From Escherichia phage vB-Eco-KMB43: a stretch of 64,000 nt of DNA. The DNA is taken from sequence record OR525698.1. One strand, written 5' to 3'. Under the pieces are notes generated by a model. That model made no database searches, was not told where the DNA came from, and worked only from the letters and a program-made list of their open reading frames with translations. Numbering within the stretch: the first letter of the stretch is position 1; every line of letters begins with the position of its first letter. Below are positions 1 to 64,000 of the stretch, piece by piece. Both the position numbers and the translations under genes were made by a program.

Positions 1-119
1 TCTAGATATGTAAACATACCATCAATATTAGGTCTTTGTTCGTAACTCCAACAATCACGCAAAATACGCTTTTCGTATTCGCCAACCAACGCATAGGTCT
101 TACCTTCTTCCCATTTCAT
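1..119 (-). CDS. hypothetical protein, N-terminal part only (gene runs off the left edge)
   Basis: ATG at 119 follows the stop of the upstream ORF (TAATATTATG). The N-terminus MKWEEGKTYAL is paralogous to MKWELGKMYTL of ORF 124..612. Confidence 0.5.
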   Translation of the reverse strand, partial: MKWEEGKTYALVGEYEKRILRDCWSYEQRPNIDGMFTYL

Positions 120-123
120 AATA

Positions 124-612
124 TTATCTCTCATTTTTGATACGTGATTCTAATTGGATCATACGGTCGCGCGTTTGCTTGTATTCACGGATAGCACCGA
201 TCCGGCTAGGCATACCATCTAGGACGCTCTTAATCCCTTCTAGGGTAGTGATTTTAGCAATGCTATTATGTAACCCCATCTTATCGATCAACTGAATGTC
301 GTAGGCTTCCATAAGCAGACCCAGACGTTCTAAGGTTAGATCTGGTTCTTTAACTTCTTTAAAGAATCGACGTTCACCAGCCCAAAACCACGCACCGTGC
401 GCACCAATTGGAGTGTCTCGAACAGAAATACATTTACCATCACTTAACGAGATTTCAAGAACATGACCCTCATTACTCATAACCTCGACTGTAAAAGGAC
501 GTCCATCAAGAAACTCAGCAACTTGACGGTTGATTGACAGTTCAGATTTGGTAAATTCTGCTTTCTTCTCATCACCATCAAGAGTGTACATCTTACCCAA
601 TTCCCATTTCAT
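124..612 (-). CDS. hypothetical protein (162 aa)
   Basis: ORF track gives 124..621. I moved the start to ATG 612, which is preceded by GAGGTGA directly after the nrdG stop. No family recognised. Confidence 0.7.
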   Translation of the reverse strand: MKWELGKMYTLDGDEKKAEFTKSELSINRQVAEFLDGRPFTVEVMSNEGHVLEISLSDGKCISVRDTPIGAHGAWFWAGERRFFKEVKEPDLTLERLGLLMEAYDIQLIDKMGLHNSIAKITTLEGIKSVLDGMPSRIGAIREYKQTRDRMIQLESRIKNER

Positions 613-622
613 AGCAATCACC

Positions 623-1126
623 TCAAATAATTTTTACTGGAATACTATTAACAATCTTGTATTGTACTTGATTGTCAGACCCCCGCCACGGCTTCTTCGT
701 TGGCATATCTTTAATATAACGACCATCGATGAACATGTCAACTGATTCTACAATTTTTCTTTGCTCATCATTCAATTGGTCAAGGGTATAACCAGACCAT
801 AGCCAAATATCTTTATTTGGCATCCATGATTTTACTTCATCGATGATCCGCTGTACACCCTTTAAATTGCGTTTATACAGTGGATCTCCACCTAAGAATG
901 TTAGCCCCTGAATAAAATCAGGTCTAAGCAGATCCAGAATCAATCCCATTGTATCATCGGTGAATGGTTCCCCGTTCTTAGGATTGAGTAGACTAGCATT
1001 AAAGCAACCATCACATGCGTGTGAACATCCGGTAACGTAAAGGGAGACTCTCACTCCCTCACCGTTAACCATATCACAATCTTTAATATCGGCATAGCGT
1101 AATTTGCCGTATGTATCAGAACTCAT
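623..1126 (-). CDS. nrdG: anaerobic ribonucleotide reductase activating protein (radical SAM)
   Basis: CxxxCxxC cluster motif (CSHACDGC). Resembles recalled T4 NrdG (VTGC.H.C.GC.N). Adjacent to nrdD. ATG 1126 preferred over TTG 1132. Confidence 0.9.
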   Translation of the reverse strand: MSSDTYGKLRYADIKDCDMVNGEGVRVSLYVTGCSHACDGCFNASLLNPKNGEPFTDDTMGLILDLLRPDFIQGLTFLGGDPLYKRNLKGVQRIIDEVKSWMPNKDIWLWSGYTLDQLNDEQRKIVESVDMFIDGRYIKDMPTKKPWRGSDNQVQYKIVNSIPVKII

Positions 1127-1268
1127 ATTCAATTACCCCGAACTCGTTTACAATCTGCGCTTTATAGTAACCACCGCGAGATGCTAATAGATAAGCTGGG
1201 CTTAGGTATTCGTATTCGCGGATTTCTACTTGTGCGTTTTCAGTTTCCCAAATCAGTAAAGTCCACAT
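1116..1268 (-). CDS. small hypothetical protein (50 aa)
   Basis: The track ORF 1116..1343 reads through a promoter cassette. The real start is ATG 1268, preceded by AGGAGAATCAAAT. Confidence 0.6.
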   Translation of the reverse strand: MWTLLIWETENAQVEIREYEYLSPAYLLASRGGYYKAQIVNEFGVIEYEF

Positions 1269-1310
1269 ATTTGATTCTCCTGTAAAGTTGTATCTCGTCT
1301 TGATGAATAT

Positions 1311-1339
1311 AGTATAGGGGATCGCGAGATCCCCGTCAA
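1311..1339 (-). promoter_or_regulatory. sigma70-type early promoter cassette
   Basis: Minus strand: TTGACG-17-TATACT. The spacer is the palindrome GGGGATCTCGCGATCCCC. A conserved leader runs to AGGAGAATCAAATATG. Confidence 0.75.
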
Positions 1340-1357
1340 GCATTTATTTTAAAAATC

Positions 1358-1897
1358 TCAAAGTATTCTTTCTAGCCATTCGCGACCAGTCATATGAGTA
1401 CCCGCAATCATAAAATTATGGTCTGGCGAGGACCGAAACATATCTAAAATAAACTTCCGACATTCCTCATAGTCATCACGTTTAAGATAGACCACGTTCT
1501 CGCCAGTGCCAATAACTCCTTTACGATAGCCATGTTCTTTACGCGTAGACCATTGCACAGTATCCTTTTTAACTCGAATCACGATTGGTTCCCAATATCC
1601 AGCACATCCAGCATGACCACACGAACAAGTAAGGAAGTATTGACCCTTTGCTTTGTTCTCATCCCATCCAACATTAATCGGATAACATTCATGAAACAAT
1701 GCTAAAACATCATGTGTCTCGTCAATATCTTTATCGTCAATTCGTGCAGTAAACACCCAAACAGGGATCTTATTACCTATTGGTTCATAATCATCGCCCC
1801 ACTCGTCATAAATAGTTTCTAAGGTCATATCAATATTGATTGATTTTGCCGCGTCAATATGTCGTTGTGCTTTACGTTTACGGTTTAATGATTTCAT
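1358..1897 (-). CDS. hypothetical Cys-rich protein (179 aa)
   Basis: Long ORF. ATG 1897 lies after GAGGTGA. Contains a CSCGHAGCAGYW motif. No family recognised. Confidence 0.7.
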   Translation of the reverse strand: MKSLNRKRKAQRHIDAAKSINIDMTLETIYDEWGDDYEPIGNKIPVWVFTARIDDKDIDETHDVLALFHECYPINVGWDENKAKGQYFLTCSCGHAGCAGYWEPIVIRVKKDTVQWSTRKEHGYRKGVIGTGENVVYLKRDDYEECRKFILDMFRSSPDHNFMIAGTHMTGREWLERIL

Positions 1898-1914
1898 AGT
1901 CACCTCACATTATT

Positions 1915-2454
1915 TCAAAGATCGCGATATTGTACATTATGAAAATGAGAACTTGCATTACCAATATTGTAGATAACAAATTCTTCATCCGGCGCTTGCG
2001 CTACAAATTGAGTATGAGCAACCGCCACAACCTTAAAAATACGATCCGTGATCTTGTGTTTAATTTCTGCCCCTACTTCCATAGGAACATATTCATTTGT
2101 TTCTGTTTCAGTCGCAAAACAGCCATCTTCTTCATAAGCACGAACAAATCGGTCGCAATCAGTACGCTTAACAAATTCAAGAGTATATAATTCTCGTGAA
2201 TTGTCGGTATAGACCAATACAGAATTATTATGATAGCGAATCACATACAGGTTATTATCATCGTCAATTACGCAAAAGCTACGGATTCCTTCGCCTTGAC
2301 TCCAGCAGATATTAACCACCGTTCCTCTAATAAAAAAACTTTCCTTTAAATTAAAACTAGCCAATGTGCTAGCGTGCATTTTAACAACAACGCCATCACC
2401 AATTTCCAGTTTACGAAGTTTAACTTCTTTGCTCAGTACACAAAACATCATCAT
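1915..2454 (-). CDS. hypothetical protein (179 aa)
   Basis: Long ORF directly downstream of promoter cassette 2484..2511. SD is GAGGATAAC. Confidence 0.7.
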   Translation of the reverse strand: MMMFCVLSKEVKLRKLEIGDGVVVKMHASTLASFNLKESFFIRGTVVNICWSQGEGIRSFCVIDDDNNLYVIRYHNNSVLVYTDNSRELYTLEFVKRTDCDRFVRAYEEDGCFATETETNEYVPMEVGAEIKHKITDRIFKVVAVAHTQFVAQAPDEEFVIYNIGNASSHFHNVQYRDL

Positions 2455-2483
2455 GTTATCCTCTCGTTGTTTTCGATGTGAGC

Positions 2484-2511
2484 ATTATACATTAGCTAAT
2501 CAGGTTGTCAA
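2484..2511 (-). promoter_or_regulatory. sigma70-type early promoter cassette
   Basis: TTGACA-16-TATAAT, immediately downstream of terminator 2521..2549. Confidence 0.8.
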
Positions 2512-2520
2512 CACCCCAAA

Positions 2521-2549
2521 ACGAAAAAGCCGACCCTTTCGGATCGGCT
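2521..2549 (-). terminator. intrinsic terminator after nrdD
   Basis: Minus strand: GCCGATCC-GAAA-GGGTCGGC (8-bp stem, GNRA loop) followed by TTTTTCGTTTT. Confidence 0.85.
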
Positions 2550-2554
2550 GAAAA

Positions 2555-4417
2555 TTACATGTGCTTAACGCGGTTTACCATCTCGGAGTGTTTCCCGTGG
2601 TTAAATGGACGCAGATCAACAGATCCAAGATATCCACTAACGCGACGGATAACATTCATCTTTTCCAGATTGTCATTGCCGCAATCAGGGCAAACAAAAC
2701 CAGACTCGGTCGCTCTCATTTCCTTATTAGATCCGCATACATGACATACATCAGAAGGAGTATTAACACCGAAGTAGTGCAATTTATCCATTGCATAGTC
2801 TACTACAGTTTCAAGACCTTTCAGGTTGTTTTTCATGTCTGGGAACTCAACATAAGAGATCATGCCACCGGACGCCAGCCAGTGATAATCTTTCTCAAAG
2901 TCGATTTTCTCAAACGGTGTGACTTTCCGGTCTACGTCAAGGTGGAATGAGTTGGTGTACCAGTCTTTATCGGTAGCACCCTTAACAATACCAAATTGCT
3001 CTCGGTCCAGTCGATTAAATCGATAGCAAAGGCTCTCGGCTGGAGTACCGTAAAGACTAAACCCAAGTCCGGTTTCGTCCTTCCATTTTTCAGTATAATG
3101 ACGCAAGATCTTAAGAATATGTTTACCGTATCGCTGCGCATCTTCCGAATCAAACGGATGAACACCAAACAGGACGCTCAATACCTCATGTAAACCAATA
3201 TATCCAAGAGAGATACTAGCGCGACCATCTTTCAACACTTCCAAAATTTCATCGTTTTGATGAATACGGAAAAACGCACCTTCGGTATACAGTACAGGAG
3301 CAACATTGGCTTTAGCACCTTTTAAAGCGTCTACGCGACTCATGAGCGCATCAAAGCAAATAGGCATACGATTAGCTAGCTCTTGTTCGAATAGCTCAAT
3401 TCTGCGCATTACAGACGCTTTACCAGCACGACGCGCGGCAATAAGGGCAATACGCGGAAGATTCAGAGTCACAACACCTAAGTTATTACGTCCGTCTAAT
3501 ACTTCCTCGCCTTTCTCATTATGCCACACACCCAGGAAGCTACGACAACCCATCGGGCTAACCGGAACACTAGATCCGGTGATACTACGGTTATTCTTCG
3601 CAGAGATATAATCAGGGTAAAGACGCTTACTAGAACATTCCAATGCAAGTTGCTTAATGTCGTAGTTCGGATCTTCCGGTTTAAGGTTTAATCCTTCTTC
3701 TAAGAACATCACCAGCTTAGGAAACACCGGAGTGATACCATCTTTACCTAAACCTTTAGTTCGAACGTTCAGGATCGCTTTCTGAATCAGTTTTTCTTCC
3801 CAGCTAGTCCCCATACCAAATGTTAAAGTCACAAAAGGTGTTTGACCGTTGGTGGAGAACAAAGTGTTGATTTCATATTCCAACGCTTGATACCCGTCTA
3901 GCGTTTCTTTTTCTGTCTTCTCTTGTGCATAGAGAGTATCCGCTTTGATTCCGTAGGTTTCGGCATCAGCAAGGTGTTTATGATATGTTTTCTCAACGTA
4001 TGGCGCTAAAACCTGATCGATGTTTGCAATTGTGGTCCCGCCATATTGATGACTTGCCACCTGTGCGATAATTTGAGCGGTTACAGCACAAGCAACGCCG
4101 ATTGATTTCGGACTTTCGATTTGTGCGCTACCCAATTTAAAACCATTCTCTAACATGTCTTTGAGGTTAACAAGACAGCAGTTAGTAAACGGCATAGCGG
4201 GTGCATAATCCATATCATGATAATGAATGTCACCGTCTACATGCGCTTTATAGATGTGCTCAGGTAACACGGTTTTAGCAATCTGTTTAGACACAGCACC
4301 AGCAATCAGATCTCGACGTGTCGGGAATGTTCGCGCGTCTTTGTTCGCGTTCTCTTTGCTTACTTCGTTTTCTTTACCCGTTGCGATCTCTGTAATGTCT
4401 TTGATTAGTTTTTCCAT
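2555..4417 (-). CDS. nrdD: anaerobic ribonucleoside-triphosphate reductase, class III
   Basis: 620 aa. C-terminal Zn-ribbon (CHVCG...CPDCG) and glycyl-radical motif RRVSGYLG. Uninterrupted, with no intron. Confidence 0.95.
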   Translation of the reverse strand: MEKLIKDITEIATGKENEVSKENANKDARTFPTRRDLIAGAVSKQIAKTVLPEHIYKAHVDGDIHYHDMDYAPAMPFTNCCLVNLKDMLENGFKLGSAQIESPKSIGVACAVTAQIIAQVASHQYGGTTIANIDQVLAPYVEKTYHKHLADAETYGIKADTLYAQEKTEKETLDGYQALEYEINTLFSTNGQTPFVTLTFGMGTSWEEKLIQKAILNVRTKGLGKDGITPVFPKLVMFLEEGLNLKPEDPNYDIKQLALECSSKRLYPDYISAKNNRSITGSSVPVSPMGCRSFLGVWHNEKGEEVLDGRNNLGVVTLNLPRIALIAARRAGKASVMRRIELFEQELANRMPICFDALMSRVDALKGAKANVAPVLYTEGAFFRIHQNDEILEVLKDGRASISLGYIGLHEVLSVLFGVHPFDSEDAQRYGKHILKILRHYTEKWKDETGLGFSLYGTPAESLCYRFNRLDREQFGIVKGATDKDWYTNSFHLDVDRKVTPFEKIDFEKDYHWLASGGMISYVEFPDMKNNLKGLETVVDYAMDKLHYFGVNTPSDVCHVCGSNKEMRATESGFVCPDCGNDNLEKMNVIRRVSGYLGSVDLRPFNHGKHSEMVNRVKHM

Positions 4418-4429
4418 TGTATCACCTAT

Positions 4430-4453
4430 GAAAAAGCGGGATTTCTCCCGCTC
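4430..4453 (-). terminator. hairpin / terminator between ORF 4462..4956 and nrdD
   Basis: AGCGGGA-GAAA-TCCCGCT followed by TTTTC. The nrdD SD (AGGTGA) starts 3 nt later and no promoter intervenes. Confidence 0.6.
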
Positions 4454-4461
4454 GTTGATAG

Positions 4462-4956
4462 TTATTTTACCAGTTCTGCTAATTCTTTTTCCGCCGCTTC
4501 CAGTTCAGCTTTCAGTTGTTTGATCTCTTGTCGCTTCTTATTAGCGGCTTCCTGCTTACTATTTCGGATAATCTGATCTAGATATGAATCCCACTCCTGA
4601 ATATTTTTGATAATGTAACCGTCAACATTAATTGGTCGGAGATTTAGTACAGCTTCCAGTTTAGTTGCAAAAACTTTAATTGCTGGTGTGAAGTATTCAT
4701 ACTCGTTATCTTCAAACCAATAGCCTAGACTTGCATTCTCAATACGAAGACGAAGTTCAAGATCAAGGTCTTTATCTTCGGTGTAAAGATCTTGCACATG
4801 CCCCATCGAACTAACAACAACTTTAAAACGAATTTTATCAACACCACCAAACACACCAGTAAGTATACCAGCAATTGAGCTATTAGCGCAAGATTGGTCG
4901 CTGAATGCGTCAAGGTTTTCTTTAGTTACAGTATACCAAACATCTTGTACCCACAT
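4462..4956 (-). CDS. hypothetical protein, member of the local FKV...NE.YF domain family with a C-terminal coiled coil
   Basis: Has its own promoter cassette. The FKVVVSSMGHV...DNEYEYF segment and the K/E-rich C-terminal helix resemble ORFs 5011..6189 and 6246..6812. Confidence 0.7.
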   Translation of the reverse strand: MWVQDVWYTVTKENLDAFSDQSCANSSIAGILTGVFGGVDKIRFKVVVSSMGHVQDLYTEDKDLDLELRLRIENASLGYWFEDNEYEYFTPAIKVFATKLEAVLNLRPINVDGYIIKNIQEWDSYLDQIIRNSKQEAANKKRQEIKQLKAELEAAEKELAELVK

Positions 4957-4986
4957 AATATAATCCTCTCGTTGTTAAGTGGGAGT

Positions 4987-5014
4987 ATTATAGCATACTC
5001 CCTTCGCATGTCAA
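4987..5014 (-). promoter_or_regulatory. sigma70-type early promoter cassette
   Basis: TTGACA-16-TATAAT. The -35 contains the TGA stop of ORF 5011..6189. Inverted repeat GGGAGTAT/ATACTCCC flanks the -10. Confidence 0.8.
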
Positions 5015-6189
5015 ACACTAACTTTTTTCTTTACTGCTTTCACCTTCTGGCGAATTGCTCGAATCTCTTCGATCTCTTTTTCAGTCTCTTTAACAATTTC
5101 TTTGCGATTCTGAATATCTGTATCTAGATTCTCATCGAGTTTAGGAAGCATGTCGATCAAGAACTTTTTAAGGTCTTTCAGGTTGCGAATAACAGTACCT
5201 TCACCCATTACCGCAACACCCACACCATCCGGCAGATCACCAAACAGCTTAACCAGTTCAGACAGATGATCATGATCTTCTAGTGCTTCTTCCGGTTCAG
5301 ATGGCAGTTCAACAAAGTTATAACGTTCATCATTGCTGATCAAGTGATACCAGCAAAGCCCGAAAGATTTCGGTGTATATTCTACACCATCAATTTCAAC
5401 CGCGTCAACACTTCCATAATCATCTACTTTAGTTACCTTAAATCCTTGTCCCAGCTTTTGAACAATTTCAACAACATGACTTGATACAGTTTCAGCGGTA
5501 AACCAATATGGCAAATTATGCTGATTTGGCTTGTAGCGTTCACCTACTTTAAATCTCTGACCATCCGCTTGCATAGCATGAAATTGTTGTTGCGTGATTT
5601 CCGCGAAGTATTCAAATTCGCTACCGTCAAACAAGCAATTCCATTGATCACAAAAACGATCTGCCTTAACAGTTTCACCTTTCGCGGTGATCATGGTAGC
5701 TGATCCGTGCAATTCTTCTTCAACTAAAAAGCCATATTCGACAAAATCAACAAGTTTCATAGCTTCTTTGTGATCTGGATCATGCTCTCCCCAGAATCGC
5801 TTAAATTCTTGCAAACCTTCTGGGGTAAACGAATAACATTTACCTTTTTCAAAGTAAGTCGGCATTGCATCCTCTTTCTTGTTCATCGCTTCGTATGCCT
5901 CTTTTGAGATACGTTTAAAGTATTTGCGCTCATTGTTCATAATCATAGTAGCCCAATAATCCACAATATCATTAGCGGAATAAACTACATCTCCAGCTTC
6001 AATAGTAATAACATGACCGTGGTCATCTTTTTCTAATACTTTAAAGCCCTTTTCTACGATTTCAGCAACCCGAATATGACCACGGCGCGAAGCATCGGTC
6101 AGAATAATTGAATAGCGAGAAAAGTCTAGAAACTCATCTTTACCGCCTTCACGGAATGCATAGTAATGACCTTCAAAGAATTTAGCCAT
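5011..6189 (-). CDS. hypothetical protein with three tandem copies of a ~90-aa domain plus a coiled-coil tail
   Basis: Internal repeats: GFKVLEKDDHGHV..NERKYFKRI, GFLVEEELHG..SEFEYFAEI, GFKVTKVDDYGSV..NDERYNFVEL. Has its own promoter cassette. Confidence 0.75.
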   Translation of the reverse strand: MAKFFEGHYYAFREGGKDEFLDFSRYSIILTDASRRGHIRVAEIVEKGFKVLEKDDHGHVITIEAGDVVYSANDIVDYWATMIMNNERKYFKRISKEAYEAMNKKEDAMPTYFEKGKCYSFTPEGLQEFKRFWGEHDPDHKEAMKLVDFVEYGFLVEEELHGSATMITAKGETVKADRFCDQWNCLFDGSEFEYFAEITQQQFHAMQADGQRFKVGERYKPNQHNLPYWFTAETVSSHVVEIVQKLGQGFKVTKVDDYGSVDAVEIDGVEYTPKSFGLCWYHLISNDERYNFVELPSEPEEALEDHDHLSELVKLFGDLPDGVGVAVMGEGTVIRNLKDLKKFLIDMLPKLDENLDTDIQNRKEIVKETEKEIEEIRAIRQKVKAVKKKVSV

Positions 6190-6220
6190 AATATAATCCT
6201 CTCGTTGTTTAGATGGGAGT

Positions 6221-6249
6221 ATCTTACTACTCCCGTTTCATCATGTCAA
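6221..6249 (-). promoter_or_regulatory. sigma70-type early promoter cassette
   Basis: TTGACA-17-TAAGAT. The -35 contains the TGA stop of ORF 6246..6812. Inverted repeat GGGAGTA/TACTCCC flanks the -10. Confidence 0.75.
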
Positions 6250-6812
6250 GCGTTAAATGACTTTTGGATCTCTTTCAGTTCAGCTACTTTATCGGCGCTA
6301 TATTTTGCTTGATGTTCCATGCGCTTAAGCTCACCTTTGATATAGGTTTCTAGCTTAGGTTTATTCTCAATCAGAAAATCTTTCAAGTCATCGGCATTTT
6401 TAAAGTATAGCTGATTGTCAAAGCTAAAATCTTCCAGCGTCAATGATACCAAAGAAGACTTCGCAAACAAGTTAATCAGACCTTCCAGAGATTCTTCTTT
6501 CTTAACTGGTTTCATTTCTTCAAACTGCTTTTTAGTGATGCGTTTAAAGTATTTGCGCTCGTTTGCAGCAATCAGAACAGATGCACCTTCATACCCATGA
6601 GTTTCTACCAGATACACACGCCCCATCGCATCAACAGTGAGAACTTTAAAGCCGTTACAAAGCACGTCATACAAGAACTTATTATGTTGCGGACATCGTT
6701 TGATAAATTCTGCGGCTGTTTCTGCACTACGGAAAGTGTAATAACGACCTCGTTCAAAAACAGCATCATTTGAAGACTTAGCCGGATACAATTTATACGT
6801 TTTCTGTACCAT
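6246..6812 (-). CDS. hypothetical protein, one copy of the same domain plus a coiled-coil tail
   Basis: GFKVLTVDAMGRV..NERKYFKRITKKQFEEM. Start moved to ATG 6812 after GAGGATTATATT. Confidence 0.7.
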   Translation of the reverse strand: MVQKTYKLYPAKSSNDAVFERGRYYTFRSAETAAEFIKRCPQHNKFLYDVLCNGFKVLTVDAMGRVYLVETHGYEGASVLIAANERKYFKRITKKQFEEMKPVKKEESLEGLINLFAKSSLVSLTLEDFSFDNQLYFKNADDLKDFLIENKPKLETYIKGELKRMEHQAKYSADKVAELKEIQKSFNA

Positions 6813-6838
6813 AATATAATCCTCTATCATTTCACTAA

Positions 6839-7099
6839 TTAAACAGCACGGAACAGAATGCGCTCACACGGAAGCAGCATAAATTCCCAACGCGGGTCAA
6901 AGTCTTTAGCGGTGTATGTTTTCCCATCAACCGCTATTTCACTTACATAACCAACAGGTGACACTTTAAGAACAGTAAACCCATTCTTGATGACTTCGTA
7001 GGTATCTTTCACCCCTTCGTATTCATCATCTAAGAAGTCTTTATGTGCTTGCTCAGATTTAAAAACATAGGCCACACCGGATTTAAACATCTTACGCAT
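6839..7099 (-). CDS. hypothetical protein, single copy of the same domain (86 aa)
   Basis: GFTVLKVSPVGYVSEIAVDG. The track ORF 6839..7159 reads through the promoter. ATG 7099 follows AAGGAGAATCAACA. Confidence 0.65.
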   Translation of the reverse strand: MRKMFKSGVAYVFKSEQAHKDFLDDEYEGVKDTYEVIKNGFTVLKVSPVGYVSEIAVDGKTYTAKDFDPRWEFMLLPCERILFRAV

Positions 7100-7130
7100 T
7101 GTTGATTCTCCTTCTTGATTAGATGGGAGT

Positions 7131-7159
7131 ATTTTACTACTCCCATTTCTTATTGTCAA
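7131..7159 (-). promoter_or_regulatory. sigma70-type early promoter cassette
   Basis: TTGACA-17-TAAAAT. Inverted repeat TGGGAGTA/TACTCCCA flanks the -10. Confidence 0.75.
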
Positions 7160-7162
7160 CTA

Positions 7163-7636
7163 CTATCTTAATCTTTGTATGAATTGTTTCTTATACTTCT
7201 TCGTGATTTCTTCTCGTGTATCAGCGTCACAGTAATCGAAACCTTCTGCGTCCATAATATCAACCATCTCCGCGCGTGTCAAGCGTGAAAATCGTTTTAC
7301 TTTATCAACGGCATATTGAGGATGTAAATGATTGTTGGTGTAGTCTCCTTTGATGTAATTAACATAGTTTGTAGCCCAAACAACGAAATCAGCACCTAAA
7401 GCACCAACACCAAACCGTTTAAAGTCTCCGGTCAACGATCCTTCTAGGCGGTTGCAACACGAATGAAGCAATCCCCTTACTCGGCCTTGCCCTTTCCCAT
7501 CTAGATCATGATCATGGTCAAGATGGTTTTTGCTCATATCCTCAAAAAGTGGCAATTGACAAAGGGGGCAAATGCCCCCCTGTTTTTCGAATAGTTCTTG
7601 TTTGTACTCTTTAGCACTCTTAGCAGTCAGTAACAT
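7163..7636 (-). CDS. 49: recombination endonuclease VII (Holliday junction resolvase)
   Basis: MLLT.K...C.LC...HLDHDH...G..RGLL...CN..EG matches recalled T4 gp49 in sequence and length (157 aa). Confidence 0.9.
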   Translation of the reverse strand: MLLTAKSAKEYKQELFEKQGGICPLCQLPLFEDMSKNHLDHDHDLDGKGQGRVRGLLHSCCNRLEGSLTGDFKRFGVGALGADFVVWATNYVNYIKGDYTNNHLHPQYAVDKVKRFSRLTRAEMVDIMDAEGFDYCDADTREEITKKYKKQFIQRLR

Positions 7637-7660
7637 AAATTCACCCTCCAAAGAAGGTAT

Positions 7661-7942
7661 TTAACCATTAATCTTGTTTTTGACTACAAAGGATCGGAAC
7701 TCATCAAAACCACCGATATAATCACCGTCATAGAAAATCTGCGGCATGGTGGCAATAACTTCTACCCCTGCGCGATCCTGAATGTCGGCAATGATAGAAT
7801 CAATCTTTACCGGACGACCGTTTTCGTCTACACCATCATTAACCGGAATGTAGATGTAAGGGATCTTACGCGATTCACAAAGGCGCTTTGCATTCTGGCA
7901 ATACTTACAGTTGTAACCTTCAAAACCAAAAATTTCTACCAT
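7661..7942 (-). CDS. nrdC: glutaredoxin/thioredoxin (NrdC-like)
   Basis: CKYCQNAKRL redox motif. The MPQIF..G..IGGFD.. tail is as in T4 NrdC. ATG 7942 follows GAGGTATAAC. Confidence 0.85.
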   Translation of the reverse strand: MVEIFGFEGYNCKYCQNAKRLCESRKIPYIYIPVNDGVDENGRPVKIDSIIADIQDRAGVEVIATMPQIFYDGDYIGGFDEFRSFVVKNKING

Positions 7943-7943
7943 G

Positions 7944-8699
7944 TTATACCTCATTCAGTTCTATATCAAGTTCATTTTCAATAATATAGGCATTAACTGC
8001 CCGTGCCGCATCATCTTCTGTGTCAAATCTTCCTATATACACACCGCGAACTTTAGCACCGTAATTACCTTGTTTTGGTACTTTGTAAACGTATCTATGA
8101 CGGGAACTTGCTGCTTTTTGGAGCTTCTTGCCATATTCAGACTTTGCATATTCTATATCATCAATCTCGTTTATACAAGACCTATCACCAAAATGTTTCA
8201 ACGCGGCAAGATTATATGCATACGCCGCGCCGATCTCGGAGGGAAAATATCCTAAATGTATCGACTTCCCATCCAACATTATTGCACCAGTCCAATAACC
8301 TTTATTCTTATTAAACGACACACCTTTATACTTCGAATATGTTTTGCATTTGGTCTTGCTCATATTCATATTATTTTGTTTGCGTGTCGTCTCTCTAAGG
8401 TTTTCAATGCGGCTATTATAACGATCTCGGTCTTTATGATCTATATACTTAGGACAATGACCATGAAACATATGATAGATAACACGGTGCATACGTTCGT
8501 ATCGCTCGCCAGTCCATACAATACGATACCCATCGGGGGTATCACTTCCAGCTAATCCGTTTATAACACCTTTTCGGTGCGGGTGAATCTTCCACCTAAG
8601 AAAACCATCATCATAATAAAACCGTGAATGATATAAATCATATAAACGTTTATCTTCTGGAGTCTTGTGTATAACCTCATATTTTAACATTGGTGACAT
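7944..8699 (-). CDS. free-standing HNH homing endonuclease with a C-terminal AP2 DNA-binding domain
   Basis: HRVIYHMFHG..IDHKDRDRYNSRIENLRETTRKQN (HNH) followed by YKGVS...W.A.I...GK..HLGYF.....AA.AYN.AA (AP2). The 5' end overlaps the dam 3' end by 23 nt. Confidence 0.85.
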   Translation of the reverse strand: MSPMLKYEVIHKTPEDKRLYDLYHSRFYYDDGFLRWKIHPHRKGVINGLAGSDTPDGYRIVWTGERYERMHRVIYHMFHGHCPKYIDHKDRDRYNSRIENLRETTRKQNNMNMSKTKCKTYSKYKGVSFNKNKGYWTGAIMLDGKSIHLGYFPSEIGAAYAYNLAALKHFGDRSCINEIDDIEYAKSEYGKKLQKAASSRHRYVYKVPKQGNYGAKVRGVYIGRFDTEDDAARAVNAYIIENELDIELNEV

Positions 8700-9492
8700 A
8701 AACTTCCTTAGTATCGGATTTTTTACCCCCGCTACGATCTAAACAATATGTTTTATCCAGTTCAACAACAGAAACATCATTACGTTCGATAAAATCGAGC
8801 AAATGGTTGTTAACTTTCCCTTTGTGGTGAGTAACATTGCTTAATCCAAACTTAGCACCGCTAGACATTAATGATTCTATCCACATGTAGAATTTAATCT
8901 CTTCTTCTTCACTCCAGAACTTATTATATTCTGCCGACGTGATCCAATATGGCGGATCAAGGAAAACGAAATCACCTGGCAAGATCTCGATCTCGTCATA
9001 GCGACCAGACGTAAAACTGATTCGACCGTCTTTGTTTTCTTCCTTAAAATTCAGGACACGCTCTACCGCGTTTTCGTTAAAAGTCCGGCGACCAAAATTA
9101 GCATTAAATTCGCCCTTCCGGTTATGGCGGTTAATGTTGCTAAAACTATGCTGAATCAACACAAACAGCGATAGCGGATCTGGATTCTCATTATACTTCT
9201 TACGGAATGCCATGTAAGCGTCTTTATCTTCGCGAGACAAACCATTTTCGGCAATAATCCGCTTGATCGTAGAAACCGGATCAGGACACTCGTCAATGGC
9301 CTTGTAAGCGTCAATTAAGCGGTGATCATAGTCATTAGCCAGCACATCCCCTTCGACGTACAGAGACACGCTCAAGCCGCCACAAAAGGCATCAACAAAG
9401 CGGTTATAGTGCTTAGGGAAATACTTACTAACACCGGGCAATAACTTTTCCTTATTGCCAGTATAGGGAATTAAACCTAATGCTTTCTTCAT
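8677..9492 (-). CDS. dam: DNA adenine methyltransferase (Dam, GATC type)
   Basis: YTGNK..LLP....FP.....FVD.FCGGLSV N-terminus and a DPPY motif, as in recalled T4 Dam. Confidence 0.9.
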   Translation of the reverse strand: MKKALGLIPYTGNKEKLLPGVSKYFPKHYNRFVDAFCGGLSVSLYVEGDVLANDYDHRLIDAYKAIDECPDPVSTIKRIIAENGLSREDKDAYMAFRKKYNENPDPLSLFVLIQHSFSNINRHNRKGEFNANFGRRTFNENAVERVLNFKEENKDGRISFTSGRYDEIEILPGDFVFLDPPYWITSAEYNKFWSEEEEIKFYMWIESLMSSGAKFGLSNVTHHKGKVNNHLLDFIERNDVSVVELDKTYCLDRSGGKKSDTKEVYVTNVKI

Positions 9493-9923
9493 TATCCCTT
9501 CCTCAAATAAGTTCGCTCAATCTCTACCAGTTCGAAAAATTCATTCCAATCACACGGAAAATTGCAGTTTCCAAAATGGTCTTCGTTATAGAGTTCTTTA
9601 CCGGATGGCAGCTTAATATCTGTTACAGTATACCAACCGCAACAATCGCAATCACCCTCAGCAACAGAAACCTTCGTAGGAATTTGCATCATTGCTAGAT
9701 AGGTCGGTACGTCAGACTGTTCAAAGATCATGTAACCTTCATGGTCAAACGAGACAAAATTGTCATCACCCAAAAAAGGAATGTAATGGTCATAATCGGT
9801 TACAGGTTGACCGTGCAATTCCCATTCTACAATTTTAACATTACCACTAAACTTTATACCCATAATTTCAACAAGAAAATGAGTATCGTCAATGTAAATC
9901 TTACTAGGAGTTGGATAAACCAT
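9492..9923 (-). CDS. hypothetical protein (143 aa)
   Basis: Long ORF. Its stop overlaps the dam start (TAATG). SD variant GAGGATTATATA. Confidence 0.65.
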   Translation of the reverse strand: MVYPTPSKIYIDDTHFLVEIMGIKFSGNVKIVEWELHGQPVTDYDHYIPFLGDDNFVSFDHEGYMIFEQSDVPTYLAMMQIPTKVSVAEGDCDCCGWYTVTDIKLPSGKELYNEDHFGNCNFPCDWNEFFELVEIERTYLRKG

Positions 9924-9933
9924 TATATAATCC

Positions 9934-10227
9934 TCATATCTCAGAGAATAGAATCTCTGTTAGCTTCACTGACTGCTCTCTGAATGTTAGCGTATACTCG
10001 AAAGGAAAGTCAACACCCAACTTCAAAAGAGAATAGCCTACCGCCTCTTTATGCTTATCGGTTAGGGCGATCCTAACCAATTCCCGTTGAATCTCTTTAG
10101 GCGGTGAATGGATAGTAACACGGGTATCATGCAATGTCCAGTCACCATTACGAATTAAGATTAACGGTTTATCGTCATTGAAGATCACCGACCCCTTTCC
10201 GGTCGGTGAGTGTTTTATACTAATCAT
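9934..10227 (-). CDS. hypothetical protein (97 aa)
   Basis: ORF track 9934..10230 starts at TTG. ATG 10227 overlaps the upstream stop. Confidence 0.6.
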   Translation of the reverse strand: MISIKHSPTGKGSVIFNDDKPLILIRNGDWTLHDTRVTIHSPPKEIQRELVRIALTDKHKEAVGYSLLKLGVDFPFEYTLTFREQSVKLTEILFSEI

Positions 10228-10441
10228 CAAATTCTAAGAAATATTCTGGAACGATATAACCGTTAAAGTCATTACACTTATAAAAATGTGGTGCATTTAA
10301 TGCTGGATGAGCATTAGTAAAGAGTTTACCCTCTAGAAACAGAATGTAATTAATAGGTCTAATACCGACAGAATCAGGGTCTAAACCTTTTTCTTTCAGT
10401 TCAGCCAGCGTTAAAACTCGTCCAGATCGTAACTTAGCCAT
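10220..10441 (-). CDS. hypothetical protein (73 aa)
   Basis: ORF with an 8-nt overlap to the upstream gene, suggesting translational coupling. Confidence 0.6.
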   Translation of the reverse strand: MAKLRSGRVLTLAELKEKGLDPDSVGIRPINYILFLEGKLFTNAHPALNAPHFYKCNDFNGYIVPEYFLEFDD

Positions 10442-10727
10442 GATTTACCCCTAATTCATCAAGATTATGTCGCAGCATTTCAGAGTATTTTTCTACTTCC
10501 TTGATCTTAGTGTGGATCTCCACGATCTCATCTTCACTATCAGAAAGTTTAATGGCAATAGCGAGCGTGCTTTTACCCGCTTTCACAGTCTCTTTCAGTT
10601 CAGCCAACAGGTCAGCGTGTTTCAATAGTAATTCTTCACGTCGAACATAAGCGACGGTCAAAGCCTCATCAGCAATTTCTAAAGCGTTTTCAGCGACACC
10701 AACAACCATTTTACGAGTAGACAGCAT
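10434..10727 (-). CDS. hypothetical coiled-coil protein (97 aa)
   Basis: ORF with heptad-like, E/K/L-rich sequence. Confidence 0.6.
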   Translation of the reverse strand: MLSTRKMVVGVAENALEIADEALTVAYVRREELLLKHADLLAELKETVKAGKSTLAIAIKLSDSEDEIVEIHTKIKEVEKYSEMLRHNLDELGVNHG

Positions 10728-10741
10728 AAATTCACCTCACA

Positions 10742-11050
10742 TTATTTCACGTTAACGCCGTCATCAATCCAGCCGACGCTATTTGGTTTAACAGTTTTAC
10801 CATAGGATGCATACTTAATCAAGCATGGTTTAACATCATTATCAAATCTTCCTAAACGTACTCCCAAATCAGGAATATCCATGTATGCGGCTTTATATCC
10901 CCATGTGCCATATTCAGAATCAATCTCAACCGGACGGCCTTTAAAAGCATACACTACACCGTGACGGTCAACGATAACATAACAATAACCAGCCGGAAGA
11001 TACACAGTTTCGCCGTAAACTTTAACTGGAGTAGCAGAAGAGATAAACAT
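10742..11050 (-). CDS. hypothetical protein (102 aa)
   Basis: ORF directly downstream of promoter cassette 11085..11113. SD is GAGGATTATATT. Confidence 0.65.
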   Translation of the reverse strand: MFISSATPVKVYGETVYLPAGYCYVIVDRHGVVYAFKGRPVEIDSEYGTWGYKAAYMDIPDLGVRLGRFDNDVKPCLIKYASYGKTVKPNSVGWIDDGVNVK

Positions 11051-11084
11051 AATATAATCCTCACATCGTTCATTTGATGCGGCT

Positions 11085-11113
11085 ATTATAGATTAACCGC
11101 ATTTTCATGTCAA
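11085..11113 (-). promoter_or_regulatory. sigma70-type early promoter cassette
   Basis: TTGACA-17-TATAAT. Inverted repeat GCGGTTA/TAGCCGC flanks the -10. Confidence 0.8.
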
Positions 11114-11120
11114 ACAGTTT

Positions 11121-11429
11121 TTAAAAATCTTCTTCCGGTTTATATCGACCGTCATCGACTGGTTTTGGACTGAATCCTTTATGCGTGCGCGGCTTCGCTT
11201 CCGGTTTACCAGCAATCATCAAACCAAAACATTTCAGCCCCTTATAACACATAACAATATCAACCACGGTCCACGTTATAGGCCATAAGATTGCAGCAAT
11301 ACAAAATGCTCCTGTATCGACCTCTTTGGTGTCCTTGTCGAATCTGGCGTACAAGCAGAATACTAGATACGAGATCATTGCACCAGTAGTCCAGATATAA
11401 AGCACATTAACAATATCTTGTGTTGTCAC
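11121..11429 (-). CDS. hypothetical membrane protein
   Basis: Two hydrophobic helices (GAMISYLVFCLY, CIAAILWPITWTVVDIVM). GTG 11429 follows TAAGGAGGATAAT. ATG 11459 or 11495 are alternative starts. Confidence 0.55.
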   Translation of the reverse strand: MTTQDIVNVLYIWTTGAMISYLVFCLYARFDKDTKEVDTGAFCIAAILWPITWTVVDIVMCYKGLKCFGLMIAGKPEAKPRTHKGFSPKPVDDGRYKPEEDF

Positions 11430-11439
11430 ATTATCCTCC

Positions 11440-11718
11440 TTACATGTCTTGCAGTGCATAAAAGCATTTTTCTTCGTAGTCATAGAAAATGTCAAAGTAT
11501 GCTTTTTCTACATACTCACCATTGATCCAAGCGGCAGTAACAATCAGAGTGGTCCAGTTAGATCCGCTCTCAACGGTAAAGGTTTTAATACCCAGCTTCA
11601 CAGCAAGGTCACGAGCAAACTGGTCACAACCACGGCAGGAAGTGATATTGGAAGTTTTGATTTTAAAGCCACCGCGAGTTTTAGAAATTTCTACTTTAGC
11701 GAAAGACAGGTTGCTCAT
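11440..11718 (-). CDS. hypothetical protein (92 aa)
   Basis: The track ORF 11440..11775 reads through the promoter. ATG 11718 follows AAGGAGAATCAAA. Confidence 0.65.
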   Translation of the reverse strand: MSNLSFAKVEISKTRGGFKIKTSNITSCRGCDQFARDLAVKLGIKTFTVESGSNWTTLIVTAAWINGEYVEKAYFDIFYDYEEKCFYALQDM

Positions 11719-11760
11719 TTTGATTCTCCTTAAGAAAGTGTGTTTCGTTTTGATGTGTGT

Positions 11761-11789
11761 AGTATAGGGGATCACCGATCCCCTGTCAA
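11761..11789 (-). promoter_or_regulatory. sigma70-type early promoter cassette
   Basis: TTGACA-17-TATACT. Spacer palindrome GGGGATCGGTGATCCCC. Confidence 0.75.
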
Positions 11790-11806
11790 CAACTTTTTTT
11801 ATGATT

Positions 11807-12061
11807 TTAGTGAATTAACTCTACACCAAAATGAGGCACAGAGAACGCCTTACGAAACACATATTCATCATGTTTAGGAATCGCGCCTAACCTCTCTATT
11901 TCGCTCGCTAACACGATAAACTGTTTATCTGGTGCATATGCCTTGTGTGCTTCAACAACGCACGGAAAACGCGTTTTAGAGAGTTCTGGATAGTTTTCTG
12001 AATCCAGAAGGACAATGAATACCCTGTTACATTGATTGTAGAATCCTGTTTTTGATTTCAT
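11807..12061 (-). CDS. hypothetical protein, distant member of the small FP..VE paralog family
   Basis: FPCVVEA...FIVLASEIERLGA...DEYVF. The start is ambiguous (12061, 12103 or 12127) and overlaps the upstream ORF. Confidence 0.5.
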   Translation of the reverse strand: MKSKTGFYNQCNRVFIVLLDSENYPELSKTRFPCVVEAHKAYAPDKQFIVLASEIERLGAIPKHDEYVFRKAFSVPHFGVELIH

Positions 12062-12365
12062 CAAGTTTTCTTCTCTGTACAATTCGTGCAATCTTCCTTT
12101 CATGATTTCGTTGGTTCTTGTCTTCACAGTTTACCCACTCAACAAGATCTTTACCTAACTCGAAAGCCCATTCTCGGTCTTGCTTTACATTTTGTAGGTA
12201 TGGACTTTCCGACACTCGACGAAGTGATCTTGTCGTAACAAGAATGATCCCAGGAATGTTCGGATGTTCCTTTCCATATACAATAGGACGCGAGTCACTA
12301 TCAATACCCTGTAAGAAGGTGTATCCTGAATCACTTAGGATCATATACATTTTCATTTCATACAT
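12027..12365 (-). CDS. hypothetical protein, distant member of the same family
   Basis: RPIVYGK...ILVTTRSLRRV...REWAFELG. ATG 12365 follows GAGGAAACTGTG and overlaps the upstream stop. Confidence 0.55.
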   Translation of the reverse strand: MYEMKMYMILSDSGYTFLQGIDSDSRPIVYGKEHPNIPGIILVTTRSLRRVSESPYLQNVKQDREWAFELGKDLVEWVNCEDKNQRNHERKIARIVQRRKLDEIKNRILQSM

Positions 12366-12622
12366 CACAGTTTCCTCAACCAGTTATTAAAGCGAGTAAA
12401 CCATGATGCTTTTCGTGCTTCTTTTACTTTATATGCACGCAAACCACTGAAACACCATTCATAATCATCACTGAAACATGATTCAACAGGAACACCCGCA
12501 TTTCGTAGTTCTCTGGTCTTTATCATGAATCCTTGACATAAGGGGCGACCTTCAACAATGATAGGAAGTTTAACTTTTTCCATGAAAGTATACCCAGCAC
12601 GGTCAATAATTTCAATCTTCAT
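12365..12622 (-). CDS. hypothetical protein, small paralog family (85 aa)
   Basis: MKIEII...FMEKVKLPIIVEG...TRELRNAGV...YEWCFSG, clearly paralogous to 12633..12845. Confidence 0.65.
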   Translation of the reverse strand: MKIEIIDRAGYTFMEKVKLPIIVEGRPLCQGFMIKTRELRNAGVPVESCFSDDYEWCFSGLRAYKVKEARKASWFTRFNNWLRKL

Positions 12623-12632
12623 AATATAATCC

Positions 12633-12845
12633 TCAATTAGTTATAGCGCGTGCTTCGTTGCCAGTAAAGCACCATTCATACTTACGATTATGAATACCTG
12701 AAACAGATACACCAGCTTTGATCAATTCTCCAGTTGCCACAAGAAACGATCCGCCAAACTTCTTACCTTCTACAACAATTGGTAATTCAACACCTTTCAT
12801 AAAGCTAAATGCAATATCTTCTAAAGTAAAAATTTCAATTTTCAT
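12633..12845 (-). CDS. hypothetical protein, small paralog family (70 aa)
   Basis: MKIEIF...FMKGVELPIVVEG...TGELIKAGV...YEWCFTG. Confidence 0.65.
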   Translation of the reverse strand: MKIEIFTLEDIAFSFMKGVELPIVVEGKKFGGSFLVATGELIKAGVSVSGIHNRKYEWCFTGNEARAITN

Positions 12846-13089
12846 TTACATTATCTCCATAGATCTTTCCAGCAATATCAATTTCACCAGCGCGAACATC
12901 TAGGATAAGATGCGGTAGGTGAATGCAGTTTTCCCACCCTACGCGCTTCATTTCTGAAACAGTGACGTAAGCCCATCCGTTCGCTGTAATAAAGTCTACT
13001 TCAACCTTGAGAGGAAAGCAAGACTTTTCTATGTTTTCAAATCCGATAATGTGTTTTGTCGTTGAATATGGAATATATCCGGTGATCAT
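12835..13089 (-). CDS. hypothetical protein, distant member of the same family (84 aa)
   Basis: FPLKVEVDF...YVTVSEMKRVG pattern. Overlaps its neighbours by 4 to 11 nt. Confidence 0.55.
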   Translation of the reverse strand: MITGYIPYSTTKHIIGFENIEKSCFPLKVEVDFITANGWAYVTVSEMKRVGWENCIHLPHLILDVRAGEIDIAGKIYGDNVNEN

Positions 13090-13520
13090 TTTGTGATCTC
13101 CTTATACTCAACACACCATAAGCGGGTAGCCCATGATAAACGCTCATAACGCTGGCAGAAATCGGACCATAGATATTGTGTACCGTCTTGCATGGTTGAA
13201 ATATGCGTTTTCTCACCTACTTTCACGAAAGAAGTATTCGATTTTGTGATCTCGACCGGAGTATATCCGAAAGCTGGTTCCAAGTCAACATCTGAACTAA
13301 ATGCTAATTTAACAGAATTTGTTTTTCTGACCGCTGTCCGGTTTCCTTCTGGGTATAGCACAGCAGGTTTAGCGCCTAAGCGGATAAACTCAGTGTTTTT
13401 AATAAACAGAATATCATGATAACCGTCATATTCCGACACTTCCATAGTAACAGGAAAATCGACAGGTTCTAAACCTGGTAGATCTCGCATATCATGAAAG
13501 GTCGCCATCAACTTTTTCAT
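13086..13520 (-). CDS. hypothetical protein (144 aa)
   Basis: Start moved to ATG 13520 after GAGGAATATAGA. The FPVTMEV...IKNTEFIRLG segment resembles the family motif. Confidence 0.6.
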   Translation of the reverse strand: MKKLMATFHDMRDLPGLEPVDFPVTMEVSEYDGYHDILFIKNTEFIRLGAKPAVLYPEGNRTAVRKTNSVKLAFSSDVDLEPAFGYTPVEITKSNTSFVKVGEKTHISTMQDGTQYLWSDFCQRYERLSWATRLWCVEYKEITK

Positions 13521-13530
13521 TCTATATTCC

Positions 13531-13728
13531 TCACTCTTCTGTTTCATTTCTTTTATATGGTACTATAACAGGATTAATACAGCAAGCACCAATTACGTTA
13601 TGAGCACCACAATTTAAGCATTTATAATCATGGAACTTATTAAGGAATCGCCCGAACTCATAACCGACCAACGCCGAGTGTACTTGAGTCTCGATCTCAT
13701 CCATATCAGCCAATGTTTTAACCTTCAT
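13531..13728 (-). CDS. small Cys-containing hypothetical protein (65 aa)
   Basis: Start moved to ATG 13728 after GAGGATTATATT. Contains CLNCG...CC. Confidence 0.6.
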   Translation of the reverse strand: MKVKTLADMDEIETQVHSALVGYEFGRFLNKFHDYKCLNCGAHNVIGACCINPVIVPYKRNETEE

Positions 13729-13738
13729 AATATAATCC

Positions 13739-14029
13739 TCAAATACTGGTTTTGCGAAGATGGTCATTACATGCTTTTAATGCATCAGTCGCGGTGTCAT
13801 AGCGAGTATTATCATAGCACCAATAACCATCTGTCAACTGATAAATTAATCCATCCTTTTTAGCGTCGATGAAAGACAATTCTTTGAAAGTTTCTACTTT
13901 CTTTGCTGATACTCCACGGTCACGGCGTTTATAGAGTTTAGCTAAAACGCGTTCAGCTTGTTCCTCTTTATCGCCAGACAGATCCCAGATGACGTTTCTG
14001 ATATGCTTGATTAATTGTTCAGTGGTCAT
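13739..14029 (-). CDS. hypothetical protein (96 aa)
   Basis: ORF downstream of promoter cassette 14060..14087. SD is AAGGAGAATCAAAT. Confidence 0.65.
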   Translation of the reverse strand: MTTEQLIKHIRNVIWDLSGDKEEQAERVLAKLYKRRDRGVSAKKVETFKELSFIDAKKDGLIYQLTDGYWCYDNTRYDTATDALKACNDHLRKTSI

Positions 14030-14059
14030 ATTTGATTCTCCTTAGTTGGTATGGTTATC

Positions 14060-14087
14060 ATTATACGGGGATTTCTCCCCGTGTCAA
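14060..14087 (-). promoter_or_regulatory. sigma70-type early promoter cassette
   Basis: TTGACA-16-TATAAT. The spacer is the hairpin CGGGGA-GAAA-TCCCCG. Confidence 0.8.
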
Positions 14088-14090
14088 CAA

Positions 14091-14312
14091 TTAAATGATC
14101 TCTGCTTCACCGTTAAGGAAGAAAGACCATGTTTTGTTAGGATAGCGAAGCGCCCATGATTCAGCAGTTTTAACACCAGCTTCAAACAATTGACGGCTGG
14201 TTACTTTAGCCATACCATCTTCGATGGCAACGTTTTCAATAATCATCGGGTACTTAGCGCCACGCATGAAACCGAAGCCAGCGGAAGATTTGATAATTTT
14301 AACAGTTGCCAT
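14091..14312 (-). CDS. hypothetical protein, small paralog family (73 aa)
   Basis: FGFMRGAKYPMIIEN...TSRQLFEAGV...WSFFLNG. Has its own promoter cassette. Confidence 0.65.
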   Translation of the reverse strand: MATVKIIKSSAGFGFMRGAKYPMIIENVAIEDGMAKVTSRQLFEAGVKTAESWALRYPNKTWSFFLNGEAEII

Positions 14313-14353
14313 TTTTGATTCTCCTAGAAAGTGTATCTCGTTTCGATGTGTGT

Positions 14354-14382
14354 ATTATGCAATAACACAGGATCGCTGTCAA
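14354..14382 (-). promoter_or_regulatory. sigma70-type early promoter cassette
   Basis: TTGACA-17-CATAAT. Leader ACACACATCGAAACGAGATACAC...AGGAGAATCAAAAATG. Confidence 0.75.
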
Positions 14383-14400
14383 CACTTTCTAAGAAAAATT

Positions 14401-14685
14401 TTAAACTAATCGAATGTAGCCCAGAATTTCAGCACCTTTAGCCAGACCTAAAACTTCCCATTCAAGGTCGCCGTAGTCATAATTTGCAACCATCAACTGA
14501 CCATTTTTCATGCAGCAATCATGAGAGAAAATTTGCCCCGCATAAACTACGATAGTAATAAACTTTCCTGATTCTGGCGGTGTGGAAGACAAAGCGACCA
14601 TATGACCATTCAGCTTAGTCACCAGTGATGGAACAATAAAATTCGGGCTTACCTGAATACCGTTAAATTCGTTTGTGTCTTTCAT
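14401..14685 (-). CDS. hypothetical protein (94 aa)
   Basis: ORF with an ATGA overlap to the upstream gene. Confidence 0.6.
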   Translation of the reverse strand: MKDTNEFNGIQVSPNFIVPSLVTKLNGHMVALSSTPPESGKFITIVVYAGQIFSHDCCMKNGQLMVANYDYGDLEWEVLGLAKGAEILGYIRLV

Positions 14686-15032
14686 GCCATACCCCTTAAA
14701 ACACTAATAGCATAATCATGCTGGTTATTCATAATATCAATTGCATTGTGATAACGAGCTAAACCATCAAGGATAAATTCTTGTTTATCCTGTTTCAGTT
14801 TGGTATCACGCGCAGCCATAAGAGCATCAAGAACAGGTCCAAAGTGATTATCTAATTCATCTTCGGTTGCAATATTTCCTATTGCCTCGTCGATCCGTGA
14901 TTCTAATGCTTGCTTTTCGTTGATCACTTGCTGGGTATATTCCAACACATCAAGAATATCGCGGGTAACGTCGCCATGATAAGGTATTCCCGCATGAAGA
15001 TGATCAATTAATCGCTGAATATCAATGTTCAT
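14682..15032 (-). CDS. hypothetical protein (116 aa)
   Basis: ORF with an ATGA overlap to the upstream gene. Confidence 0.6.
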   Translation of the reverse strand: MNIDIQRLIDHLHAGIPYHGDVTRDILDVLEYTQQVINEKQALESRIDEAIGNIATEDELDNHFGPVLDALMAARDTKLKQDKQEFILDGLARYHNAIDIMNNQHDYAISVLRGMA

Positions 15033-15367
15033 TTGTAACCCTCCTCTGAAAGCACATCCCAGATCGTTGAGTCAAGGTGCATTAAATTCCACATAATAGA
15101 GTCATAACTACCGAAGCCAGAAGTAAAAATTACATCACACTGGCGATATGTCTTATGAAAATCGGTGGCTGTCTCTGCATCAATCGGCATATCGTCACCT
15201 GAAAGCACCAGACATTTAAGAATCATAACTCTGTTAGCCGTTGGCGCTTGCTTAGTCTTTTCAGCATATTTTTCGATGATCCGTTTTGCCTTTTCTTCTT
15301 TGATACGTCCAGACCAAATCCGGTTTCGGTATTGATTCATAATAATTTCAATCACATCATTTTGCAT
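15029..15367 (-). CDS. hypothetical protein (112 aa)
   Basis: ORF that overlaps the upstream gene by 11 nt. Confidence 0.6.
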   Translation of the reverse strand: MQNDVIEIIMNQYRNRIWSGRIKEEKAKRIIEKYAEKTKQAPTANRVMILKCLVLSGDDMPIDAETATDFHKTYRQCDVIFTSGFGSYDSIMWNLMHLDSTIWDVLSEEGYK

Positions 15368-15566
15368 TCTTCACGGTCTCCATAATTGTTTTGTAAGCCA
15401 GTTTAAGATGATCACCGAAAAACTTTGCGGTGTTACCCTTCGGATCGCGGAGCATGGTTTCTACGATCTCATCGGCAGTAACAATTTCTCCTTTCTTTGC
15501 TGCATGTTCTACCATATACTTCAAAGTTTCTTCGGAAGCAAGTGCTGCCGCTACTGGATTAATCAT
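15357..15566 (-). CDS. hypothetical protein (69 aa)
   Basis: First gene behind promoter cassette 15597..15625. SD is AAGGAGAATCAAAA. Confidence 0.6.
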   Translation of the reverse strand: MINPVAAALASEETLKYMVEHAAKKGEIVTADEIVETMLRDPKGNTAKFFGDHLKLAYKTIMETVKNAK

Positions 15567-15596
15567 TTTTGATTCTCCTTTGTTGTCGATGTGTGC

Positions 15597-15625
15597 ATTA
15601 TGCTATACCCTATTCCGGTTGTCAA
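15597..15625 (-). promoter_or_regulatory. sigma70-type early promoter cassette
   Basis: TTGACA-17-CATAAT, directly after terminator 15631..15662. Confidence 0.8.
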
Positions 15626-15630
15626 CACCT

Positions 15631-15662
15631 AAAAACGAAAAAGCCACCCTTTCGGATGGCTT
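15631..15662 (-). terminator. intrinsic terminator
   Basis: GCCATCC-GAAA-GGGTGGC followed by TTTTTCGTTTTT. Confidence 0.85.
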
Positions 15663-15894
15663 TTGATTATATTTTATTCACGTCCATTTGTATAGTAGTG
15701 TTTGAATCGACCTTTGCTAAACTAGTTAAACATAGTAACCAATTCACCATCCCTTTCCAATGATAACCCTTCCTCGTCTTAGACGGGTCTTCCGATTCGG
15801 CAGTAATTGAACACGCGAAAGTATGAGGAAGCCAAATAGTTGTCTTAATGCTAGTATTCTTTTACTTCTGGTATGCATCCCACGGTGACTAACA

Positions 15895-16293
15895 TTAAGA
15901 CAGTCGAGTGAGTTTATAAATTGTTTTAAAACATAGAGCTTTGATATCGTCTAAAACGCTCTGTAACGAGCTATCAACATCATTATAAATCTCACTAGCC
16001 ATTTGCGTTAACTCTTGCAAATAGGCAATTTCGCTAATCTCCTTGCGGACGACCAACGTTGGCTGATAACGACCAGTGATCCCAATATTGGTTTCAGTGA
16101 AATCATCAACCAATTCTTGCATTTCAAGATAGAACTCTTCTAGAGCCTTATGTTTTGCATAAGATCCAGGACCAGTTACCCCAAAATGCGCAGAATGCAT
16201 ATAAGTAACACTCATCAGACATTCACCGATAAAGCGGTCAACTTTATTAGCTTTCCCCTCTTCGGACGTCTTTCGAAAATCACTGAATTTCAT
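15895..16293 (-). CDS. Dps/ferritin-like four-helix-bundle protein (132 aa), tentative
   Basis: HSAHFGVTGPGSYAKHKALEEFYLEMQELVDDFTE fits the Dps pattern H[WF].V.G..F..H...EE.Y......D...E. Start moved to ATG 16293 after GGAGAATCGAGAAC. The track ORF extends spuriously to 16392. Confidence 0.55.
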   Translation of the reverse strand: MKFSDFRKTSEEGKANKVDRFIGECLMSVTYMHSAHFGVTGPGSYAKHKALEEFYLEMQELVDDFTETNIGITGRYQPTLVVRKEISEIAYLQELTQMASEIYNDVDSSLQSVLDDIKALCFKTIYKLTRLS

Positions 16294-16582
16294 GTTCTCG
16301 ATTCTCCATATTATGCAACATAACAAACTGTTGTGCGGCATATTCCCCCATAATAAAACACTGCTTAGAATCCATACATTTACTACGAGCATACATCTTC
16401 ATAATATGGGCATGAAATTTCTGGCTGGTTTCAATGGAAGGAGATATTTTGTTTACATATACTATCATTGCGCCGTCGAAATAATCAGTAAAGTCACCAG
16501 TTGGATCATATTGATCAGCACTGACACTTCCGACCGCAGTCAAGCATATTGCCGCTGTTAGAGTTTTACGAATAAATGACAT
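16280..16582 (-). CDS. small secreted protein (100 aa) with a signal peptide
   Basis: N-terminus MSFIRKTLTAAICLTAVGSVSA/DQ looks like a Sec signal. SD is GGGGGAATGACTT. A late-promoter motif lies upstream. Confidence 0.6.
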   Translation of the reverse strand: MSFIRKTLTAAICLTAVGSVSADQYDPTGDFTDYFDGAMIVYVNKISPSIETSQKFHAHIMKMYARSKCMDSKQCFIMGEYAAQQFVMLHNMENREHEIQ

Positions 16583-16591
16583 AAGTCATTC

Positions 16592-16631
16592 CCCCAGATT
16601 AAAAATATTCAGTTATATTTATAATCTGGGG
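16592..16631 (-). other. 10-bp-stem hairpin after tk that encloses a late-promoter motif
   Basis: Arms CCCCAGATTA / TAATCTGGGG with a 20-nt AT-rich loop. Confidence 0.55.
16616..16623 (-). promoter_or_regulatory. T4-type late promoter motif TATAAATA
   Basis: Exact TATAAATA on the minus strand, 34 nt upstream of ATG 16582. Lies inside hairpin 16592..16631. Confidence 0.55.
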
Positions 16632-16650
16632 CTTTATTTATGATTAACTC

Positions 16651-17247
16651 TTATTTGGTAGTACCGTCAATAAAATGTTTACGACACACAGAAACATATT
16701 TATCCTCTGCACCAACTTCTATTTGAGCACCATCGCGAATAACATTACCATCTTTATCTACGCGAAGGACCATAGTCGCTTTCTTGCCACAATGACAAAT
16801 ACCCTTCATTTCGACCAGTTTATCAGCAAATGCCATTAATGCCGTAGATCCTTCAAATAGATTGCCCTGAAAGTCAGTGCGAAGGCCATAGCACAGTACA
16901 GGGATATTAGCATCATCAACAAGCGCACACAAGCCTAAAACATGCTCTTTAGTCATAAATTGGGCTTCGTCTACAAAAACTGCATCTGGACGCCATCGAT
17001 CCGGTCTACGCTTACCTAACGATTCACGATAAACCAAGTCGAAAAGATCATCCGATTTAGTGAAGGTGATCGCTGGAGCACTTAGGCCAATTCGGGAAAC
17101 GACTTCACTTTCTGAATCTCGATTATCAATCGCTGGCTTAAGAATTAATACTCGCATATCACGTTCGGTATAGTTATAAGCACTTTGTAACAGAGAAGTT
17201 GATTTGCCAGCGTTCATAGATGCATAGTAGAAATATAATTGCGCCAT
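16651..17247 (-). CDS. tk: thymidine kinase
   Basis: MAQLYFYY..MNAGKST.LLQS.YNY P-loop and the C-terminal Zn motif (CHCG...VCRKH) closely match recalled E. coli/T4 Tdk. Confidence 0.95.
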   Translation of the reverse strand: MAQLYFYYASMNAGKSTSLLQSAYNYTERDMRVLILKPAIDNRDSESEVVSRIGLSAPAITFTKSDDLFDLVYRESLGKRRPDRWRPDAVFVDEAQFMTKEHVLGLCALVDDANIPVLCYGLRTDFQGNLFEGSTALMAFADKLVEMKGICHCGKKATMVLRVDKDGNVIRDGAQIEVGAEDKYVSVCRKHFIDGTTK

Positions 17248-17540
17248 TAATTAATCTCCAAAAATCCAACAAGGCCTAAACCGATATAAGTCCAGATACC
17301 AATGAAAAAGATGTTAATGCTCATGGCAAGGATAAACCCTTTCAGAGTTTTGGGATACCCGACCCAATATTCCCGACCATCTTCTAACCGGATCAACTTA
17401 TTGCCTTGCGAGTCCATATCAACTACAACATGTTTATTTCGAGATTGCAATAGATATTGTTTTACAATCTCTACACCCGCCATAATAACAATAACGAAAA
17501 TAAAAGTCCACACAACAAGATTAATGATAGTCTCAAGCAT
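17247..17540 (-). CDS. hypothetical membrane protein (97 aa)
   Basis: Two long hydrophobic segments at the N- and C-termini. Overlaps the tk start by 1 nt. Confidence 0.6.
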   Translation of the reverse strand: MLETIINLVVWTFIFVIVIMAGVEIVKQYLLQSRNKHVVVDMDSQGNKLIRLEDGREYWVGYPKTLKGFILAMSINIFFIGIWTYIGLGLVGFLEIN

Positions 17541-17751
17541 TTTCTATCACCTCCACCCAATCAGGTGTTTCCTGAAAGACTCCTTCACCTTCATGATGGT
17601 CGCAACCTTTATTGCTGCAATACATCCACCAATCCCACATTCCCCACGGTAAACGCTGCATATCGTCGTTACAGCAAGTGAAGATAATAGGCCAACCACA
17701 TCTAACACATCGGCAGTTTTCCTTCATGTGTGCGGTATTAGGCTTCTTCAT
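17533..17751 (-). CDS. small Cys-rich protein (72 aa)
   Basis: ATGA overlap at 17751 after GGAGTCATCT. Contains CRCVRCG...CCNDD...CSNKGCDHHEG. Confidence 0.55.
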   Translation of the reverse strand: MKKPNTAHMKENCRCVRCGWPIIFTCCNDDMQRLPWGMWDWWMYCSNKGCDHHEGEGVFQETPDWVEVIENA

Positions 17752-17942
17752 AGATGACTCCAATATAATCGACATTTACATTTAGGGCAATGCGGTTCTT
17801 TAATATAATACCCGTCTGTCTTTGGAACACTAACAGGAGCGGTTTTTATATTGTATTCAGTGAAACAACGAAAACAAGTTACGTTTTCTACAGACTGACG
17901 TTTCACCCAATCACCGGAATATAGATCATTTTTATTTGTCAT
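17748..17942 (-). CDS. small zinc-ribbon-like protein (64 aa)
   Basis: CFRC...CPKC pairs. ATG 17942 overlaps the end of the macro-domain gene. Confidence 0.55.
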   Translation of the reverse strand: MTNKNDLYSGDWVKRQSVENVTCFRCFTEYNIKTAPVSVPKTDGYYIKEPHCPKCKCRLYWSHL

Positions 17943-18387
17943 ATTCAACCACCACAATGTTAATGTCTGGAGTAGCAATATTAATGATCTCTTCTACACA
18001 TTCCCACTCAAGGCCACCGATACCGCAACCGATTTTAGGAATATAGAAAGGCTGTATAGCACCTTCAAAAACATCATTGATAGTCTCAAATCCTTTCAGG
18101 ATAGCACCATATTCAGCATTTGGACCCGGTCGGAATTGGGTATAGAGATTCACCCCGCACCAGTTATAACCATTAACTTGATGCGTCCAGACACTAAACC
18201 CACCCAGCTTTTCTACCTTACCGCGAGAAGTTTGCTTGTCAATCTCTAACGCTTGCGGGAACTCTTTCGCGATCTTTGCAGCAATACCAGCGCCCATAGT
18301 ATGAAAACAATTACAACCATGAATTAAATGACCGTTTCCTTGTTTAAACAGGGCGATGAGATCGCCCTTTACAGTATCAATAATCAT
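17932..18387 (-). CDS. macro-domain protein (Poa1p/Appr-1''-pase-like ADP-ribose binding or hydrolase fold)
   Basis: GDL...HGCNCFHTMGAGIA...IPKIGCGIGGL matches the H.CNC....G.GIA macro-domain signature. Confidence 0.75.
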   Translation of the reverse strand: MIIDTVKGDLIALFKQGNGHLIHGCNCFHTMGAGIAAKIAKEFPQALEIDKQTSRGKVEKLGGFSVWTHQVNGYNWCGVNLYTQFRPGPNAEYGAILKGFETINDVFEGAIQPFYIPKIGCGIGGLEWECVEEIINIATPDINIVVVEYDK

Positions 18388-18402
18388 AATATAAACCTCT
18401 CA

Positions 18403-18762
18403 TTAGTCACGGGAAGACAACCCAGCCATAAAACGGCTTAACAGTGTGTCGCGATAAGCAAAGCATAATTGCTTATCAGGGGCAGTATCACAAAGGTTGC
18501 GTTTTGTTTTAGCAAAGCTGGCAATACTCAGATCCCATGCTCGATTTTTTCGTTTTTCGTCTCGACCTTGTTTGTATGCTTCGTCGAGTTCAAGTGCGAT
18601 AAAATCACTACACATGTTATCATCATCACAGAAAGTTTTAATGATCTTTTTGTTGATCTCAAATCCTTTGTATTCGAACTTTGGATAAGGGCGCTCATTA
18701 CTAGCAAGCGCACCAGCCGAGAACATCATAGCAATCATAGCAATTATTGTCAACTTTTTCAT
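18403..18762 (-). CDS. secreted or periplasmic hypothetical protein (119 aa)
   Basis: Signal peptide MKKLTIIAMIAMMFSAGALA/SN. Four Cys in the mature part. Confidence 0.6.
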   Translation of the reverse strand: MKKLTIIAMIAMMFSAGALASNERPYPKFEYKGFEINKKIIKTFCDDDNMCSDFIALELDEAYKQGRDEKRKNRAWDLSIASFAKTKRNLCDTAPDKQLCFAYRDTLLSRFMAGLSSRD

Positions 18763-18769
18763 ATATTCC

Positions 18770-19360
18770 TCAATAGCGTTTAGTCTTAAGAATGCCTTTA
18801 CTCTTTAGATGGTTAGCCTTTTTTAGTACGTCATCAGCATAACCTAATCCGGCTTTATAGTTCCATCCAGCATTGTAAGAAGCTAGCGCGAGTCGGATAT
18901 TACCGTTTCGAACATCCAGCCAGTATGCTAACTCATCCATCGCGTAGAATGCAGAAACCTCGCGATTCATGATAAAGTTGATAGTCTGGCGATCACTCAT
19001 TTTAACACCGCGCTTTGCATTTTTCGCTTTCACCGTTTTAAGGTAATTTTGAAATAATCCATAAGCATGATGATTTTTCTTTGGTGCTAAGTTTGCACCC
19101 GCGCTTGATTCTTGCCATGCGATACCCGCCAGGATGTGACCTAAACCCTTTCCGTTATAGCGAATATTCGGATGGTCCTTTTTCAACTTACCGCTTTTCT
19201 CGAATTGCTCGCCGTATTGATAGGCGAAATGTAAATTATCTAGTTGGTGTGCTGTAAAGTTGTCTATCGGCGCTTTTTTGATCGGTGCGCTAGTCGATGC
19301 GTGTGTAGCACCAACGGCTAGTGACAGACTCAATACTATCGCTTTTAGAACTTTTAACAT
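18770..19360 (-). CDS. secreted lytic transglycosylase-like protein (SLT domain)
   Basis: Signal peptide, then GIAWQESSAG (the catalytic E-S motif of SLT) and ASYNAG. Occupies the T4 vs.1 position next to regB. Confidence 0.7.
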   Translation of the reverse strand: MLKVLKAIVLSLSLAVGATHASTSAPIKKAPIDNFTAHQLDNLHFAYQYGEQFEKSGKLKKDHPNIRYNGKGLGHILAGIAWQESSAGANLAPKKNHHAYGLFQNYLKTVKAKNAKRGVKMSDRQTINFIMNREVSAFYAMDELAYWLDVRNGNIRLALASYNAGWNYKAGLGYADDVLKKANHLKSKGILKTKRY

Positions 19361-19394
19361 TAATTTCTCCTGTTTGGCTTAACTTTCTGATTCC

Positions 19395-19423
19395 ATAATA
19401 TAGCCCTATCACCAGAAAGTCAA
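19395..19423 (-). promoter_or_regulatory. sigma70-type promoter (weaker match)
   Basis: TTGACT-17-TATTAT. Inverted repeat CTTTCTG/CAGAAAG flanks the -10. Lies upstream of the SLT-like gene. Confidence 0.55.
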
Positions 19424-19446
19424 GCATTATTTTTAACCAATTTCCA

Positions 19447-19869
19447 TTATTGGTCTACCTTCAAAACAACCGCCGACATTTTACCCGCCAGTCGTTTTGG
19501 ATTCTCTATAATCATTCGACAGCATAGACCGTGATACGGCTTGCCGTCTTCAATTAGGTCTACTGTCATCCCGATCCACATGTTACCGTCAGTAATTTCT
19601 AATCGATTAGGTCGGTCTTCCATTTTCAGGAAGTCGAAGATCTCCGGCAAACGAGTTTCTATCTTATTGAATAGTTCCATTGTCTTATGTTCATCGATAT
19701 GACGATCGGTTAGACGGTCGATCATATGCGGACTAAAGCGAATAAAAATATACTCACCATAACCATCATTCAAACACTTTTCTTTGATCTGCGCATTGGT
19801 TTTGCGCATTTCGGTTTCGAAGAATCTACGCAGCTTACTACGGCGAACATGTACGTTAATTGTTTCCAT
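19447..19869 (-). CDS. regB: RegB endoribonuclease (cleaves GGAG in early mRNA)
   Basis: METINVHVRRSKLRRFFE...NRLEITDGNMW...CRMIIENPKRLAGK aligns with recalled T4 RegB (FIRRNKLRRHFE...GRLEITDGNLW...CRMAIINSRRLPGK). Start moved to ATG 19869. Confidence 0.75.
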   Translation of the reverse strand: METINVHVRRSKLRRFFETEMRKTNAQIKEKCLNDGYGEYIFIRFSPHMIDRLTDRHIDEHKTMELFNKIETRLPEIFDFLKMEDRPNRLEITDGNMWIGMTVDLIEDGKPYHGLCCRMIIENPKRLAGKMSAVVLKVDQ

Positions 19870-19873
19870 TTTA

Positions 19874-20209
19874 TTATCCTTTCTTAAACAAATTGCGAAT
19901 CCAGTATACAAACGGGATTTCTTTAAACTTGAACTTGTCAATAGTTAATTCTTTAGTAGCAAGATGAATACCATAAGCATCATGTGTAACTATATGCCAT
20001 TTTCTATAGTCCAAATGTGAACAACCGTCTGGATCTAGGTTAATAAGAGTTTCTCTCTCACTAGGATTATTTTTCCACAATTTTGTAATAGGATCGCACA
20101 TAATTCGACCTAGCGTACCATGAATAATCTCACAACGGTAAAGTTTTCCAGCAGTGAGATAGGCGCACCCGTCATAGTCGGTATAAACAAACACTTCTTT
20201 AACACTCAT
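19874..20209 (-). CDS. hypothetical protein, member of a 3-gene paralog set (111 aa)
   Basis: The track ORF reads through the promoter. ATG 20209 follows AAAGGAGTATTAAA. Contains LTAGKLY...DPDGCSHLDYRKWHIV. Confidence 0.6.
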   Translation of the reverse strand: MSVKEVFVYTDYDGCAYLTAGKLYRCEIIHGTLGRIMCDPITKLWKNNPSERETLINLDPDGCSHLDYRKWHIVTHDAYGIHLATKELTIDKFKFKEIPFVYWIRNLFKKG

Positions 20210-20240
20210 TTTAATACTCCTTTGTTGTTTCGATGGGGGT

Positions 20241-20269
20241 ATATTACTACCCCCGATCATGTGTGTCAA
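20241..20269 (-). promoter_or_regulatory. sigma70-type early promoter cassette
   Basis: TTGACA-17-TAATAT. Inverted repeat GGGGGTA/TACCCCC flanks the -10. Confidence 0.75.
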
Positions 20270-20515
20270 CTACTTTTTCAAGATTTTTTTGATTGCATTC
20301 CAAAGACCTTTATTTCCAGGTTGTTTTGGTTCTTCGATCAGTGTCCATGTTCGACCGTCTAAGTGTGCACAATTTTTAAGACAAATAAAAATCTGGTGTC
20401 CCTTATCATCACGGATATAACCACTATTCGCAAATCTTTCATGTGGTGTATATTCATACAGTGTATTAGGTGTAATATACTTGCGGTTACTATAAGGTGT
20501 CATCACATACATCAT
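20270..20515 (-). CDS. hypothetical protein, paralog set (81 aa)
   Basis: ITPNTLYEYTP...GYIRDDKGHQI...NCAHLDGRTWTLI. ATGA overlap at 20515. Confidence 0.6.
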   Translation of the reverse strand: MMYVMTPYSNRKYITPNTLYEYTPHERFANSGYIRDDKGHQIFICLKNCAHLDGRTWTLIEEPKQPGNKGLWNAIKKILKK

Positions 20516-20706
20516 GGTACTAACTCCCAATTATCACCGCGAAGATGAGAACATCCACCATCAAGAAGGATCGTAATACGATAACCTATATCATCTTTGA
20601 TGTAACCGATTGTCGGTGGATTTTCGTAGTCTCGTGTCGGGGTAAAATCATACATCTTTCCTGGCGTAATATCTTGTCCTTTATTGCTATTGGTATAAAC
20701 TTTCAT
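20512..20706 (-). CDS. hypothetical protein, paralog set (64 aa)
   Basis: ITPGKMYDFTP...GYIKDDIGYRI...GGCSHLRGDNWELV. Confidence 0.6.
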   Translation of the reverse strand: MKVYTNSNKGQDITPGKMYDFTPTRDYENPPTIGYIKDDIGYRITILLDGGCSHLRGDNWELVP

Positions 20707-20727
20707 TTTCTTAATCTCCTATATTAA

Positions 20728-21426
20728 CTAACCACGGGTATAGTGTTCCAGAACAACTGTCAGATGAATATATTCTAATAAATCTTTCCAAAAGTCAACA
20801 TCTGGTTCTTCCGGCATACCGTTTTTCTTTGCCTCTTCACGAGCGAGTTTAACACGCTCGTAGAGATCTTTCAATTCTTCCCGCACATTATCAAAGGTTC
20901 TTTCTCCTAACTTACACGCTAAAATAGAAGAACGTCGCGCGAGCGGGAATTGTAGATCACCTGTCTGATAGATTTCAAGTAGCTGATAACCAACACGCAG
21001 AGCATGAGAAAGATCTTTCCAGTTACTGAAATACTTTTCAGATTTGGCTACCTGCTTTTTGAGATAGCCAGACAAACCCCACATACCAACATGATAGAAT
21101 TTATCTCGATGTGTTCGGATGTATTCCCATTCTCTGGAGGATTCAATCAACATGTTACTAGGAGCGTGCACCATGTCAATAGCGCCGATATCGCCTTTAC
21201 ATGCCAGATTGATAAACCGTTTTAGACTGAACATATTAACATCAATATCGTCTTTGGTGTTCTTGATACCTTGACCGCTAGTGCTTTGGTCATAGTGTTC
21301 TTTCATCGATCCTAAGATAATTTCTTTCGCAGTCGGAACAAAGATACCACGATAATCTTTATCGGAATTTTCAGTATCAAGGCCGTATAAGTGAGATCCG
21401 AAGACCATTTTAACCATTGTATGCAT
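20728..21426 (-). CDS. predicted nucleotidyltransferase (pol-beta superfamily, RlaP/PF10127-like)
   Basis: The N-terminal FGSHLYGLDTENSDKDYRGIF matches the GS.LYG...SD.D..G signature of this family. Assigned from memory. Confidence 0.65.
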   Translation of the reverse strand: MHTMVKMVFGSHLYGLDTENSDKDYRGIFVPTAKEIILGSMKEHYDQSTSGQGIKNTKDDIDVNMFSLKRFINLACKGDIGAIDMVHAPSNMLIESSREWEYIRTHRDKFYHVGMWGLSGYLKKQVAKSEKYFSNWKDLSHALRVGYQLLEIYQTGDLQFPLARRSSILACKLGERTFDNVREELKDLYERVKLAREEAKKNGMPEEPDVDFWKDLLEYIHLTVVLEHYTRG

Positions 21427-21470
21427 AATTAAACCCTCAGTTGATTAAGAGATTGCATCATATCATCATA

Positions 21471-21503
21471 AAACGAAAAAGCCAACCCTTTTCGGATTGG
21501 CTT
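21471..21503 (-). terminator. intrinsic terminator after the grcA-like gene
   Basis: GCCAATCC-GAAAA-GGGTTGGC followed by TTTTTCGTTTT. Unlike the other copies, it is not followed by a TTGACA promoter. Confidence 0.8.
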
Positions 21504-21512
21504 GATGAAAAA

Positions 21513-21929
21513 TTAGAGAGATTCGGTAAAGGTACGAGCGATAACATCACGTTGCTGGTCTGGAGTCAGACTATTGAAGCGCACTGCGTAACCAGAAACG
21601 CGAATTGTAAGCTGCGGGTACTTCTCAGGATGTTCAACAGCGTCCAGCAACATTTCTCGTAACAATACGTTAACATTCAAATGCTGACCACCTTCGACAA
21701 CCGGAGCACCATTATCTACAATCACCGGACGGAAGCTAGTTGTGTGCAGTGCCAGCGAATCGACGTCTTCTGCGGTGATCACATGGTCTTCTGCGAAAGT
21801 TTTACTAACAATTACTTTAGCGCCGATCAGTGCTTTCGGTTCGGATACCAGAATCATAGGCGCGAAGTGTCCACCAATAATAGTACCTTTATGTTCACCT
21901 TTCATGATTTGAATTGCTTTAAATTCCAT
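21513..21929 (-). CDS. grcA: autonomous glycyl-radical cofactor (GrcA/YfiD-like, T4 Y06I-type)
   Basis: The C-terminal ~60 aa ([12 protein letters not shown]...[35 protein letters not shown]) are almost identical to E. coli GrcA as I recall it. The N-terminal half has diverged. Confidence 0.9.
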
Positions 21930-21939
21930 AATTCACCTC

Positions 21940-22065
21940 TTATAGATCAGGACGTTCGTCATTAATTTTACCAACCAAAACACCATAGAGTTTATCAGGT
22001 TGGACTTTACGATTCTTATTGATTTTAGCACGGAATCGACGAGCTACGCTATCTTTATTTTTCAT
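21940..22065 (-). CDS. small basic peptide (41 aa), not in the ORF track
   Basis: ATG 22065 overlaps the upstream TAA (TAATG). Sequence MKNKDSVARRFRAKINKNRKVQPDKLYGVLVGKINDERPDL. Its stop is followed by AAGAGGTGAATT and the grcA-like ATG. Confidence 0.4.
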   Translation of the reverse strand: MKNKDSVARRFRAKINKNRKVQPDKLYGVLVGKINDERPDL

Positions 22066-22556
22066 TAGTTGATACCTAAGCCAATGAAAATAGGTTGGTC
22101 TTCTACATTACCCATCCCAACACTAAGTCGATTTACTTCTAAAAACTGCAATACGCTGTCAGTAAATCCGCGCATGGTAGTATCTAGGATAAAAATTGTT
22201 TTGTCAAGACTACGACCTCGCCATGTGATCGGATTCAGGAAAGTTCGGATCGACGTACAATCTACATTTGAAATATTTACATTTTCACCGCGACCGCGAT
22301 CTCGGATCGTTTTGGCATGTCCCCGCGTCGTTGAAACGATAAAGACACTATAGCCTTTTCTCGTATAATGGTCATATAACTTGATTGTAGCGTCTGTATG
22401 CCCTGTCTGACGGCCTAAATTGATTGAGACAATGGAATCTAGGTCATCAGCAAAATTGCGTCGCTTACGGCGTTCTATGATGCAATTTACGGCAGAAATA
22501 CACGCAGCATAAATCAAATCTTTACTTTCTAATTCTAAATCAATGTCAATATTCAT
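22065..22556 (-). CDS. hypothetical protein (163 aa), possible degenerate P-loop fold
   Basis: NLGRQTGHT (Walker-A-like but lacking Lys) and TIFILD (Walker-B-like). Weak and unverified. Confidence 0.6.
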   Translation of the reverse strand: MNIDIDLELESKDLIYAACISAVNCIIERRKRRNFADDLDSIVSINLGRQTGHTDATIKLYDHYTRKGYSVFIVSTTRGHAKTIRDRGRGENVNISNVDCTSIRTFLNPITWRGRSLDKTIFILDTTMRGFTDSVLQFLEVNRLSVGMGNVEDQPIFIGLGIN

Positions 22557-22618
22557 GGTAAAGTCTCCAGTGAACGGGGAGAGATCCTTAGATTGTCTCC
22601 CCGTTGATGGTTAATATT

Positions 22619-23194
22619 TTATTTTGGATCTGGGAAATTCAATAGAGCATATTCTCCATAAAATTTCCTAGCTGCATTATCATAAGCGATTGCAGCTTCG
22701 ATTTCTGTGTCATATTGTCCAAGAACATGTCTTTGTAGGTTGACCATTATACTAGCTCTCCATTTCTTACGCAAATCCTTCCTGTTACACTTACTAACAC
22801 CCTTATACACACTAGAAAACTTTTTAGACTTCTTCTTTCTATTATGTTGATTTTGCGCGTCGGTTGCCTCCCTAAGATTTGGAGGATTGTTATTAGCAGG
22901 ATTACCGTCAATATGATCAATTAATCTAACTTGCGTCCCATGTTCTAGAAACCAAACAACCCTATGCACGAATAAATGAACTCTAGGAAGACCGTCATCT
23001 CTACTATGCCAAAATCGAAGATGACCATCTTTATTTGTTCTGACTTTAACTAAATCGCCGTGTTTATATCTACTCCCTAATGGTCGTCCTTTGATAGCTT
23101 TACTATCGACTCTATAATATAAGATACCCTCTATATGAGCATATCTAAGTTTTATCTCGTTTTGTAGGGATTCATCCCAATATTTAAAAGCCAT
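22619..23194 (-). CDS. free-standing HNH homing endonuclease with an AP2 domain (second copy)
   Basis: HRVVWFLEHG...IDHIDGNPANNNPPNLREATDAQN (HNH) and YKGVS...WRASI...LGQYDTEIEAAIAYDNAA (AP2). Visibly more AT-rich than its neighbours. Confidence 0.85.
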   Translation of the reverse strand: MAFKYWDESLQNEIKLRYAHIEGILYYRVDSKAIKGRPLGSRYKHGDLVKVRTNKDGHLRFWHSRDDGLPRVHLFVHRVVWFLEHGTQVRLIDHIDGNPANNNPPNLREATDAQNQHNRKKKSKKFSSVYKGVSKCNRKDLRKKWRASIMVNLQRHVLGQYDTEIEAAIAYDNAARKFYGEYALLNFPDPK

Positions 23195-23209
23195 TTTATA
23201 ATCCTCACA

Positions 23210-23231
23210 AAGCCAGCGATTAAGCTGGCTT
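23210..23231 (-). terminator. hairpin after the endolysin gene (weak U-run)
   Basis: AAGCCAGC-TTAATC-GCTGGCTT followed by TGTGAGG. It may be an RNA-stability hairpin rather than a terminator. Confidence 0.45.
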
Positions 23232-23239
23232 GATTTTAG

Positions 23240-23629
23240 TTATACCGGGTCTGGATATACCTTTTTATCGAGTTCCATATGCGGTCCGTCTTTAAAAGTA
23301 ACCCAATCAACACCGCAGATAACAGGAACACCCAATTCTCGACCAGCTTGTTTAAATGCATCCGCGATCATGCGGTAGTATTTCATGTTCCATGTATCCT
23401 TATCTTTCGGATACGCTACAACGTCAACCGCGAAACCGTGAAGATGACGAGATTTCATAGTCTTAGATTTACCTTCCGCAACATATTTCTTTTGCGTTTC
23501 TAGACTACGTACACCTTCCGTAATACCAAAATCGACCGGAGTCAGTTCTAACGCACGATGAACGACTTTTACCAGGTCAGGATGCACACCAACAAGCCGA
23601 TCTTTGCTTCTTTGAGATAATTTAAACAT
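23240..23629 (-). CDS. endolysin, L-alanyl-D-glutamate peptidase (T5 Lys / peptidase M15 type)
   Basis: V.P.L.KV..RALELTP.DF.I.EG.R......KSRH..G.A.D...Y...GPHMELD aligns with recalled T5 endolysin. This type is known for RB49 and RB43. Confidence 0.9.
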   Translation of the reverse strand: MFKLSQRSKDRLVGVHPDLVKVVHRALELTPVDFGITEGVRSLETQKKYVAEGKSKTMKSRHLHGFAVDVVAYPKDKDTWNMKYYRMIADAFKQAGRELGVPVICGVDWVTFKDGPHMELDKKVYPDPV

Positions 23630-23657
23630 TATTCACCCCCTTTGTGAGTGATAATAT

Positions 23658-23849
23658 TTAGATTCCGGCGATCCTGCATAGAGTTCTTGTATTAGCACCA
23701 ATAAGGATAGCATTAACGACAACCATTCCCCAATCAACCCACGGATTATTATAAATGCTAAATCCGTTTGCTAGGCCAAATACAAGCATTCCGGTACACA
23801 TACTCAGAGCAATAATCAACATCACGGTAAAACCAAATGCAAATCTCAT
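23658..23849 (-). CDS. small membrane protein (63 aa, 2 TM)
   Basis: Hydrophobic helices. Immediately upstream of the endolysin. Confidence 0.55.
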   Translation of the reverse strand: MRFAFGFTVMLIIALSMCTGMLVFGLANGFSIYNNPWVDWGMVVVNAILIGANTRTLCRIAGI

Positions 23850-23850
23850 A

Positions 23851-24066
23851 TTATTTTCCTTTTCTCTGTTTACGTTTATAAAAGTAATACATTACCTCAT
23901 CGCGTCCGGTGATCCAACATGCTAGGGCGGTAAACAGGTTTACAATTCCCAACACACCTACGGATGCGGCGCTGTCAACAGACATAGGAACAGTAAAGGC
24001 CATAGCTAACATAGCAACGCCACAAATGACATTAAGCACCATTATAATAAGACCGAAGAAAACCAT
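23851..24066 (-). CDS. small membrane protein (71 aa) with a basic C-tail
   Basis: Start moved to ATG 24066 after GGAGGATTGACA. Two TM helices and a KRKQRKGK tail. Confidence 0.55.
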   Translation of the reverse strand: MVFFGLIIMVLNVICGVAMLAMAFTVPMSVDSAASVGVLGIVNLFTALACWITGRDEVMYYFYKRKQRKGK

Positions 24067-24068
24067 TG

Positions 24069-24248
24069 TCAATCCTCCGACACAAGAAAACCAACAATCA
24101 CGCCAGTGATAAGACATGATGCGCCGCTAATCAGACAACCCGCACCAAGTGATTCCCACCAGATCAGAGAAGCGACAATAACACAGAATCCCCACACTAC
24201 CGCAATCACAACATAGGCAAGGGTCGCCCAAAACATATATTTGTTCAT
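24069..24248 (-). CDS. small membrane protein (59 aa)
   Basis: ATGA overlap at 24248. Two TM helices. Confidence 0.55.
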   Translation of the reverse strand: MNKYMFWATLAYVVIAVVWGFCVIVASLIWWESLGAGCLISGASCLITGVIVGFLVSED

Positions 24249-24433
24249 AATAAATCCCATTCACCAAACAAATAAGAAAAAAGCCATATCAACAGAAACG
24301 AGGCAATTGATCCGACAAGCAAAATGATATTAGAGAATCCGCCGTCTATCCAGGCGACAAAACAGAATACACCAGTATAGAAGCATAAACCCATTACAAA
24401 ACATACTATAAGCAACCATAGACAAAACGCCAT
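24245..24433 (-). CDS. small membrane protein (62 aa)
   Basis: SD GGAGGGCTTTCT. Two TM helices. Confidence 0.55.
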   Translation of the reverse strand: MAFCLWLLIVCFVMGLCFYTGVFCFVAWIDGGFSNIILLVGSIASFLLIWLFSYLFGEWDLL

Positions 24434-24494
24434 AGAAAGCCCTCCAGTGAGCTAATTTAGTGCGGGTAGTACATTACCCTACCCGTATTGTTAA

Positions 24495-24653
24495 TCATCG
24501 CAGAGCTTCTTCTAGCGCGATCCCAAACCATCCACAAACAACGCCCATACAGACAGCTACAAGAAGATTCATTCTCTCTTTAGGGATCATTGCAATCATA
24601 ACAACAACCATACAGAAAGCCATTACCATTGAAGTTAACATTTGTTCAACCAT
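24495..24653 (-). CDS. small membrane protein (52 aa), not in the ORF track
   Basis: MVEQMLTSMVMAFCMVVVMIAMIPKERMNLLVAVCMGVVCGWFGIALEEALR. ATG lies 3 nt after the upstream stop (TGATAAATG). Confidence 0.45.
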   Translation of the reverse strand: MVEQMLTSMVMAFCMVVVMIAMIPKERMNLLVAVCMGVVCGWFGIALEEALR

Positions 24654-24656
24654 TTA

Positions 24657-24971
24657 TCACACCTTTAAAGTCATAGACGCATAAACATTAATGCCAGGCC
24701 AGTTAGGATCGCAATTATACTCAACATCCCACAAATAAAGCGGTTTAGATGTATCAGCCAAGTTTTTAAAATCTTCTACCCACATTTCAAGGCTATATGA
24801 TGGATAAACTAGGCTATCATATCCGCCGTAACGTTGGCCTACTGGTCGGTCAGTAAAAACTACCTCAAGATCCGGTAATTCTTTTTCAAGGATAACCGCC
24901 AGCGCATAAATCAGACGGTCTTCCTTGTTACGCTGCCGAAGGACCGTTGTCAGTTGGTTTTTCTGGTTCAC
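24657..24971 (-). CDS. hypothetical protein (~104 aa)
   Basis: The ORF track starts at 24995. GTG 24971 follows GGAGGTGCTTGCTA. The start is uncertain and the gene overlaps the upstream gene. Confidence 0.55.
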   Translation of the reverse strand: MNQKNQLTTVLRQRNKEDRLIYALAVILEKELPDLEVVFTDRPVGQRYGGYDSLVYPSYSLEMWVEDFKNLADTSKPLYLWDVEYNCDPNWPGINVYASMTLKV

Positions 24972-25248
24972 TAGCAAGCACCTCCACATTTTCACAGAAT
25001 GAAATTTTCACAGACACAATTTTACCATAAGTGAAGAATGAATATACATTATCGAGATATTCAACGTCACCTACAATCACATCAAACTGCGGATCAGCAA
25101 CCACCGCAACATATTCTACCAGTTCATCAAGAGAATGCAACTTAATTTCATCAATTCGGCTGTATTTGGTCGCATCTTTAATTTTAAAACCAAGTTCTTT
25201 CAGCTTGTCAATCAGAATTTCACGCGGAGTTTCAAACAGTTTGCTCAT
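24928..25248 (-). CDS. hypothetical protein (106 aa)
   Basis: ORF with SD GAGGATTATATT. Confidence 0.6.
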   Translation of the reverse strand: MSKLFETPREILIDKLKELGFKIKDATKYSRIDEIKLHSLDELVEYVAVVADPQFDVIVGDVEYLDNVYSFFTYGKIVSVKISFCENVEVLASEPEKPTDNGPSAA

Positions 25249-25269
25249 AATATAATCCTCACATTAAAT

Positions 25270-25467
25270 CTAAAATTTGTTAACGACGAATTGCATAATT
25301 AGACTAATCACAAACATTGCAAACCAAGTATAAATGCAACAGATAAAAGCTACATACAATTCAATCTGGTCAGAGAATACACCGGGTAAAAGCATTAGCA
25401 AAATAACAACAGTAAAGACGCTAGCGATACCCGCAACAAAACCAATATCATTTTTACTAATCGTCAT
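25270..25467 (-). CDS. small membrane protein (65 aa)
   Basis: ATG 25467 overlaps the upstream TGA. Two TM helices. Confidence 0.55.
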   Translation of the reverse strand: MTISKNDIGFVAGIASVFTVVILLMLLPGVFSDQIELYVAFICCIYTWFAMFVISLIMQFVVNKF

Positions 25468-25664
25468 CAAGTCACCGTTTTGTAAAGAAACACAATAAAA
25501 TCCCAGACAAAAAAGACAGTGAAAATAATCATCGTCAAGACAATAAACACTGTCAGATTTTCATCGTTAGTTAATTCATGACCGTCCATCCATATAATCA
25601 CCAGATAAAACATCGAAATCAAGGAGGCGAATACCAAATTATAAAACTCTTCCTTTAATGACAT
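25467..25664 (-). CDS. small membrane protein (65 aa)
   Basis: Two TM helices. Tightly packed against its neighbours. Confidence 0.55.
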   Translation of the reverse strand: MSLKEEFYNLVFASLISMFYLVIIWMDGHELTNDENLTVFIVLTMIIFTVFFVWDFIVFLYKTVT

Positions 25665-25665
25665 A

Positions 25666-25848
25666 CTACACCTCGTCGCGGCTTAAGTCAACAGCAATTG
25701 CATACAGCATAATTAATATGCTAGCAGATCCGAGAATCAATGCACCCTCACATTTTGAAACTCGCTCATCAAAATGTAACATTATCCATCCGAGGATGTT
25801 AAAGGCGCAGACCGCGCCTATGTTCGCTAACCAATTAATCTTTTTCAT
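25666..25848 (-). CDS. small membrane protein (60 aa)
   Basis: Two TM helices. Confidence 0.55.
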   Translation of the reverse strand: MKKINWLANIGAVCAFNILGWIMLHFDERVSKCEGALILGSASILIMLYAIAVDLSRDEV

Positions 25849-25856
25849 AATATACC

Positions 25857-26183
25857 TTAGAAAGAAACAGTTTTCAAGAAATCCAGATTTTTAGTACCGA
25901 AAACAGAAAAGTAGTGTTCTCCTTTTTCGGTTTTAGAGAAAGCGATTGTCTTCTCTACATGGTGACGGAAGCCAGACAGACGATCACCCAGGTCAAGGCG
26001 GCAAGCGTAAGTAGTGCCGTTTTCGAAAGTAACCTCGATTTGAGTTTTGTCATATTCGCTTTCATAGGCTTTTGCTGCTGCGTCCTGTGCTTTACGCTCG
26101 AAGTCTTCGAAGTGGAATACTTCGTTTGCGTTAGCGAATACAGAAGATTCAGAGAAGATAACTTTAACAGATACTGGTTTCAT
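25857..26183 (-). CDS. hypothetical protein (108 aa)
   Basis: First gene behind promoter cassette 26226..26254. Confidence 0.65.
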   Translation of the reverse strand: MKPVSVKVIFSESSVFANANEVFHFEDFERKAQDAAAKAYESEYDKTQIEVTFENGTTYACRLDLGDRLSGFRHHVEKTIAFSKTEKGEHYFSVFGTKNLDFLKTVSF

Positions 26184-26203
26184 TTTGATACTCCTTAGTA
26201 GTT

Positions 26204-26236
26204 CGTGTTTCGTTTCGATGGGTGTATTATGCTATA
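26204..26236 (-). repeat. 33-bp perfect direct repeat, copy 1 (cassette leader plus -10)
   Basis: cgtgtttcgtttcgatgggtgtattatgctata is identical to 27182..27214. Confidence 0.9.
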
Positions 26237-26254
26237 CACCCTCTCTCGTGTCAA
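26226..26254 (-). promoter_or_regulatory. sigma70-type early promoter cassette
   Basis: TTGACA-17-CATAAT. Leader ACACCCATCGAAACGAAACACG. Confidence 0.8.
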
Positions 26255-26262
26255 CAACTTTT

Positions 26263-26451
26263 TTAGTCTTTTTTCATAATTTCTAGAGCTGTTTCTACAG
26301 CACCTTTCCAACCCTCCCACATAATGGACATAGTAAGGAAGTTAAAGCACCCGCAGGAATCAACCTTTTTAGAGATAAACCATTCTACAAACGCTTCGCT
26401 CATACCATGCTCTTTAGCGGATTCGCGTAATTGTTCAATTTGGTCTTCCAT
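26263..26451 (-). CDS. hypothetical protein (62 aa)
   Basis: ORF whose stop sits right before the -35 of the next cassette. Confidence 0.55.
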   Translation of the reverse strand: MEDQIEQLRESAKEHGMSEAFVEWFISKKVDSCGCFNFLTMSIMWEGWKGAVETALEIMKKD

Positions 26452-26473
26452 AGTATCACCTCAACACTTAACG

Positions 26474-26668
26474 TTATTCAAACTCAAACGGTCTATTCAA
26501 CCTATTGTAAAAGTACATATAACAAGCAAAATTATGCTTTGGCTGTACCGTATCAGATAGACACGCTTTTACAGCCTCGCGGTCCGATGGGTCTACACCC
26601 TCAGCTTTAAGTAATGCTAAAATCTGGTTATAGCGTACTCTTAGTTGTACTAATGGTTTATCCCCCAT
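26474..26668 (-). CDS. hypothetical protein (64 aa)
   Basis: ORF in the same operon. Confidence 0.55.
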   Translation of the reverse strand: MGDKPLVQLRVRYNQILALLKAEGVDPSDREAVKACLSDTVQPKHNFACYMYFYNRLNRPFEFE

Positions 26669-26677
26669 ATTACCCCC

Positions 26678-26905
26678 TTATAGTTGATCAGCAATGTATG
26701 CGGTGCATTTGCGGAGTTTAGCCATAGCACCACCTTTCATGTCGCTTGCGCCTACAATGTTCATGATCTCTAAGCGATCAGCCGGATTCAGTCTAGTAGC
26801 CCAGATCTGGTTAGCCAGTTCCATTTTACCCATCTGCGGTTCCATCTCAAACATTTCACGCTCAAAGTCGATAATTTCTTTTGCTGCGTCTTTAAAGTTA
26901 ATCAT
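26678..26905 (-). CDS. hypothetical protein (75 aa)
   Basis: First gene behind promoter cassette 26935..26963. Confidence 0.6.
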   Translation of the reverse strand: MINFKDAAKEIIDFEREMFEMEPQMGKMELANQIWATRLNPADRLEIMNIVGASDMKGGAMAKLRKCTAYIADQL

Positions 26906-26934
26906 TTTGGTCCTCCCGTTTCGTTGATGGTTGT

Positions 26935-26963
26935 ATTGTAGGGGAGTTATCCTCCCATGTCAA
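26935..26963 (-). promoter_or_regulatory. sigma70-type early promoter cassette
   Basis: TTGACA-17-TACAAT. Spacer hairpin GGGAG-GATAA-CTCCC. Confidence 0.7.
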
Positions 26964-26971
26964 CACTTTTA

Positions 26972-27157
26972 TCAGAAATATGCAATATAGTTTGCCAGTC
27001 CTACAGAGTCATCATTCGGCATTGCTTTTACCGCCAGTTCAAACCCTGCTTCAACTTTCTGTTTAGCGGATTCTTCGTTATAACCCCAGATGACCAGAAT
27101 AGCTACTACGTTTTCTTTGCTTACTGCTTTCAGTGCTTTAGTGATGCGACGTGCCAT
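26972..27157 (-). CDS. hypothetical protein (61 aa)
   Basis: Single gene behind promoter cassette 27204..27232. Confidence 0.6.
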   Translation of the reverse strand: MARRITKALKAVSKENVVAILVIWGYNEESAKQKVEAGFELAVKAMPNDDSVGLANYIAYF

Positions 27158-27181
27158 AATTTGATTCTCCGTTTAAGAAAG

Positions 27182-27214
27182 CGTGTTTCGTTTCGATGGG
27201 TGTATTATGCTATA
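27182..27214 (-). repeat. 33-bp perfect direct repeat, copy 2
   Basis: Identical to 26204..26236, 978 bp away. Confidence 0.9.
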
Positions 27215-27232
27215 GGCGTGATCTGGTGTCAA
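27204..27232 (-). promoter_or_regulatory. sigma70-type early promoter cassette
   Basis: TTGACA-17-CATAAT, directly after terminator 27259..27286. The leader is identical over 33 nt to cassette 26226..26254. Confidence 0.8.
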
Positions 27233-27258
27233 CAACTTTTTTAAAAAAATTTTAGGCA

Positions 27259-27286
27259 ATAAAAAAGCCACTCCGAAGAGTGGCTT
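27259..27286 (-). terminator. intrinsic terminator with a C(UUCG)G tetraloop
   Basis: GCCACTC-TTCG-GAGTGGC followed by TTTTTTATT. Confidence 0.85.
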
Positions 27287-27430
27287 ATAGGGAAGGTAGC
27301 GAATCTTCCTTGTCTCCAACCTGCTAGCGGCCTAGCAAGTGAATGCTTTAGCGTACCGGATCACCCCATACGCTGTAATAAATGCGGCTAGGTGACGTCC
27401 AAATCATTCTAACCGCGCTGTCTTTAGTTC
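27259..27430 (-). ncRNA. candidate late-expressed structured small RNA (~170 nt)
   Basis: TATAAATA (27436..27443, minus strand) lies upstream. Four consecutive hairpins follow and the region ends in a C(UUCG)G intrinsic terminator plus U-run. There is no convincing ORF or SD. Confidence 0.35.
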
Positions 27431-27434
27431 ACTA

Positions 27435-27653
27435 TTATTTATATCGCTTTCTCTCGCGACGTTTTTGATCTTCTTCCTTGATAGAGTTAAACGCATCAAA
27501 AAGACACATGACACTGATAATGAACATAACCGTATTTTCTACGATATCCCACGGCTTCGCATCAGTACAGATCCCCCAAACGGTAAGAAATGCAAATAGT
27601 GCAGAAGAGATCACAAGCATGATACTTGCTAAGATATAAAAAGTCATTTTCAT
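27435..27653 (-). CDS. small membrane protein (72 aa) with a basic tail
   Basis: Two TM helices and a QKRRERKRYK tail. ATGA overlap with the upstream gene. Confidence 0.55.
   Translation of the reverse strand: MKMTFYILASIMLVISSALFAFLTVWGICTDAKPWDIVENTVMFIISVMCLFDAFNSIKEEDQKRRERKRYK
27436..27443 (-). promoter_or_regulatory. T4-type late promoter motif TATAAATA
   Basis: Exact TATAAATA on the minus strand. Overlaps the stop codon of ORF 27435..27653 and faces the ORF-free structured region. Confidence 0.5.
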
Positions 27654-27832
27654 GGTTTTACCTCAATTCTTCGATATTCATCACACATCCACGCAGTAAG
27701 CAAGAATCCCAGCACATAAGCAACAAAATACGTTAATGCTTCTTCTGGTTCGGTGCTATGCGCCATCATCAGACCAGCGAGAAAGGTCTTAACAATTACA
27801 TTTAAAATAATTAGCCACGCAAATAATTTCAT
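27650..27832 (-). CDS. small membrane protein (60 aa)
   Basis: ATGA overlap at 27832. Two TM helices. Confidence 0.55.
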   Translation of the reverse strand: MKLFAWLIILNVIVKTFLAGLMMAHSTEPEEALTYFVAYVLGFLLTAWMCDEYRRIEVKP

Positions 27833-28053
27833 CGTTTGCCCCATTTCGGTCGAGTCTTTTCAAACTTATACATCCCGTAACAATCTCGAATCATCCACGT
27901 AACAAGAGCACCAGTCAACACAGACAATACACAGAAGAAGTAAAACGGTCCGGTTGCATTATCAACATGAGCAAGCCAGGTAAAGAAAACACATGCTAAG
28001 AATGTGAAGAACATCATAAAACACAAGAAAGCAAAATATTTTATGCTACTCAT
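27829..28053 (-). CDS. small membrane protein (74 aa)
   Basis: ATG 28053 follows GGTGGCGCT. Two TM helices. Confidence 0.55.
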   Translation of the reverse strand: MSSIKYFAFLCFMMFFTFLACVFFTWLAHVDNATGPFYFFCVLSVLTGALVTWMIRDCYGMYKFEKTRPKWGKR

Positions 28054-28160
28054 AGCGCCACCATACAACAGATCATAAGAAAACCCAACGCAATAAGAAT
28101 TGCATCAAATTTAGTGAACTCCGGTCCACATATCAACATCATTCGTTCCTGTTCATTCAT
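28050..28160 (-). CDS. micro membrane protein (36 aa), not in the ORF track
   Basis: MNEQERMMLICGPEFTKFDAILIALGFLMICCMVAL. ATGA overlaps at both ends (28157..28160 and 28050..28053). Confidence 0.4.
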   Translation of the reverse strand: MNEQERMMLICGPEFTKFDAILIALGFLMICCMVAL

Positions 28161-28354
28161 AGATCACAGAGCCATCTTAAAGCACCACATAAAGCGAGCA
28201 GAATACTAGGTATAAACGAGATCAAAACAAGTTTGCAAAAATCATCTAAGGTAATACCGGAATAGATACCAACTGTAACAACACCGATCATCAGACACAG
28301 AAAGAAAACAAATGCAATCAGAAACAAAGTATTGCTAAACAGTTTAGTGATCAT
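28157..28354 (-). CDS. small membrane protein (65 aa; 80 aa if ATG 28399 is used)
   Basis: Two TM helices. ATG 28354 follows GGGGTG, which gives an 11-nt rather than a 56-nt overlap with the upstream ORF. Confidence 0.5.
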   Translation of the reverse strand: MITKLFSNTLFLIAFVFFLCLMIGVVTVGIYSGITLDDFCKLVLISFIPSILLALCGALRWLCDL

Positions 28355-28547
28355 TAGACACCCCACGACGATCAATTTCAAAAACTTTTTTATCATCAAC
28401 GAAGCATGTCACAACTGCCTCGTTGACTTCCGCAAATTGTTGTGTTACCCACTTAAGGTCAGAGCGAAACAATGTTCTATTAATAACAAATGTTTTACCT
28501 TTCTTATCCATACCCATAAATTTTGCTTTAACCATATCCAATTCCAT
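28344..28547 (-). CDS. hypothetical protein (67 aa)
   Basis: ORF with SD AAGGTGATAAT. Confidence 0.55.
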   Translation of the reverse strand: MELDMVKAKFMGMDKKGKTFVINRTLFRSDLKWVTQQFAEVNEAVVTCFVDDKKVFEIDRRGVSNDH

Positions 28548-28556
28548 ATTATCACC

Positions 28557-28715
28557 TTATTTGCTAATCGCTAAACCCAATCCGAAGAGAGCACCCGATG
28601 CTACAGTATACCCGAAAGTTTCAAAGGCAGTAAAGATATCTAAGCCGCCAGCTAACAGAGTTGCAGTAAACAGAGTACCAGCTACGAACATAAAAGTTTT
28701 ACCGATAAATTTCAT
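28557..28715 (-). CDS. small membrane protein (52 aa), not in the ORF track
   Basis: MKFIGKTFMFVAGTLFTATLLAGGLDIFTAFETFGYTVASGALFGLGLAISK. ATG 28715 follows AAGGAGAATCAAA and sits behind cassette 28738..28766. Confidence 0.5.
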   Translation of the reverse strand: MKFIGKTFMFVAGTLFTATLLAGGLDIFTAFETFGYTVASGALFGLGLAISK

Positions 28716-28737
28716 TTTGATTCTCCTTTCGTTTGTT

Positions 28738-28766
28738 TGTGGGGGGTATCTTACTACCCCCGTTTC
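28738..28766 (-). promoter_or_regulatory. sigma70-type early promoter cassette
   Basis: TTGACA-17-TAAGAT. Inverted repeat GGGGGTA/TACCCCC flanks the -10. Confidence 0.75.
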
Positions 28767-28782
28767 ATGTTGTCAACTGTTT

Positions 28783-29157
28783 TTAAGAAAATTTTACTTC
28801 GTCTACAATGTCTTTCATGACATTGATTTCCATTCCGGTCAGAACACGTTGGAACATGTGCTGCACATACGCTTTCAGGTATTCATTTGATGGCTTGCTA
28901 TCGAAAGTCTTTTTAGTGTAGTAGTCATCACCGAAAGCTACTGTAATTACATTTTCGTCGTCGTTCCAAGCGATATAAGCAAATTTGCCGTTATCCCAGA
29001 AGCGAGCACTAATTGCTACTTTTGTTGAATCGAATCCTACTTCGCTGTGAGATTCAAGAACTACTTGCGTGCCAGTTTCTTTATGAATGTAGTAGCGGGA
29101 TACTAAGTCAAAGTTACGGGTGTAGTGACATTCGAATTTATCTTTAAACATCATCAT
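28783..29157 (-). CDS. hypothetical protein (124 aa)
   Basis: Single gene behind promoter cassette 29196..29224. Confidence 0.65.
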   Translation of the reverse strand: MMMFKDKFECHYTRNFDLVSRYYIHKETGTQVVLESHSEVGFDSTKVAISARFWDNGKFAYIAWNDDENVITVAFGDDYYTKKTFDSKPSNEYLKAYVQHMFQRVLTGMEINVMKDIVDEVKFS

Positions 29158-29195
29158 TTTTGATTCTCCTAAGTGTGTTTCGTTTCGATATGTGC

Positions 29196-29224
29196 ATTAT
29201 GCTATAGTCGTTTATGGTTGTCAA
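29196..29224 (-). promoter_or_regulatory. sigma70-type early promoter cassette
   Basis: TTGACA-17-CATAAT, directly after terminator 29231..29262. Confidence 0.8.
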
Positions 29225-29230
29225 CACCTA

Positions 29231-29262
29231 AAAACAAAAAACCCCGAAAAATTTTTCGGGGT
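29231..29262 (-). terminator. intrinsic terminator after 57B
   Basis: 20-nt perfect palindrome CCCCGAAAAATTTTTCGGGG followed by TTTTTTGTTTTT. Confidence 0.85.
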
Positions 29263-29268
29263 ATAGAA

Positions 29269-29733
29269 TTACAGTTTGGTCGTCCACTCCAGGTCTAGAT
29301 CTTCGACATACTCATGAGATCGGACAATCTCTAAATCGAACTCAAGGTCAGTGCCAAATTTACGCGCACCAACATCATAAGAAAGCGTGATATGCGGTAC
29401 ATATTCAGGATAATCCCACGTCGCACCTAAAGCAGTGCCGATATCGTGTCTGAATTGCATGTAGTCGCTTTCAAATGCCAGCACAAGCGCATTAGTACCG
29501 GATTGAGTTTCAAACACTTTCAGATGGCATAGAGAGCCTAAGAACTTCTCCCCTTCTTCTGGGATAAACGGAACATAGACACGAGAATATAAGATAGTGC
29601 TATGCAGTTTATCACGAGGAACGGCATTAGGCAGATCGTAGAACTCCTGCAATTTTTCAATGCGGTCTAGTGTATCCTCAGTGAATTTAACCGCCGCATA
29701 TGTACCTTTAACGGATTCTCTAAACGGGGTCAT
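29269..29733 (-). CDS. 57B: 2H phosphoesterase, T4 57B / Acb1-type (anti-CBASS cyclic-oligonucleotide phosphodiesterase)
   Basis: Two H-x-T/S-x motifs (HSTILYS, HITLSY), about 154 aa, positioned immediately after 57A as in T4. ATG 29733 follows GGAGG. Confidence 0.75.
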   Translation of the reverse strand: MTPFRESVKGTYAAVKFTEDTLDRIEKLQEFYDLPNAVPRDKLHSTILYSRVYVPFIPEEGEKFLGSLCHLKVFETQSGTNALVLAFESDYMQFRHDIGTALGATWDYPEYVPHITLSYDVGARKFGTDLEFDLEIVRSHEYVEDLDLEWTTKL

Positions 29734-29735
29734 AA

Positions 29736-29996
29736 TCAAGCCTCCGTGATCAGTTCTACTTCCTCTTCTGCTTCTTCTGCGGCTTCGTCTTTAGGGAGAA
29801 GTGCTTTCACTTCTTCGACGATAGCATCAAGGGAAACAGTCCCGTTTTCGTCTGGCTGAATACCCAGAATGCGTACCAGTTCCATCAATACACGCTCACG
29901 ATCTTTCAGTTGGCCTTCTAAGAATGCGGCCTTTTCTTGAGTGTCAAACAGACGTACTTTCAGGACATTAATCATTTGTTCATGCTGATTGGACAT
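29736..29996 (-). CDS. 57A: tail-fibre assembly chaperone gp57A
   Basis: Helical protein with an acidic C-terminus. L...L..R..DTQ..AA.L...IVE.VK.L resembles recalled T4 gp57A. Sits upstream of 57B and downstream of gene 1. Confidence 0.8.
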   Translation of the reverse strand: MSNQHEQMINVLKVRLFDTQEKAAFLEGQLKDRERVLMELVRILGIQPDENGTVSLDAIVEEVKALLPKDEAAEEAEEEVELITEA

Positions 29997-30028
29997 ATTC
30001 ACATCTCCTACTTGTTGATAACTTTTTA

Positions 30029-30685
30029 TTAAATGTTCGCGAGAATCGCGCTTTCAAATTCTTCTAATGTACCATTATTTATGATAATGGTTTCACTGTC
30101 AATAGGCAAAATTCCTTTTTCGGTGGAGTGAGTCGATACAATACCAGTATCACGCTGAATATGCAACACCTTAGCACCCATAGCACGCACGAGAGCAATT
30201 TCAATAGGCTGACGCACATCAACCACTACAAAATAACCTTCTTCATTTTTGCGCTTCATAAACTCATTAACGAAGAGATTACACCAATAAAGCGGATTGA
30301 TCAAGTTAACCATTATATCAGTACCGAGAGTGGTTAACATGAGACGAATAGACCAGACGTTATTATGTTTTTCGCCAATCTCATTAACGACCTTGTAAAT
30401 CTCAGCCAGACGATCACAAGTAAAGGAACTACCTCCATACTTCGAATCTAGCATAAGCAGACACTGAATAAACCACTTATGCGCGGTATAGGTATCAATA
30501 CCTAGATCGGATTCTCTGTCACGCCCTAACCCGTCAAAGTCAAGATAAGTCAGACCTAAGTCTGGTTGACATTCGCACAATATTTCTTTGATCGGTGCTG
30601 CCAGTTGATAACTATGTCCATCAATGATTAACGCGGCAGTGTCTTTTCCTACTCGCTTTTTACCACAAAGTGCAATCAATTTCAT
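30029..30685 (-). CDS. 1: deoxynucleoside monophosphate kinase
   Basis: P-loop LCGKKRVGKDT at the N-terminus. Size and position (between 57A and 3) match T4 gene 1. Confidence 0.85.
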   Translation of the reverse strand: MKLIALCGKKRVGKDTAALIIDGHSYQLAAPIKEILCECQPDLGLTYLDFDGLGRDRESDLGIDTYTAHKWFIQCLLMLDSKYGGSSFTCDRLAEIYKVVNEIGEKHNNVWSIRLMLTTLGTDIMVNLINPLYWCNLFVNEFMKRKNEEGYFVVVDVRQPIEIALVRAMGAKVLHIQRDTGIVSTHSTEKGILPIDSETIIINNGTLEEFESAILANI

Positions 30686-30700
30686 TATATAAGCCTCTTA

Positions 30701-31291
30701 TTACTTTCTAAAAGCAGGGTGCATAGCTTTAATACCTTCCACCCGCTGACGATCCGCCGCCTGAATTGCTGGGCGAGGAACGATCAGTTGACCATCACGT
30801 TCAATGCTCATTGTTTTAAAGGGAAGAATTGCAGTACACACCAGAGATTCATGCATATCATCGGTGTATGTTAACTCAAGTTCCCCCAATTGTGAACACC
30901 AACAACCATAAAAGTTAAAAGTGCACACAATGTTACGTCGTTCGTTGTCCATCATGTGAACTTGAACGGCTTCCGGCATTGAATCCTTCCACGCAGTGGA
31001 GTTACCGTTATTGTAGTCTACTATAGAAAGCATCCATGTGTAAAGGTTTAGATAACTTTCCAAATGCTCATCGACAATAAACCGGACTACCAACGGGTCA
31101 AACTCCACATGACTAGAAGGATAATCAGCAACCGCCAAACCATATTGACCAGCAACTTGCTTAGTCGGTGGAATGGTTATAGCCGGAAGTGTAACACCTT
31201 GAGCATTTAAAGTAAAGCCTTTTGTTAGTTGTCCATCTGGAATATTGATCTGCCAGTTGCTGGGGTTAGCATAGTTAAAGAGATTGGACAT
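30701..31291 (-). CDS. 3: tail completion / sheath stabiliser gp3
   Basis: ANPSNW.I.IP...FDPLVVRFIVDE resembles recalled T4 gp3. Position supports the call. Confidence 0.75.
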   Translation of the reverse strand: MSNLFNYANPSNWQINIPDGQLTKGFTLNAQGVTLPAITIPPTKQVAGQYGLAVADYPSSHVEFDPLVVRFIVDEHLESYLNLYTWMLSIVDYNNGNSTAWKDSMPEAVQVHMMDNERRNIVCTFNFYGCWCSQLGELELTYTDDMHESLVCTAILPFKTMSIERDGQLIVPRPAIQAADRQRVEGIKAMHPAFRK

Positions 31292-31480
31292 TTTCGATTC
31301 CTCAAATGAAAATATTTATTAACAATTGTCGCTTTGCGACGTGCCGGAGGCACTGACTACTTTTTAACCGAAACAAATTTCTATTATTCTAAAGATCTTT
31401 CTTCGTTTTGGTTATGTTTTAACCAATAACTATATTTTTATACAGTAATAAATAAAACGGGTACTATACGAGGACTTCTT

Positions 31481-31735
31481 ATGACAGAAGACATTTTGTT
31501 AAAACTCTATGATCGTTTGGATAACGAATTAGCAACATTGCGGGGTGAAGTTCTCTATTTGTCTAAATGCAATACAGATCTGCTTAAGCAGATTGCAGAA
31601 AGGGATGATCAAATAAAATCCCTTTCAGGTGCATTACGTGATCGCGACAAGGCATTAGAGATTTTACAGCGTGTTACCAATAAGGAAGAATTAAAAGACT
31701 TCTTACATGGTTATGCTCATGCTATCGATCTATAA
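31481..31735 (+). CDS. hypothetical coiled-coil protein (84 aa) on the opposite strand between genes 3 and 2
   Basis: ORF with SD AGGA 6 nt upstream. Heptad-rich. Followed by hairpin 31736..31762. Confidence 0.5.
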   Translation: MTEDILLKLYDRLDNELATLRGEVLYLSKCNTDLLKQIAERDDQIKSLSGALRDRDKALEILQRVTNKEELKDFLHGYAHAIDL

Positions 31736-31762
31736 TAAAAAAAAGCCCGTCAATGACGGGCT
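31736..31762. terminator. hairpin shared by convergent gene 2 (-) and ORF 31481..31735 (+)
   Basis: GCCCGTC-AAT-GACGGGC. There are eight T on the minus-strand side (strong) and only TT on the plus-strand side. Confidence 0.7.
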
Positions 31763-31767
31763 TAATG

Positions 31768-32589
31768 TTATGCATCCTTCCAAACTTTCCTTGCGTCGTA
31801 TTTCTTGCCTTTTGACATAAACTGATATGTCGGCATATAGATAATATTGCTCCAGTCTTTCGGGCTAATCTCAACAAGTTTTGTTTTAATGTGTCCCGGT
31901 AGATATGCTTTGATCATGTGGTCACTACCACGCATACCTTTTACATCGCTCCATTTGATTTTTAAGCGTGTTTTATTGCTCAAGGTAGGAGTAGATGCAT
32001 ATTGCTTTAAAAGTGCTTCCAGAAACTGCTGACGGGCTTTAGGCGTTACATAGTGTAAGTTAAGACCCAGCATTACAGTATTACCCGCCTTTGTCTTAGA
32101 ATCACCCAGACAAATGATCAGCGGGAAAACATCCCAATATGGCAAAGTGTCTTTATACTTCGCATCATACATAAAGGTATAGATTCGCCCTACTTGCGGT
32201 TTTACAATCTGGTGTCCCTTTATTCCCGCTTTTATTGTTTTAGTAAACCACTCCTGTGATTTTTCTTTAGGACGACTCTTTGATACAGCACGCATAGACG
32301 CACGAAAATCATTAATCATCATCATTGCGCGTTGCTGCTTATTGAGACCCTTTGCGCCTTTCCCTTTTAGTTTTTCAACTTCTATTGCTGTTTTAATTTC
32401 GCTTGCATAACGAGACATACTTTTAGTGAAAGTCGCATAGGCTATTCCCTTAGAATCTGCAAATGCTTTAGCTGTCATGCCTTTGGCTTTTGCTTTCGCA
32501 AATTCTACACCCAATTCGACCCACTGTTTAGACTTTCTTTTTTGGGGAGACGGCTTTTCGTCTTCTGTGATTATTTCAAATACGCTCAT
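31768..32589 (-). CDS. 2: DNA end protector protein gp2
   Basis: 273 aa, basic, positioned between genes 4 and 3 as in T4 (gp2 is 274 aa). Confidence 0.8.
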   Translation of the reverse strand: MSVFEIITEDEKPSPQKRKSKQWVELGVEFAKAKAKGMTAKAFADSKGIAYATFTKSMSRYASEIKTAIEVEKLKGKGAKGLNKQQRAMMMINDFRASMRAVSKSRPKEKSQEWFTKTIKAGIKGHQIVKPQVGRIYTFMYDAKYKDTLPYWDVFPLIICLGDSKTKAGNTVMLGLNLHYVTPKARQQFLEALLKQYASTPTLSNKTRLKIKWSDVKGMRGSDHMIKAYLPGHIKTKLVEISPKDWSNIIYMPTYQFMSKGKKYDARKVWKDA

Positions 32590-32600
32590 AATATTATCCT

Positions 32601-33077
32601 CTATTTGTTAAGCCCTTTAAAGCCAAACACTTTCTTTAATGCATGTTCGGTGATGATCTTAAACTCCATGTTATGCTTTTGGCACAAATCAACCGCAGCT
32701 TTCCACTTTTCCGTGTTTACAGTATATGTGTAACACTCTTGCATGTATCTTTGCTTAGTCTTAGTGGTTATTCTTTTTGGCCTTTCCGGTGGCCGTGTCT
32801 CTTTTGCCGGTTTAACTTCCCATAAGAACTCTTTACCATCTACAAATTTCACCCAAAAATCCATATGATACTTTCTGGATCGTTTATCTGCGCTAGACCA
32901 GTAAGGTATAATCACACACTCAGAGTTCCATTTAGACACGCTAGGACTACGGTCCAAAAATTTCATTATGTGCAATTCCCAGCTTGATCTATAAGTGATT
33001 TTATGCAAGTTGTTTCCTTTGTACTTCTCAGGATTTTCTGGCTTGAACTTGCCCTTATAAGTGTTAGATCCTCCCAT
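32601..33077 (-). CDS. 4: head completion protein gp4
   Basis: 158 aa. Divergent from gene 53 as in T4. Contains the motif SSWE......D....V..W..E...IPY. Confidence 0.85.
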   Translation of the reverse strand: MGGSNTYKGKFKPENPEKYKGNNLHKITYRSSWELHIMKFLDRSPSVSKWNSECVIIPYWSSADKRSRKYHMDFWVKFVDGKEFLWEVKPAKETRPPERPKRITTKTKQRYMQECYTYTVNTEKWKAAVDLCQKHNMEFKIITEHALKKVFGFKGLNK

Positions 33078-33135
33078 TTTAGCACCCTTTATTATAAATA
33101 CATAATACTATTTATCAATTGAGGGTGCTAAAATG
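33075..33135. repeat. 14-bp perfect inverted repeat containing the SD and ATG of divergent genes 4 and 53
   Basis: cattttagcaccct (33075..33088) is the reverse complement of agggtgctaaaatg (33122..33135). Confidence 0.9.
33093..33100 (+). promoter_or_regulatory. late promoter TATAAATA for gene 53
   Basis: Exact motif 33 nt upstream of ATG 33133, in the divergent 4/53 gap. Confidence 0.75.
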
Positions 33136-33687
33136 CTCTTTTCTTTCTTCCCTGCCATTGAATACAACGGCAAGATGATTACTGACATTGTGCGCAATTA
33201 CCGCGCCTATTTCAACGCAATAATTTCTGATTATAACATACAAACATATTACATTCAAGGTAGTCCACGACCGGAACAAGTTGCATATGAAGTATACGGA
33301 AACCAACAACTTTATTGGATCTTGCTGATGCTTAATGACGTATACGATCCGTTCCATGACTGGATCACCGATCAAGAGACAGCATATGAATCAGCCGAAC
33401 AGCGATATGCAAATGTAGGAGGAAATCAAGTATTATACCACGTTGATATTGACGGAAACAAGTATTGGAATCTTACCGAATATCCGAAAGGATCAAGCAA
33501 TTGGTATGATAAAGGGGATATTCATCATCGTCATTTGCAGTTTCAAGGTGCACTATCGGCAGTAGACACACTGGAAGATGCGATCCTCCGTAATGAGGAA
33601 CGACGCAAGATCAAGATCATAGATCCTACACAAATTAAACAATTTATTAACGCATTCATTCGAGAAATGGAAAAGGCTGATGTGTAA
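33133..33687 (+). CDS. 53: baseplate wedge protein gp53
   Basis: MLF.FF..IEY...YYI.GSPRPE......YGN.QLYW.LLM.ND.YDP matches recalled T4 gp53. Confidence 0.9.
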   Translation: MLFSFFPAIEYNGKMITDIVRNYRAYFNAIISDYNIQTYYIQGSPRPEQVAYEVYGNQQLYWILLMLNDVYDPFHDWITDQETAYESAEQRYANVGGNQVLYHVDIDGNKYWNLTEYPKGSSNWYDKGDIHHRHLQFQGALSAVDTLEDAILRNEERRKIKIIDPTQIKQFINAFIREMEKADV

Positions 33688-33698
33688 GGTGATTAATT

Positions 33699-35498
33699 AT
33701 GCTAATGTTTAATAACTCCGTTAAATGGTTTACCGGAATTGTAGAAAACAGGGAAGACCCATTAATGCTGGGGCGTGTTCAGGTTAGGATTCATGGTATA
33801 CATCCCTCGCTATCCGCACACGGTGACATTCAAGGTCTCCCAACCGAAGATCTATTATGGATTACGCCAGTACAAGATATTACAAGCGCGGCGATCTCCG
33901 GTATAGGTCAAAGCCCTACTGGTATTGTTGAAGGTTCAATGGTATTTGGTTTGGCTTTAGATGAACGTTATTTAAACTGCGTTATTCTGGGTACTATTGC
34001 CGGACAATATACAGAGAAACCACTCACTACAGAAGGTTTTTGCGACCCTTCTGGTGCATATCCTCGTTATATTGGTAATGATGTTAATATTCTTGCTCGT
34101 GGCGGTATTAACCCAGAAACCGGACAAACAACAAAACCTGATAGTGTCTATATTCGAGATGAAAACACTGGAGTTGCAGTAAATCCAGACGACGAGCCAT
34201 TAGACCAAATTCCGGTTGATGATAATCCTGATTTTACAATAGAAAAAATGCTGCGGGGCGATGAGGGATATCGCGAGAAATGGTATCTTGATTCAGAAGG
34301 ATATCCGACAATAGGCATCGGGCATTTGATCATTTATAAGAAAACCAGTGATCTGGGTATTATCAATAATGAACTTTCTAAGCTGGTAGGGCGTGAAGTT
34401 ACAAACGGAAGACTTACCGCCGAAGAAGTTAGTAAAGTATTTGCCGACGATATAGAAAAGACTCGTCGTGATATGCGCAAACATCCACGAATTGCACCTG
34501 TCTATAATAAATGTAATGCTTCTCGTCGTATGGCATTAGAAAATATGGCGTTTCAAATGGGTGTTGGTGGATTGGGTAAATTTAAGAATAGTCTTGCTGC
34601 GATGTTAGCGGAAGAATGGAAACAAGCCTATGATGGATTACGTCAATCTGTATGGGCTAACCAAACTCCAGGACGATCCAGCCGTGTTTCTAAAATTATT
34701 TTAACTGGTAACTTAGAATCATATGGCGTAATTGCTCCAAAGAAAGATGAATCTGTTTCTGATGATCCGCGAGCACGTTTGAGAAATGCCCGTATTGCTG
34801 CCTATAAGACGCAGAGAGCAGAAGAAGACCCAGAAGCACCGTTTACCCCACAAGACACACGAATCATGTTTAAAGAGCCTAAGAGTTCGTATTCTGCGAG
34901 GTATCCTTATAACCATGTGTACGAGTCAGAGAGCGGTCATATTATCGAGATTGATGATACTCCTTCTCACGAACGTTATCACCGCAAACATCCTTCTGGT
35001 ACATTTGAAGAAACCAGACCGGACGGAACGAGGGTAGAAAAGATTGAGGGTGATGATTATCTGATCGTTAAGCAAGGCCGGAAAGTCAACGTTAAGGGTA
35101 ATTTGCAAGTTGTTGTTGAAGGTGACGCGCAAGTTTATTATATGGGTAATGTAATGCAAACCGTTGATGGTAACGTCACTGAATTTATTCGTGGCAATGT
35201 TAATCAGACCGTTGAAGGTACTGCTAACATGCATGTTGTAGGTGATGTTACCGCTCAGCTTGACGCTAATTTAACGGCTAATGTCAAGGGTAATGCTGAA
35301 TTAATGATCGAGGGTAACACTACCGAAACAATTAAAGGTAACTATGATTTAACCGTTGAGGGTAATTTTAATATGACCGTCAATGGCACTAAATCAGATC
35401 AGGTTAATGGTGACTGGTCCCGTAATTGTGGTGCAAGCGTTAAAGATATTGCATCTGGTACAGTTAAAATTGATGGTAGCCGTATTGATCTTGGGTGA
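33699..35498 (+). CDS. 5: baseplate hub / tail lysozyme / cell-puncturing device gp5
   Basis: OB-fold N-terminus, T4-lysozyme-like core (YLDSEGYPTIGIGHLI) and C-terminal V.G octapeptide beta-helix repeats. Confidence 0.95.
   Translation: MLMFNNSVKWFTGIVENREDPLMLGRVQVRIHGIHPSLSAHGDIQGLPTEDLLWITPVQDITSAAISGIGQSPTGIVEGSMVFGLALDERYLNCVILGTIAGQYTEKPLTTEGFCDPSGAYPRYIGNDVNILARGGINPETGQTTKPDSVYIRDENTGVAVNPDDEPLDQIPVDDNPDFTIEKMLRGDEGYREKWYLDSEGYPTIGIGHLIIYKKTSDLGIINNELSKLVGREVTNGRLTAEEVSKVFADDIEKTRRDMRKHPRIAPVYNKCNASRRMALENMAFQMGVGGLGKFKNSLAAMLAEEWKQAYDGLRQSVWANQTPGRSSRVSKIILTGNLESYGVIAPKKDESVSDDPRARLRNARIAAYKTQRAEEDPEAPFTPQDTRIMFKEPKSSYSARYPYNHVYESESGHIIEIDDTPSHERYHRKHPSGTFEETRPDGTRVEKIEGDDYLIVKQGRKVNVKGNLQVVVEGDAQVYYMGNVMQTVDGNVTEFIRGNVNQTVEGTANMHVVGDVTAQLDANLTANVKGNAELMIEGNTTETIKGNYDLTVEGNFNMTVNGTKSDQVNGDWSRNCGASVKDIASGTVKIDGSRIDLG
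35097..35495 (+). repeat. gp5 triple-stranded beta-helix octapeptide repeats (coding repeat)
   Basis: Recurrent V.G.....(V/I).G units: VVEGDAQV, VDGNVTEF, VEGTANMH, VKGNAELM, IKGNYDLT, VEGNFNMT. Confidence 0.85.
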
Positions 35499-35506
35499 GG
35501 TAACTA

Positions 35507-36073
35507 ATGGTTGAAATTCTTCCGATGAGTTCAAAATTGGAGGATATCAGCGAGCGAGAAATCTTTGAGGTGGTGTTCTCTTATAAAGCAACGCCACCGG
35601 ATGCAAATACCACATACACGATTAAAGAGTTTAAGATCAGCGAGTATCGCCCTAATAAGGGCGTTACCGTTGAAGAAACTAAAATATCTGGTGAGTATCG
35701 GGATAGTTTTTCGCTTGGCGCGGATTCTCTTAAATATATAACGAAAGATAGAATTAAAAAATCTGCCGGAAGTTTTGATGATTTACCAGATCCAACTACC
35801 GCAGATCTATATTATTTTAACGCTCCTACACGTCTACAGGAGGTTTATACTTATAAAGTAACCCTAACCTATATCCAATCTGTTTCAGAGTCTTCTGGTG
35901 GTTCTGATGAAGGAAATAGTGGTGGTTCCAATAGCCGAGAGGGTGCTGGTGAAACTAATCCGCCTCCGGTAGTAACCGAGCACACAATAGAGAAAGTTTA
36001 TACTCAAACCGTTTTTGGAAATTGGGATGTGTGGGCGCAGCAACTAAGAGATTATGTACATAGGGGTGTTTAA
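35507..36073 (+). CDS. 5.1: gp5.1-position protein (188 aa)
   Basis: Called by position between 5 and 5.4. Contains a low-complexity [13 protein letters not shown] segment. Confidence 0.6.
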
Positions 36074-36366
36074 TGGCTGGATTATCCTACGATAAAGCTA
36101 AAACTACAGGGCACGGAAACTACCCACCTACGGTAATTAATGCAACTCAATCTAAGGTATTTGTTGAGGGTATCCCTGTATTAGTCGAAGGAGACCCAAT
36201 TACACCACATACAAAAACAACAAAGCCTTATGATACACACGGGGGAACTACGGTCGCCAGTACCCCGAAAGTATTTGTTACCGGAAAGAAAGCAATTCAA
36301 ATGGCAGATCGTATTAGCTGTGGCGATACCGTCGCTATGGCATCACCGAAGGTATTCATAAAATGA
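36073..36366 (+). CDS. 5.4: PAAR-repeat spike tip protein gp5.4
   Basis: 97 aa, the same length as T4 gp5.4. PAAR-like (GDP.TPH, CGD) motifs. Confidence 0.85.
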
Positions 36367-38267
36367 CAAAGCAAAAGATTACACAAATTCCTGATATTTT
36401 TAATGCTGCTACATTCGATGAAATTAAAAGCGCATTAACAGACTGGATGAGAAACCAGGAAGAATTTAAAGATTTTGATTTTAATGGTGCTGGTATTAAC
36501 GTATTGATGGACTTGCTCGCATATAATACCCTTTATATTCAGCAATTCGCCAACGCCGCGCTATATGAATCTTTTATCAGAACGGCAATTAAGCGTAGTT
36601 CAGTTGTTCAAGCCGCGCAAGATTTAGGATATTTGCCAGCAAGTAAAACTAGTGCATCGACTACAATTATGTTGCACGTATCCCATCCGCGAAATCCGGC
36701 AAGTATTCGAATCCCACGAGGAACTAAATTTATTGCAAGTGTGGATCGCCAGACGTCTTACCCGTTTGTGACTACAGAAGACGTTGTGAGCGTTTTAGGT
36801 TCAAATGGTTTATATACGCCCATGCTTAAAGTCGCACAAGGTCGTATTGTTCGTACAGAAATGTTATTTGATCCGAAGAAACAAATTCTGATCCGTGATC
36901 CTGATATTGACCGCGCTCAGGTTAAGTTGTGGGTAGACGGTGCTGAATGGAAAGACTGGACGCGAGAAAGCATTGTTAATGCAACTGGCGCTAGTAATAT
37001 TTTCTATATGCGTGAAACCGTAGACGGACATACTGAAATTTTCTTTGGTGAGGGCGAATCAACTTTATCTGCTGCTGGTGGGGCGCTGGAAGCAAATTAT
37101 ATTGGTGGACTTAAGCCGTCAACTGGTGCTAATATTGTTATCGAATATATCAGCACTAAGGGCGCGGAAGCAAACGGTTCAGTTAATTTCACATACGCGG
37201 ATACCCTTGCATCTATCTCTATTGTTAAAATTATTGAGAATCCGACAAATGATCGTGATTATGTCGGTGCAGATGGTGGTGGTGATCCTGAATCAATCGA
37301 ACGTATCCGTGAACTTGCTCCGGTAATGCGTGAATCTCAGCGTCGTTGTGTAACTGCTTCCGACTACGAGGCTTTTGTATCTAGCCGTTTTGGTAGTATT
37401 GTTCAGGCGGTACAATGTTTCACCGACCGAGAAAAACCAGGTTATGCTTTTGTTGCTGTTAAGCCTAAATCTGGCTTGCGCTTGACAACTGTTCAAAAAG
37501 AAGATATGCGGGATTATCTGGCAAAATATAACCTTGCCCCTATCACGCCGAGCATCATTGACCCTAACTATCTGTATATTAAACAGAATATTAAAGTTTC
37601 CTATTCAATCAATGACTTGTCAGAATCAGAGCAGTGGTTGCGAGGTGCGGTTATTGATCAGATTGATGCATATTATACCGACGAAGTGGAAATTTTTAAC
37701 CAGACATTTAGTAAGTCTAAAATGCTTGCTCGTATTGACAAAGCTGATGTATCTGTGATAGGTTCTAGTGCAGAAATCGAGATGGTGCGAGAGATCGACA
37801 ACTTCTATAAAGCACCGATGGCGGGAATCAAGTTTTTAAACCAGTATAAGAGCGGAATCAAGTCTAGTTCATTCAACTTCGAAAAGGACGACAAGCAATA
37901 TCCGATCCATTATGTAAGTACAGAAATGAACAAAGAATCCGGTTTAGCTAAATTGTTGGTTGGACCTTTCCCTGTTGATTCTACAATCGCTTTACCGCAC
38001 TATTCCGGCACTGATTTTGATAAAGAGGTTATTGACGGGGCGGACCTATACTTTGAGGTTGGAGAGGTTCAGCATTATGACGACCTTATTTCATGGGATC
38101 TGGGTAAACTGAATATCAATAGCGATCGCTTTACTGGTTCATATATTGAGTTGACAGCTAAACCGATTGCTGATAACATCTTTACTAAAGACGGTTCTTT
38201 GATCGTGTTTGAAAACGATCTCCGTCCTCAGTACACAACTATTAGTCTGGAGGCAATTGCTCAATGA
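36363..38267 (+). CDS. 6: baseplate wedge protein gp6
   Basis: 634 aa. Called by position. ATGA coupling to 5.4. Confidence 0.9.
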
Positions 38268-41200
38268 TTAAAGCGCCTAGTGTAACTAGCTTGACAATAG
38301 AAAAATTGTCTGCTAATCAGGCGTATATCACATGGGATGACGTAGGCGAAAACTTCTTTTATTTTGTGGAGTTAGCCGAAACCAGAACACGAGACGGGGA
38401 GATCATCCCCGTCGATGAGTTAAGCTGGGTAAACCTGGGATATACTGCCGACCAAAACTGGTTTGAGGATAAAAACCTTTTTCCAGAATATTATTACAAA
38501 TTTCGTGTAGCAGTAGCCGCAGAAGGATTTGAACAAAGTAAATGGATTGAAACCGAAGAGTTTCAGACATTTAAAACAAACGCATATAATTTTTCTATGA
38601 TGCGAGAGTTCAACCTTGCAAACGAGTTTATAAAGGAAAAATTTACATACGATAATCGAGAGTATGTCAAGTTTAATACCGACCTTATTCAAGCATCATT
38701 GATGAAGGAAGATTTTGTCTTTAGTCCTGAATATGCAAACATGACAAATATCTCAAACTACATTGTAGTTGATGAGAACTTTCATGAAATACAGGATCAC
38801 ATAGAAAAAGTTTGTATTGATATAAACCGCACTATGTTAGCGGAAATGAACGGTGTTTTGTACCTTTTCGAACGGTTCCAGCCGATTGTGAAAGTGTCAA
38901 ATGATAAAGGTCAATCATGGAAAGCATACAAGGCTTTTAATGACCGTGTAGGAAATCCGGTTTCCCGCACATGCGTTTATCAGTCTAAAACCACTACTTA
39001 CGTTTTAGGATATGACCGAATCTTTTACGGACGACAAGCTAGCGATACTCGATGGAGCGCGGACGATGTTCGATTTAGTGATGATACGATCACTTTTGCA
39101 AAGGTTGGTGACGAGAACGATTTAGGCTTTGACGTTGAGGTCTTTGGTGTATTTTCCAGATTAACAGGGGACACCACAAAATACGCCGAAGCTATGGCGT
39201 GCAGTGATGACTATTTGTGGGTTGGTGCTAAAGATGTTATTCGCCGGATTCGTCTTAAGAATACTCCAGTTGATACCGTACAGGGTTCGCCTACGTTTGG
39301 AGAAAAAATATTCGATCCTGATGTTATCCGAGTAACAGGAAATGATAAAGCTGTCATTCAGAAAATGGATGTGATCGACGGTAAATTGCTTGTATTTGTT
39401 ACTGGTGAAGTTAAACAGCGTTATCAAGATCCAACCAAACCAGAAAACGTTGTTCCGTCAGATGATGCGGGTGTATACTTAATAGGGAGTGATGGTCTGT
39501 CTTTTCAGAGAGTATTTGGCAACACTCCGCAGGAAAGGGAATATATTCAGCATGGGTTCAGTAATATGTCAACCAATGGTGATGAGGTGTTCATAAGCCA
39601 TTATAATCATCACTTCGAAAGCATTTTACCTGATCCAGAAACTGCCGAGAAATATGAATTGGGCGAAGCTGTAAAATATTCTCAGGAGCCAACTTATCTA
39701 ACTGATAAGAAAATACATCAAACGACTTTCAGAGCAAGTTATGATGATTTGCGTATTTGGGAATTAGGACCGCAAGCGTATTATAATGAGGCTGATTATA
39801 CATGGATGCGTCGAAACGGTGTTCGTGTATGGATCACAAATGATAATCGCCCGTTGGTTGTTTATCCAGAGGTTATCTATACTCAAGAAGTTGATACTTC
39901 CGGCATTCTTGATAAAAACAGAATTAACCGTGAAGTTTATGATAAAGGGACCGTGACCTGTTATCTTAACAATGTTAAATTTGAAGGATTTAAACAATAT
40001 GCATCCGGTGTAATGTTCCATAAAAACACGGGAGAGATCATAGGATTCTATCAATTTAACTATCGCGTTCGTGATCAGGTTGGTGTATATTGGAAACCTA
40101 CAAATGTAGCATTTGTTGCTGAATTGCAAAATCAGGTTCGAGAGGTTCCCTGGGTTCCGGTTCACTACGATCGAGAACAAGACCCAGATTTGCGACCTTT
40201 ACTGAATAAGATGACACCTGATAGCTTTTTACTTGAGAACGAAAATTTCAGAAAATTCTCTGAATATTATCTGCAATTCTTAAGTGATGGTTCAGGAACA
40301 TATTATAATAAACTAAAAAATCTGATTAAAAACAAATATCCACGCGAGCAAGATGCATATGAGTATCTTTGGTCAGAGATGAACAAACGAAACATCTATG
40401 CAGATAAAAACAAGCGAGATGCGGTCGTAAGATTCTTTGAATCCCGCAAATCAGATTTTTATTCCACTAAGGGCGTGGAGGCTTCTTATAAGTTCTTGTT
40501 TAAGTTACTTTATAATGAAGATGTGGAAATTGAGGTTGAATCACAAGCCGGACTAGAGTATGATATTGTTGTTAGTTCAACGAACATTGACGAGGATATC
40601 GTAGGTCGCACGATTTATACCACGACCGGACGGGCTAACGTGACTTATCTTGAAAGGGAATATGAAGGTGGACGTCTACGCTGGCGAGTAACCATTCATA
40701 ACCTGATCGGGCGGTTCGAAGAAGGTCAAGTGATCAAATCAGAGAAAACAGCGTTTGAAGGGATGATCCTTGTTGGTGTACGTGGTAAAGAGTTGCTGAG
40801 TAGTTCAATCGACTATATCAACCGATCACGAAGCCAATACACCATGAAGATTAAAAGTGCATTGCCAGTTTCGCGCTATGCAAATGATGTAATGCGATTC
40901 GTTCATCCTGTCGGCTTTGGGTTTATCGGTGTTACCCTGCTTACGATGTTCATTAACAGCGGGTTGAGCATGAAGCACACCGAGACTATAATTCAATCTC
41001 TGAAAAATTATAAGTTTGACAGCGGATTGCCTAGCGTGTATCCTGATCGGGTGGCAGACCTTGATGTTGATGGAAATATTAAGATTGACCCACTAACAGG
41101 GAAACCATTATACTTAACGTCACCGACAATTGGCGAAGAGTTCCCTGTTCCTCCTGAATATGATCAGGAGAACAGCGAATTGTTCCACGGACTTAAAGCA

Positions 41201-41350
41201 AGCGAACGAAGATTTGCAATGAGTCCACTGTTTGACCAGTCGGCGGTAACATTCTCTATGTTCCGTGAACTTGTAGATAAAAGGTTGAAGGATAATATAG
41301 GGAATCCACGCGATCCGAAGAATCCGACACAGAGGAAAATTAATGGCTAA
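38264..41350 (+). CDS. 7: baseplate wedge protein gp7
   Basis: 1028 aa (T4 gp7 is 1032 aa). Called by position. Confidence 0.9.
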   Translation: MIKAPSVTSLTIEKLSANQAYITWDDVGENFFYFVELAETRTRDGEIIPVDELSWVNLGYTADQNWFEDKNLFPEYYYKFRVAVAAEGFEQSKWIETEEFQTFKTNAYNFSMMREFNLANEFIKEKFTYDNREYVKFNTDLIQASLMKEDFVFSPEYANMTNISNYIVVDENFHEIQDHIEKVCIDINRTMLAEMNGVLYLFERFQPIVKVSNDKGQSWKAYKAFNDRVGNPVSRTCVYQSKTTTYVLGYDRIFYGRQASDTRWSADDVRFSDDTITFAKVGDENDLGFDVEVFGVFSRLTGDTTKYAEAMACSDDYLWVGAKDVIRRIRLKNTPVDTVQGSPTFGEKIFDPDVIRVTGNDKAVIQKMDVIDGKLLVFVTGEVKQRYQDPTKPENVVPSDDAGVYLIGSDGLSFQRVFGNTPQEREYIQHGFSNMSTNGDEVFISHYNHHFESILPDPETAEKYELGEAVKYSQEPTYLTDKKIHQTTFRASYDDLRIWELGPQAYYNEADYTWMRRNGVRVWITNDNRPLVVYPEVIYTQEVDTSGILDKNRINREVYDKGTVTCYLNNVKFEGFKQYASGVMFHKNTGEIIGFYQFNYRVRDQVGVYWKPTNVAFVAELQNQVREVPWVPVHYDREQDPDLRPLLNKMTPDSFLLENENFRKFSEYYLQFLSDGSGTYYNKLKNLIKNKYPREQDAYEYLWSEMNKRNIYADKNKRDAVVRFFESRKSDFYSTKGVEASYKFLFKLLYNEDVEIEVESQAGLEYDIVVSSTNIDEDIVGRTIYTTTGRANVTYLEREYEGGRLRWRVTIHNLIGRFEEGQVIKSEKTAFEGMILVGVRGKELLSSSIDYINRSRSQYTMKIKSALPVSRYANDVMRFVHPVGFGFIGVTLLTMFINSGLSMKHTETIIQSLKNYKFDSGLPSVYPDRVADLDVDGNIKIDPLTGKPLYLTSPTIGEEFPVPPEYDQENSELFHGLKASERRFAMSPLFDQSAVTFSMFRELVDKRLKDNIGNPRDPKNPTQRKING

Positions 41351-42338
41351 TGAAAATAGTGTGATCTATCGCTCAATCATTACTAGCAAATTCAGAACAG
41401 AAAAACTTCTGAACTTCTATAATTCTGTAGGCGATGGAGCAAATCAAATTACAATTTATGGAACGTTTGGACGTTCGGAGCCGTGGTCAGAAAACGAAAA
41501 AGAGGTGGGCTTTGCCCCACCTTATCCGACCGATTCAACGGCTGGTGTTGTTGACATGTGGACCCATATGATGGGGGCGGTTAAGATTAACAAATCACTT
41601 CTTGATGCGGTTATCCCTCGTAAAGATTGGGGTGATACCGGACAGGATAACCCGCGCACGTTCTTTATCAATGACATTGTTGTCGTAAACTCAGCACCAT
41701 ATAACCGTACAGATGTTGGTAGCGGCTGGATGGTTTACCGTGTAACTGATGTTCCTGATCGCGGTTACTGCTCGATTTCAAGCATTGACGCTAAAGTAGA
41801 GTGTTTGAAGTTGGGCGGAAAGTGGACACCTACCCATGAATCAATTGCGCCACCTGTAGGAAAGGGCGATTCTATTGATATGGGTGATGGGTATCGTTGG
41901 GAATATCTGTACACAATTCCGCCTGATGCGGCGATCAACCGTTGCACCAATGAACATATTGTTGTACCGTTCCCCGATGAACTGCGACAAGATCCGGCGC
42001 GTTGGGGCTATGACAATGTGATCACCTGGTATAATGACTATAATCTGCTTTATCGGCTGAAAGTAGTAACTTTGCGTTTTCAGGCTTATATGGACTCTGC
42101 GCAATTCCCAACTACCGCGTTAGTGGGTAATACTGGTTTCCGTCAGTTAAGCATTATCCTTAACCCATTGGAAAAGAAAGCACGCCCTAGCGATCCAGAC
42201 GTTAAAGCGGTTAAATATAAGTACCGACCGCAAGACTTAGAGCCACACTCAGGAGAAATGATCTACATGGAAAACCGACAACCTATCGTTCGGTCATTAG
42301 ACCAAACAGAACTTGTTTCTGTATTGTTTGAGTTCTAA
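41343..42338 (+). CDS. 8: baseplate wedge protein gp8
   Basis: SVIYR.I.TSKFRTEK.LNFYNS...FGRSEPWS.NE.EVGFAPPYPTDS is nearly collinear with recalled T4 gp8. Confidence 0.95.
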   Translation: MANENSVIYRSIITSKFRTEKLLNFYNSVGDGANQITIYGTFGRSEPWSENEKEVGFAPPYPTDSTAGVVDMWTHMMGAVKINKSLLDAVIPRKDWGDTGQDNPRTFFINDIVVVNSAPYNRTDVGSGWMVYRVTDVPDRGYCSISSIDAKVECLKLGGKWTPTHESIAPPVGKGDSIDMGDGYRWEYLYTIPPDAAINRCTNEHIVVPFPDELRQDPARWGYDNVITWYNDYNLLYRLKVVTLRFQAYMDSAQFPTTALVGNTGFRQLSIILNPLEKKARPSDPDVKAVKYKYRPQDLEPHSGEMIYMENRQPIVRSLDQTELVSVLFEF

Positions 42339-42350
42339 GTGTATGATTTT

Positions 42351-42379
42351 AAAAGCCAATTCGAGAGAGTTGGCTTTTT
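42351..42379 (+). terminator. intrinsic terminator after gene 8
   Basis: AGCCAA-TTCGAGAGAG-TTGGCT followed by TTTTCCATTTTT. Confidence 0.75.
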
Positions 42380-42391
42380 CCATTTTTGGTG

Positions 42392-42419
42392 TTGACAATA
42401 TTATTTGGTAAGGTATAAT
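42392..42419 (+). promoter_or_regulatory. sigma70-type early promoter cassette on the plus strand inside the late baseplate module
   Basis: TTGACA-16-TATAAT. The leader GCTCACATCTAAACAACGGAGGATAAATTATG closely resembles the minus-strand cassettes at 2484 and 6221. Confidence 0.8.
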
Positions 42420-42448
42420 GCTCACATCTAAACAACGGAGGATAAATT

Positions 42449-42706
42449 ATGGCACGTCGTAAATTTACAGATAATTGTGAAGCAATTCAGGTATCCCCTT
42501 GCGGTTGGTATGTGATCGCGAACGGTGAAAAGATCGGAGAGATCATCGATCATACTCATTCATCACTAGCCGATTACACCGATGAACTATGGGAGGGTAT
42601 CAACTTCATGAATGACACTAAACGATTCAAGACTATCGACGAAGCTATCTATTTTGTGTATAATCCAACTTTCGGTATGTGGGGAACTAGAAAATGGCAC
42701 GCGTAA
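42449..42706 (+). CDS. hypothetical protein (85 aa), first gene of an inserted early cassette
   Basis: ATG follows GGAGGATAAATT, behind sigma70 promoter 42392..42419. Confidence 0.55.
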   Translation: MARRKFTDNCEAIQVSPCGWYVIANGEKIGEIIDHTHSSLADYTDELWEGINFMNDTKRFKTIDEAIYFVYNPTFGMWGTRKWHA

Positions 42707-43023
42707 ATATTAAACTGCATTATACAATGGGTAAACCAAAACATCCAATGCATAAAGTGTTTTGGGGCTTGCATCTTCAAGAAAAATGGCATGATAACTA
42801 TTGGTTTTGTGACCATGATAAGAAGTGGCATTCTCAAGATGAAGTTAATGCGATGATGGAACATGGTATAAAATTTAATTACTCTAATTATGACCATAGC
42901 ATTACTTGTATTCGAAAATTGAAACGGTTTATTCGAAAGAATCCGCAATTTAAAAACTTTGTGTTCTTTATGTCTCATGTTTATTTGGGGCATAGCGTTA
43001 CCGTAACAGCAAAGGTTAAATAA
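42694..43023 (+). CDS. hypothetical His/Trp-rich protein (109 aa)
   Basis: Overlaps the upstream gene by 13 nt and the downstream gene by 1 nt. Confidence 0.55.
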   Translation: MARVNIKLHYTMGKPKHPMHKVFWGLHLQEKWHDNYWFCDHDKKWHSQDEVNAMMEHGIKFNYSNYDHSITCIRKLKRFIRKNPQFKNFVFFMSHVYLGHSVTVTAKVK

Positions 43024-43862
43024 TGGCACGACTTTCTAAACAAGAGCAAAAATTACACGATCGGGCGATGGAGCTAATCAATTCAGATCGCCCATTGACC
43101 TATGAAGAAAAAGAATTTTGCTATAACAACTATCATGGCGATGGGCTAGGTGGTTCCGGTGCATTCTTTACCCCAGAAGGGCTTGCCTGGGATTTTACCA
43201 TTGATGCACACTGCACCGGAAAAGTATTGGACCTTTGTGCTGGGATCGGTCGTTTATCTTTTTGTATGTTGCATCGCTGTAAGCCAGAAAAGATCGTATG
43301 CGTCGAACTCAATCCAGAATTTGCGAGGATTGGCAAGCGACTATTACCGGAGGCAGAATGGATCACCAGCGATGTATTCGAATTTGAGTCAAACGAGAAA
43401 TTCGATGTTGTAATTAGCAATCCACCTTTCGGGAAAATCAATACAACCGACACAAAGGATGTATTTGAGTACACTGGCGGCGAATTTGAATTTAAGGTTA
43501 TGACATTAGGCCAGAAGTTTGCCGATGTAGGTTATTTTATTGTTCCTACTGGTTCCGCTGGTTTTGCCTATTCCGGTAGACCTTATTATGATGGATCAGT
43601 GAAGTCTAATAAATATCTAAAATGGAGCAAACAAACTGGTTTGGTGACTTATGCCGGATGTGGGATCGATACATCAATCTATCGCGATGAATGGCACAGT
43701 ACCAACGTTTTAACAGAAGTGGTTGAGGTTCGGTATTACGAGAAAGAAGCCGTAGAAGCGCCTAAATCGCGTCCTAACGAACAAATAGAAGAAAGTAAGG
43801 AGATTACCTTACCGGAACAAGAAACAGCGTCTGGGACGCTCTCAGACTTGTTTGACATTTAA
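43023..43862 (+). CDS. SAM-dependent methyltransferase with an NPPF motif (probable N6-adenine DNA MTase, gamma-type order)
   Basis: Motif I VLDLCAGIGRLSF is followed by motif IV DVVISNPPFGK. Acidic C-terminal tail. Confidence 0.7.
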   Translation: MARLSKQEQKLHDRAMELINSDRPLTYEEKEFCYNNYHGDGLGGSGAFFTPEGLAWDFTIDAHCTGKVLDLCAGIGRLSFCMLHRCKPEKIVCVELNPEFARIGKRLLPEAEWITSDVFEFESNEKFDVVISNPPFGKINTTDTKDVFEYTGGEFEFKVMTLGQKFADVGYFIVPTGSAGFAYSGRPYYDGSVKSNKYLKWSKQTGLVTYAGCGIDTSIYRDEWHSTNVLTEVVEVRYYEKEAVEAPKSRPNEQIEESKEITLPEQETASGTLSDLFDI

Positions 43863-43866
43863 TTAT

Positions 43867-43892
43867 AAGCCGTCCTCGTGGGCGGCTTTTTT
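43867..43892 (+). terminator. intrinsic terminator after the methyltransferase cassette
   Basis: AAGCCGTCC-TCGTG-GGCGGCTT followed by TTTTGT. Confidence 0.75.
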
Positions 43893-43902
43893 GTATGTAT
43901 TT

Positions 43903-43910
43903 TATAAATA
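43903..43910 (+). promoter_or_regulatory. late promoter TATAAATA for gene 9
   Basis: Exact motif 28 nt upstream of ATG 43938, just after terminator 43867..43892. Confidence 0.75.
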
Positions 43911-43937
43911 ATACATCATAACATGAGGAATTAAACA

Positions 43938-44792
43938 ATGGCACAAGTTCCAAAGAAAAGAATAGACACAGGTACGGTCGGCAATCCATCGACTGGCGAT
44001 ATCTTATATGATGGCGGTAATAAAATTAACGATAACTTTGATTCAATATATGACGCATTTGCTGATCAACGTCTAAAAGAGATTGATCATGGTGCTGGTC
44101 GAATGATTATTCATGCCACGGGATACTATCAGAAACACCCACGACAAAGCTATGCAGGATCGGCGGTAGAGATTGGTAGCTTACATGATATTGACACAAC
44201 TCAAGGCGCATTAATAGCAATTCTTCCTAAAGCTAAAGTTGGTGAGGGTGTTGTGTTCATAAATAGTAACGGTAGCTTTTCGGCAACAACACCACTAAAC
44301 ATTAGAACTCAAGCAGGAGATTCTATTAGCGGGTATTCCGGTGACGCGGTAATAACTCAACCTTTCTCAAAAGTCACCGTCTGGTGTACTGCCGTCGAAG
44401 GTAGTAGAGTTACCTGGCGGCTGGGCATCGAAAGTATGTTTACCGACACAACCACACCACTAGATAGGACAGTTAATGTAACTGGAGTTGCAACCAACGT
44501 TGCTATTGCAGCAAAAACAGAATATGTATCAATTAAACTATTAACAACCGCTAGCAATACGACGGGTTCAAAAATGCGCTCAAGCGAAACTCTATTGATG
44601 ATTGATGCCAGAGCCGGAAAAGTTTACGCGACAGAATATGCGGTTTTACAGAAAACAGAAGACGAATTATACACGGTTCGTTATTTCATTGGTTCCGGCG
44701 ATAAAGTATATGCAGAGTATAAGGCTACTGGCGAAAATATTCGTTTAGCAGTTAAAGCCACAGACACTATTAAAATCGGGGTTGCTACATGA
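43938..44792 (+). CDS. 9: baseplate wedge / long-tail-fibre socket gp9
   Basis: IDTG..GN.STGDIL.DGGNKIN..F..IY.AF.DQR and the IGVA. C-terminus match recalled T4 gp9. Confidence 0.9.
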   Translation: MAQVPKKRIDTGTVGNPSTGDILYDGGNKINDNFDSIYDAFADQRLKEIDHGAGRMIIHATGYYQKHPRQSYAGSAVEIGSLHDIDTTQGALIAILPKAKVGEGVVFINSNGSFSATTPLNIRTQAGDSISGYSGDAVITQPFSKVTVWCTAVEGSRVTWRLGIESMFTDTTTPLDRTVNVTGVATNVAIAAKTEYVSIKLLTTASNTTGSKMRSSETLLMIDARAGKVYATEYAVLQKTEDELYTVRYFIGSGDKVYAEYKATGENIRLAVKATDTIKIGVAT

Positions 44793-46591
44793 AACAATTA
44801 ATTAATATCGGTAACGTTGTTGATGACGGTACTGGTGATTATCTAAGAAAAGGCGGTCAAAAGATCAACGACAACTTTTCTGAACTTTATACTAAGCTGG
44901 GGGACGGCGATACCCCCCACGCATCCGGTGCATGGAAAACGCATACAGCGCCATTATTAAAGCCTAATTTTGGGGATGCGTGGGCTATCAATACAACAAA
45001 CAACGCGGTGTCGGTAGAGCTTCCTAAAGGTGGAGTTGGTGATTATAACAAGACAATTAAACTTCGTGATGTTTGGCGCTCGTGGGCGTCTCATAACGTA
45101 ACACTTAAGCCAGCACAAGGCGATACAATTAAAGGATCACCAATTGACCGAGAATTGTATAAAGATTTTATGGATGTTGAACTGGTTTATTGTGCGCCTG
45201 GGCGCTGGGAATATATCGAAAACAAGCGAGTTGACACGATCACCACGTCTGACCTAAGCACAGTAGCTAAGGAAGTTTATATTGCCACAGAAGGGCAAAC
45301 AGATTTCCCTAATGTATTTGGTTCTAACACATATAACACTCGAAATGTTGAAGTATATTATCGAGGAAACCTTTTATATTATGGTAAGTCTTTTAGTAAT
45401 GACTCTAACTACGGTTCAATTGGTGAGGATGGATCACTTGTTGAACTTGATGGCAAAAGCATAAAACTTCGTTTTCCTTGTTCGGCTGGGGACACCGTTC
45501 AAATTATTACATACATGGACGGAATTGCATCATTCCGATCTAGTTATATCACACACACAATTAGAGTGTATGATACCGGAATGACAGCACTAGAAACTAT
45601 TCCGGGTGAAGTGTGGGTAGGTGATTTATCGACGAAAAAAGAATTTACCAATGCTGATTTGGGAGTTAGTAAACGTGATATAATTAACCCAAATTCATTT
45701 GAGTTATTAATAAATGGTACTCAAATGATTAAAGCTGGTGATGCTGATCTTCCTTCGTTTGTCTGTGAAGGTGCTGACGGAGAAACCGAAGAGAGTTGCG
45801 CACTTGCTGGCGGTCAGTGGGTACAGTCTGGAGAAGATTATTCACTGGTATTTGATGAGAATAGCATTGTAACAGGGATTAAATTAGCTAAAGCGTTGGA
45901 CAATAGAGATACTATAACAATTCGTTGGTTTAATAACGATATCGGAACTCTATTAGAATGGGATGGTGTCGGCGGAATTAAAGAAAAAGCAGACAAGATT
46001 TATCTCAATAACGAAGACGAAGTTAATTTAACAAAACAAATTGAATATACAGACTTCCAGAATCCTAGTCAGAAAAACACTCGTCCGGCAGAAGAGTATT
46101 CAGGTCGAATTATGGATATATATTCACTGTTTGATATTTTTCATCCGGTCGGCACGATATACGAAAACGCACATAACCCAGCTAACCCAGCGACCTATAT
46201 GGGGTTTGGTATCTGGGTTCGGTATGCGGAAGGAGAATTTCTTGCTGGTTGGTCTTCCGATGCCAGCGACCAGAATTTTGCATTAAACAATAACGATCTT
46301 GATATTCATGGACAACCTACACACACCGCTGGTGGTACTGGTGGTGAAGTTGCCTATCAAATCAAGAAAGATATGATTCCTGAATTACAATCCAGCGATC
46401 GTGTTTTGGTGAAAGACGATACAGGGTCAATTATCATTGGTGGCTGTCAAGTTGATCCTGATGCGGCAGGTCCAGCGTTTACGAAATATAGAGAGGATAT
46501 CGTAAAAGTTAATTCTGGAAATGCCGATCCATCAATGATGGGTATTCTTCCTCCATATCGCACCGTTCATCGCTGGTTAAGGGTAGGTTAA
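44789..46591 (+). CDS. 10: baseplate wedge / tail pin gp10
   Basis: 600 aa (T4 gp10 is 602 aa). GDYLRKGGQKINDNF N-terminal motif. Position supports the call. Confidence 0.9.
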   Translation: MKQLINIGNVVDDGTGDYLRKGGQKINDNFSELYTKLGDGDTPHASGAWKTHTAPLLKPNFGDAWAINTTNNAVSVELPKGGVGDYNKTIKLRDVWRSWASHNVTLKPAQGDTIKGSPIDRELYKDFMDVELVYCAPGRWEYIENKRVDTITTSDLSTVAKEVYIATEGQTDFPNVFGSNTYNTRNVEVYYRGNLLYYGKSFSNDSNYGSIGEDGSLVELDGKSIKLRFPCSAGDTVQIITYMDGIASFRSSYITHTIRVYDTGMTALETIPGEVWVGDLSTKKEFTNADLGVSKRDIINPNSFELLINGTQMIKAGDADLPSFVCEGADGETEESCALAGGQWVQSGEDYSLVFDENSIVTGIKLAKALDNRDTITIRWFNNDIGTLLEWDGVGGIKEKADKIYLNNEDEVNLTKQIEYTDFQNPSQKNTRPAEEYSGRIMDIYSLFDIFHPVGTIYENAHNPANPATYMGFGIWVRYAEGEFLAGWSSDASDQNFALNNNDLDIHGQPTHTAGGTGGEVAYQIKKDMIPELQSSDRVLVKDDTGSIIIGGCQVDPDAAGPAFTKYREDIVKVNSGNADPSMMGILPPYRTVHRWLRVG

Positions 46592-46592
46592 T

Positions 46593-47237
46593 ATGATTTC
46601 TAAAACACGTTCTAAAGCAAGCGTATTTTCTAGCGACGCAGCATTCATTTCATACGATCCGGGGTCGAAAGACCCCATTATTGGTGACATTCGCCCAATT
46701 GGTGGATTAAACGTAGACCAATCTCGCAAAGGTTCTTTTATTAACAACGTACAATCAGCCATTGATGATTTGTATAGCATTTCTATGCTTAATGTCGGTG
46801 ATGTATTGGTAACTACAAATTCAACTCCACCGGAAGCGGCGGGACAAATAGAAACTCTTTCTTTCACTGGAACGGTAACAAATAAACACGATCCAGCCGC
46901 GACAAAAGTTGTAATTGAAGTTTTGGGTTATCCATTTGTTGTTAATGTTGGAACATCGAATGTTGCATTATGCGAAATGGTCACAACAAAATTTACTGAA
47001 TTGAAAGACAAAAGTATCTTATTCTCTAGAGTTGAGAGGAAAGGTACTGGCAACGATAAAATAGAGATTCAGTATATTGATTCAAATGCACACGAAGCAA
47101 CGGTCGTAGAAAAATATGGTATTAGCGTTCGTGGGGAAATAAATTCCCCTGCTCGTTATGGTTATGGTGCATGGTCCAGAATGGGAACGGAAGAAAAATT
47201 TGGTTCAACACTATTTTATTTTAAGCGTATTGCGTAA
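46593..47237 (+). CDS. 11: baseplate wedge / short-tail-fibre interface gp11
   Basis: 214 aa. C-terminal YGYGAW...FYFKRIA resembles T4 PGYGTW...FYHFERTA. Confidence 0.85.
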   Translation: MISKTRSKASVFSSDAAFISYDPGSKDPIIGDIRPIGGLNVDQSRKGSFINNVQSAIDDLYSISMLNVGDVLVTTNSTPPEAAGQIETLSFTGTVTNKHDPAATKVVIEVLGYPFVVNVGTSNVALCEMVTTKFTELKDKSILFSRVERKGTGNDKIEIQYIDSNAHEATVVEKYGISVRGEINSPARYGYGAWSRMGTEEKFGSTLFYFKRIA

Positions 47238-47247
47238 GGTGTAAATT

Positions 47248-48651
47248 ATGAATAACACTATTAATCACGTAAAAGACGATGCACAGTATGTTAAGTTTGA
47301 CCCTACCGGAAATTGGCCTAGCAATATAAAAAACGTACAAGCGGCATTAGCCGCTATTCAGGGGTTTGCTATTGCAGGTCTTCCAACGGCAACCGAAGAA
47401 ACAGCGGGTATTGCTGAAATTGCTACTCAAAAAGAAGTAGATGATGGGTTGGATGGAACTAAAATTGTTACCCCAAAAACATTGGCTGTTAAGCTGTCAA
47501 GACCGGACGCAACAAAACTTGTCAAAGGGATCACTCGCTATGCTAATAACGATGAAGCTATGGGCGATACTCCAAATATTGCAATTGGTCCTGATACATT
47601 AACCCATGTATTCGAGAAGAAGAAGGCAACGGAAACCGTACAGGGTACAATTAAAATTTGTTCTATGGATGCGGCAAAAATAGGTAGCGATGACACTATG
47701 GCAGTAACGCCTAAAAAGATGCACGCTGCGATTGCTCAGATTGTTCCTGGATTGATCCCAGAGCAAAATACCGCTTCCGAATCCCGTGAGGGTCTAGTTA
47801 GGCTGGCAACAAGCCAACAAACGCTTGCTGGTACTATCAGAGAAGGATTTGCCGTTAGCCCATATGCATTTTCCAACGCAAGAGCCAATGAAAATCAGGC
47901 GGGTACTGTTAAAATTGCGTCATCCCAACAAATGATTGACGGTAATGACAACACAGTAGTAGTATCAGCACAAAAATTTGCGAACACTAAAGCAACCACT
48001 GGACAATTCGGTGTTGTTAAGCTAACAGATAATCCCGGTTCCGGTGAAGCAAATGCTGCGTTATCTGCAAATGCTCGTGTATTGCCTCTAAGCGGTGGTG
48101 TCGTTACTGGTGATGTGTATCGTCATAGTGGAGGTGACGGAAACCAGTTTACCACTAAAAACGAAATGGATGCATGGTGTATGCCAATTGGTGCAATTAT
48201 TCTAACTGCATTCAATAGCAATGATCACGGTGCATTTAAAATTTGTAACGGGCAATGGTTGAATAAACACCAATATCCTACGCTATTTGCTCGCATCGGA
48301 TTTACATATGGTGGTGACGGTGGAGATCATTTCGCTGTTCCAGATATGCGCGGTCTTGTTGCTCGTGGGTGCGATTGGGGAAGAGGTTTAGACCCAGGTC
48401 GTGGATTTGGTACTTATCAAGACGACACCATGCAACATATGACAGGTAACTTCCCTGTAGCTAACCGTTGGCGCGGTTGGACTGGTGGTGCATTTGCTAT
48501 CACAGGTGGTCAATGGAGCACGAACTATAAAAACGGTGGTGGTGATGATTGGGGTAGTATTGTTAACTTTGACAGCGCAAGACAGGTTAGAACGTCTGGC
48601 GAAACTCGCGTTAAAAGCCTTGCATTAAACTACGTTATAAGGGTACAATAA
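47248..48651 (+). CDS. 12: short tail fibre gp12
   Basis: Six ~33-aa phage-fibre repeats followed by a tail-collar-type domain (C.GQ.L.K..YP.LF..IG..YGGDG...F.VPDMRG). Confidence 0.9.
   Translation: MNNTINHVKDDAQYVKFDPTGNWPSNIKNVQAALAAIQGFAIAGLPTATEETAGIAEIATQKEVDDGLDGTKIVTPKTLAVKLSRPDATKLVKGITRYANNDEAMGDTPNIAIGPDTLTHVFEKKKATETVQGTIKICSMDAAKIGSDDTMAVTPKKMHAAIAQIVPGLIPEQNTASESREGLVRLATSQQTLAGTIREGFAVSPYAFSNARANENQAGTVKIASSQQMIDGNDNTVVVSAQKFANTKATTGQFGVVKLTDNPGSGEANAALSANARVLPLSGGVVTGDVYRHSGGDGNQFTTKNEMDAWCMPIGAIILTAFNSNDHGAFKICNGQWLNKHQYPTLFARIGFTYGGDGGDHFAVPDMRGLVARGCDWGRGLDPGRGFGTYQDDTMQHMTGNFPVANRWRGWTGGAFAITGGQWSTNYKNGGGDDWGSIVNFDSARQVRTSGETRVKSLALNYVIRVQ
47389..48058 (+). repeat. tandem ~33-aa tail-fibre repeats inside gp12 (coding repeat)
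   Basis: Units beginning ATEETAGIAEIAT, ATKLVKGITRYAN, ATETVQGTIKICS, ASESREGLVRLAT, ANENQAGTVKIAS, ATTGQFGVVKLTD. Confidence 0.8.
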
Positions 48652-50420
48652 TGATCGAACAATTAAACATTCGAAAGATCCCTAACGTCGATGGTGTCCC
48701 TGGAGAGGGACAACATTCTATTAGCTGGATTAAAAATGGTGAATGTCTAAGCGCAGCAACCACAGAAACAGGACACGAGGGGACGCTTAACCGCGCCCCT
48801 TATGCGATTCAAGAAAATATTGTTCGTTTGGATGAAAATTCTAAGACAACGGTAACAAAAGTTAACGAAGTTGTTACAGCAGTTAATGATATTAAAACTA
48901 CTTTAGGCGCGGTTGCTGATGGTAGTATTATTGATATTGTCAATCAAACTATTGCAAAGGTTGAGTCTGTAGAAGAAAATTTAGGAGAAACTTCAAGGAC
49001 ATTACAAACCACAGTAGATGAACTGGCGGAGACAGGAAAGAAAATTGGTGTTCGTCCGGCAGCAGATCCGAGTACACGAACAATATATGATGATATTTCT
49101 TTCATCAAACAAGAATTGGGCGCTTTCCCTAACTTCAATATCAACGGTTATCCAGATCCAGGTAGTTCCGGTTCCGGTATCAAATATCGAGTTATCCAGA
49201 ATACGGAAGCATTAAACAACCACGGTCAGCGAATCCGCCAACTAGAAAACGACTGGCAAGATTCTGACGTTGGAGAGCTAACAGAACAAGTTAACAAAAT
49301 GCGAAGCGAGCTAGGAGACACATCACTAGCAACACAGGACAATGTTTATCTTCGTCTTCGCACAAACACTCGCAATATCGCTAGTATATCAAACGAAGTT
49401 CAGGAAGTAAAGAAAGCGATTCTATTTGAATCAATTCCCGATATCGGGACTAAAGTAACTAAGCTACAATCTGATTATACACAGCTTAATGATGAAGTCA
49501 ACGGCTTTGACGCTGGTATCCGTCCTCGTTTAACTCTTCTGGAAAATAAGATCGGCAATCCTCAAGCCGCTGGAAGTATTGATTATCGATTGACCAATCA
49601 AGAACTGGAATTTGTAGATCTTAAATCTATTGTCGGTGTCAGTGGTGCTGATGGCCTACGTGGTGAGGTTGCACGAATCTCTAACACAGTTGGTACTGAC
49701 AGTGAGCGTCATACTATCGCAGGTCGTCTAAAAATTGTAGAAAACACACAGGGACGACTAGAAGCTAGCGTACAGGATATCGAGCAAATGATCGGCGATC
49801 GAGATTCCGGTCTAACCGCCGGGGTTATTAAGCTGTCAAGCGACATGTACGGCAATCCAGAAGGAAGCACGCAGCTTGAACAAGATGGGATCGTGAAAAC
49901 TGTTAAGGAATTGAGCACATCAAATGCAAGCAAGGTAACAGACGTTCCTGATGATGGTTTCCATTATCTACGTAAGCACGGGGAATGGGTTCAGGTCGCA
50001 TGGGCGGCTGGTGCATTTAAAAACACCGCTCAGATTGATATTACTCTCGACGGACAAGATCAATACAAAGGAATCCCGCTAAACGATATGACCGAAGAAG
50101 TTCCTGCGCGTGGAATGGTTAAGAGCGAATCTCTTGTTACGGTTAACGACAAAGGCTTATTCCGTTGTGTTTTCCGTTGTTCTGTAAATGCGGCACATAA
50201 CGCTACTTTCGTAGTCGGTATTGCTAAAAATGGTCAGATTGTACATGAGGTACGACATGGTCATTATGGAACTGATGATTTAATTAGCTATTCTACCAGT
50301 GCTTTCCTAAATATTGAAAAGGGCGACCGGATCGATATTCGCATTAAGGGCGTATCCGAAGAAGCATTAGCGCAACAGCTACAAATTAAAGAGTTCCTCT
50401 TTGGGATTTCTCCGGTATAA
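48651..50420 (+). CDS. wac: fibritin (whisker/neck fibre), with an extra C-terminal globular domain
   Basis: The N-terminus VDG.P.EGQ..ISWIKNGE matches T4 Wac. Long coiled coil, a foldon-like DDGFHYLRKHGEWVQV segment, then ~140 further residues. Confidence 0.9.
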   Translation: MIEQLNIRKIPNVDGVPGEGQHSISWIKNGECLSAATTETGHEGTLNRAPYAIQENIVRLDENSKTTVTKVNEVVTAVNDIKTTLGAVADGSIIDIVNQTIAKVESVEENLGETSRTLQTTVDELAETGKKIGVRPAADPSTRTIYDDISFIKQELGAFPNFNINGYPDPGSSGSGIKYRVIQNTEALNNHGQRIRQLENDWQDSDVGELTEQVNKMRSELGDTSLATQDNVYLRLRTNTRNIASISNEVQEVKKAILFESIPDIGTKVTKLQSDYTQLNDEVNGFDAGIRPRLTLLENKIGNPQAAGSIDYRLTNQELEFVDLKSIVGVSGADGLRGEVARISNTVGTDSERHTIAGRLKIVENTQGRLEASVQDIEQMIGDRDSGLTAGVIKLSSDMYGNPEGSTQLEQDGIVKTVKELSTSNASKVTDVPDDGFHYLRKHGEWVQVAWAAGAFKNTAQIDITLDGQDQYKGIPLNDMTEEVPARGMVKSESLVTVNDKGLFRCVFRCSVNAAHNATFVVGIAKNGQIVHEVRHGHYGTDDLISYSTSAFLNIEKGDRIDIRIKGVSEEALAQQLQIKEFLFGISPV

Positions 50421-50426
50421 GAAATT

Positions 50427-50449
50427 AAAGGGGCGTTAAGCCCCTTTTC
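50427..50449 (+). terminator. intrinsic terminator after wac
   Basis: GGGGC-GTTAA-GCCCC flanked by AAA and TTTT. Confidence 0.7.
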
Positions 50450-50466
50450 CGTTTATAGGTGATATT

Positions 50467-51399
50467 ATGTCAGGATATGTAACCAATAACCCAAGAGAAT
50501 TAAAAGACGCTATTCTGCGTCGTTTAGGCGCACCAGTAATTAACGTAGAAGTCACAGAAGACCAGATTTACGATTGTATTCAGAGAGCACTAGAACTCTA
50601 TGGGGAATATCATTTCGATGGTGTGAATAAAGGATATAAAGTATTTCGTGTTAGTGCAGAGCAAGCGCAACACGGGGTATTTGATTTAAGCGATTCTGGA
50701 GTATTCGCAGTAACTAAAATAATTCGAACAAACGTAGGTAGCGCGGCTACGATGGATGGCACTGCCGTTTATCCGTGGTTTACTGACTTTCTGTTGGGTT
50801 TAGCGGGTGTAAATGGCGGTTTAGGATCTGGCTGTAGTAAATTTTATGGTCCAAATGCAATGGGTGGTGATCTAGGATATTTCGAACAGCTTATGAGCTA
50901 TCGAGCCACTATGCAAAATATGCTCAATCCGCTGCCAGACTATTGGTATAATAGCGCAAACGGACAACTTAAGATTACAGGAAACTTCCGAGAAGGTGAT
51001 CTCATTGTTGTTGAATTATATGTTAAAAGCTATATAGACGTTCCTGACATGATCGGCGCGGTTGCTGGTTATGCTCATGCAGGAGGATGTTCTACCGCTG
51101 GCGGGATTAGCGCCGTTTATGATAATCCAACTGCTGGTTTAAGCGGGATTGTTGCTGGAATGGGACCGATCCGTGATAACAAGCAGGGCGCATATAATAA
51201 CCGTTGGGTTAAAGACATGGCAACCGCTTTCACTAAGGAGGTGTGGGGGTCCATCATGGCTAAACATCAAGGTCTGCAATTACCCGGCGGTGTCACTGTT
51301 GATGGTATCCGAATCATTGAAGAAGCACGCGCCGACATTGAGAAATTGCGACAAGAACTAGAATTATTAGATCCTCCGTTCGGCATCCTCATGATTTGA
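50467..51399 (+). CDS. 13: neck protein gp13
   Basis: [44 protein letters not shown] is near-identical to recalled T4 gp13. Confidence 0.92.
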
Positions 51400-51405
51400 T
51401 TTATT

Positions 51406-51421
51406 GGGGGAGTATTCCCCC
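51406..51421 (+). other. intercistronic RNA hairpin between genes 13 and 14
   Basis: GGGGGA-GTAT-TCCCCC. No U-run. Confidence 0.5.
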
Positions 51422-51435
51422 ATTTGGAGTAACAT

Positions 51436-52176
51436 ATGTTTAACAACACTCTTTTTGCTCGCCTTGAATCGCAGAAGGACTACGAGAATACACGACAAAC
51501 AGAGATTCTTAATCCTTATGTGAACTTTCACAAATATACAAATACTCAGACGTTAGCCGACGTTATGGTCGCCGAAGCTATTCAGATGCGAGGTGTAGAA
51601 TTATATTACATCCCTCGTGAATTTGTCAAACCAGATATGATCTTTGGTGAGGATGTTCAAAGCAAATTTACTAAAGCATGGAAATTTGCGGCTTATATTA
51701 ACTCATTTGATGGGTATGAAGGAGCGGGTAATTTCTTCTCTAGTTTCGGGTATCAAGCTAATGATGAACTAACTTTTACGGTTAACCCCAACCTATTCAA
51801 GCATCAAGTAGATGATCAAGAGCCAAAATCAGGTGACTTAATTTATATTCCTATGAGCAATGATTTATTTGAAATCTCATATGTAGAGCCATATCAGCCG
51901 TTTTTTCAGGCTGGCAAAAATGCCATGCGTAAAATTATTGCAGAGAAATTCGTGTATAGCGGTGAGGAATTGCGACCAGAATTACAACGCAATGAGGGAA
52001 TTAATGTTGATGAGTTTGCGGATCTGGATCTTGCACCGATCACTAATCTGGACGGGTTAACAGATATCAACTTAGATCAGTACAAAGAAGATAAGCAATT
52101 CAGAAGCGAAGGACAAGATTTTATTGATCCGTTTGATCCTATTAATGGCAAGGGTTCACCTTTCGCCGATTTTTGA
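51436..52176 (+). CDS. 14: neck protein gp14
   Basis: LFA.LE......EILNPYVN...Y.N.Q.LAD..VAE.IQMRGVE.YY.PRE matches T4 gp14. Confidence 0.92.
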
Positions 52177-52202
52177 TAAATACTCATAAACAAGGGGGTC
52201 AA

Positions 52203-53036
52203 ATGTTCGGTTGGCACTATAATTCGTCAATTAGAAGGTATATTGTATTGCTGGGTAATTTATTCTCCGGCGTACAAATTAAAAGGGTGCGTAGTGACGG
52301 TGAGCGTTTTATTAAAGTTCCTATCACCTACGCAAAGAAAGAAAAATTCATGATGAGTCTGGACAAATATAACAATATCTTAAGCGAGGAAGACGTAGCA
52401 AAGGTAGAAACTATTTTACCTCGTATGTGTCTTTCTTTGATTGATATGACATACGCCCAGAACTTTAAAACCAATATTGCAAATAAGACAGTACCAAAAT
52501 ATACAGAGGATGGAATCAGGAGCGTAACACAATATAATCCTGTACCATATAAGTTTACTTTCGAGTTAGGGATTTATACGCGTAACGAAGATGATATGTT
52601 TCAGATAATTGAACAGATTCTTCCTTACTTCCAGCCTCATTTTAACTGTAAGATTAAAGAACTACACGGTAATGATGTATGGATTGATCGAGATATTCAG
52701 GTCACAATTAGTTCTATTACTCCAGATGAACAGGTAGGCGAAGATAAGTTTTCTCGTCGTCGTCTTGAGTGGACCATTATGTTCGAATTTATCGGGTTTA
52801 TATATCCTCCAGCTACCGACGTTAAGGGGGAAATCAGAACGATTTATCTTGATTTTCATGCTAATTCTCGTGAATTGAATCCTAGCGGTAATTTTGAATC
52901 AGTGGATCACGAGGTCGTTAAACGTGACGTCGAGCAAGAAGATTGGGACGGAACTATCAAAGAATCATATTCTAGTGATATTCCAATACCAGTTGCACCG
53001 ACTCCACCGGGTCCACGTAGTGTAAGAGAATTTTAA
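52203..53036 (+). CDS. 15: tail sheath stabiliser / tail completion gp15
   Basis: Start moved from TTG 52173 to ATG 52203 after GGGGGTCAA. MFG..YNSS.RRY..L.G.LFS..QIKR matches the T4 gp15 N-terminus. Confidence 0.9.
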   Translation: MFGWHYNSSIRRYIVLLGNLFSGVQIKRVRSDGERFIKVPITYAKKEKFMMSLDKYNNILSEEDVAKVETILPRMCLSLIDMTYAQNFKTNIANKTVPKYTEDGIRSVTQYNPVPYKFTFELGIYTRNEDDMFQIIEQILPYFQPHFNCKIKELHGNDVWIDRDIQVTISSITPDEQVGEDKFSRRRLEWTIMFEFIGFIYPPATDVKGEIRTIYLDFHANSRELNPSGNFESVDHEVVKRDVEQEDWDGTIKESYSSDIPIPVAPTPPGPRSVREF

Positions 53037-53049
53037 GAGGTAATTTATT

Positions 53050-55370
<2,321 letters not shown>

Positions 55371-55401
55371 CGATAATGCATAAAAAGATGAGGAAATTCT
55401 A

Positions 55402-57402
55402 ATGACTCTATTATCACCGGGTTTCGAAACGAAAGAAACTACTCTCTCCACTACCATTGTGCAATCTGCGACTGGTCGCGCGGCGCTGGTAGGTAAATTT
55501 CAATGGGGTCCAGCTTTCCAGATTGTTCAAGTAACTAATGAAGTTGAATTAGTTAATAAATTTGGTCAGCCGGATAATAACACCGCAGACTATTTCATGA
55601 GCGGGGCTAACTTCCTCCAGTATGGCAATGACCTGCGTGTTGTTCGTGTACTCAATAAAGAAAAAGCAAAAAACGCAACCGCACTGGCTGGTAACGTCGA
55701 GTTTGAAATCACAAACGAAGGTTCAAACTATGAAGTAGGCGATACCATCAAGATTAAACATAACCGTCAAGATATTGAAACGGCAGGTAAAGTAACTAAA
55801 GTTGATGGTGATGGTAAAGTTAAGGGAGTATTTATCCCAACTGGTAAAATTATCGCTCACGCTAAAGCAATTGGTGTTTATCCAGAACTTGATGGCGATT
55901 GGACGGCAGAGTTCACTTCTTCGTCAGGTAACGGCAGTGCGGCGCTGTCAGTAACTAAAATTGTTACTGATTCCGGTCTTCTGTTAACGGATCTGGAAAC
56001 TTCCCGCGCCAATATCACAAATCAAACTTTCTTGACTAAACTCCAGAAGTATGATATGCCAGCGGTAAGCGCGATCTATGCTGGTGAGATTGGCAACTCG
56101 CTGGAAGTGGAAATTCTGGCGCGTAGTGCGTTTAAGAACACTGCACCGGATCTGACCATATATCCTTATGGTGGCGAGCGCACCGCAGCACGCAACCTGA
56201 TTCCATATGCACCGCAGAATGATAATCAATATGCGTTTATTGTTCGTCGTGATGGTGTTGTGGTAGAATCCTATGTACTGTCTACTCTGAAAGGGGATAA
56301 AGACGTATACGGCAATTCTATCTATATGGACGACTTCTTTGCTCGTGGTTCTAGCCAGTACATCTATGCAACCGCTCAGGGCTGGGTAGATGGTTTCAGT
56401 GGCATTATCTCTCTTGCTGGTGGCGTTTCTGCTAACGAATCCGCAACTGCTGGTGTTGGTGCTGATCCGTTCATCGGTGCGATGATGCAAGGATGGGATC
56501 TGTTTGCTGAACGTGAATCTATTCACGTAAACCTGTTGATTGCTGGTGCATGTGCTGGCGAAGGCGATGCGTTCTCTACCGTACAGAAACATGCTGTTTC
56601 CATCGGTGACGAGCGTCAGGATTGCTTAGTAATGGTTTCTCCGCCGCGTAGCACTGTTGTTAATATTCCGGTGACTACCGCAATTGATAACCTGATTGCA
56701 TGGCGCGAAGGTTCAGGAAACTATAATGAAAACAACATGAACATTAATACCACTTACGCGGTTATTGATGGTAACTACAAATATCAGTATGACAAATACA
56801 ACGACGTAAACCGTTGGGTTCCGTTGGCTGCTGATATTGCTGGTTTATGTGCTCGAACTGATGTGGTATCTCAACCGTGGATGAGTCCGGCAGGTTATAA
56901 CCGTGGTCAGGTCATGAACGTGGTTAAACTGGCAATTGAGCCTCGCAAGGCGCACCGCGATCGTCTGTATCAGGCCGCAATTAACCCGGTAATCGGTGCT
57001 GGTGGTGAAGGGTTTATCCTGATGGGTGATAAAACCGCTACGACTGTTCCTAGCCCGTTTGACCGCATTAACGTTCGTCGTCTGTTTAACATGCTGAAAA
57101 AGAATATCGGCGATTCAAGCAAATACAAACTGTTTGAAAACAACGATAACTTTACTCGCGCTTCCTTCCGTATGGAGGTTTCGCAATATCTCAGCACGAT
57201 TCGCTCTCTTGGTGGCATTTATGACTTCCGAGTACAATGCGACACCACGAACAACACGCCTGATGTAATTGATCGTAATGAATTTGTTGCTAGCATGTTC
57301 ATCAAACCGGCAAAATCGATCAACTATATCATGCTCAATTTCACTGCTGTTGCAACTGGTGCTGATTTTGACGAAATTATCGGTCCAGCTAACCAGGCAT
57401 AA
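55402..57402 (+). CDS. 18: tail sheath protein gp18
   Basis: 666 aa. MTLLSPG.E.KE N-terminus. Called by position. Confidence 0.95.
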   Translation: MTLLSPGFETKETTLSTTIVQSATGRAALVGKFQWGPAFQIVQVTNEVELVNKFGQPDNNTADYFMSGANFLQYGNDLRVVRVLNKEKAKNATALAGNVEFEITNEGSNYEVGDTIKIKHNRQDIETAGKVTKVDGDGKVKGVFIPTGKIIAHAKAIGVYPELDGDWTAEFTSSSGNGSAALSVTKIVTDSGLLLTDLETSRANITNQTFLTKLQKYDMPAVSAIYAGEIGNSLEVEILARSAFKNTAPDLTIYPYGGERTAARNLIPYAPQNDNQYAFIVRRDGVVVESYVLSTLKGDKDVYGNSIYMDDFFARGSSQYIYATAQGWVDGFSGIISLAGGVSANESATAGVGADPFIGAMMQGWDLFAERESIHVNLLIAGACAGEGDAFSTVQKHAVSIGDERQDCLVMVSPPRSTVVNIPVTTAIDNLIAWREGSGNYNENNMNINTTYAVIDGNYKYQYDKYNDVNRWVPLAADIAGLCARTDVVSQPWMSPAGYNRGQVMNVVKLAIEPRKAHRDRLYQAAINPVIGAGGEGFILMGDKTATTVPSPFDRINVRRLFNMLKKNIGDSSKYKLFENNDNFTRASFRMEVSQYLSTIRSLGGIYDFRVQCDTTNNTPDVIDRNEFVASMFIKPAKSINYIMLNFTAVATGADFDEIIGPANQA

Positions 57403-57435
57403 TCAGTAAATTAGCATAGATTAAAAGTTAAATCA

Positions 57436-57456
57436 AGCGGGGAGAAAATCCCCGCT
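57436..57456 (+). other. intercistronic RNA hairpin between genes 18 and 19
   Basis: AGCGGGGA-GAAAA-TCCCCGCT. No U-run. Confidence 0.55.
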
Positions 57457-57475
57457 CTATTAAGGAATATCAATT

Positions 57476-57970
57476 ATGGCACTCGATTTGAATGATATTA
57501 CACGCGGTTTCGAGTCTGGCGATTTTGCTCGTCCTAACCTGTTTGAAGTTGAGATCCCGTATCTGGGGCAAAACTTTAAGCTGATGTGTAAGGCTGCGAC
57601 CGTCCCGGCTGCGACCGTAGAAAAAATTGCTATAGGTTATCAAAACCGTAAAATTAACATCGCTGGCGACCGTGTATACGACGACTGGACCATCACTGTA
57701 TTCAACGATGACGCACACAAGATCCGTGATGCTATCGTTGCATGGAGCGATCAGACACACGGCACTGGTTCGGCGATCACTGGCGCAACTCCTGCACAGT
57801 ATAAGAAACAAGCTATTGTTCGTCAACTTAACCGTAACACCGAATCAACTAGCGAAAAAACATTGTACGGTATTTTCCCGACCAACGTAGGTGAAGTAAC
57901 CCTCGATTGGGAACAAAACAACGAAGTTGAAACGTTTGAAGTTACTTTTGCTATCGATTGGGTAGAATAA
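57476..57970 (+). CDS. 19: tail tube protein gp19
   Basis: 164 aa (T4 gp19 is 163 aa). Position between 18 and 20. Confidence 0.93.
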   Translation: MALDLNDITRGFESGDFARPNLFEVEIPYLGQNFKLMCKAATVPAATVEKIAIGYQNRKINIAGDRVYDDWTITVFNDDAHKIRDAIVAWSDQTHGTGSAITGATPAQYKKQAIVRQLNRNTESTSEKTLYGIFPTNVGEVTLDWEQNNEVETFEVTFAIDWVE

Positions 57971-57982
57971 ATATATTATCAT

Positions 57983-58001
57983 GCGGGGAGAAGTTCCCCG
58001 C
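57983..58001 (+). other. intercistronic RNA hairpin between genes 19 and 20
   Basis: GCGGGGA-GAAGT-TCCCCGC. No U-run. Confidence 0.55.
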
Positions 58002-58028
58002 CTAATTTCTCCCAATTCGAGGTGAATA

Positions 58029-59594
58029 ATGTTTAGTAGATTAAAAATGCTTGCGCGTTGGGCTGATTTTGACAACGACAAATACGAAGAACAAATTAAA
58101 GATAAAGCAGAGTCTATCGCCGCACCTAAAAACAATGATGGTGCTACGGAAGTAGAAATTAATGATAATTTACCTGCTAGCGCGTGGAACTCTCTTACCC
58201 AGCAATTTTACAGCACCGACCAGAAAATCAGCACAACTAAGCAATTAGTTAACACATATCGCGGTTTGATGAATAACCATGAAGTCGAAAACGCTGTACA
58301 AAATATCGTTAACGATGCGATTGTATTTGAAGAAGGTCATGAAGTTGTTTCATTAAATCTTGAGGCGACTGGTTTTAGTGAATCTGTAAAAGAGCGCATT
58401 CATGAAGAATTTAAAGATCTTTTAAACACTATCCAGTTTGATAAGCGTGGTCAGGATATGTTCCGTCGCTGGTATGTCGATTCGCGTATTTTCTTCCATA
58501 AGATCATCGGTAAAAATCCAAAAGATGGTATCGTAGAATTACGCCAGCTTGATCCACGAAATCTTGAATATGTTCGCGAGATCATTACAGAAGACACCCC
58601 GGAAGGTAAAATTTATAAAGCAACGAAAGAATATTTCATTTACACCGTAGGCAATAGTTCTTATTGCGCGGGCGGTCAAGTATTCTCTCCTAATAGTCGC
58701 GTTAAAATCCCGCGTAGTGCTATTACATACGCTCACAGCGGCTTGATGGATTGCGATGATAAATATATCATTGGTTATTTGCATCGGGCTGTTAAGCCAG
58801 CAAACCAGCTTAAATTGTTGGAAGACGCAATGGTCGTTTATCGTATCACGCGTGCACCGGAACGCCGAGTGTTCTTTATTGATACCGGAAACATGAACAA
58901 CCGCAAGGCTGCACAGCACATGAACTCAGTGGCACAGTCTTTTAAAAACCGCGTTGTTTATGATGCATCGACTGGTAAACTTAAAAACCAGCAAGCAAAC
59001 CTATCAATGACAGAGGACTACTGGTTACAGCGTAGAGATGGTAAAGCAATCACCGATGTTACTACTTTACCCGGTGCATCCGGTATGAGTGATATCGATG
59101 ATATTCGCTACTTTAACCGTAAATTGTATGAAGCGTTGCGTGTGCCATTGTCACGTAGCAATCTCTCCGATGCTAATATGGTGATCGGTGGTGACGGTTC
59201 AGAAATTACTCGCGATGAGTTGGAATTTTCGAAATTCATTAGAACTCTGCAATCACAGTTTTCGGAAGTATTGCGCGATCCGCTTAAATATAATCTGATT
59301 CTCAAAAATGTAATTACGGAAGACGATTGGGATCGTGAAATAAATAATATCAAGGTGGTTTTCCATCGGGACTCTTACTATACAGAAGTTAAAGACGCGG
59401 AAATTTTAGAACGTCGAATCGGTCTAATCGAACGTATTACACCTTACATTGGTAAATATTTCTCTAACCAGACAGTGATGCGTGACATTCTGAAATATAC
59501 CGATGACCAGATGGACACCGAGAAGAAACAGATCGAAGAAGAAGCGAACGATCCGCGCTTTAAACAAACTCCCGATGAAATAGAGGATTTTTAA
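58029..59594 (+). CDS. 20: portal vertex protein gp20
   Basis: FRRWYVDSRIFFHKII, IGYLHRAVKPANQLKLLEDA.V.YRITRAP.RRV and MTEDYWLQRRDGKA match T4 gp20. Confidence 0.97.
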   Translation: MFSRLKMLARWADFDNDKYEEQIKDKAESIAAPKNNDGATEVEINDNLPASAWNSLTQQFYSTDQKISTTKQLVNTYRGLMNNHEVENAVQNIVNDAIVFEEGHEVVSLNLEATGFSESVKERIHEEFKDLLNTIQFDKRGQDMFRRWYVDSRIFFHKIIGKNPKDGIVELRQLDPRNLEYVREIITEDTPEGKIYKATKEYFIYTVGNSSYCAGGQVFSPNSRVKIPRSAITYAHSGLMDCDDKYIIGYLHRAVKPANQLKLLEDAMVVYRITRAPERRVFFIDTGNMNNRKAAQHMNSVAQSFKNRVVYDASTGKLKNQQANLSMTEDYWLQRRDGKAITDVTTLPGASGMSDIDDIRYFNRKLYEALRVPLSRSNLSDANMVIGGDGSEITRDELEFSKFIRTLQSQFSEVLRDPLKYNLILKNVITEDDWDREINNIKVVFHRDSYYTEVKDAEILERRIGLIERITPYIGKYFSNQTVMRDILKYTDDQMDTEKKQIEEEANDPRFKQTPDEIEDF

Positions 59595-59828
59595 ATGAAA
59601 CAATTTATCGAAGCAATTAAAACTCGCGATCTAACGCTGATCGAAAAAGAATTTGATAAGATCATGGAGGCTAAAAAAGCCCAGATCATCGAATCCCAGC
59701 GTGTCGAAATCGCATCCAGTATCATGATCGAAGGTGAAGAAGAAAAAGACCGCGATGATGAAGATATGGAAGATGAGGACGACGAAGATCGCAAAGACGA
59801 TAAAAAAGACAAAGAAGACGACGAATAA
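59595..59828 (+). CDS. 67: prohead core protein gp67
   Basis: 77 aa with a highly acidic C-terminus. Position after gene 20. Confidence 0.8.
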   Translation: MKQFIEAIKTRDLTLIEKEFDKIMEAKKAQIIESQRVEIASSIMIEGEEEKDRDDEDMEDEDDEDRKDDKKDKEDDE

Positions 59829-59840
59829 TAGGAAGCCAAC

Positions 59841-60248
59841 ATGATTAAAGATTTTACTCCTAAAGCTGACTTAGAAACTTTTCTGCCGGAAGCACAGGAA
59901 AAATTGGACATGTTGGCTATGTTTGAGTCAGAAGAACTATTGAAAATCGTTGAAGGTATCTCCGAGGATGAGCCGGAACTGGCGGTAGCAATGCTGTCTA
60001 TCATCGACGGAATTACTGTAAATGAAGCAATGGTTAAACATGTAAACGCACGCGGGGAAGTTGCACGTAAGAAAGATCGCAAAACCCGTGAGCGTAATGC
60101 TTACATGACTACTGGCCTAAGCAAAGCTAAACGCCGTCAAATTGCCCGTCGTGCTGCAAAAACCAAACGTGCAAATCCATCTATAGAACGTCATGCGGAA
60201 CGTAAGCGCAAAAAAGCAATGCGTAAACGTAAGGCGTTAGGATTATAA
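59841..60248 (+). CDS. 68: prohead core protein gp68
   Basis: 135 aa with a basic C-terminus. Position before gene 21. Confidence 0.8.
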   Translation: MIKDFTPKADLETFLPEAQEKLDMLAMFESEELLKIVEGISEDEPELAVAMLSIIDGITVNEAMVKHVNARGEVARKKDRKTRERNAYMTTGLSKAKRRQIARRAAKTKRANPSIERHAERKRKKAMRKRKALGL

Positions 60249-60259
60249 CAGGAAACAAC

Positions 60260-60955
60260 ATGGAAAAGAACGAATTACTGATCGAACAATGGGGCGTTCC
60301 TTGTGCTCGCGGTAGTTCGTCATTGCTTGAATCATTTGATGATAAGGCTACAGGAAATCTCTATATTCAAGGGATTTTCCTGCAAGCCGAAACGGTAAAC
60401 CGCAATAAACGCTGGTATCCTCGCAGTGTTCTAGAAAATGCGGTTACTAAATACATACATGAACAAGTTGAGACACATCAAGCTCTAGGCGAACTTAATC
60501 ACCCAGCAAGAGCAATGCCAGATCCATCTAATGCTTGCATCATAATTGAAAAATTATGGTGGGAAGGTAATAACGTGATGGGTAAAGCCCGTGTTATTGA
60601 AGGGGATAAAGGCGCAGGTGATAAACTTGCTGCACTGATTCGCGCTGGCTGGATTCCTGGCGTTTCCTCCCGTGGGTTGGGTCGTTTGAAAGACTCAGGT
60701 CGCGGATACAATATTGTACAGGAAGGTTTTGTGTTGACGGTTGGTGTTGATGTTGTATGGGGTCCGAGCGCACCTGATGCGTGGGTAACTCCGGTGGTTG
60801 AGTCAACGGATAGCGATTCTAGCGCGTCAGACGCACCAGAAAGCGATAAAACCGAAAAAGTGACTAACCCTACAGCCTCGCAACAAAACATCGTAGAATC
60901 GAATAATAGCGCGTTTATGGCGCTCGCAGAAGCGTTATCTAAACGCTATAAATAA
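60260..60955 (+). CDS. 21: prohead core scaffold protease gp21
   Basis: LLIE.WG.....QAE.VNRNKR.YP...LE.AV..YI.EQV....ALGELNHP and GDKLAA.IRAGWIPGVSSRGLG match T4 gp21. Confidence 0.96.
   Translation: MEKNELLIEQWGVPCARGSSSLLESFDDKATGNLYIQGIFLQAETVNRNKRWYPRSVLENAVTKYIHEQVETHQALGELNHPARAMPDPSNACIIIEKLWWEGNNVMGKARVIEGDKGAGDKLAALIRAGWIPGVSSRGLGRLKDSGRGYNIVQEGFVLTVGVDVVWGPSAPDAWVTPVVESTDSDSSASDAPESDKTEKVTNPTASQQNIVESNNSAFMALAEALSKRYK
60947..60954 (+). promoter_or_regulatory. late promoter TATAAATA for gene 22
   Basis: Exact motif overlapping the gene 21 stop codon, 33 nt upstream of ATG 60987. Confidence 0.75.
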
Positions 60956-60986
60956 TAACGTCGTTATCAACAAGAAGGTTATAACC

Positions 60987-61781
60987 ATGCTTAAAGAAAT
61001 GCTGCTCGAAGAAGCAAAACAGATCACCGTAGACCTTGCTCTCGATGACCTGTTTGAATCCGTCGAACTGTCGCCGGAAGTAAAAGAAAATTTTGGTACT
61101 ATCTACGCTCAGGCGGTAAAAGCTAATGCTGTTGCACTGGCAGAAAGCCACATTGAAAAAATCGCCGCTAAAGCCGATGAACTGGTAGAATCAAAGGTCG
61201 AAGAAGCACGCACCGAGATTGAAACCAAACTGTACGAAGATGCAGATAAATTCCTGAATCACTTAGGCGCTAAATGGCTGGCAGAAAATAAAGAAGCCGT
61301 TACCCGTAATATTAAAGCGGATCTGTGCGAATCCCTGATTGGTTCTCTGAAAGATGTTTTCGTTACTCACAATGTTGTAGTACCGGAAGAATCTGTAGAC
61401 GTTGTTGCTGAACTTGACGAAGCACTCAAAGAAGAAAAAGAAAAAACCTCCGAACTCTTTGATGCCAAACTGCAACTTGAAAGCGAAATTCGTGGCATGA
61501 AGCGCGAACAAGCGATCAATGAAAGCACTCGTGATCTTTCCGATACTCAGAAAGAAAAAGTAACCGCGCTGATTGAAGGTCTGGAATATAGCGAAACTTT
61601 CGATAAGAAATTAACTGCAATTGTCGAAATGGTTGCTAAGAAAGAAGACAAACCAGCGAAGATTGAAGAATCACTAAATACTGATGCCGACAAGCTGAAT
61701 GTTATTGCAGAAGCTGTCGAAGAATCAGAGAAAAAGGCAACTGTAGATTCCGGCGTATCCCGCTACCTGAATTTCATCTAA
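60987..61781 (+). CDS. 22: prohead core scaffold protein gp22
   Basis: 264 aa, E/K/A-rich and helical. Position before gene 23. Confidence 0.9.
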   Translation: MLKEMLLEEAKQITVDLALDDLFESVELSPEVKENFGTIYAQAVKANAVALAESHIEKIAAKADELVESKVEEARTEIETKLYEDADKFLNHLGAKWLAENKEAVTRNIKADLCESLIGSLKDVFVTHNVVVPEESVDVVAELDEALKEEKEKTSELFDAKLQLESEIRGMKREQAINESTRDLSDTQKEKVTALIEGLEYSETFDKKLTAIVEMVAKKEDKPAKIEESLNTDADKLNVIAEAVEESEKKATVDSGVSRYLNFI

Positions 61782-61799
61782 TGTAATTCAAATCTACTT

Positions 61800-61807
61800 T
61801 ATAAATA
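61800..61807 (+). promoter_or_regulatory. late promoter TATAAATA for gene 23
   Basis: Exact motif 34 nt upstream of ATG 61841. Confidence 0.8.
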
Positions 61808-61840
61808 CTTTAGGTTAACAACAAACAAGGTTTAAAGAAC

Positions 61841-63439
61841 ATGAAAACTACCAAAGAACTGATGGAAAAATGGTCCCCGCTGCTGGAGAACGAAAAACTG
61901 CCGGAAATCGCAACTGCGTCTAAGCAGAAACTGGTTGCTAAAATTCTGGAATCTCAGGAAGCGGATTTTGCTGTAGACCCGATCTATAAGGATGAAAAAG
62001 TTGTTGAAGCATTCGGTGGCTTTATCGTAGAAGCCGAAGTTGCTGGCGACCACGGTTATGACGCATCTCAGATCGCGGCTGGTCAGACTACTGGTGCAAT
62101 CACTAACGTAGGTCCGGCTGTTATCGGTATGGTTCGCCGTGCTATCCCTAACCTGATCGCATTTGATATTTGTGGTGTTCAGCCGATGAGCACTCCGACT
62201 AGCCAGATCTTTGCAATCCGTTCTGTATACGGTCCAGATCCGCTGGCAGGTGGCAATGCTCAGAATGTTCGTGAAGCATTCCATCCGATGTATGCACCTG
62301 ATGCGTTCCATAGCTCTCTTGCTGCTAAAGGTGCAACTGTAGGTTCACCAACTGGTACTGCATTCGCTAAACTAACTCTCAGTACTCCGATTGCTGCAGG
62401 TGATATTGTACACCACACCTTCGCAGAAACTGGCATTGCATATCTGCAAAACGTTACCTCAGGACAAGTAACCCCGACCAAATCTGGCAGCGAGTCAGAT
62501 GATGAAGTTGTCATGAAGCTGATTGAAGAAGGTAAACTGGCTGAAATCGCTTTCGGTATGGCGACTTCCATTGCCGAAATTCAGGAAGGATTTAACGGTT
62601 CCAGCAATAACCCGTGGGCTGAAATGTCAATGCGTATTGACAAACAGGTTGTTGAAGCGAAATCTCGCCAACTGAAAGCCCGTTACTCTATCGAAGTTGC
62701 GCAGGATCTGCGTGCTGTACACGGTATGGATGCTGACGCTGAACTGAATGCTATCCTGGCTAACGAAGTTCTGCTGGAAATCAACCGTGAAATCGTTGAC
62801 GTCATCAACTTTACCGCTCAGGTTGGTAAGACTGGTATGACTCAGACCGTTGGTTCTAAAGCTGGTGTATTTGACCTGCAAGACCCGATCGATACTCGCG
62901 GTGCTCGTTGGGCTGGTGAATCCTTCAAATCTCTGATCTACCAGATCGACAAAGAAGCTGCTGAAATCGCTCGTCAGACTGGTCGCGGTGCTGGTAACTT
63001 TGTTATCGCTTCCCGTAACGTTGTAAACATTCTGGCTTCTGCTGATCAGGGTATCAGTCTTGCTATGCAGGGTGCTGCAAAAGGTCTGAACACCGACACC
63101 ACTAAAGCTGTTTTCGCTGGTGTTCTGGCTGGTAAGTACAAAGTGTTCATCGACCAGTATGCTCGTCAAGACTACTTCACCGTAGGTTACAAAGGCGACA
63201 ACGAAATGGATGCTGGTATCTACTATGCTCCGTATGTTGCTCTGACTCCGCTGCGTGCAACTGACCCGCAGTCTTTCCACCCGGTTCTGGGCTTCAAGAC
63301 TCGCTATGGCATCGGCATTAACCCGTTTGCAGACAGCAAATCCCAGGCACCGTCCGCTCGCATCACCTCCGGTATGTTGAGCAAAGACAGCGTAGGTAAA
63401 AACGCATACTTCCGTCGTGTATGGGTTAAGGGTTGCTAA
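61841..63439 (+). CDS. 23: major capsid protein gp23
   Basis: GPAV.GMVRRAIPNLIAFDICGVQPM, ELQEGFNGS..NPW.EM..RIDKQV.EAKSRQLKA.YSIE.AQDLRAVHGMDADAEL are collinear with recalled T4 gp23. Confidence 0.98.
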   Translation: MKTTKELMEKWSPLLENEKLPEIATASKQKLVAKILESQEADFAVDPIYKDEKVVEAFGGFIVEAEVAGDHGYDASQIAAGQTTGAITNVGPAVIGMVRRAIPNLIAFDICGVQPMSTPTSQIFAIRSVYGPDPLAGGNAQNVREAFHPMYAPDAFHSSLAAKGATVGSPTGTAFAKLTLSTPIAAGDIVHHTFAETGIAYLQNVTSGQVTPTKSGSESDDEVVMKLIEEGKLAEIAFGMATSIAEIQEGFNGSSNNPWAEMSMRIDKQVVEAKSRQLKARYSIEVAQDLRAVHGMDADAELNAILANEVLLEINREIVDVINFTAQVGKTGMTQTVGSKAGVFDLQDPIDTRGARWAGESFKSLIYQIDKEAAEIARQTGRGAGNFVIASRNVVNILASADQGISLAMQGAAKGLNTDTTKAVFAGVLAGKYKVFIDQYARQDYFTVGYKGDNEMDAGIYYAPYVALTPLRATDPQSFHPVLGFKTRYGIGINPFADSKSQAPSARITSGMLSKDSVGKNAYFRRVWVKGC

Positions 63440-63521
63440 TATAAGCCAATTCCTGAAAACTCCGGTCGGGTGCAATACCCGACTTATCATAAACCTTATG
63501 ACAGTGTAAAGTGTTAATTCC

Positions 63522-63553
63522 AAAGGGAAGACTCGAAAGGGTCTTCCCTTTTT
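63522..63553 (+). terminator. intrinsic terminator after gene 23
   Basis: GGGAAGACTC-GAAA-GGGTCTTCCC followed by TTTTT. Confidence 0.85.
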
Positions 63554-63569
63554 GCGTATTATAACCAGT

Positions 63570-63577
63570 TATAAATA
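63570..63577 (+). promoter_or_regulatory. late promoter TATAAATA downstream of the gene 23 terminator
   Basis: Exact motif 17 nt after the terminator U-run. A ~175-nt leader precedes the next ORF. Confidence 0.6.
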
Positions 63578-63753
63578 AGGTTGCAAGCCTATATTCTATT
63601 GGGAGCGAAAATAGATACACACAACAAAGACAGGAAGATGCAGAACATCGGTGGGTTGCTAGCCTAAATCCGGTGGCTATGATATGTGATTGATTTTGAT
63701 GCTGGATTTATTAAAACACAACAAACAATTCCACCAATTTTCGTAGTAACTGC

Positions 63754-63942
63754 ATGGCAAAGGGACCAATGAATGAAATGAGCGTTCATGTTGATATTGG
63801 GTCGGATAGATTTGGTAGATATACAGATCTGGTGTCTGCCGACCTTGTTATGACATTCCAGTGTGACGCTAGCGGTAATTTTTGGTTTTGGTACGCTGTT
63901 CCCCGAATTAACCCAAAATTCTCCATAAGGAGGAATGCATGA
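63754..63942 (+). CDS. small hypothetical protein (62 aa; start uncertain, 63769 possible)
   Basis: ORF whose stop overlaps the next ATG (ATGA). No good SD at 63754. Its end contains AAGGAGG, which serves the next gene. Confidence 0.35.
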   Translation: MAKGPMNEMSVHVDIGSDRFGRYTDLVSADLVMTFQCDASGNFWFWYAVPRINPKFSIRRNA

Positions 63943-64000
63943 GTAAGAAAGAAAACAGCTATGTTATGACTCGTAAGGAATACAACGAATTGATGTTAGC
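63939..64000 (+). CDS. hypothetical protein, N-terminal part only (not gp24-like)
   Basis: ATG follows AAGGAGGAATGC. MSKKENSYVMTRKEYNELML does not resemble the recalled T4 gp24 N-terminus. Confidence 0.45.
   Translation, partial: MSKKENSYVMTRKEYNELML

Follow-up and report, generated by a model that had tools for sequence, protein, structure and literature searches.

RegB, PeSL-type promoter cassettes and two recurrent Shine-Dalgarno words in the early region of an RB49-type phage

RegB, PeSLs and the regB locus

The sites cleaved by the endoribonuclease RegB of phage T4 together with ribosomal protein S1 follow the consensus GGAGRAYARAA, cut after its second G (PMC1702504, PMC3014915). The three most conserved A positions are 6, 8 and 11, and C is almost completely excluded from that stretch (PMC1702504). 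GGAG alone is not sufficient, since 42 of the 68 intergenic T4 sites with GGAG that were tested escaped cleavage (PMC1702504). RegB cleaves GGAU as a second target (PMC3014915), for which a strict A-rich flank is needed, 28 of 30 intergenic GGAU sites being resistant (PMC1702504). According to one passage of the same study, RegB alone recognises only GGA (PMC1702504). Subsequent decay in T4 follows a RegB-PNK-RNase G/E pathway (PMC3014915). A second relevant system comprises the PeSLs (promoter-early stem-loops), mobile regulatory cassettes known from RB49 and phi1 (Arbiol et al. 2010, PMC2839356; Comeau et al. 2014, PMC4122927). According to these papers, the cassettes recombine between the -10 and the Shine-Dalgarno (SD) sequence. 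The SD is used there solely to anchor alignments and to mark a boundary of recombination; RegB is never invoked, and neither RegB nor GGAG is mentioned. Our literature searches found no published link between PeSLs and RegB, or between Krischvirus and RegB.

Here, we analysed a 64,000-nucleotide stretch of Escherichia phage vB-Eco-KMB43 (OR525698.1), hereafter the window. The phage is a Krischvirus, a T4-type coliphage resembling RB49 (RB49/phi1/JSE/GEC-3S type), and the window covers its early/hyperplastic region, with the early genes on the minus strand. The pattern that we describe mostly re-derives two published features of RB49-type phages, RegB and the PeSLs, to which a sequence-based link between them would be a plausible addition. 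The regB locus comprises the following features.

19447..19869, minus strand: regB, site-specific endoribonuclease RegB, 140 aa (Pfam, structure, RB49 identity, annotation in relatives)
19869..19879, minus strand: SD of regB and putative autoregulatory RegB site, GGAUAAUAAAA, its last A being the A of the AUG (sequence, consensus match)
19358..19423, minus strand: vs.1 promoter TTGACT-N17-TATTAT with a GGAG SD (GGAGAAATTAA), ATG at 19360, directly downstream of regB

A preliminary description of this DNA, made from the sequence alone, had proposed a RegB homologue here, and database comparison bears this out. The open reading frame at 19447-19869 gives a full-length match to Pfam PF10715 REGB_T4 (E=1.5e-48, profile positions 4-148 of 148, at 165 bits where the cut-off is 27) and matches the T4 RegB structure 2HX6 (E=4.8e-26). 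At 98.6% identity to RB49 RegB it is essentially the RB49 enzyme, and the JSE, GEC-3S and RB49 records annotate the orthologue as regB/endoribonuclease. In an ungapped alignment to 2HX6 the T4 residues E19, H48 and R52 are kept: a H lies opposite A48 of this H48A structure, R is found at 52 (MIDR vs LLDR) and E at 19. We take E19 of T4 RegB to be a catalytic or essential residue. In the same alignment T4 ELFHKIK corresponds to ELFNKIE, with N in place of His. The T4 residue is presumably H68, one of two histidines reported to be needed for full activity, so the specificity of the window enzyme, only ~41-44% identical to T-even RegB, may differ from that of T4. RegB in T4-related phages was reportedly the subject of a study by Piesiniene et al. 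in 2004. The R52L mutant of T4 RegB is inactive (PMC1702504).

The locus resembles that of T4 in its homologous enzyme, its vs.1 neighbour and its upstream early promoter, and pseT (PNK) is annotated in RB49 for downstream decay. regB is the second gene of an operon predicted to be driven by a sigma70-type early promoter cassette, 4 nt separating it from the first gene (ATG 20209). Its SD, GGAUAAUAAAA, differs from GGAGRAYARAA at a single position, the U at position 4 (10/11), and is thus GGAU rather than the GGAG of T4. Nevertheless, both conform to a GGA(G/U)-AAUAAAA site, from which autoregulation would be implied.

Two start-site words in cassettes and gene junctions

The preliminary description had singled out two start-site words, and these are indeed the two most recurrent ones. 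Class 1, GGAGAATCA, occurs in nine exact copies in the window (starts 1268, 7099, 11718, 14029, 14312, 15566, 27157, 28715 and 29157), where 0.56 are expected and 0 of 100 shuffles reach nine; class 2, GAGGATTATATTATG, occurs in seven (4956, 6189, 6812, 11050, 12622, 13728 and 25248), with 0 expected. All are on the minus strand. Both counts were given correctly, every start coordinate is the A of a minus-strand ATG, and the GGAG variants of class 1 at 20209, 26183 and 26905 have the sequences described. So do the four class 2 variants at 9923, 18387, 23194 and 32589, but a further two-mismatch variant at 30685, before gene 1, had been missed. The placement of class 1 directly behind promoters also stands: 12 of 12 sites lie 29-46 nt downstream of a promoter composed of TTGACA, a 16- or 17-nt spacer and a -10 hexamer, and each class 1 gene is the first cistron after a sigma70-type early promoter. 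For most of the orthologues, the GEC-3S record has a promoter annotated upstream. These class 1 cassettes, all PeSL-type, are listed below.

29155..29224, minus strand: TTGACA-N17-CATAAT, leader, class 1 SD GGAGAATCA at 29161-29169, ATG 29157
28713..28776, minus strand: GGGGG/CCCCC stem across the -10, class 1 SD at 28718-28726, ATG 28715
27155..27232, minus strand: class 1 SD at 27162-27170, ATG 27157
26903..26963, minus strand: class 1 variant GGAGGACCAAA, ATG 26905
26181..26254, minus strand: class 1 variant GGAGTATCAAA, ATG 26183
20207..20269, minus strand: class 1 variant GGAGTATTAAA, ATG 20209, first gene of the regB operon
15564..15625, minus strand: class 1 SD at 15570-15578, ATG 15566
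14310..14382, minus strand: class 1 SD at 14316-14324, ATG 14312
14027..14087, minus strand: CGGGGAGAAATCCCCG stem in the spacer, class 1 SD at 14033-14041, ATG 14029
11716..11789, minus strand: GGGGATCGGTGATCCCC stem, class 1 SD at 11721-11729, ATG 11718
7097..7159, minus strand: GGGAGTAG..ACTCCC stem, class 1 SD at 7103-7111, ATG 7099
1266..1339, minus strand: class 1 SD at 1272-1280, ATG 1268

A mismatch-tolerant promoter scan, limited to real intergenic gaps, identified 17 promoters in the window with at least 5/6 matches in the -35, at least 4/6 in the -10 and a spacer of 16-17; several cassettes have a CATAAT-type -10. A cassette opens with an AT-rich tract, followed by TTGACA-N17-TAnnnT, a G-run/C-run stem-loop and a leader that is short, CA-rich and unstructured; it closes, on its 3' side, with the SD and ATG of the gene downstream. 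When aligned, the cassettes have the -35, -10, stem and leader in common, TTGAC is invariant and the upstream A/T tract is visible. The -35 consensus of T4 differs from that of these cassettes. Stems read by eye include GGGGGTAG-TAAGAT-ACCCCCC (28715), GGGGATCGGTGATCCCC (11718), CGGGGAGAAATCCCCG (14029), GGGAGTAGTAAAATACTCCC (7099) and GGGGATCTCGCGATCCCC (1268), although a stem is not obvious in every copy (e.g., 27157, 14312). The predicted leaders are short and weakly structured (22-39 nt, MFE -0.6 to -8.6 kcal/mol). This arrangement fits the PeSL description (PMC2839356). We see no structural difference from the PeSLs of RB49 and phi1, from the same phage genus, with which the class 1 sites share the near-consensus sigma70 promoter and AT-rich upstream tract, the G-run/C-run stem-loop between or across -35/-10, the SD and ATG at the 3' end and the location in ORFan-rich hyperplastic regions. 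As judged from sequence, published PeSL cassettes end at their 3' side in a Shine-Dalgarno module, to which the class 1 word GGAGAAUCA(AA) corresponds. The cassettes head small ORFan genes and have been multiplied through the genome.

Natural class 1 variants in RB49-type phages are GGAGUAUCAAA, GGAGUAUUAAA and GGAGGACCAAA. At the orthologue of the gene starting at 26905, GEC-3S carries the exact GGAGAATCAAA while the window and RB49 carry the variant GGAGGACCAAA, a hint of PeSL-mediated recombination. A comparison of orthologous genes in the window, RB49 and GEC-3S revealed no switching between class 1 and class 2, only small changes and this one variant-to-exact difference within class 1.

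The class 2 sites, with their variants and one related cassette, are distributed differently.

11048..11113, minus strand: promoter TTGACA-N17-TATAAT with class 2 GAGGATTATATTATG at 11048-11062
6187..6249, minus strand: promoter cassette with class 2 at 6187-6201, frd.2/goF-like gene
4954..5014, minus strand: promoter TTGACA-N16-TATAAT with class 2 at 4954-4968
2452..2511, minus strand: promoter cassette with class 2-like SD, GAGAGGATAAC-ATG
6810..6824, minus strand: class 2, exact, operon-internal, 26-nt gap
12620..12634, minus strand: class 2, exact, upstream TGA stop overlapping the SD (uUGAGGAUU), 10-nt gap
13726..13740, minus strand: class 2, exact, TGA stop overlapping the SD, 10-nt gap
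25246..25260, minus strand: class 2, exact, operon-internal, 21-nt gap
9921..9935, minus strand: class 2 variant, one mismatch, TGA stop overlapping the SD
18385..18399, minus strand: class 2 variant GAGGTTTATATTATG, tk.4 phosphatase, without the GGA triplet
23192..23206, minus strand: class 2 variant GAGGATTATAAAATG, in which GGAUUAUAAAA matches the RegB/S1 consensus at 9 of 11 positions
30683..30697, minus strand: class 2 variant GAGGCTTATATAATG before gene 1 (dNMP kinase)
32587..32601, minus strand: class 2 variant GAGGATAATATTATG before late gene 2 (DNA end protector)

The preliminary description had treated class 2 as the promoter-distal counterpart of class 1. This does not hold, as three of the seven exact copies (4956, 6189 and 11050), together with the related site at 2454, lie behind the same kind of cassette; indeed, the 6189 cassette shares its stem and leader with that at 7099, the former carrying class 2 and the latter class 1. 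At 12622, 13728 and 9923 class 2 embeds the upstream TGA (UGAGGAUU) at a fixed 10 nt from the ATG, like the stop-codon/SD overlap junctions of the T4 type (translational coupling). In contrast to such junctions, the 15-mer is also found after gaps of 21-70 nt and behind promoters, and coupling thus accounts for only part of the copies. In its various contexts, (U/A)GAGGAUUAUAUUAUG, the word of class 2, serves as a general-purpose start site, used at intercistronic junctions and behind some cassettes.

Fit to the T4 RegB/S1 site and a possible shut-off

As in T4, GGAG SDs head the first cistrons of early transcripts, in an 11-nt word of GGAG plus an A-rich flank very close to the T4 consensus. 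The class 1 11-mer GGAGAAUCAAA matches that consensus at 10 of 11 positions, its flank AAUCAAA at six of seven, with a C at position 8 as the mismatch. Class 2 (GGAUUAUAUUA) reaches 7 of 11; its GGAU brings U to position 4, and the flank UAUAUUA keeps A at 6, 8 and 11 while the U at 5, 9 and 10 are mismatches. Both words have the invariant GGA triplet, class 1 as GGAG and class 2 as the rarer tolerated GGAU. With the transcription start assumed 7 nt after the -10, the nucleotides of the 11-mer are predicted to be unpaired with a mean probability of 0.31-0.78 in class 1 and its variants and of 0.51-0.66 in class 2. Class 1 lies in intergenic positions behind early promoters. The setting differs from T4, whose targets are many diverged A-rich sites, in that one near-identical word with C at position 8 recurs in nine copies in the window and in 27 in RB49.

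Given the 10/11 match, cleavage of class 1 by RegB is plausible. Escape of class 2 is likely but not assured in view of its poor flank match, and the lack of GGAG would not in itself equal escape, since GGAU can be a RegB target. We infer both behaviours from motifs, contexts, homology and the T4 consensus. As the two motifs belong to promoter cassettes already known and to ordinary junctions between genes, RegB shut-off of one class is plausible, but a clean two-class split does not hold.

The scenario towards which we lean, if only slightly, is that PeSL early cassettes with a GGAG SD give a burst of expression that is then shut off by RegB/S1, class 2 being a general start site and a weak substrate or none. 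Host RNA polymerase would fire the cassettes right after infection, and their strong, accessible GGAG SD would produce a translation burst of the first cistron. RegB made from one such transcript, with host S1, would cut between G2 and A3 of GGAGAAUCAAA and so destroy the SD. The cut would leave a 5'-OH and, through the phage polynucleotide kinase, an entry site for RNase G/E, as in T4. RegB would also limit its own synthesis via its SD, GGAUAAUAAAA. Class 2, GGAUUAUAUUA, would probably be a weak substrate or none, given the U at its position 4 and its poor match to the A-rich flank. Against this mechanism stands the C of class 1 at position 8, one of the three most conserved A positions in T4 sites, where C is almost completely excluded; E. 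coli S1, the discriminating cofactor, is the same for T4 and RB49-type phages.

More tentatively, mobile PeSLs might be complete burst-and-shut-off modules, comprising promoter, terminator, ribosome-binding site and a built-in RegB/S1 site (GGAGAAUCAAA). If so, an ORFan captured behind a PeSL would be expressed immediate-early, then silenced through RegB and degraded in a 5'-end-dependent manner, whereas exchanging its SD for GAGGAUUAUAUU, the difference seen between the 7099 and 6189 cassettes, which are otherwise nearly identical, would give sustained expression. Cassettes that have hitherto been regarded as no more than promoters, terminators and sites of recombination would then have a post-transcriptional shut-off function as well. 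Should class 1 words be true RegB/S1 sites, RB49-type phages would also be a very clean natural system for asking what S1 and RegB read 3' of GGA: ~27 near-identical targets, the few natural variants (GGAGUAUCAAA, GGAGUAUUAAA and GGAGGACCAAA) and a version of the same cassette with a GGAU module.

GGAG distribution and alternative scenarios

Gene starts and promoters in the following statistics come from a simple purpose-made caller rather than a curated annotation, with ORFs called by strand block. On this basis GGAG SDs are found at 13 of 17 promoter-proximal and 17 of 63 promoter-distal genes in the window (p=4e-4), and at 37/51 versus 38/175 in the RB49 genome (OR 9.5, p=8e-11). GGAG is therefore enriched at promoter-proximal genes and not exclusive to them. 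The genome-wide motif enrichment that the preliminary description had put forward as a check was run on RB49 and returned 27 copies of class 1 and 11 of class 2, every one on the early strand; a promoter-proximal position is seen for class 1 genes in 24 of 25 cases, and for class 2 three are proximal and seven distal.

Such a distribution could arise in another way, which we regard as possible if rather doubtful. The repeats would reflect PeSL duplication and recombination together with selection for strong, unstructured starts, first cistrons being unable to use translational coupling and so in need of strong SDs; RegB would be irrelevant and class 1, with its C8, at best a poor substrate. 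The documented recombination between -10 and SD, with RegB never invoked, agrees with this, as do the single promoter/stem/leader carrying either SD module (7099 vs 6189), the conversion suggested by the exact word of GEC-3S against the variant in the window and RB49, and the disfavour of C in T4 RegB/S1 sites. Moreover, part of the pattern is generic: in RB43, a coliphage without regB, GGAG SDs are still enriched after intergenic gaps (22% vs 10%, 2.6-fold), more weakly than in RB49. However, this control shows the enrichment to be only partly generic, and we rejected the notion that it is wholly so. GGAG SDs are fewer in RB43 (32/231), and post-gap GGAG SDs matching the consensus at 9 or more of 11 positions amount to 33/43 in RB49, unlike RB43 (4/16), although the class 1 copies are one cassette family, so that enrichment and high consensus scores are not independent and could reflect cassette spread alone. 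A 10/11 match to an 11-nt consensus is also closer than a generic SD requires, and the principal RegB targets in T4 are precisely GGAG SDs of early first cistrons.

In a further alternative, RegB would take both words, class 2 perhaps being cut more slowly and the difference being kinetic. We consider this improbable. The RB49-type enzyme would then accept GGAU as well as GGAG, as its own SD suggests: in the relevant passage of a review the RB49 regB SD is itself GGAU, and cleavage in vivo is stated for every regB SD tested among T4-related phages, in a statement that does not name RB49 (PMC3014915). Recognition of only GGA by RegB alone, in the passage cited above (PMC1702504), the A kept by class 2 at 6, 8 and 11, and the 13 window genes with GGAU-only SDs would be in keeping. 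Yet the resistance of 28 of 30 T4 GGAU sites and the strict A-rich flank that they need fit poorly with a word having U at 5, 9 and 10 (7/11), and class 2-type starts are found before late genes 1 and 2 as well as before core genes of the replication era, whose cleavage would be harmful.

Finally, the strict form of the preliminary description, with two discrete ribosome-binding-site classes, GGAG confined to a promoter-proximal, RegB-inactivated immediate-early regulon and class 2 as the distal, protected set, draws on the promoter-proximal position of class 1 (12/12 in the window, 24/25 in RB49) and on the GGAG enrichment, but is very improbable, its exclusivity and discreteness being already contradicted by 17 promoter-distal window genes with a GGAG SD (including tk, gene 49, 57A and 57B), 38 of 75 GGAG SDs in RB49 that are distal, the three of seven exact class 2 copies that are proximal, 14 of 51 promoter-proximal RB49 genes without GGAG, the coverage by both classes of only 25 + 11 of 226 predicted early-strand RB49 genes (~16%), the others using varied SDs, and the insufficiency of GGAG to define a RegB site. 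One RB49 copy of GGAGAATCA, the 27th, at 78591, is antisense within the late region, with neither promoter nor nearby ATG, and was taken as a chance occurrence.

The class 1 word and its cassette

The 9-mer GGAGAATCA, the GGAG-bearing word of class 1, occurs in nine exact copies in the window, all on the minus strand, against a mean of 0.56 in shuffled sequences, none of 100 of which reached nine. This is the count given in the preliminary description, whose three GGAG variants were also recovered and whose start coordinates each correspond to the A of a minus-strand ATG. The sites were said to lie directly behind promoter cassettes, and all 12 (nine exact, three variant) fall 29-46 nt downstream of the -10 hexamer of a predicted TTGACA-N16/17 promoter. 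Class 1 genes are short (median 72 aa, counted on predicted genes).

We read the anatomy of the cassette from an alignment of 16 promoter-proximal regions of the window. An A/T-rich tract precedes an invariant TTGAC, G-run/C-run inverted repeats lie in the spacer and -10 box or span them (e.g., GGGGGTAG-TAAGAT-ACCCCCC), and a common CA-rich leader (ATCGAAACGAAACAC...) leads to the SD and the ATG. The promoter-early stem-loop (PeSL) cassettes known from RB49 and phi1 share this anatomy, down to a 3' end formed by the downstream gene's SD and start codon (PMC2839356). Class 1 therefore belongs, as the SD module, to a repeated cassette that is already known, and is no ribosome-binding-site class in its own right. 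In the GEC-3S record promoters are annotated upstream of most orthologues of these genes. The complete RB49 genome contains 27 copies of the 9-mer, on the early strand only; 25 precede called genes, 24 of them promoter-proximal, one stands before a gene without a promoter (genes and promoters as predicted here), and one, antisense within the late region, is probably a chance occurrence. Three individual start sites are of note:

RB49 NC_005066 2586-2597 (minus strand): class 1 start site AAAGGAGAATCAAAATG, overlapped by the 3' end of the gene upstream and with no promoter within 100 nt; here the SD module occurs without its promoter
26906-26916 (minus strand): GGAGGACCAAA in the window and RB49, where the orthologous start in GEC-3S has class 1 exactly (GGAGAATCAAA); the two changes lie close together, as conversion between cassettes would leave them
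16293-16320 (minus strand): GCATAAT-AT-GGAGAATCG before the rI.-1 start, inside the 3' end of rI; a -10-like box fused straight to an SD close to class 1, perhaps what is left of a decayed half-cassette

Class 2 and the distribution of GGAG

The class 2 15-mer GAGGATTATATTATG, which carries GGAU, is present in the seven exact copies reported, again on the minus strand only, against 0 expected. The four variants described are as stated, but the list was incomplete, since a fifth, GAGGCTTATATAATG, lies at 30685 ahead of gene 1; the variant at 32589 precedes late gene 2. At 12622 and 13728, and at the variant 9923, the TGA stop of the preceding gene forms part of the SD (UGAGGAUU), with a gap of exactly 10 nt to the ATG: a classic coupling junction. 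The copies at 6812 and 25248 follow gaps of 21-26 nt, and those at 4956, 6189 and 11050 stand directly behind a promoter cassette of the class 1 kind, as does a relative, GAGAGGATAAC, at 2454. RB49 has 11 copies, 10 of them ahead of called genes (three promoter-proximal, seven distal). Two cassettes of the window may be set side by side:

7097-7159 (minus strand): class 1 cassette of the start at 7099
6187-6249 (minus strand): class 2 cassette of the start at 6189

These have, near base for base, the same -35/-10 promoter and leader, with the stem-loop GGGAGTAG..ACTCCC, and differ in the SD module, which looks like a modular exchange of the SD segment. Junctions in which stop and SD overlap recur in the window:

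12620-12634, 13726-13740, 9921-9935, 13520-13534 and 612-626 (minus strand): TGA within the SD (UGAGG..., gap exactly 10 nt)
21929 and 11429: TAA version

GGAG usage was counted on simple strand-aware predicted genes, whose starts, where checked, agree with those annotated in RB49 or GEC-3S, and on promoters predicted in this analysis. GGAG SDs are strongly enriched at promoter-proximal genes, both among the 80 minus-strand genes of the window (13/17 versus 17/63 of the others; OR 8.8, p=4e-4) and among 226 early-strand genes of RB49 (37/51 versus 38/175; OR 9.5, p=8e-11); for the late strand of RB49 the figure is 9/46. The proposal that only a promoter-proximal class carries GGAG fails, because one GGAG SD in two is promoter-distal, and one promoter-proximal gene in four has no GGAG. 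Nor do the start sites form two discrete classes: no start-site word recurs more often than those of classes 1 and 2, yet they cover only 25/226 and 11/226 RB49 genes, and UGAGGUGAA, with 5-6 copies, makes up a smaller third group.

RegB and the fit of the start sites

19447-19869 (minus strand): regB, the second gene of its operon

Database searches bear out the suggestion that the window encodes a RegB homologue. The ORF matches Pfam PF10715 (T4 RegB) across the whole profile (E=1.5e-48) and the solved T4 RegB structure 2HX6 (E=4.8e-26); Krischvirus records label it regB or endoribonuclease, with vs.1 adjoining. Protein identity is 98.6% with RB49 RegB and 100% with a protein of phage Ec_Makalu_001, and homologues occur in 1136 phage records. 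Krischvirus genomes (RB49, JSE, GEC-3S, phi1-type phages) show 96-99% identity to the window region, in which early/hyperplastic genes occupy the minus strand from 1 to ~33100 and late structural genes the remainder. The first gene of the operon, at 20209, carries GGAGUAUUAAA, and regB starts 4 nt later. In the alignment to T4 RegB, H48, R52 and E19 are all kept, asparagine replaces H68 (codon within 19447-19869, minus strand), and additional histidines align with T4 residues 57 and 61. In T4, H68 is one of two histidines reported necessary for full RegB activity. Because of this asparagine, the T4 RegB/S1 rules may not transfer exactly to the window enzyme.

In T4 the RegB/S1 site spans 11 nt, GGAGAAUAAAA (PMC1702504), or GG*AGRAYARAA in the review form (PMC3014915). 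The GGA triplet does not vary, the A residues at 6, 8 and 11 are the best conserved, and there is hardly ever a C (PMC1702504, PMC3014915); the bases 3' of GGA are read by S1 (PMC1702504).

Match of start sites to the T4 RegB/S1 consensus
Class 1: GGAGAAUCAAA; 10/11; sole mismatch C at position 8
Class 2: GGAUUAUAUUA; 7/11; GGA, U4, A at 6, 8 and 11; U at 5, 9 and 10
regB's own SD: GGAUAAUAAAA; 10/11; T4 consensus except U4

Presence or absence of GGAG, by which cleaved and escaping genes had been separated, predicts RegB sensitivity only roughly: of 68 T4 intergenic GGAG sites tested, 24 were cleaved efficiently and two moderately, with little or no cleavage at the other 42 (PMC1702504), and the RB49 regB SD is itself GGAU. 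By consensus match, class 1 is a good but imperfect candidate site, with efficient cleavage slightly favoured; class 2 is a poor one, for a reason other than its lack of GGAG, and is somewhat more probably than that largely resistant. Promoter-distal GGAG SDs scoring 9/11 include 20706, 13089, 16293, 24066 and 11429. The leaders are 22-39 nt and weakly structured (predicted, with transcription assumed to begin 7 nt past the -10), and neither class stands out in its predicted folds.

A control without RegB and a probable mechanism

Coliphage RB43 (NC_007023), the single genome used as control, has no RegB homologue by whole-genome tblastn (best E=2.6; RB49 3e-93).

GGAG SD usage in the early regions of RB49 and RB43 (RB49; RB43)
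GGAG SD, early-region genes: 75/226 (33%); 32/231 (14%)
After gaps of at least 45 nt: 43/86 (50%); 16/72 (22%)
After shorter gaps: 32/140 (23%); 16/159 (10%)
Gap enrichment, OR and p: 3.4, 4e-5; 2.6, 0.02
Post-gap GGAG SDs at least 9/11 to consensus: 33/43; 4/16

GGAG usage in the RB43 early region is less than half that of RB49, and no enrichment was seen behind TTGACA-type promoters there (2/13 versus 30/218; few promoters detected). Since RB43 is still enriched after gaps, the enrichment is partly generic, a strong SD being favoured by first cistrons. The main alternative is that the repetition stems from the spread of cassettes together with a preference for strong start sites, RegB playing an incidental part. 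The surplus enrichment in RB49, and how near its GGAG SDs come to the RegB/S1 consensus, would fit a RegB link; these are not independent observations, because one amplified cassette family carries them.

In the most likely mechanism, proposed by analogy with T4, the cassettes would fire straight after infection, their accessible GGAG SDs giving a burst of first-cistron translation, and RegB would be made from such a cassette-driven operon. RegB and S1 would then cut GG/AG in class 1 leaders, removing the SD, and the 5'-OH end would become an RNase G/E entry site via phage PNK (pseT is annotated in RB49). RegB would limit itself through its own GGAU SD. A second, weaker alternative is that the RB49-type enzyme also cuts GGAU leaders; in its favour, RB49 regB has a GGAU SD and those regB SDs that were tested were always cut in vivo (PMC3014915); against it, only 2 of 30 T4 GGAU sites were cut (PMC1702504).

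RB49 regB with its autoregulatory GGAU SD (PMC3014915), the PeSL cassettes (PMC2839356, PMC4122927) and the RegB/S1 site rules (PMC1702504, PMC3014915) are already published. The two PeSL papers mention neither RegB nor GGAG, and the literature searched contains no link between the PeSL SD module and a near-consensus RegB/S1 site; such a link would take T4 biology a modest step further, into a sister genus.

One further locus lies within the early region:

31481-31735 (plus strand): lone plus-strand ORF, 84 aa, in a 476-nt gap between minus-strand genes 3 and 2

The product is listed as hypothetical by both RB49 (RB49p130) and GEC-3S, and in the latter a bidirectional terminator is annotated after the ORF.

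Follow-up and report, generated by a model that had tools for sequence, protein, structure and literature searches.

Inverted repeats at the -10 boxes of Krischvirus early promoters are the stem-loops of PeSL cassettes, with evidence for pairing in RNA

G-rich/C-rich inverted repeats lie on or beside the -10 boxes of early promoters in Escherichia phage vB-Eco-KMB43 (record OR525698.1), and the question raised by this arrangement is what such a hairpin does and in which nucleic acid it forms. The window, the whole stretch of 64,000 nucleotides that was analysed, is a Krischvirus (RB49/phi1/JSE-type) genome segment with 98.0% identity to RB49 over 4 kb, and at least 80% of the query was covered in 58 Krischvirus records. 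No tRNA was detected in the window by ARAGORN, and Rfam searches of the window and three environmental loci returned zero matches at gathering thresholds. The repeats are the stem-loop component of the published PeSLs (promoter-early stem-loops) of RB49/phi1-type T4-like phages and are in that sense already known; the stem-loop positions, the attenuator/terminator idea and inter-cassette recombination are described in the PeSL papers (Arbiol et al. 2010, PMC2839356; Comeau et al. 2014, PMC4122927).

The early cassettes sit among open reading frames of 50-200 aa in 1..30 kb of the window, and 18 bona fide early cassettes were counted in the window. From 5' to 3' they consist of an A/T-rich tract, the hexamers TTGACA and TAnnnT set 16-17 nt apart, an A as predicted +1, a leader that is C/A-rich and conserved, a Shine-Dalgarno sequence (SD) and ATG. 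The two hexamers matched the sigma-70 consensus (TTGACA-N17-TATAAT) at 10-12 of 12 positions with a spacer of 16-17 nt, and the SD and ATG were found 23-40 nt past the predicted +1. The +1 was set at the 7th base after the -10 hexamer, which is A in 11 of 13 sites. At each hairpin site a TTGACA-16/17-TAnnnT early promoter is combined with a G-rich/C-rich inverted repeat, either around the -10 (class A) or within the spacer (class B). The class A hairpins were as follows.

20235..20254, minus strand: GGGGGTA-gtaata-TACCCCC; -10 TAATAT 20241..20246; -35 TTGACA 20264..20269; predicted +1 A 20234; RNA -14.0 kcal/mol
28742..28761, minus strand: GGGGGTA-gtaaga-TACCCCC; -10 TAAGAT 28748..28753; -35 28771..28776; RNA -13.6 kcal/mol
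6215..6234, minus strand: GGGAGTA-gtaaga-TACTCCC; -10 TAAGAT 6221..6226; -35 6244..6249; RNA -11.9 kcal/mol
7123..7146, minus strand: ATGGGAGTA-gtaaaa-TACTCCCAT; -10 TAAAAT 7131..7136; -35 7154..7159; RNA -13.8 kcal/mol
4981..5002, minus strand: GGGAGTAT-gctata-ATACTCCC; -10 TATAAT 4987..4992; -35 5009..5014; RNA -13.3 kcal/mol
11077..11102, minus strand: ATGCGGTTA-atctataa-TAGCCGCAT, 9 bp with one U·G; -10 TATAAT 11085..11090; -35 11108..11113; RNA -11.7 kcal/mol
26220..26241, minus strand: GGGTGTAT-agcata-ATACACCC, 8 bp; -10 CATAAT 26226..26231; -35 26249..26254; RNA -13.0 kcal/mol
14349..14369, minus strand: weak stem TGTGT-(11 nt)-ACACA around -10 CATAAT 14354..14359

The class B hairpins, and a long-range stem enclosing a core promoter, were as follows.

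1317..1334, minus strand: GGGGATC-tcgc-GATCCCC in spacer; -10 TATACT 1311..1316; RNA -13.0 kcal/mol
11766..11784, minus strand: AGGGGATC-ggt-GATCCCCT in spacer; -10 TATACT 11761..11766; RNA -12.8 kcal/mol
14065..14082, minus strand: ACGGGGA-gaaa-TCCCCGT in spacer; -10 TATAAT 14060..14065; RNA -12.8 kcal/mol
26942..26956, minus strand: GGGAG-gataa-CTCCC in spacer; -10 TACAAT 26935..26940; RNA -8.7 kcal/mol
19377..19425, minus strand: long-range stem of 13 bp, one pair being G·U, GCTTGACTTTCTG...CAGAAAGTTAAGC; spacer and -10 TATTAT 19395..19400 lie inside it; 5' arm overlaps -35 19418..19423

All 12 inverted repeats listed by the initial annotation were present, on the minus strand, including the four spacer palindromes at 1311, 11761, 14060 and 26935. 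Its spans located the sites but ran from the -10 to the -35 rather than over the hairpin; the 3' arm extends a few bases past the low coordinate of each, and the site given as 20241..20269, for instance, has its hairpin at 20235..20254. Placement of the -10 in the loop, given for eight sites, held for the seven compact ones; the eighth, 19395..19423, is the 13-bp stem around the core promoter. The arm lengths were corrected from 5 to 8 bp at 26226..26254 and to 9 bp with one U·G at 11085..11113. Among the 18 cassettes seven hairpins overlap the -10, four lie in the spacer, one overlaps the -35, five are upstream elements of terminator type and one is weak. Each cassette has a single hairpin element, which surrounds the -10, lies within the spacer, encloses the complete core promoter or is a terminator just 5' of the -35. 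Two to three registers relative to the -10 were distinguished in one count, and at least four positions or registers in another.

Relative to the predicted +1, the seven compact class A sites have their 5' arm at -24..-14 and a 3' arm that spans -8..-1, reaching +2 at two of them; the 3' arm of the long-range stem lies at about -1..+12. The upstream arm had been recognised as preceding the start; at the seven compact sites essentially both arms do so. Because the hairpin is 5' of the predicted +1, only read-in transcripts can contain it, which agrees with the earlier proposal that it is confined to such transcripts.

Strong hairpins were defined by a minimum free energy (MFE) of -8.7 kcal/mol or lower over 32-33 nt, from the -35 end to +3. 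Compact hairpins of -8.7 to -14.3 kcal/mol were present in 11 of 18 cassettes, compared with 1.4 expected from dinucleotide shuffles, and in 300 shuffle sets the observed mean MFE was never matched. The strong-hairpin level was reached by only 4.5% of the window's 89 promoter-like decoys (Mann-Whitney p = 1.3e-4). Orthologues were drawn from GenBank phage records. In 12 related genomes, variable sites numbered 7 of 161 in stems, 20 of 54 in unpaired spacer (p = 1e-8) and 13 of 60 in loops, which makes the stems ~9-fold less variable than the adjacent unpaired spacer. Conservation does not by itself settle the matter: the leader 3' of +1 is conserved like the stems (5.0% against 4.3% variable sites), and homogenisation of cassettes by recombination could be the source of part of the stem conservation.

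Covariation of the arms was seen from one cassette family to another and, in a single instance, among orthologues, in line with selection on pairing; covariation across related phages was a check proposed by the initial annotation. The two class A register families were aligned separately, because the existence of two registers caused a joint MAFFT alignment to place one family off by a column. In one register family, two-sided changes were present at three stem positions (CG/GC, GC/UA/AU and GC/UA/UG/AU) and 97.9% of cells were paired, a value equalled by none of 500 shuffles; in the other family one pair was AU in 10, GC in 7 and GU in 2. The change between orthologues is at the weak stem of cassette 14382 (14349..14369), which is GGTGT/ACACC in most relatives, a compensatory T-A to G-C substitution. 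In orthologues the 28742..28761 hairpin shifts between G5/C6 and G6/C5, the 6215..6234 stem is longer by one C-G pair in orthologues L004 and L006, and A to G changes yield U·G in the stems at 7123..7146 (L003 and L010) and 4981..5002 (L005). At 11077..11102 the wobble pair is moved or lost in three orthologous haplotypes, all of which pair with G·U allowed. At 1317..1334 the loop alone varies, the stem at 26942..26956 keeps 6-7 bp in 8 of 8 related loci with the cassette, and the arms at 19377..19425 are without change in 8 orthologues. A counter-example is cassette 6249 (6215..6234) in L003, in which the stem is broken by two C to A changes. Of 12 loci, just one contains an orthologue of cassette 14087.

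Distant blastn searches returned zero relatives between about 72% and 92% identity, and for that reason covariation among orthologues is confined to a tight genus. An IMG/VR locus search with a Frd.2/GoF-like protein gave three loci, all Krischvirus. An IMG/VR pattern match in marine T4-like contigs does not amount to evidence of a wider family, as it came from a single lineage with about 0.4 chance matches expected (rough estimate).

Independent internal changes to G·U on the sense strand numbered six, compared with zero clean A·C (one-sided p about 0.016, a small count), and strand-biased mutation may have influenced the count. An initial tally of 13 against 8 had allowed pseudo-pairs at helix ends, giving spurious A·C, which came from helices extended at their edges into the conserved aaAC...CATc flanks and from one bulged stem. 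When Watson-Crick flanks were required two A·C calls were left, both artefactual. The hairpin at 11077..11102 has 9 bp on the sense strand and 6 bp on the antisense strand, where it is weaker because G·U there becomes A·C.

Several cassettes carry a canonical intrinsic terminator 5' of the -35, as follows.

29230..29262, minus strand: canonical intrinsic terminator ACCCCGAAA-aatt-TTTCGGGGT with T-run, 5 nt 5' of the -35 of cassette 29224, which is without embedded hairpin
27258..27286, minus strand: canonical intrinsic terminator, 25 nt 5' of cassette 27232
15631..15664, minus strand: canonical intrinsic terminator, 5 nt 5' of cassette 15625, without embedded hairpin
2518..2549, minus strand: canonical intrinsic terminator, 6 nt 5' of cassette 2511, without embedded hairpin
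42351..42387, plus strand: canonical intrinsic terminator, 4 nt 5' of the sole plus-strand cassette (-35 at 42392), without embedded hairpin

Of the hairpin, cassette 27232 retains just the half-arm on the 3' side, ATACACCC, and it has a recombinant appearance. All five cassettes without any embedded hairpin have a canonical intrinsic terminator just 5' of the -35. In the window, a canonical terminator 4-25 nt 5' of the -35 was present in five of seven cassettes without a strong hairpin and in none of the 11 with one (Fisher p about 0.0025, by hand). For the window and phi1 HPR3 together, the terminator occurred in 0 of 25 hairpin cassettes against 7 of 10 others (p about 2e-5 by hand, the cassettes being not fully independent). 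Both tables are manual counts, since grouping the cassettes of different loci automatically (p = 0.018) split orthologues and admitted coding-region decoys. The upstream stem-loops of these cassettes are ordinary intrinsic terminators, which together with the comparative pairing and sense-strand evidence, the -10-bracketing class without a U-tract and the several registers relative to the -10 is what is added here to the PeSL description. An RNA-level role is supported by the family covariation, the compensatory change between orthologues, the sense-strand G·U bias and the either/or pattern with terminators.

The embedded hairpins resemble Rho-independent terminators in being G+C-rich RNA hairpins of 7-9 bp at a gene end, and the two are mutually exclusive within the cassette family. 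They differ in what follows the stem, as at least five U in eight nucleotides are lacking. The class A tail is AUCGAAAC or AUCUAAAC; the 9 nt past the stem contain 0-2 T and no U-tract. After a class B stem comes just the -10 hexamer (UAUACU or UAUAAU), and these tails have 2-4 T. A consensus terminator scan of 14000..30000 called no class A and no class B hairpin on the sense strand; its sense-strand calls were separate upstream terminators only. Hairpins without a U-tract, as in class A, should terminate E. coli RNA polymerase alone poorly. G-run/C-run hairpins without a promoter were found between late genes at 51405..51422, 57436..57456 and 57983..58001, and promoterless copies are also present in phi1 IG198/197 and IG208/207.

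In the published work the stem-loop within the early promoter was proposed as an attenuator of upstream transcription and a recombination site as early as 2010 (PMC2839356). The one reporter test concerned a single stem-loop, PeSL211/210, which cut downstream lacZ expression like rrnB T1 (PMC2839356); it was classified by way of its phi1 counterpart, IG212/210, which is of the spacer class followed by UUAUAAU. For such an activity in the window, the either/or pattern with canonical terminators is indirect support. The stem and loop at 11766..11784 (GGGGATC-ggt-GATCCCC) are identical to those of IG212/210. It is also published that PeSL promoters are active and that mini-circles arise through PeSL-PeSL exchange. 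The cassettes of the window share with the PeSLs of RB49/phi1 the phage group, promoter consensus, AT-rich upstream tract and SD/ATG end, the GN-loop-CN stem-loop positions (in the -35/-10 gap or overlapping the -10) and the proposed roles in attenuating or terminating upstream transcription and in recombination between cassettes, with nothing essential different. Cassettes may mark the edges of insertions, deletions and exchanges between related phages; chimeric cassettes and one half-stem relic were seen. No 3'-end or transcription start site mapping was found in the literature for any Krischvirus.

On this evidence the embedded hairpins are probably 3'-end elements of the upstream message in PeSL cassettes. 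Their position 5' of +1 means that only a polymerase arriving from the upstream gene transcribes them, and in the read-through RNA a stable hairpin would form, at -12 to -14 kcal/mol. This hairpin may act as an attenuator or terminator, or as a barrier to 3' exonucleases, for the upstream message, and the small gene cassettes would thereby be insulated from one another. The cassette's own mRNA would start just past the hairpin and include none of it. We infer the position of +1, and also that the -10-bracketing class does the job of the spacer class. Overlap of hairpin and promoter probably represents compaction of the 60-90 nt intergenic spaces, a reading adopted because the register of the hairpin relative to the -10 is not fixed; a fixed geometry with the -10 in the loop as the purpose of the structure was rejected, as the registers differ. 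Recombination between cassettes would be a by-product of their ~100-bp similarity. A doubtful variant is that the -10-bracketing hairpins without a U-tract are a distinct signal read only in read-through RNA, either a tunable or factor-assisted attenuator that governs the amount of transcription passing between successive early cassettes or a processing or 3'-protection site; in the processing form, polycistronic early RNA would be cut to unit messages ending exactly at the start of the next message. RB49 is not known to have MotA-type middle promoters.

A role in DNA, as a cruciform or single-stranded hairpin forming a recombination hot spot or the target of a phage recombination protein that drives shuffling, is unlikely. 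The literature records PeSL-PeSL exchanges and mini-circles, places one RB49 crossover within the loop of a stem-loop and includes the authors' speculation about a GGGG...CCCC-binding protein (PMC2839356). In the present data a chimeric cassette GGGGGTA...TACTCCC occurs in L007, L013 and L036, cassette 27232 has the 3' half-arm only and the gene for Endonuclease VII (gp49) is nearby. Against this, arms of 7-9 bp with loops of 6-8 nt have a folding energy of just -5.4 to -7.5 kcal/mol on each DNA strand. Such energies are far below the cost of melting about 20 bp, barring extreme supercoiling. The repeats also lack the long perfect arms, very short spacer and equal strand stability of a cruciform, the G·U-only variants are A·C mismatches in the opposite arm, and palindrome-less cassettes with an upstream terminator are equally members of the repeat family. 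The DNA cruciform suggested earlier is therefore disfavoured, and of the suggested recombination hot spots the exchange between cassettes is borne out by the literature but its tie to the stem is not, the crossover points being scattered over the ~100-bp homologous cassette (PMC2839356). That the arms have no structural function, being G+C-rich promoter tuning in the spacer or discriminator or an inheritance from a few duplicated ancestral cassettes, is decidedly unlikely. The cassettes do form a repeat family conserved as a whole, leader included, and a C-rich discriminator could alter open-complex lifetime, but each differing arm sequence is matched by its complement, a compensatory change separates orthologues, and the stems are free of the hypervariability seen in unpaired spacer only a few bases from them. 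Promoter tuning, moreover, does not predict the either/or relation with upstream terminators.

Operator palindromes by which a dimeric DNA-binding regulator of phage or host would shut off the early promoters would be centred on or adjoin the -10, as these are, and GGGRGTA-N6-TACYCCC is found repeatedly at one set distance from the -35; the arm polarity is uniform, G-run first. This reading is nevertheless very unlikely: the arms are diverse yet complementary (GGGTGTAT, GGGGATAT, GCGGTTAT, GGGGATC, CGGGGA), at least eight arm sequences replacing the same half-site in a fixed position that a dimeric repressor would use, the palindrome takes at least four registers relative to the -10 or lies 5' of the -35, the loops are free to vary, single changes give G·T pairs that break dyad symmetry for a protein, and promoterless copies of the same hairpins exist. 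Antisense terminators, with the opposite-strand palindrome followed by a U-rich tail from the complement of the A-rich spacer, are highly improbable; 28742..28761 was called terminator-like on the plus strand and plus-strand 7121..7148 is followed by TTTCTTATT, but only one of three class A hairpins in the scanned stretch qualifies on the antisense strand, the tail is the hypervariable spacer with 37% variable sites, and the G·U pairs favour the sense strand. Translational discrimination, in which the SD or AUG is masked in read-through RNA and only local RNA is translated, is extremely improbable. The hairpins of T4 genes e, soc, 49 and I-TevI share with the window a promoter within the hairpin-coding region, and there read-in transcripts carry the full hairpin and local ones lack the 5' arm (PMC3014915, section 29); in the window the 5' arms, at -37..-14 relative to the inferred +1, are likewise absent from local RNA. 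In T4, however, translation is controlled through sequestration of the SD or AUG in the hairpin, whereas in the window the hairpin lies wholly 5' of +1, ending at -1 or -12, and the SD, which starts at +12 to +25 (+12..+28 overall), is outside it. In most hairpin cassettes the predicted unpaired probability of SD..AUG was about the same whether the RNA was read-through or local (for example 0.62 vs 0.60; 0.73 vs 0.72), and the SD masking suggested by the initial annotation is not supported.

A further comparison is with the morons of lambdoid phages (promoter-gene-terminator units), which like PeSL cassettes are small accessory genes with their own promoter and stop. In PeSLs, by contrast, the stop of the previous unit is fused into the next promoter and the cassette supplies the homology for shuffling (PMC2839356).

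No new kind of element is described here: these are the PeSL cassettes of Krisch's group (2010, 2014), promoter/terminator modules driving T4-type gene shuffling. The stem-loops that surround the -10 and end at -1 without a U-tract are the commonest and most striking subclass. If these U-tract-less hairpins end or mark read-through RNA, they would combine insulator and strong promoter in one compact, portable part, and they would offer a useful case of hairpin-only effects on E. coli RNA polymerase or on RNA decay.

The 4-kb stretch around the finding was 98.0% identical to Krischvirus RB49 and was matched over at least 80% of its length by 58 RB49/phi1/JSE-type coliphage records. GC skew and an ORF map placed genes on the minus strand in 1..~33,200 and on the plus strand beyond. 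The annotated RB49 record gives the early region the usual T4-type set (nrdD, frd.2/goF, gene 49, nrdC, dam, tk, vs, regB, dmd), and the region is also rich in small hypothetical ORFs. Two structures were noted separately:

33069..33136: 11-12 bp inverted repeat TTTAGCACCCT...AGGGTGCTAAA around ~33 AT-rich nt, where the leftward gene cluster switches to rightward; each arm gives an identical 'GGGTGCTAAAATG' SD and start to one of two divergent ORFs, with promoter-like hexamers on both strands between the arms
31743..31763, between convergent ORFs: hairpin AAGCCCGTC-att-GACGGGCTT set between an A-run and a T-run, resembling a bidirectional intrinsic terminator

Read on the minus strand, every site listed in the initial annotation was an early-promoter cassette, in the order A/T-rich tract, TTGACA, 16-17 nt, TAnnnT, a conserved leader of the "CATCGAAAC" type, and SD with ATG. 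In all, the window held 18 of them; that at 42392 is on the plus strand and the other 17 are on the minus strand. They are named here by the coordinate of the -35 side. The twelve listed sites were all found on the minus strand, and the membership assigned to seven of the eight inverted repeats said to bracket the -10 and to the four palindromes said to lie wholly inside the spacer held. Class A (n = 7) had compact stems of 7-9 bp with most of the -10 hexamer in a 6-8 nt loop, and class B (n = 4), the spacer palindromes, had stems of 5-8 bp entirely within the spacer. The sites exist at the reported coordinates; these cover the promoter from -10 to -35 and not the hairpin, whose 3' arm runs a few bases further. 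The stems at 26226 and 11085 are present at corrected lengths of 8 bp and of 9 bp with one U·G, respectively. The repeat at 19395 pairs over a longer range, as a stem of 13 bp that includes one G·U; its 5' arm overlaps the -35 and its 3' arm is at about -1..+12.

The +1 was set by position, as base seven past the hexamer, where 11 of 13 sites checked have an A; a literature search found no transcript-end or TSS data for Krischvirus. Relative to this predicted start, class A 3' arms reached -1, or +2 at two sites, and class B arms finished at -12/-14, so essentially the whole hairpin would lie upstream of it. Stems of class A took three or more registers around the hexamer; those of class B lay in the spacer, and other stems enclosed the -35 or sat upstream. 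This variable register, with the promoterless copies of the hairpin described below, argues that the structure does not exist to keep the -10 in the loop; it is best seen as an intergenic RNA element fitted into a 60-90 nt intergenic space. A separate promoter-like site, TTGACA-18-AAAAAT at 11460..11495 (minus strand), lay within the coding region of the upstream small ORF and was kept in at least seven relatives. The 9-bp repeat AAAAAGCAT...ATGCTTTTT encloses it, leaving a loop of 31 nt.

The stem-loops are almost certainly the promoter-early stem-loops (PeSLs) of Arbiol et al., 2010 (PMC2839356) and Comeau et al., 2014 (PMC4122927), and the finding is already known save for the -10-bracketing subclass lacking a U-tract. 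Those papers described sigma-70 consensus promoters with an AT-rich tract upstream, stems containing G-T pairs, and PeSL-PeSL recombination yielding mini-circles and gene swaps; they proposed an attenuator or terminator role for upstream transcription, and in a reporter assay one stem-loop cut lacZ like rrnB T1. For the T4/PST and KVP40/nt-1 pairs, the 2014 paper (PMC4122927) places the stem-loop immediately before the promoter, which makes embedding in the promoter a habit of RB49/phi1.

Folding was computed for the 32-33 nt that run from just past the -35 as far as +3. Energies of -8.7 to -14.3 kcal/mol were obtained for 11/18 cassettes against 1.4 expected from dinucleotide shuffles, and the observed mean was reached by 0/300 shuffle sets. 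The distribution was bimodal, with 11 strong hairpins and 7 weak (-4.3 or weaker). Of 89 promoter-like decoys taken from other parts of the window, only 4.5% folded comparably (p = 1.3e-4).

Variation was scored over the 11 hairpin cassettes in 12 homologous early regions (RB49 twice, Makalu_003, JSE, phi1, JK32, Brandy, FL37, LF73P4 and three IMG/VR contigs).

Variable sites by cassette element
Stems: 7/161
Unpaired spacer, -35 to 5' arm: 20/54 (p = 1e-8 against stems)
Loops: 13/60 (p = 2e-4 against stems)

In class A this unpaired spacer segment is 5-9 nt long and was the most variable stretch of the whole cassette (37% variable sites, against 14.5% in the 15 nt upstream of the -35), as at 20255..20263, 7147..7153 and 26242..26248, with the -35 and stem nearly invariant.

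Within stems, A->G changes produced U·G pairs in three cassettes, 7159, 5014 and 11113; in 11113 there are three haplotypes with the wobble shifted or gone. The stem was longer in cassette 26963 (8/8 related loci carrying it) and in cassette 6249 of two related loci (L004 and L006), and G-run/C-run slippage in cassette 28776 retained a 7-bp stem. One true compensatory change was found between orthologues, in cassette 14382 (window TGTGT/ACACA, GGTGT/ACACC in most relatives, with G×A intermediates). The stem was broken in one orthologue, cassette 6249 of locus L003, by two C->A changes. Families sharing the promoter frame had different arms that were still complementary:

GGGAGTAT/ATACTCCC
GGGTGTAT/ATACACCC
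GGGGATAT/ATATCCCC
GCGGTTAT/ATAACCGC

Between families, two-sided changes occurred at three pairs, a covariation reached by 0/500 shuffles; 97.9% of cells were paired, a percentage that is circular because the sets were chosen for folding, unlike the variety of matched arms, which is not. The variable pair of the GGGRGTA/TACYCCC family was AU in 10, GC in 7 and GU in 2. The observation of the initial annotation was confirmed and its interpretation was partly right.

That interpretation included cruciform recombination hot spots and SD masking. Mismatches were counted where Watson-Crick pairs stood on both flanks. On that count G·U arose independently six times and clean A·C not once (one-sided p about 0.016; the sample is small). 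Two A·C calls, a helix-edge extension and a bulged stem, were discarded. Since a sense-strand G·U is A·C on the other strand, selection on the sense transcript is favoured over recognition of duplex DNA or a symmetric cruciform. Predicted folding energies point the same way (RNA -12 to -14 kcal/mol, DNA -5.4 to -7.5 per strand), and the 11077..11102 hairpin had 9 bp on the sense strand against 6 bp on the antisense. Chimeric cassettes do record exchange within or near the loop, for example GGGGGTA...TACTCCC giving one G·U pair. Cruciform hot spots are improbable given the energetics, the strand asymmetry and published crossovers scattered along the cassette. SD masking separates read-through from late-promoter transcripts of T4 genes e, soc, 49 and I-TevI (PMC3014915), where the SD is masked in read-through RNA; in the window cassettes, by contrast, the SD lies outside the hairpin, 12-28 nt past +1, and its predicted accessibility was about equal in read-through and local RNA, which speaks against masking.

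Cassette 27232 (27204..27232) looks recombinant. Its 5' half (…ctatagCATAAT, with upstream terminator) is similar to cassette 29224 (29196..29224) and its 3' half (CATAATACACCCatcgaaacgaaacacg) to cassette 26254 (26226..26254), leaving an orphan 3' half-arm ATACACCC without a partner.

Promoterless G-run/C-run hairpins were found between late genes:

51405..51422, plus strand: TGGGGGA-gtat-TCCCCCA
57436..57456, plus strand: AGCGGGGA-gaaaa-TCCCCGCT
57983..58001, plus strand: GCGGGGA-gaagt-TCCCCGC
50427..50447: a further such hairpin

These had no sigma-70 promoter and only weak U-tracts, so in this phage hairpins of the type are not confined to early cassettes; others occurred in phi1 IG198/197 and IG208/207. 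An identical TTGACA-N9-GGGGGTA-agcaat-TACCCCC was conserved in environmental contigs, in IMG/VR locus L025 (9358..9392) and about 17 others (L015-L023, L026-L030, L032, L034, L039), all copies forming one lineage. Its loop held no canonical -10. In the one contig inspected, an Hsp20-like ORF lay on one side of it and on the other a large ORF resembling, by eye, a T4-type family B DNA polymerase; the gene order there was 44-62-regA-43-like. About 0.4 chance matches were expected by rough estimate, so this pattern may be coincidence.

The five cassettes with essentially no embedded stem (29224, 27232, 15625, 2511 and +42392) all had a textbook intrinsic terminator upstream, in which a GNRA-like loop caps a G+C-rich stem of 9-12 bp and a T-run follows; it ends 4-25 nt before the -35. 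An upstream canonical terminator was present in 0/11 strong-hairpin cassettes (Fisher p about 0.0025, by hand). An independent consensus scan of 14000..30000 recovered all three upstream terminators in that stretch and called none of the embedded hairpins on the sense strand. In phi1 hyperplastic region 3, upstream terminators accompanied none of 14 cassettes with an embedded hairpin and 2/3 without. Pooled over window and phi1, the counts were 0/25 with a hairpin against 7/10 without (p about 2e-5 by hand, which overstates independence because the cassettes are mutually related). By this either/or pattern each cassette holds a single hairpin element, the embedded ones replacing ordinary terminators. 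Separately, the phi1 alt/ORF183 intergenic region (L013 1717..1794) carries the promoter TTGACT-17-TATACT with its -10 within a bulged hairpin of 12 bp, ACGGGGaCTAGT-tttat-ACTAGCCCCGT. A genuine U-tract, TTTTCTGTT, comes after this hairpin, unlike the class A stems of the window; the whole reads as a full predicted intrinsic terminator overlapping a -10.

The phi1 counterpart of the reporter-tested PeSL211/210, IG212/210, is of the spacer class, GGGGATC-ggt-GATCCCC followed by UUAUAAU. The -10-bracketing class is followed by AUCGAAAC, and its lack of a U-tract is a point against a 3'-end role. On balance, this class probably acts at the RNA level as a 3'-end element of the upstream message: the arms covary, wobble pairs are biased to G·U, canonical terminators and embedded hairpins occur as alternatives, and PeSL211/210 has its published reporter test. 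It would serve as an attenuator, terminator or decay barrier for that message, and the cassette's own mRNA would carry no hairpin.

Follow-up and report, generated by a model that had tools for sequence, protein, structure and literature searches.

The 64,000-nucleotide stretch of Escherichia phage vB-Eco-KMB43 DNA that we analysed (OR525698.1; hereafter the window) carries on its minus strand, at 27430..27259, an element that sequence comparisons support well as a real, strand-specific, structured, non-coding RNA element maintained by selection. Its most likely identity is that of a phage small RNA that has not been described before. We hold with about even confidence that it is a functional non-coding RNA specific to Krischvirus, serving both as the 3' UTR of an early transcript and as a discrete late RNA that probably acts in trans; a separate late RNA of about 170 nt is plausible. 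An earlier note on this DNA had proposed a small-RNA transcription unit with its own late promoter and terminator. Most of that proposal stands, in that the stretch is non-coding, structured on the minus strand and conserved, with a plausible late promoter and a strong terminator. The part that gave the RNA its own promoter is less secure, as one related sequence has lost the promoter motif TATAAATA and keeps the hairpins.

The element follows an early operon of a Krischvirus

Segment 26900..27900 of the window matched 58 phage records at 95-99% identity, all of them Krischvirus (RB49, JSE, GEC-3S, ECD7 and relatives), and the source of the window is a Krischvirus, an RB49-like T4-type phage. 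The locus is the early-strand variable region located 3' of gene 1 (dNMP kinase), 57A and 57B/Acb1, and this region contains dmd together with a series of small membrane-protein genes. The equivalent stretch of RB49 lies between RB49ORF118c and RB49ORF117c and is without annotation. The features that bracket the element are:

28748..28776, minus strand: nearest early promoter upstream of the element (promoter scan)
27435..27653, minus strand: gene of a 72-aa predicted membrane protein, last gene of the dmd-containing early operon (ORF list)
27259..27286, minus strand: intrinsic terminator with U-run, the stem-loop being part of a PeSL cassette (terminator scan)
27204..27232, minus strand: early sigma-70-type promoter (TTGACA-17-CATAAT) of the 61-aa DUF7421 gene, a repeated cassette (scan, 11 of 12 matches)

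From the promoter at 28776 down to position 27286 the promoter and terminator scans gave no terminator on the minus strand, and the hairpins are therefore at least the 3' UTR of the dmd operon. The 72-aa protein has relatives of 81-93% identity and no Pfam match. The region is a mosaic, the window and contig L010 being 74 to 97% identical depending on the gene, and the element and the downstream gene share one relatively conserved block.

That downstream gene (26972..27157, minus strand), which lies just 3' of the element, encodes the 61-aa DUF7421 protein and showed pN = 0 in the five relatives compared. Homologues with 75-80% amino acid identity are found in ~50-kb siphoviruses of E. coli and Shigella (e.g. 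tunus and ISF002), which we take to be T1-like, and this distribution suggests that unrelated phage groups have exchanged the gene. In the siphoviruses the DUF7421 gene is not accompanied by the hairpin element.

The description of this gap as one of only two long gaps in the early region holds roughly. A crude ORF map gave a few other ORF-free stretches of at least 90 nt, some of which are artefacts of the choice of ORFs in that map. The second gap so named (15663..15894, minus strand) folded no better than shuffled sequences (z = -0.66); it follows a 165-aa ORF, has a good terminator at its end and contains a 44-codon ATG frame.

The minus-strand RNA folds into four hairpins

The four hairpins that had been read from the sequence were all recovered in both the minimum-free-energy and the centroid folds of the minus strand. 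Without the terminator the fold has a free energy of -47.6 kcal/mol (z = -2.75), a value equalled by one of 200 shuffles, and with the terminator -65 kcal/mol (z = -3.65). The fold of the complementary plus strand is weaker (z = -1.38). Upstream of the terminator the parts of the RNA are, from 5' to 3':

27417..27430, minus strand: predicted single-stranded 5' leader GAACUAAAGACAGC (unpaired in the folds)
27416..27384, minus strand: hairpin 1, an 8-bp stem GCGGUUAG/CUAGCCGC plus an inner 4-bp stem (folds)
27374..27350, minus strand: hairpin 2, a 7-bp lower stem, a G x G mismatch, a 2-3-bp upper stem and a hypervariable apical loop (folds)
27339..27320, minus strand: hairpin 3, CUUGCUAG-GCCG-CUAGCAGG, an 8-bp stem including one G-U pair (folds)
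27310..27319, minus strand: purine-rich linker UUGGAGACAA, which contains GGAG (alignment)
27309..27291, minus strand: hairpin 4, GGAAG-AUUCGCUAC-CUUCC (folds)

The leader has a single variable column (G, A or a gap at 27422), the loop of hairpin 1 contains the palindrome GACGUC, and four G-U pairs are present in the stems of the reference. The linker UUGGAGACAA is unchanged among 21 aligned sequences, with one A to G change in a separate contig, L008 (OQVL01013596.1, 1..50). That contig continues as unrelated sequence after the equivalent of window position 27303, just past hairpin 3 and the linker, and is without hairpin 4 and the terminator; its tail matches nothing in the window or at the other loci. 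Either the contig end is chimeric or the rearrangement is real.

Three further structural ideas were tried and rejected. These were an enrichment of GGA motifs of the CsrA type, pairing of the hairpin 1 loop with linker 2 as a pseudoknot, and a longer form of hairpin 3; they gave near-expected counts or had pairs that are broken by natural variants.

The pairings are kept in relatives

In an alignment of 21 sequences (A2) the 44 proposed pairs were standard pairs in 99.7% of the cells. The alignment is shallow: variation is absent from 37 of the 44 pairs, no covariation information comes from hairpin 3 or the terminator, and formal covariation is accordingly weak. A true double change was seen in only one pair, located in hairpin 2, which occurs as G-C, G-U and A-U. 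Single-sided stem changes number six (one in hairpin 1, four in hairpin 2 and one in hairpin 4) and all six result in G-U wobbles, where chance would make about half of transitions disruptive. The wobbles are legal only on the minus-strand RNA, being A x C mismatches on the other strand. In the shuffle controls for covariation the figures were 2-8 of 500 for measures based on score and cells and 145 of 500, which is not significant, for the counts of pairs and types. Variable columns were 7 of 86 among paired positions versus 16 of 82 among unpaired positions (p = 0.04).

The hairpins differ in how much they vary. The stem of hairpin 3 is without change in 21 distinct sequences, and its loop has one change. 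The stems of hairpins 1 and 4 have one change each, U-A to U-G and A-U to G-U, respectively, both of which leave pairing intact. Five of the ten pairs of hairpin 2 vary, with the closing pair seen as G-U, A-U or G-C, and its three unpaired cells all fall at one pair in an ambiguously aligned G-run. The hairpin 2 apex occurs as nine sequences (GUGA, GCGA, GUAA, UUAA, UUGA and others) that include indels of 1-2 nt, and all 11 of the 11 hairpin 2 variants fold alike, at -10.3 to -15.7 kcal/mol, which makes hairpin 2 the clearest instance of constraint on the structure. From hairpin 3 to the terminator, the 3' half, loops and linkers are almost as invariant as the stems.

The gap is under purifying selection

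Given the mosaic character of the region, the gap was compared with silent sites. In five pairwise comparisons gap divergence was 0.017-0.047 per site, and synonymous divergence in the same five pairs was 0.33-0.54 for the upstream gene and 0.095-0.167 for the downstream gene. Diversity per site, calculated from 21 full-length distinct sequences, was:

Gap stems: 0.0145
Gap unpaired positions, hairpin 2 apex excluded: 0.025
Third codon positions of the 61-aa gene: 0.046
Adjacent promoter cassette: 0.047
Third codon positions of the 72-aa gene: 0.133

In these 21 sequences 14 of 140 sites in the gap segregate. The corresponding figures are 16 of 61 third codon positions in the 61-aa gene (Fisher p = 0.005), 42 of 72 in the 72-aa gene (1e-13) and, for the promoter cassette next to the gap, 25 of 101 sites (p = 0.003). 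The low diversity of the gap means that the element evolves like a second codon position rather than like neutral DNA, and it is under purifying selection. Some of the conservation could come from the recombination history of the conserved block that it shares.

The element is found only in Krischvirus

When the phage collection was searched by blastn with a 221-nt query, the element was present in 58 of 58 Krischvirus records at 96.8-100% identity. A search for Acb1 also gave 58 records at identities of at least 80%, and hence every Krischvirus in the collection carries the element. It was also found in nine metagenomic or viral contigs, some of which encode a 72-aa protein only 81-83% identical. 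These extra copies came from IMG/VR, metagenomes and Logan/ENA assemblies and were reached through the neighbouring protein or the hairpin 3 pattern.

Outside Krischvirus only terminator-like fragments matched in the phage collection (blastn), and the matches to two DNA patterns in IMG/VR and to one in metagenomes were only to Krischvirus-like sequences. A search of 185,579 species-representative genomes of bacteria and archaea gave no copy of hairpin 3. A covariance model of the element found nothing elsewhere in the window, nothing in the tRNA/rnaC/rnaD region of T4 (best E = 3.1 there) and nothing in those regions of Hadassahvirus, Tulanevirus and Muldoonvirus phages that are syntenic with its locus, the model being narrow (0.86 effective sequences), such that distant relatives could escape it. 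No second copy of the ~145-nt core (27287..27430) is present in the window. Rfam 15 gave no match at gathering thresholds over the whole window, and ARAGORN found no tRNA or tmRNA there. Thus, in the collections searched, the element is found only in the genus Krischvirus.

Two leads to known sequences were discarded. The relaxed Rfam matches to EF3314_EF3315 (23.9 bits, threshold 100) and RNAI (22.8 bits, threshold 47) reflect generic terminator-type geometry, and as for a host origin, E. coli genomes gave only terminator-like matches of 24-26 nt.

The stretch has no credible open reading frame

That the stretch is non-coding, as first proposed, agrees with what we found: there is no credible ORF, and the changes seen in relatives within the 19-codon ATG frame are all non-synonymous. 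This frame does exist and, as had been described, lacks a Shine-Dalgarno (SD) sequence; it begins inside the loop of hairpin 1. A micro-protein translated from it, or from a TTG frame that begins at 27319, is scarcely credible to us. Both frames are open in the window and some annotation pipelines call ORFs here in relatives. However, neither frame has an SD sequence, and the 1-2-nt indels in the hairpin 2 loop shift the ATG frame such that its product would vary from 15 to over 51 aa among relatives. The TTG frame reads on across both the terminator and the promoter that follows, and differences in the lengths of the T-run and A-run shift it. Short hypothetical ORFs are annotated in or across the hairpins, on either strand, in the deposited Krischvirus records L002 (2004..2114), L020 (599..700), L022 (542..688) and L027 (508..651). 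The changes described above indicate that ORFs called across the hairpin region in relatives are spurious.

A late-promoter motif overlaps the end of the upstream gene

The earlier reading of an exact late-promoter motif was borne out: TATAAATA is present at 27443..27436 (minus strand) as an exact match that overlaps the last codons (TAT AAA TAA) of ORF 27435..27653. The motif is the -10-type element of a T4-type late transcription unit and is oriented with the transcript. If the spacing is as in T4, late transcription would start near 27430.

The number of copies of TATAAATA is not informative, since the window contains eight versus the 5.7 expected from shuffles, which is not above chance. 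Their placement is another matter. Six of the seven other copies lie 20-50 nt 5' of a clear SD plus ATG (the seventh, at 63570, is ambiguous), and at random coding positions none is seen versus about five expected (Poisson p about 0.006). Such non-random placement suggests that the motif is tolerated only where it functions, and this favours a real late promoter at the element with a start near 27430.

TATAAATA is retained in 26 of 27 related sequences. The exception is the metagenomic contig L007 (MAVA01000028.1, 3330..3400; equivalent to window 27430..27460), where an AA insertion and a 14-nt deletion remove the motif and give the 72-aa ORF a new TGA as its stop, with all four hairpins intact. 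As TATAAATA doubles as coding sequence (Tyr-Lys-stop), it could be kept for the protein instead of for transcription.

The terminator belongs to a promoter cassette

The terminator scan agreed with the earlier note on the intrinsic terminator, which is AAGCCACTC-TTCG-GAGTGGCTT plus a T-run at 27286..27265. It has a 9-bp stem with five G-C pairs, a UUCG loop and a TTTTTTATT tail. The stem is invariant in relatives and the loop is altered in two. In one of these, phage FL15 (L022), the stem is unchanged and the TTCG equivalent to window 27274..27277 has become CGAA, its reverse complement; this is a loop inversion of the kind made by template switching at a palindrome.

Together with an AT-rich spacer and the TTGACA/CATAAT promoter the terminator forms a typical PeSL cassette (27286..27204). 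Such promoter-terminator cassettes have been described in RB49 and phi1, where they are documented to drive shuffling (PMC2839356), and were also treated in a second paper (PMC4122927); neither paper mentions the hairpin element. The hairpin core (27287..27430) does not qualify as a PeSL cassette, being single-copy in the window and without -35 and -10 hexamers. The metagenomic or Logan contigs L003, L011 and L012 end in the cassette region, about 200-250 nt past the 72-aa gene, as expected if assemblies break at a repeated promoter cassette.

The likeness of hairpin 1 to an early-promoter cassette that had been pointed out is real, although the second copy of the arms is at 11079..11100 rather than at 11085..11113. 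The pattern GCGGTTA...TAGCCGC occurs exactly twice in the 64 kb versus 0.01 expected, and the second copy flanks the -10 box of an early promoter, with the arms spaced by 8 nt rather than by the 19 nt of hairpin 1. Hairpin 1 and cassette 11079..11150 also share the position of a wobble, the extension TAGCCGCAT and the upstream sequence CGATATAAA, which suggests common ancestry, and a promoter cassette may have given rise to the 5' third of the element. The idea that part of the region is a decayed cassette thus fits hairpin 1 only, by its shared arms, and leaves the conservation of the rest unexplained.

The 7-mer GCGGTTA occurs 18 times on the two strands versus 5.8 expected (none of 100 shuffles reached 18), mostly in coding sequence. 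A 14-mer, TATAATAGCCGCAT, is common to the cassette near 11100 (11077..11090) and to the coding sequence of an ORF at 8407..8420 (minus strand), a match for which about 0.0005 would be expected by chance. The translation of this ORF (...DHKDRDRYNSRIENLRE...) looks to us like that of an HNH endonuclease.

How the element may act

The scheme that we favour has two phases. Early in infection the element would be the structured 3' end of a transcript from the ~1.5-kb early operon, in which dmd is accompanied by several genes for small membrane proteins. In the late phase a discrete RNA of ~170 nt would probably be made from the gp55-type promoter TATAAATA within the end of the 72-aa gene and would terminate at the intrinsic terminator shared with the early operon. 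Small RNAs of the "type I" 3'-UTR-derived class are laid out in this way. The near-invariance of the 3' half (hairpin 3, the GGAG linker, hairpin 4 and the terminator) beyond its stems points to sequence-specific recognition by a protein or by another RNA, and we infer action in trans rather than as a simple barrier to exonucleases.

The literature searched contained no transcriptome of RB49 or another Krischvirus. We found no convincing base-pairing target in the window, where ungapped complementarity reached 12-15 nt at most, lay mostly in paired parts and was at the level of chance. Target searches by duplex folding of the whole RNA were set aside, as they gave unrealistically long interactions. 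Of the Hfq-type features, the U-tail is present, and no target in the window rose above chance.

The element might instead act only in cis, as a 3' UTR that stabilises, processes or insulates the mRNA of the early dmd operon. It could, for instance, stop 3' exonucleases, direct RegB or RNase E to cut at the GGAG linker or strengthen termination before the promoter cassette that follows; TATAAATA would then be kept for the C-terminus of the protein and would drive no meaningful RNA. We regard this as possible but rather unlikely. The sequence is certainly in the 3' UTR of the early operon, the relative that lacks TATAAATA retains all of the hairpins, TATAAATA is no more frequent in the window than chance predicts, and an invariant GGAG lies in a single-stranded linker, GGAG being the sequence for which RegB of T4 is specific. 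However, one terminator hairpin suffices against exonucleases, and in the 3' half it is the sequence of loops and linkers, not just their shape, that is conserved. Moreover, the other copies of TATAAATA are clearly at gene starts in six cases of seven (one being ambiguous), and none of the other cassette-flanked early units examined has such a UTR. It is improbable that the stretch is a non-functional relic, debris of PeSL shuffling with low diversity owing to a recent recombinational sweep of the block. The recurrence of the hairpin 1 arms, TAGCCGCAT and CGATATAAA in the cassette at 11079..11150, the mosaic structure of the region and the documented role of PeSL cassettes in shuffling in RB49 and phi1 (PMC2839356) would fit such an origin. 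Yet diversity is about threefold below that of silent sites in the gene that shares this conserved block and is also below that of the adjacent functional promoter cassette, and the presence of a hypervariable loop within a near-invariant scaffold shows that mutations had time to accumulate. In addition, the stem changes preserve pairing except for the three cells in the G-run, and the core is single-copy in the window.

It seems very improbable that the DNA itself and not the RNA is the functional form, be it as a site for protein binding, as a signal for replication or recombination or as a cruciform. Hairpin 3 does contain a near-perfect inverted repeat (TGCTAG-GCCG-CTAGCA), and the arms of hairpin 1 flank a -10 box at 11079..11100, where not all of the arm sequence can be transcribed. 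Against this, in a cruciform or on the opposite strand the four G-U pairs of the reference and the six single-sided changes would all become A x C mismatches. Folding is also better for the minus-strand RNA than for its complement, and the arms of hairpin 1 are spaced differently in their two copies. A more elaborate version of an RNA function is that of a scaffold on which the hairpin 2 loop provides specificity in an arms race. The loop could serve as an RNA decoy for, or an inhibitor of, a nuclease or sensor in host defence, or it could determine whether co-infecting Krischviruses exclude one another or are compatible. An arms-race loop is conceivable because the variable hairpin 2 apex sits on a near-invariant molecule within a counter-defence island (Acb1/57B and dmd); we consider this proposal decidedly improbable. 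No co-varying partner of the loop was found in the flanking DNA. We retain the small RNA with an early 3' UTR phase and a probable late phase as the working reading.

Comparison with known RNAs and cassettes

T4-type phages are among the best-studied viruses and, to our knowledge, have been assigned almost no non-coding RNAs besides tRNAs and the T4 RNAs C and D. The present element is unannotated in all 58 of the 58 deposited genomes, and it adjoins counter-defence genes, a setting where new factors of phage-host interaction emerge. Its description would correct spurious ORF annotations and add a family to RNA databases. It is also a tractable candidate owing to its simple modular fold, its predicted late promoter, the clear purifying selection on it and its genus-wide presence among the genomes examined.

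The element belongs to no curated family. As in ColE1 RNAI and other multi-hairpin RNAs of Rfam, a run of stem-loops ends in a terminator, but the locus has no antisense partner and the scores are far below gathering thresholds. The PeSL cassettes are likewise related in part, since the element's terminator belongs to one and the arms of hairpin 1 recur in another, whereas the ~145-nt core is single-copy, has no -35 and -10 hexamers and is more conserved than the cassette that it adjoins.

The nearest parallel among T4-type phages is with the T4 RNAs C and D (rnaC and rnaD; species 1 and 2 RNAs), which are also small non-coding RNAs of a phage of this type. They lie in the same variable region 3' of 1-57A-57B, on the early strand, and are followed by a terminator and an early promoter. 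Synteny is the sole link, as neither blastn nor the covariance model gave any similarity. In T4 the two RNAs stand at the end of a cluster of tRNAs, and a T arm like that of a tRNA is part of rnaC, whereas the Krischvirus window lacks tRNA genes; Hadassahvirus, Muldoonvirus and T4 all have tRNA genes in the region 3' of 1-57A-57B. The fold of T4 rnaD, unlike that of the element, is not unusually stable.

Bacteria have type I 3'-UTR-derived small RNAs, of which DapZ and MicL are examples. The element shares with these a promoter inside the end of the upstream coding sequence, a structured body free of ORFs and a Rho-independent terminator shared with the mRNA. It differs in that the predicted promoter is a phage late (gp55-type) motif rather than a site for a host sigma factor and in that the search for a seed and targets came up empty. 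By analogy, it is this 3'-UTR-derived small RNA with an internal promoter that the layout of the Krischvirus element most resembles.
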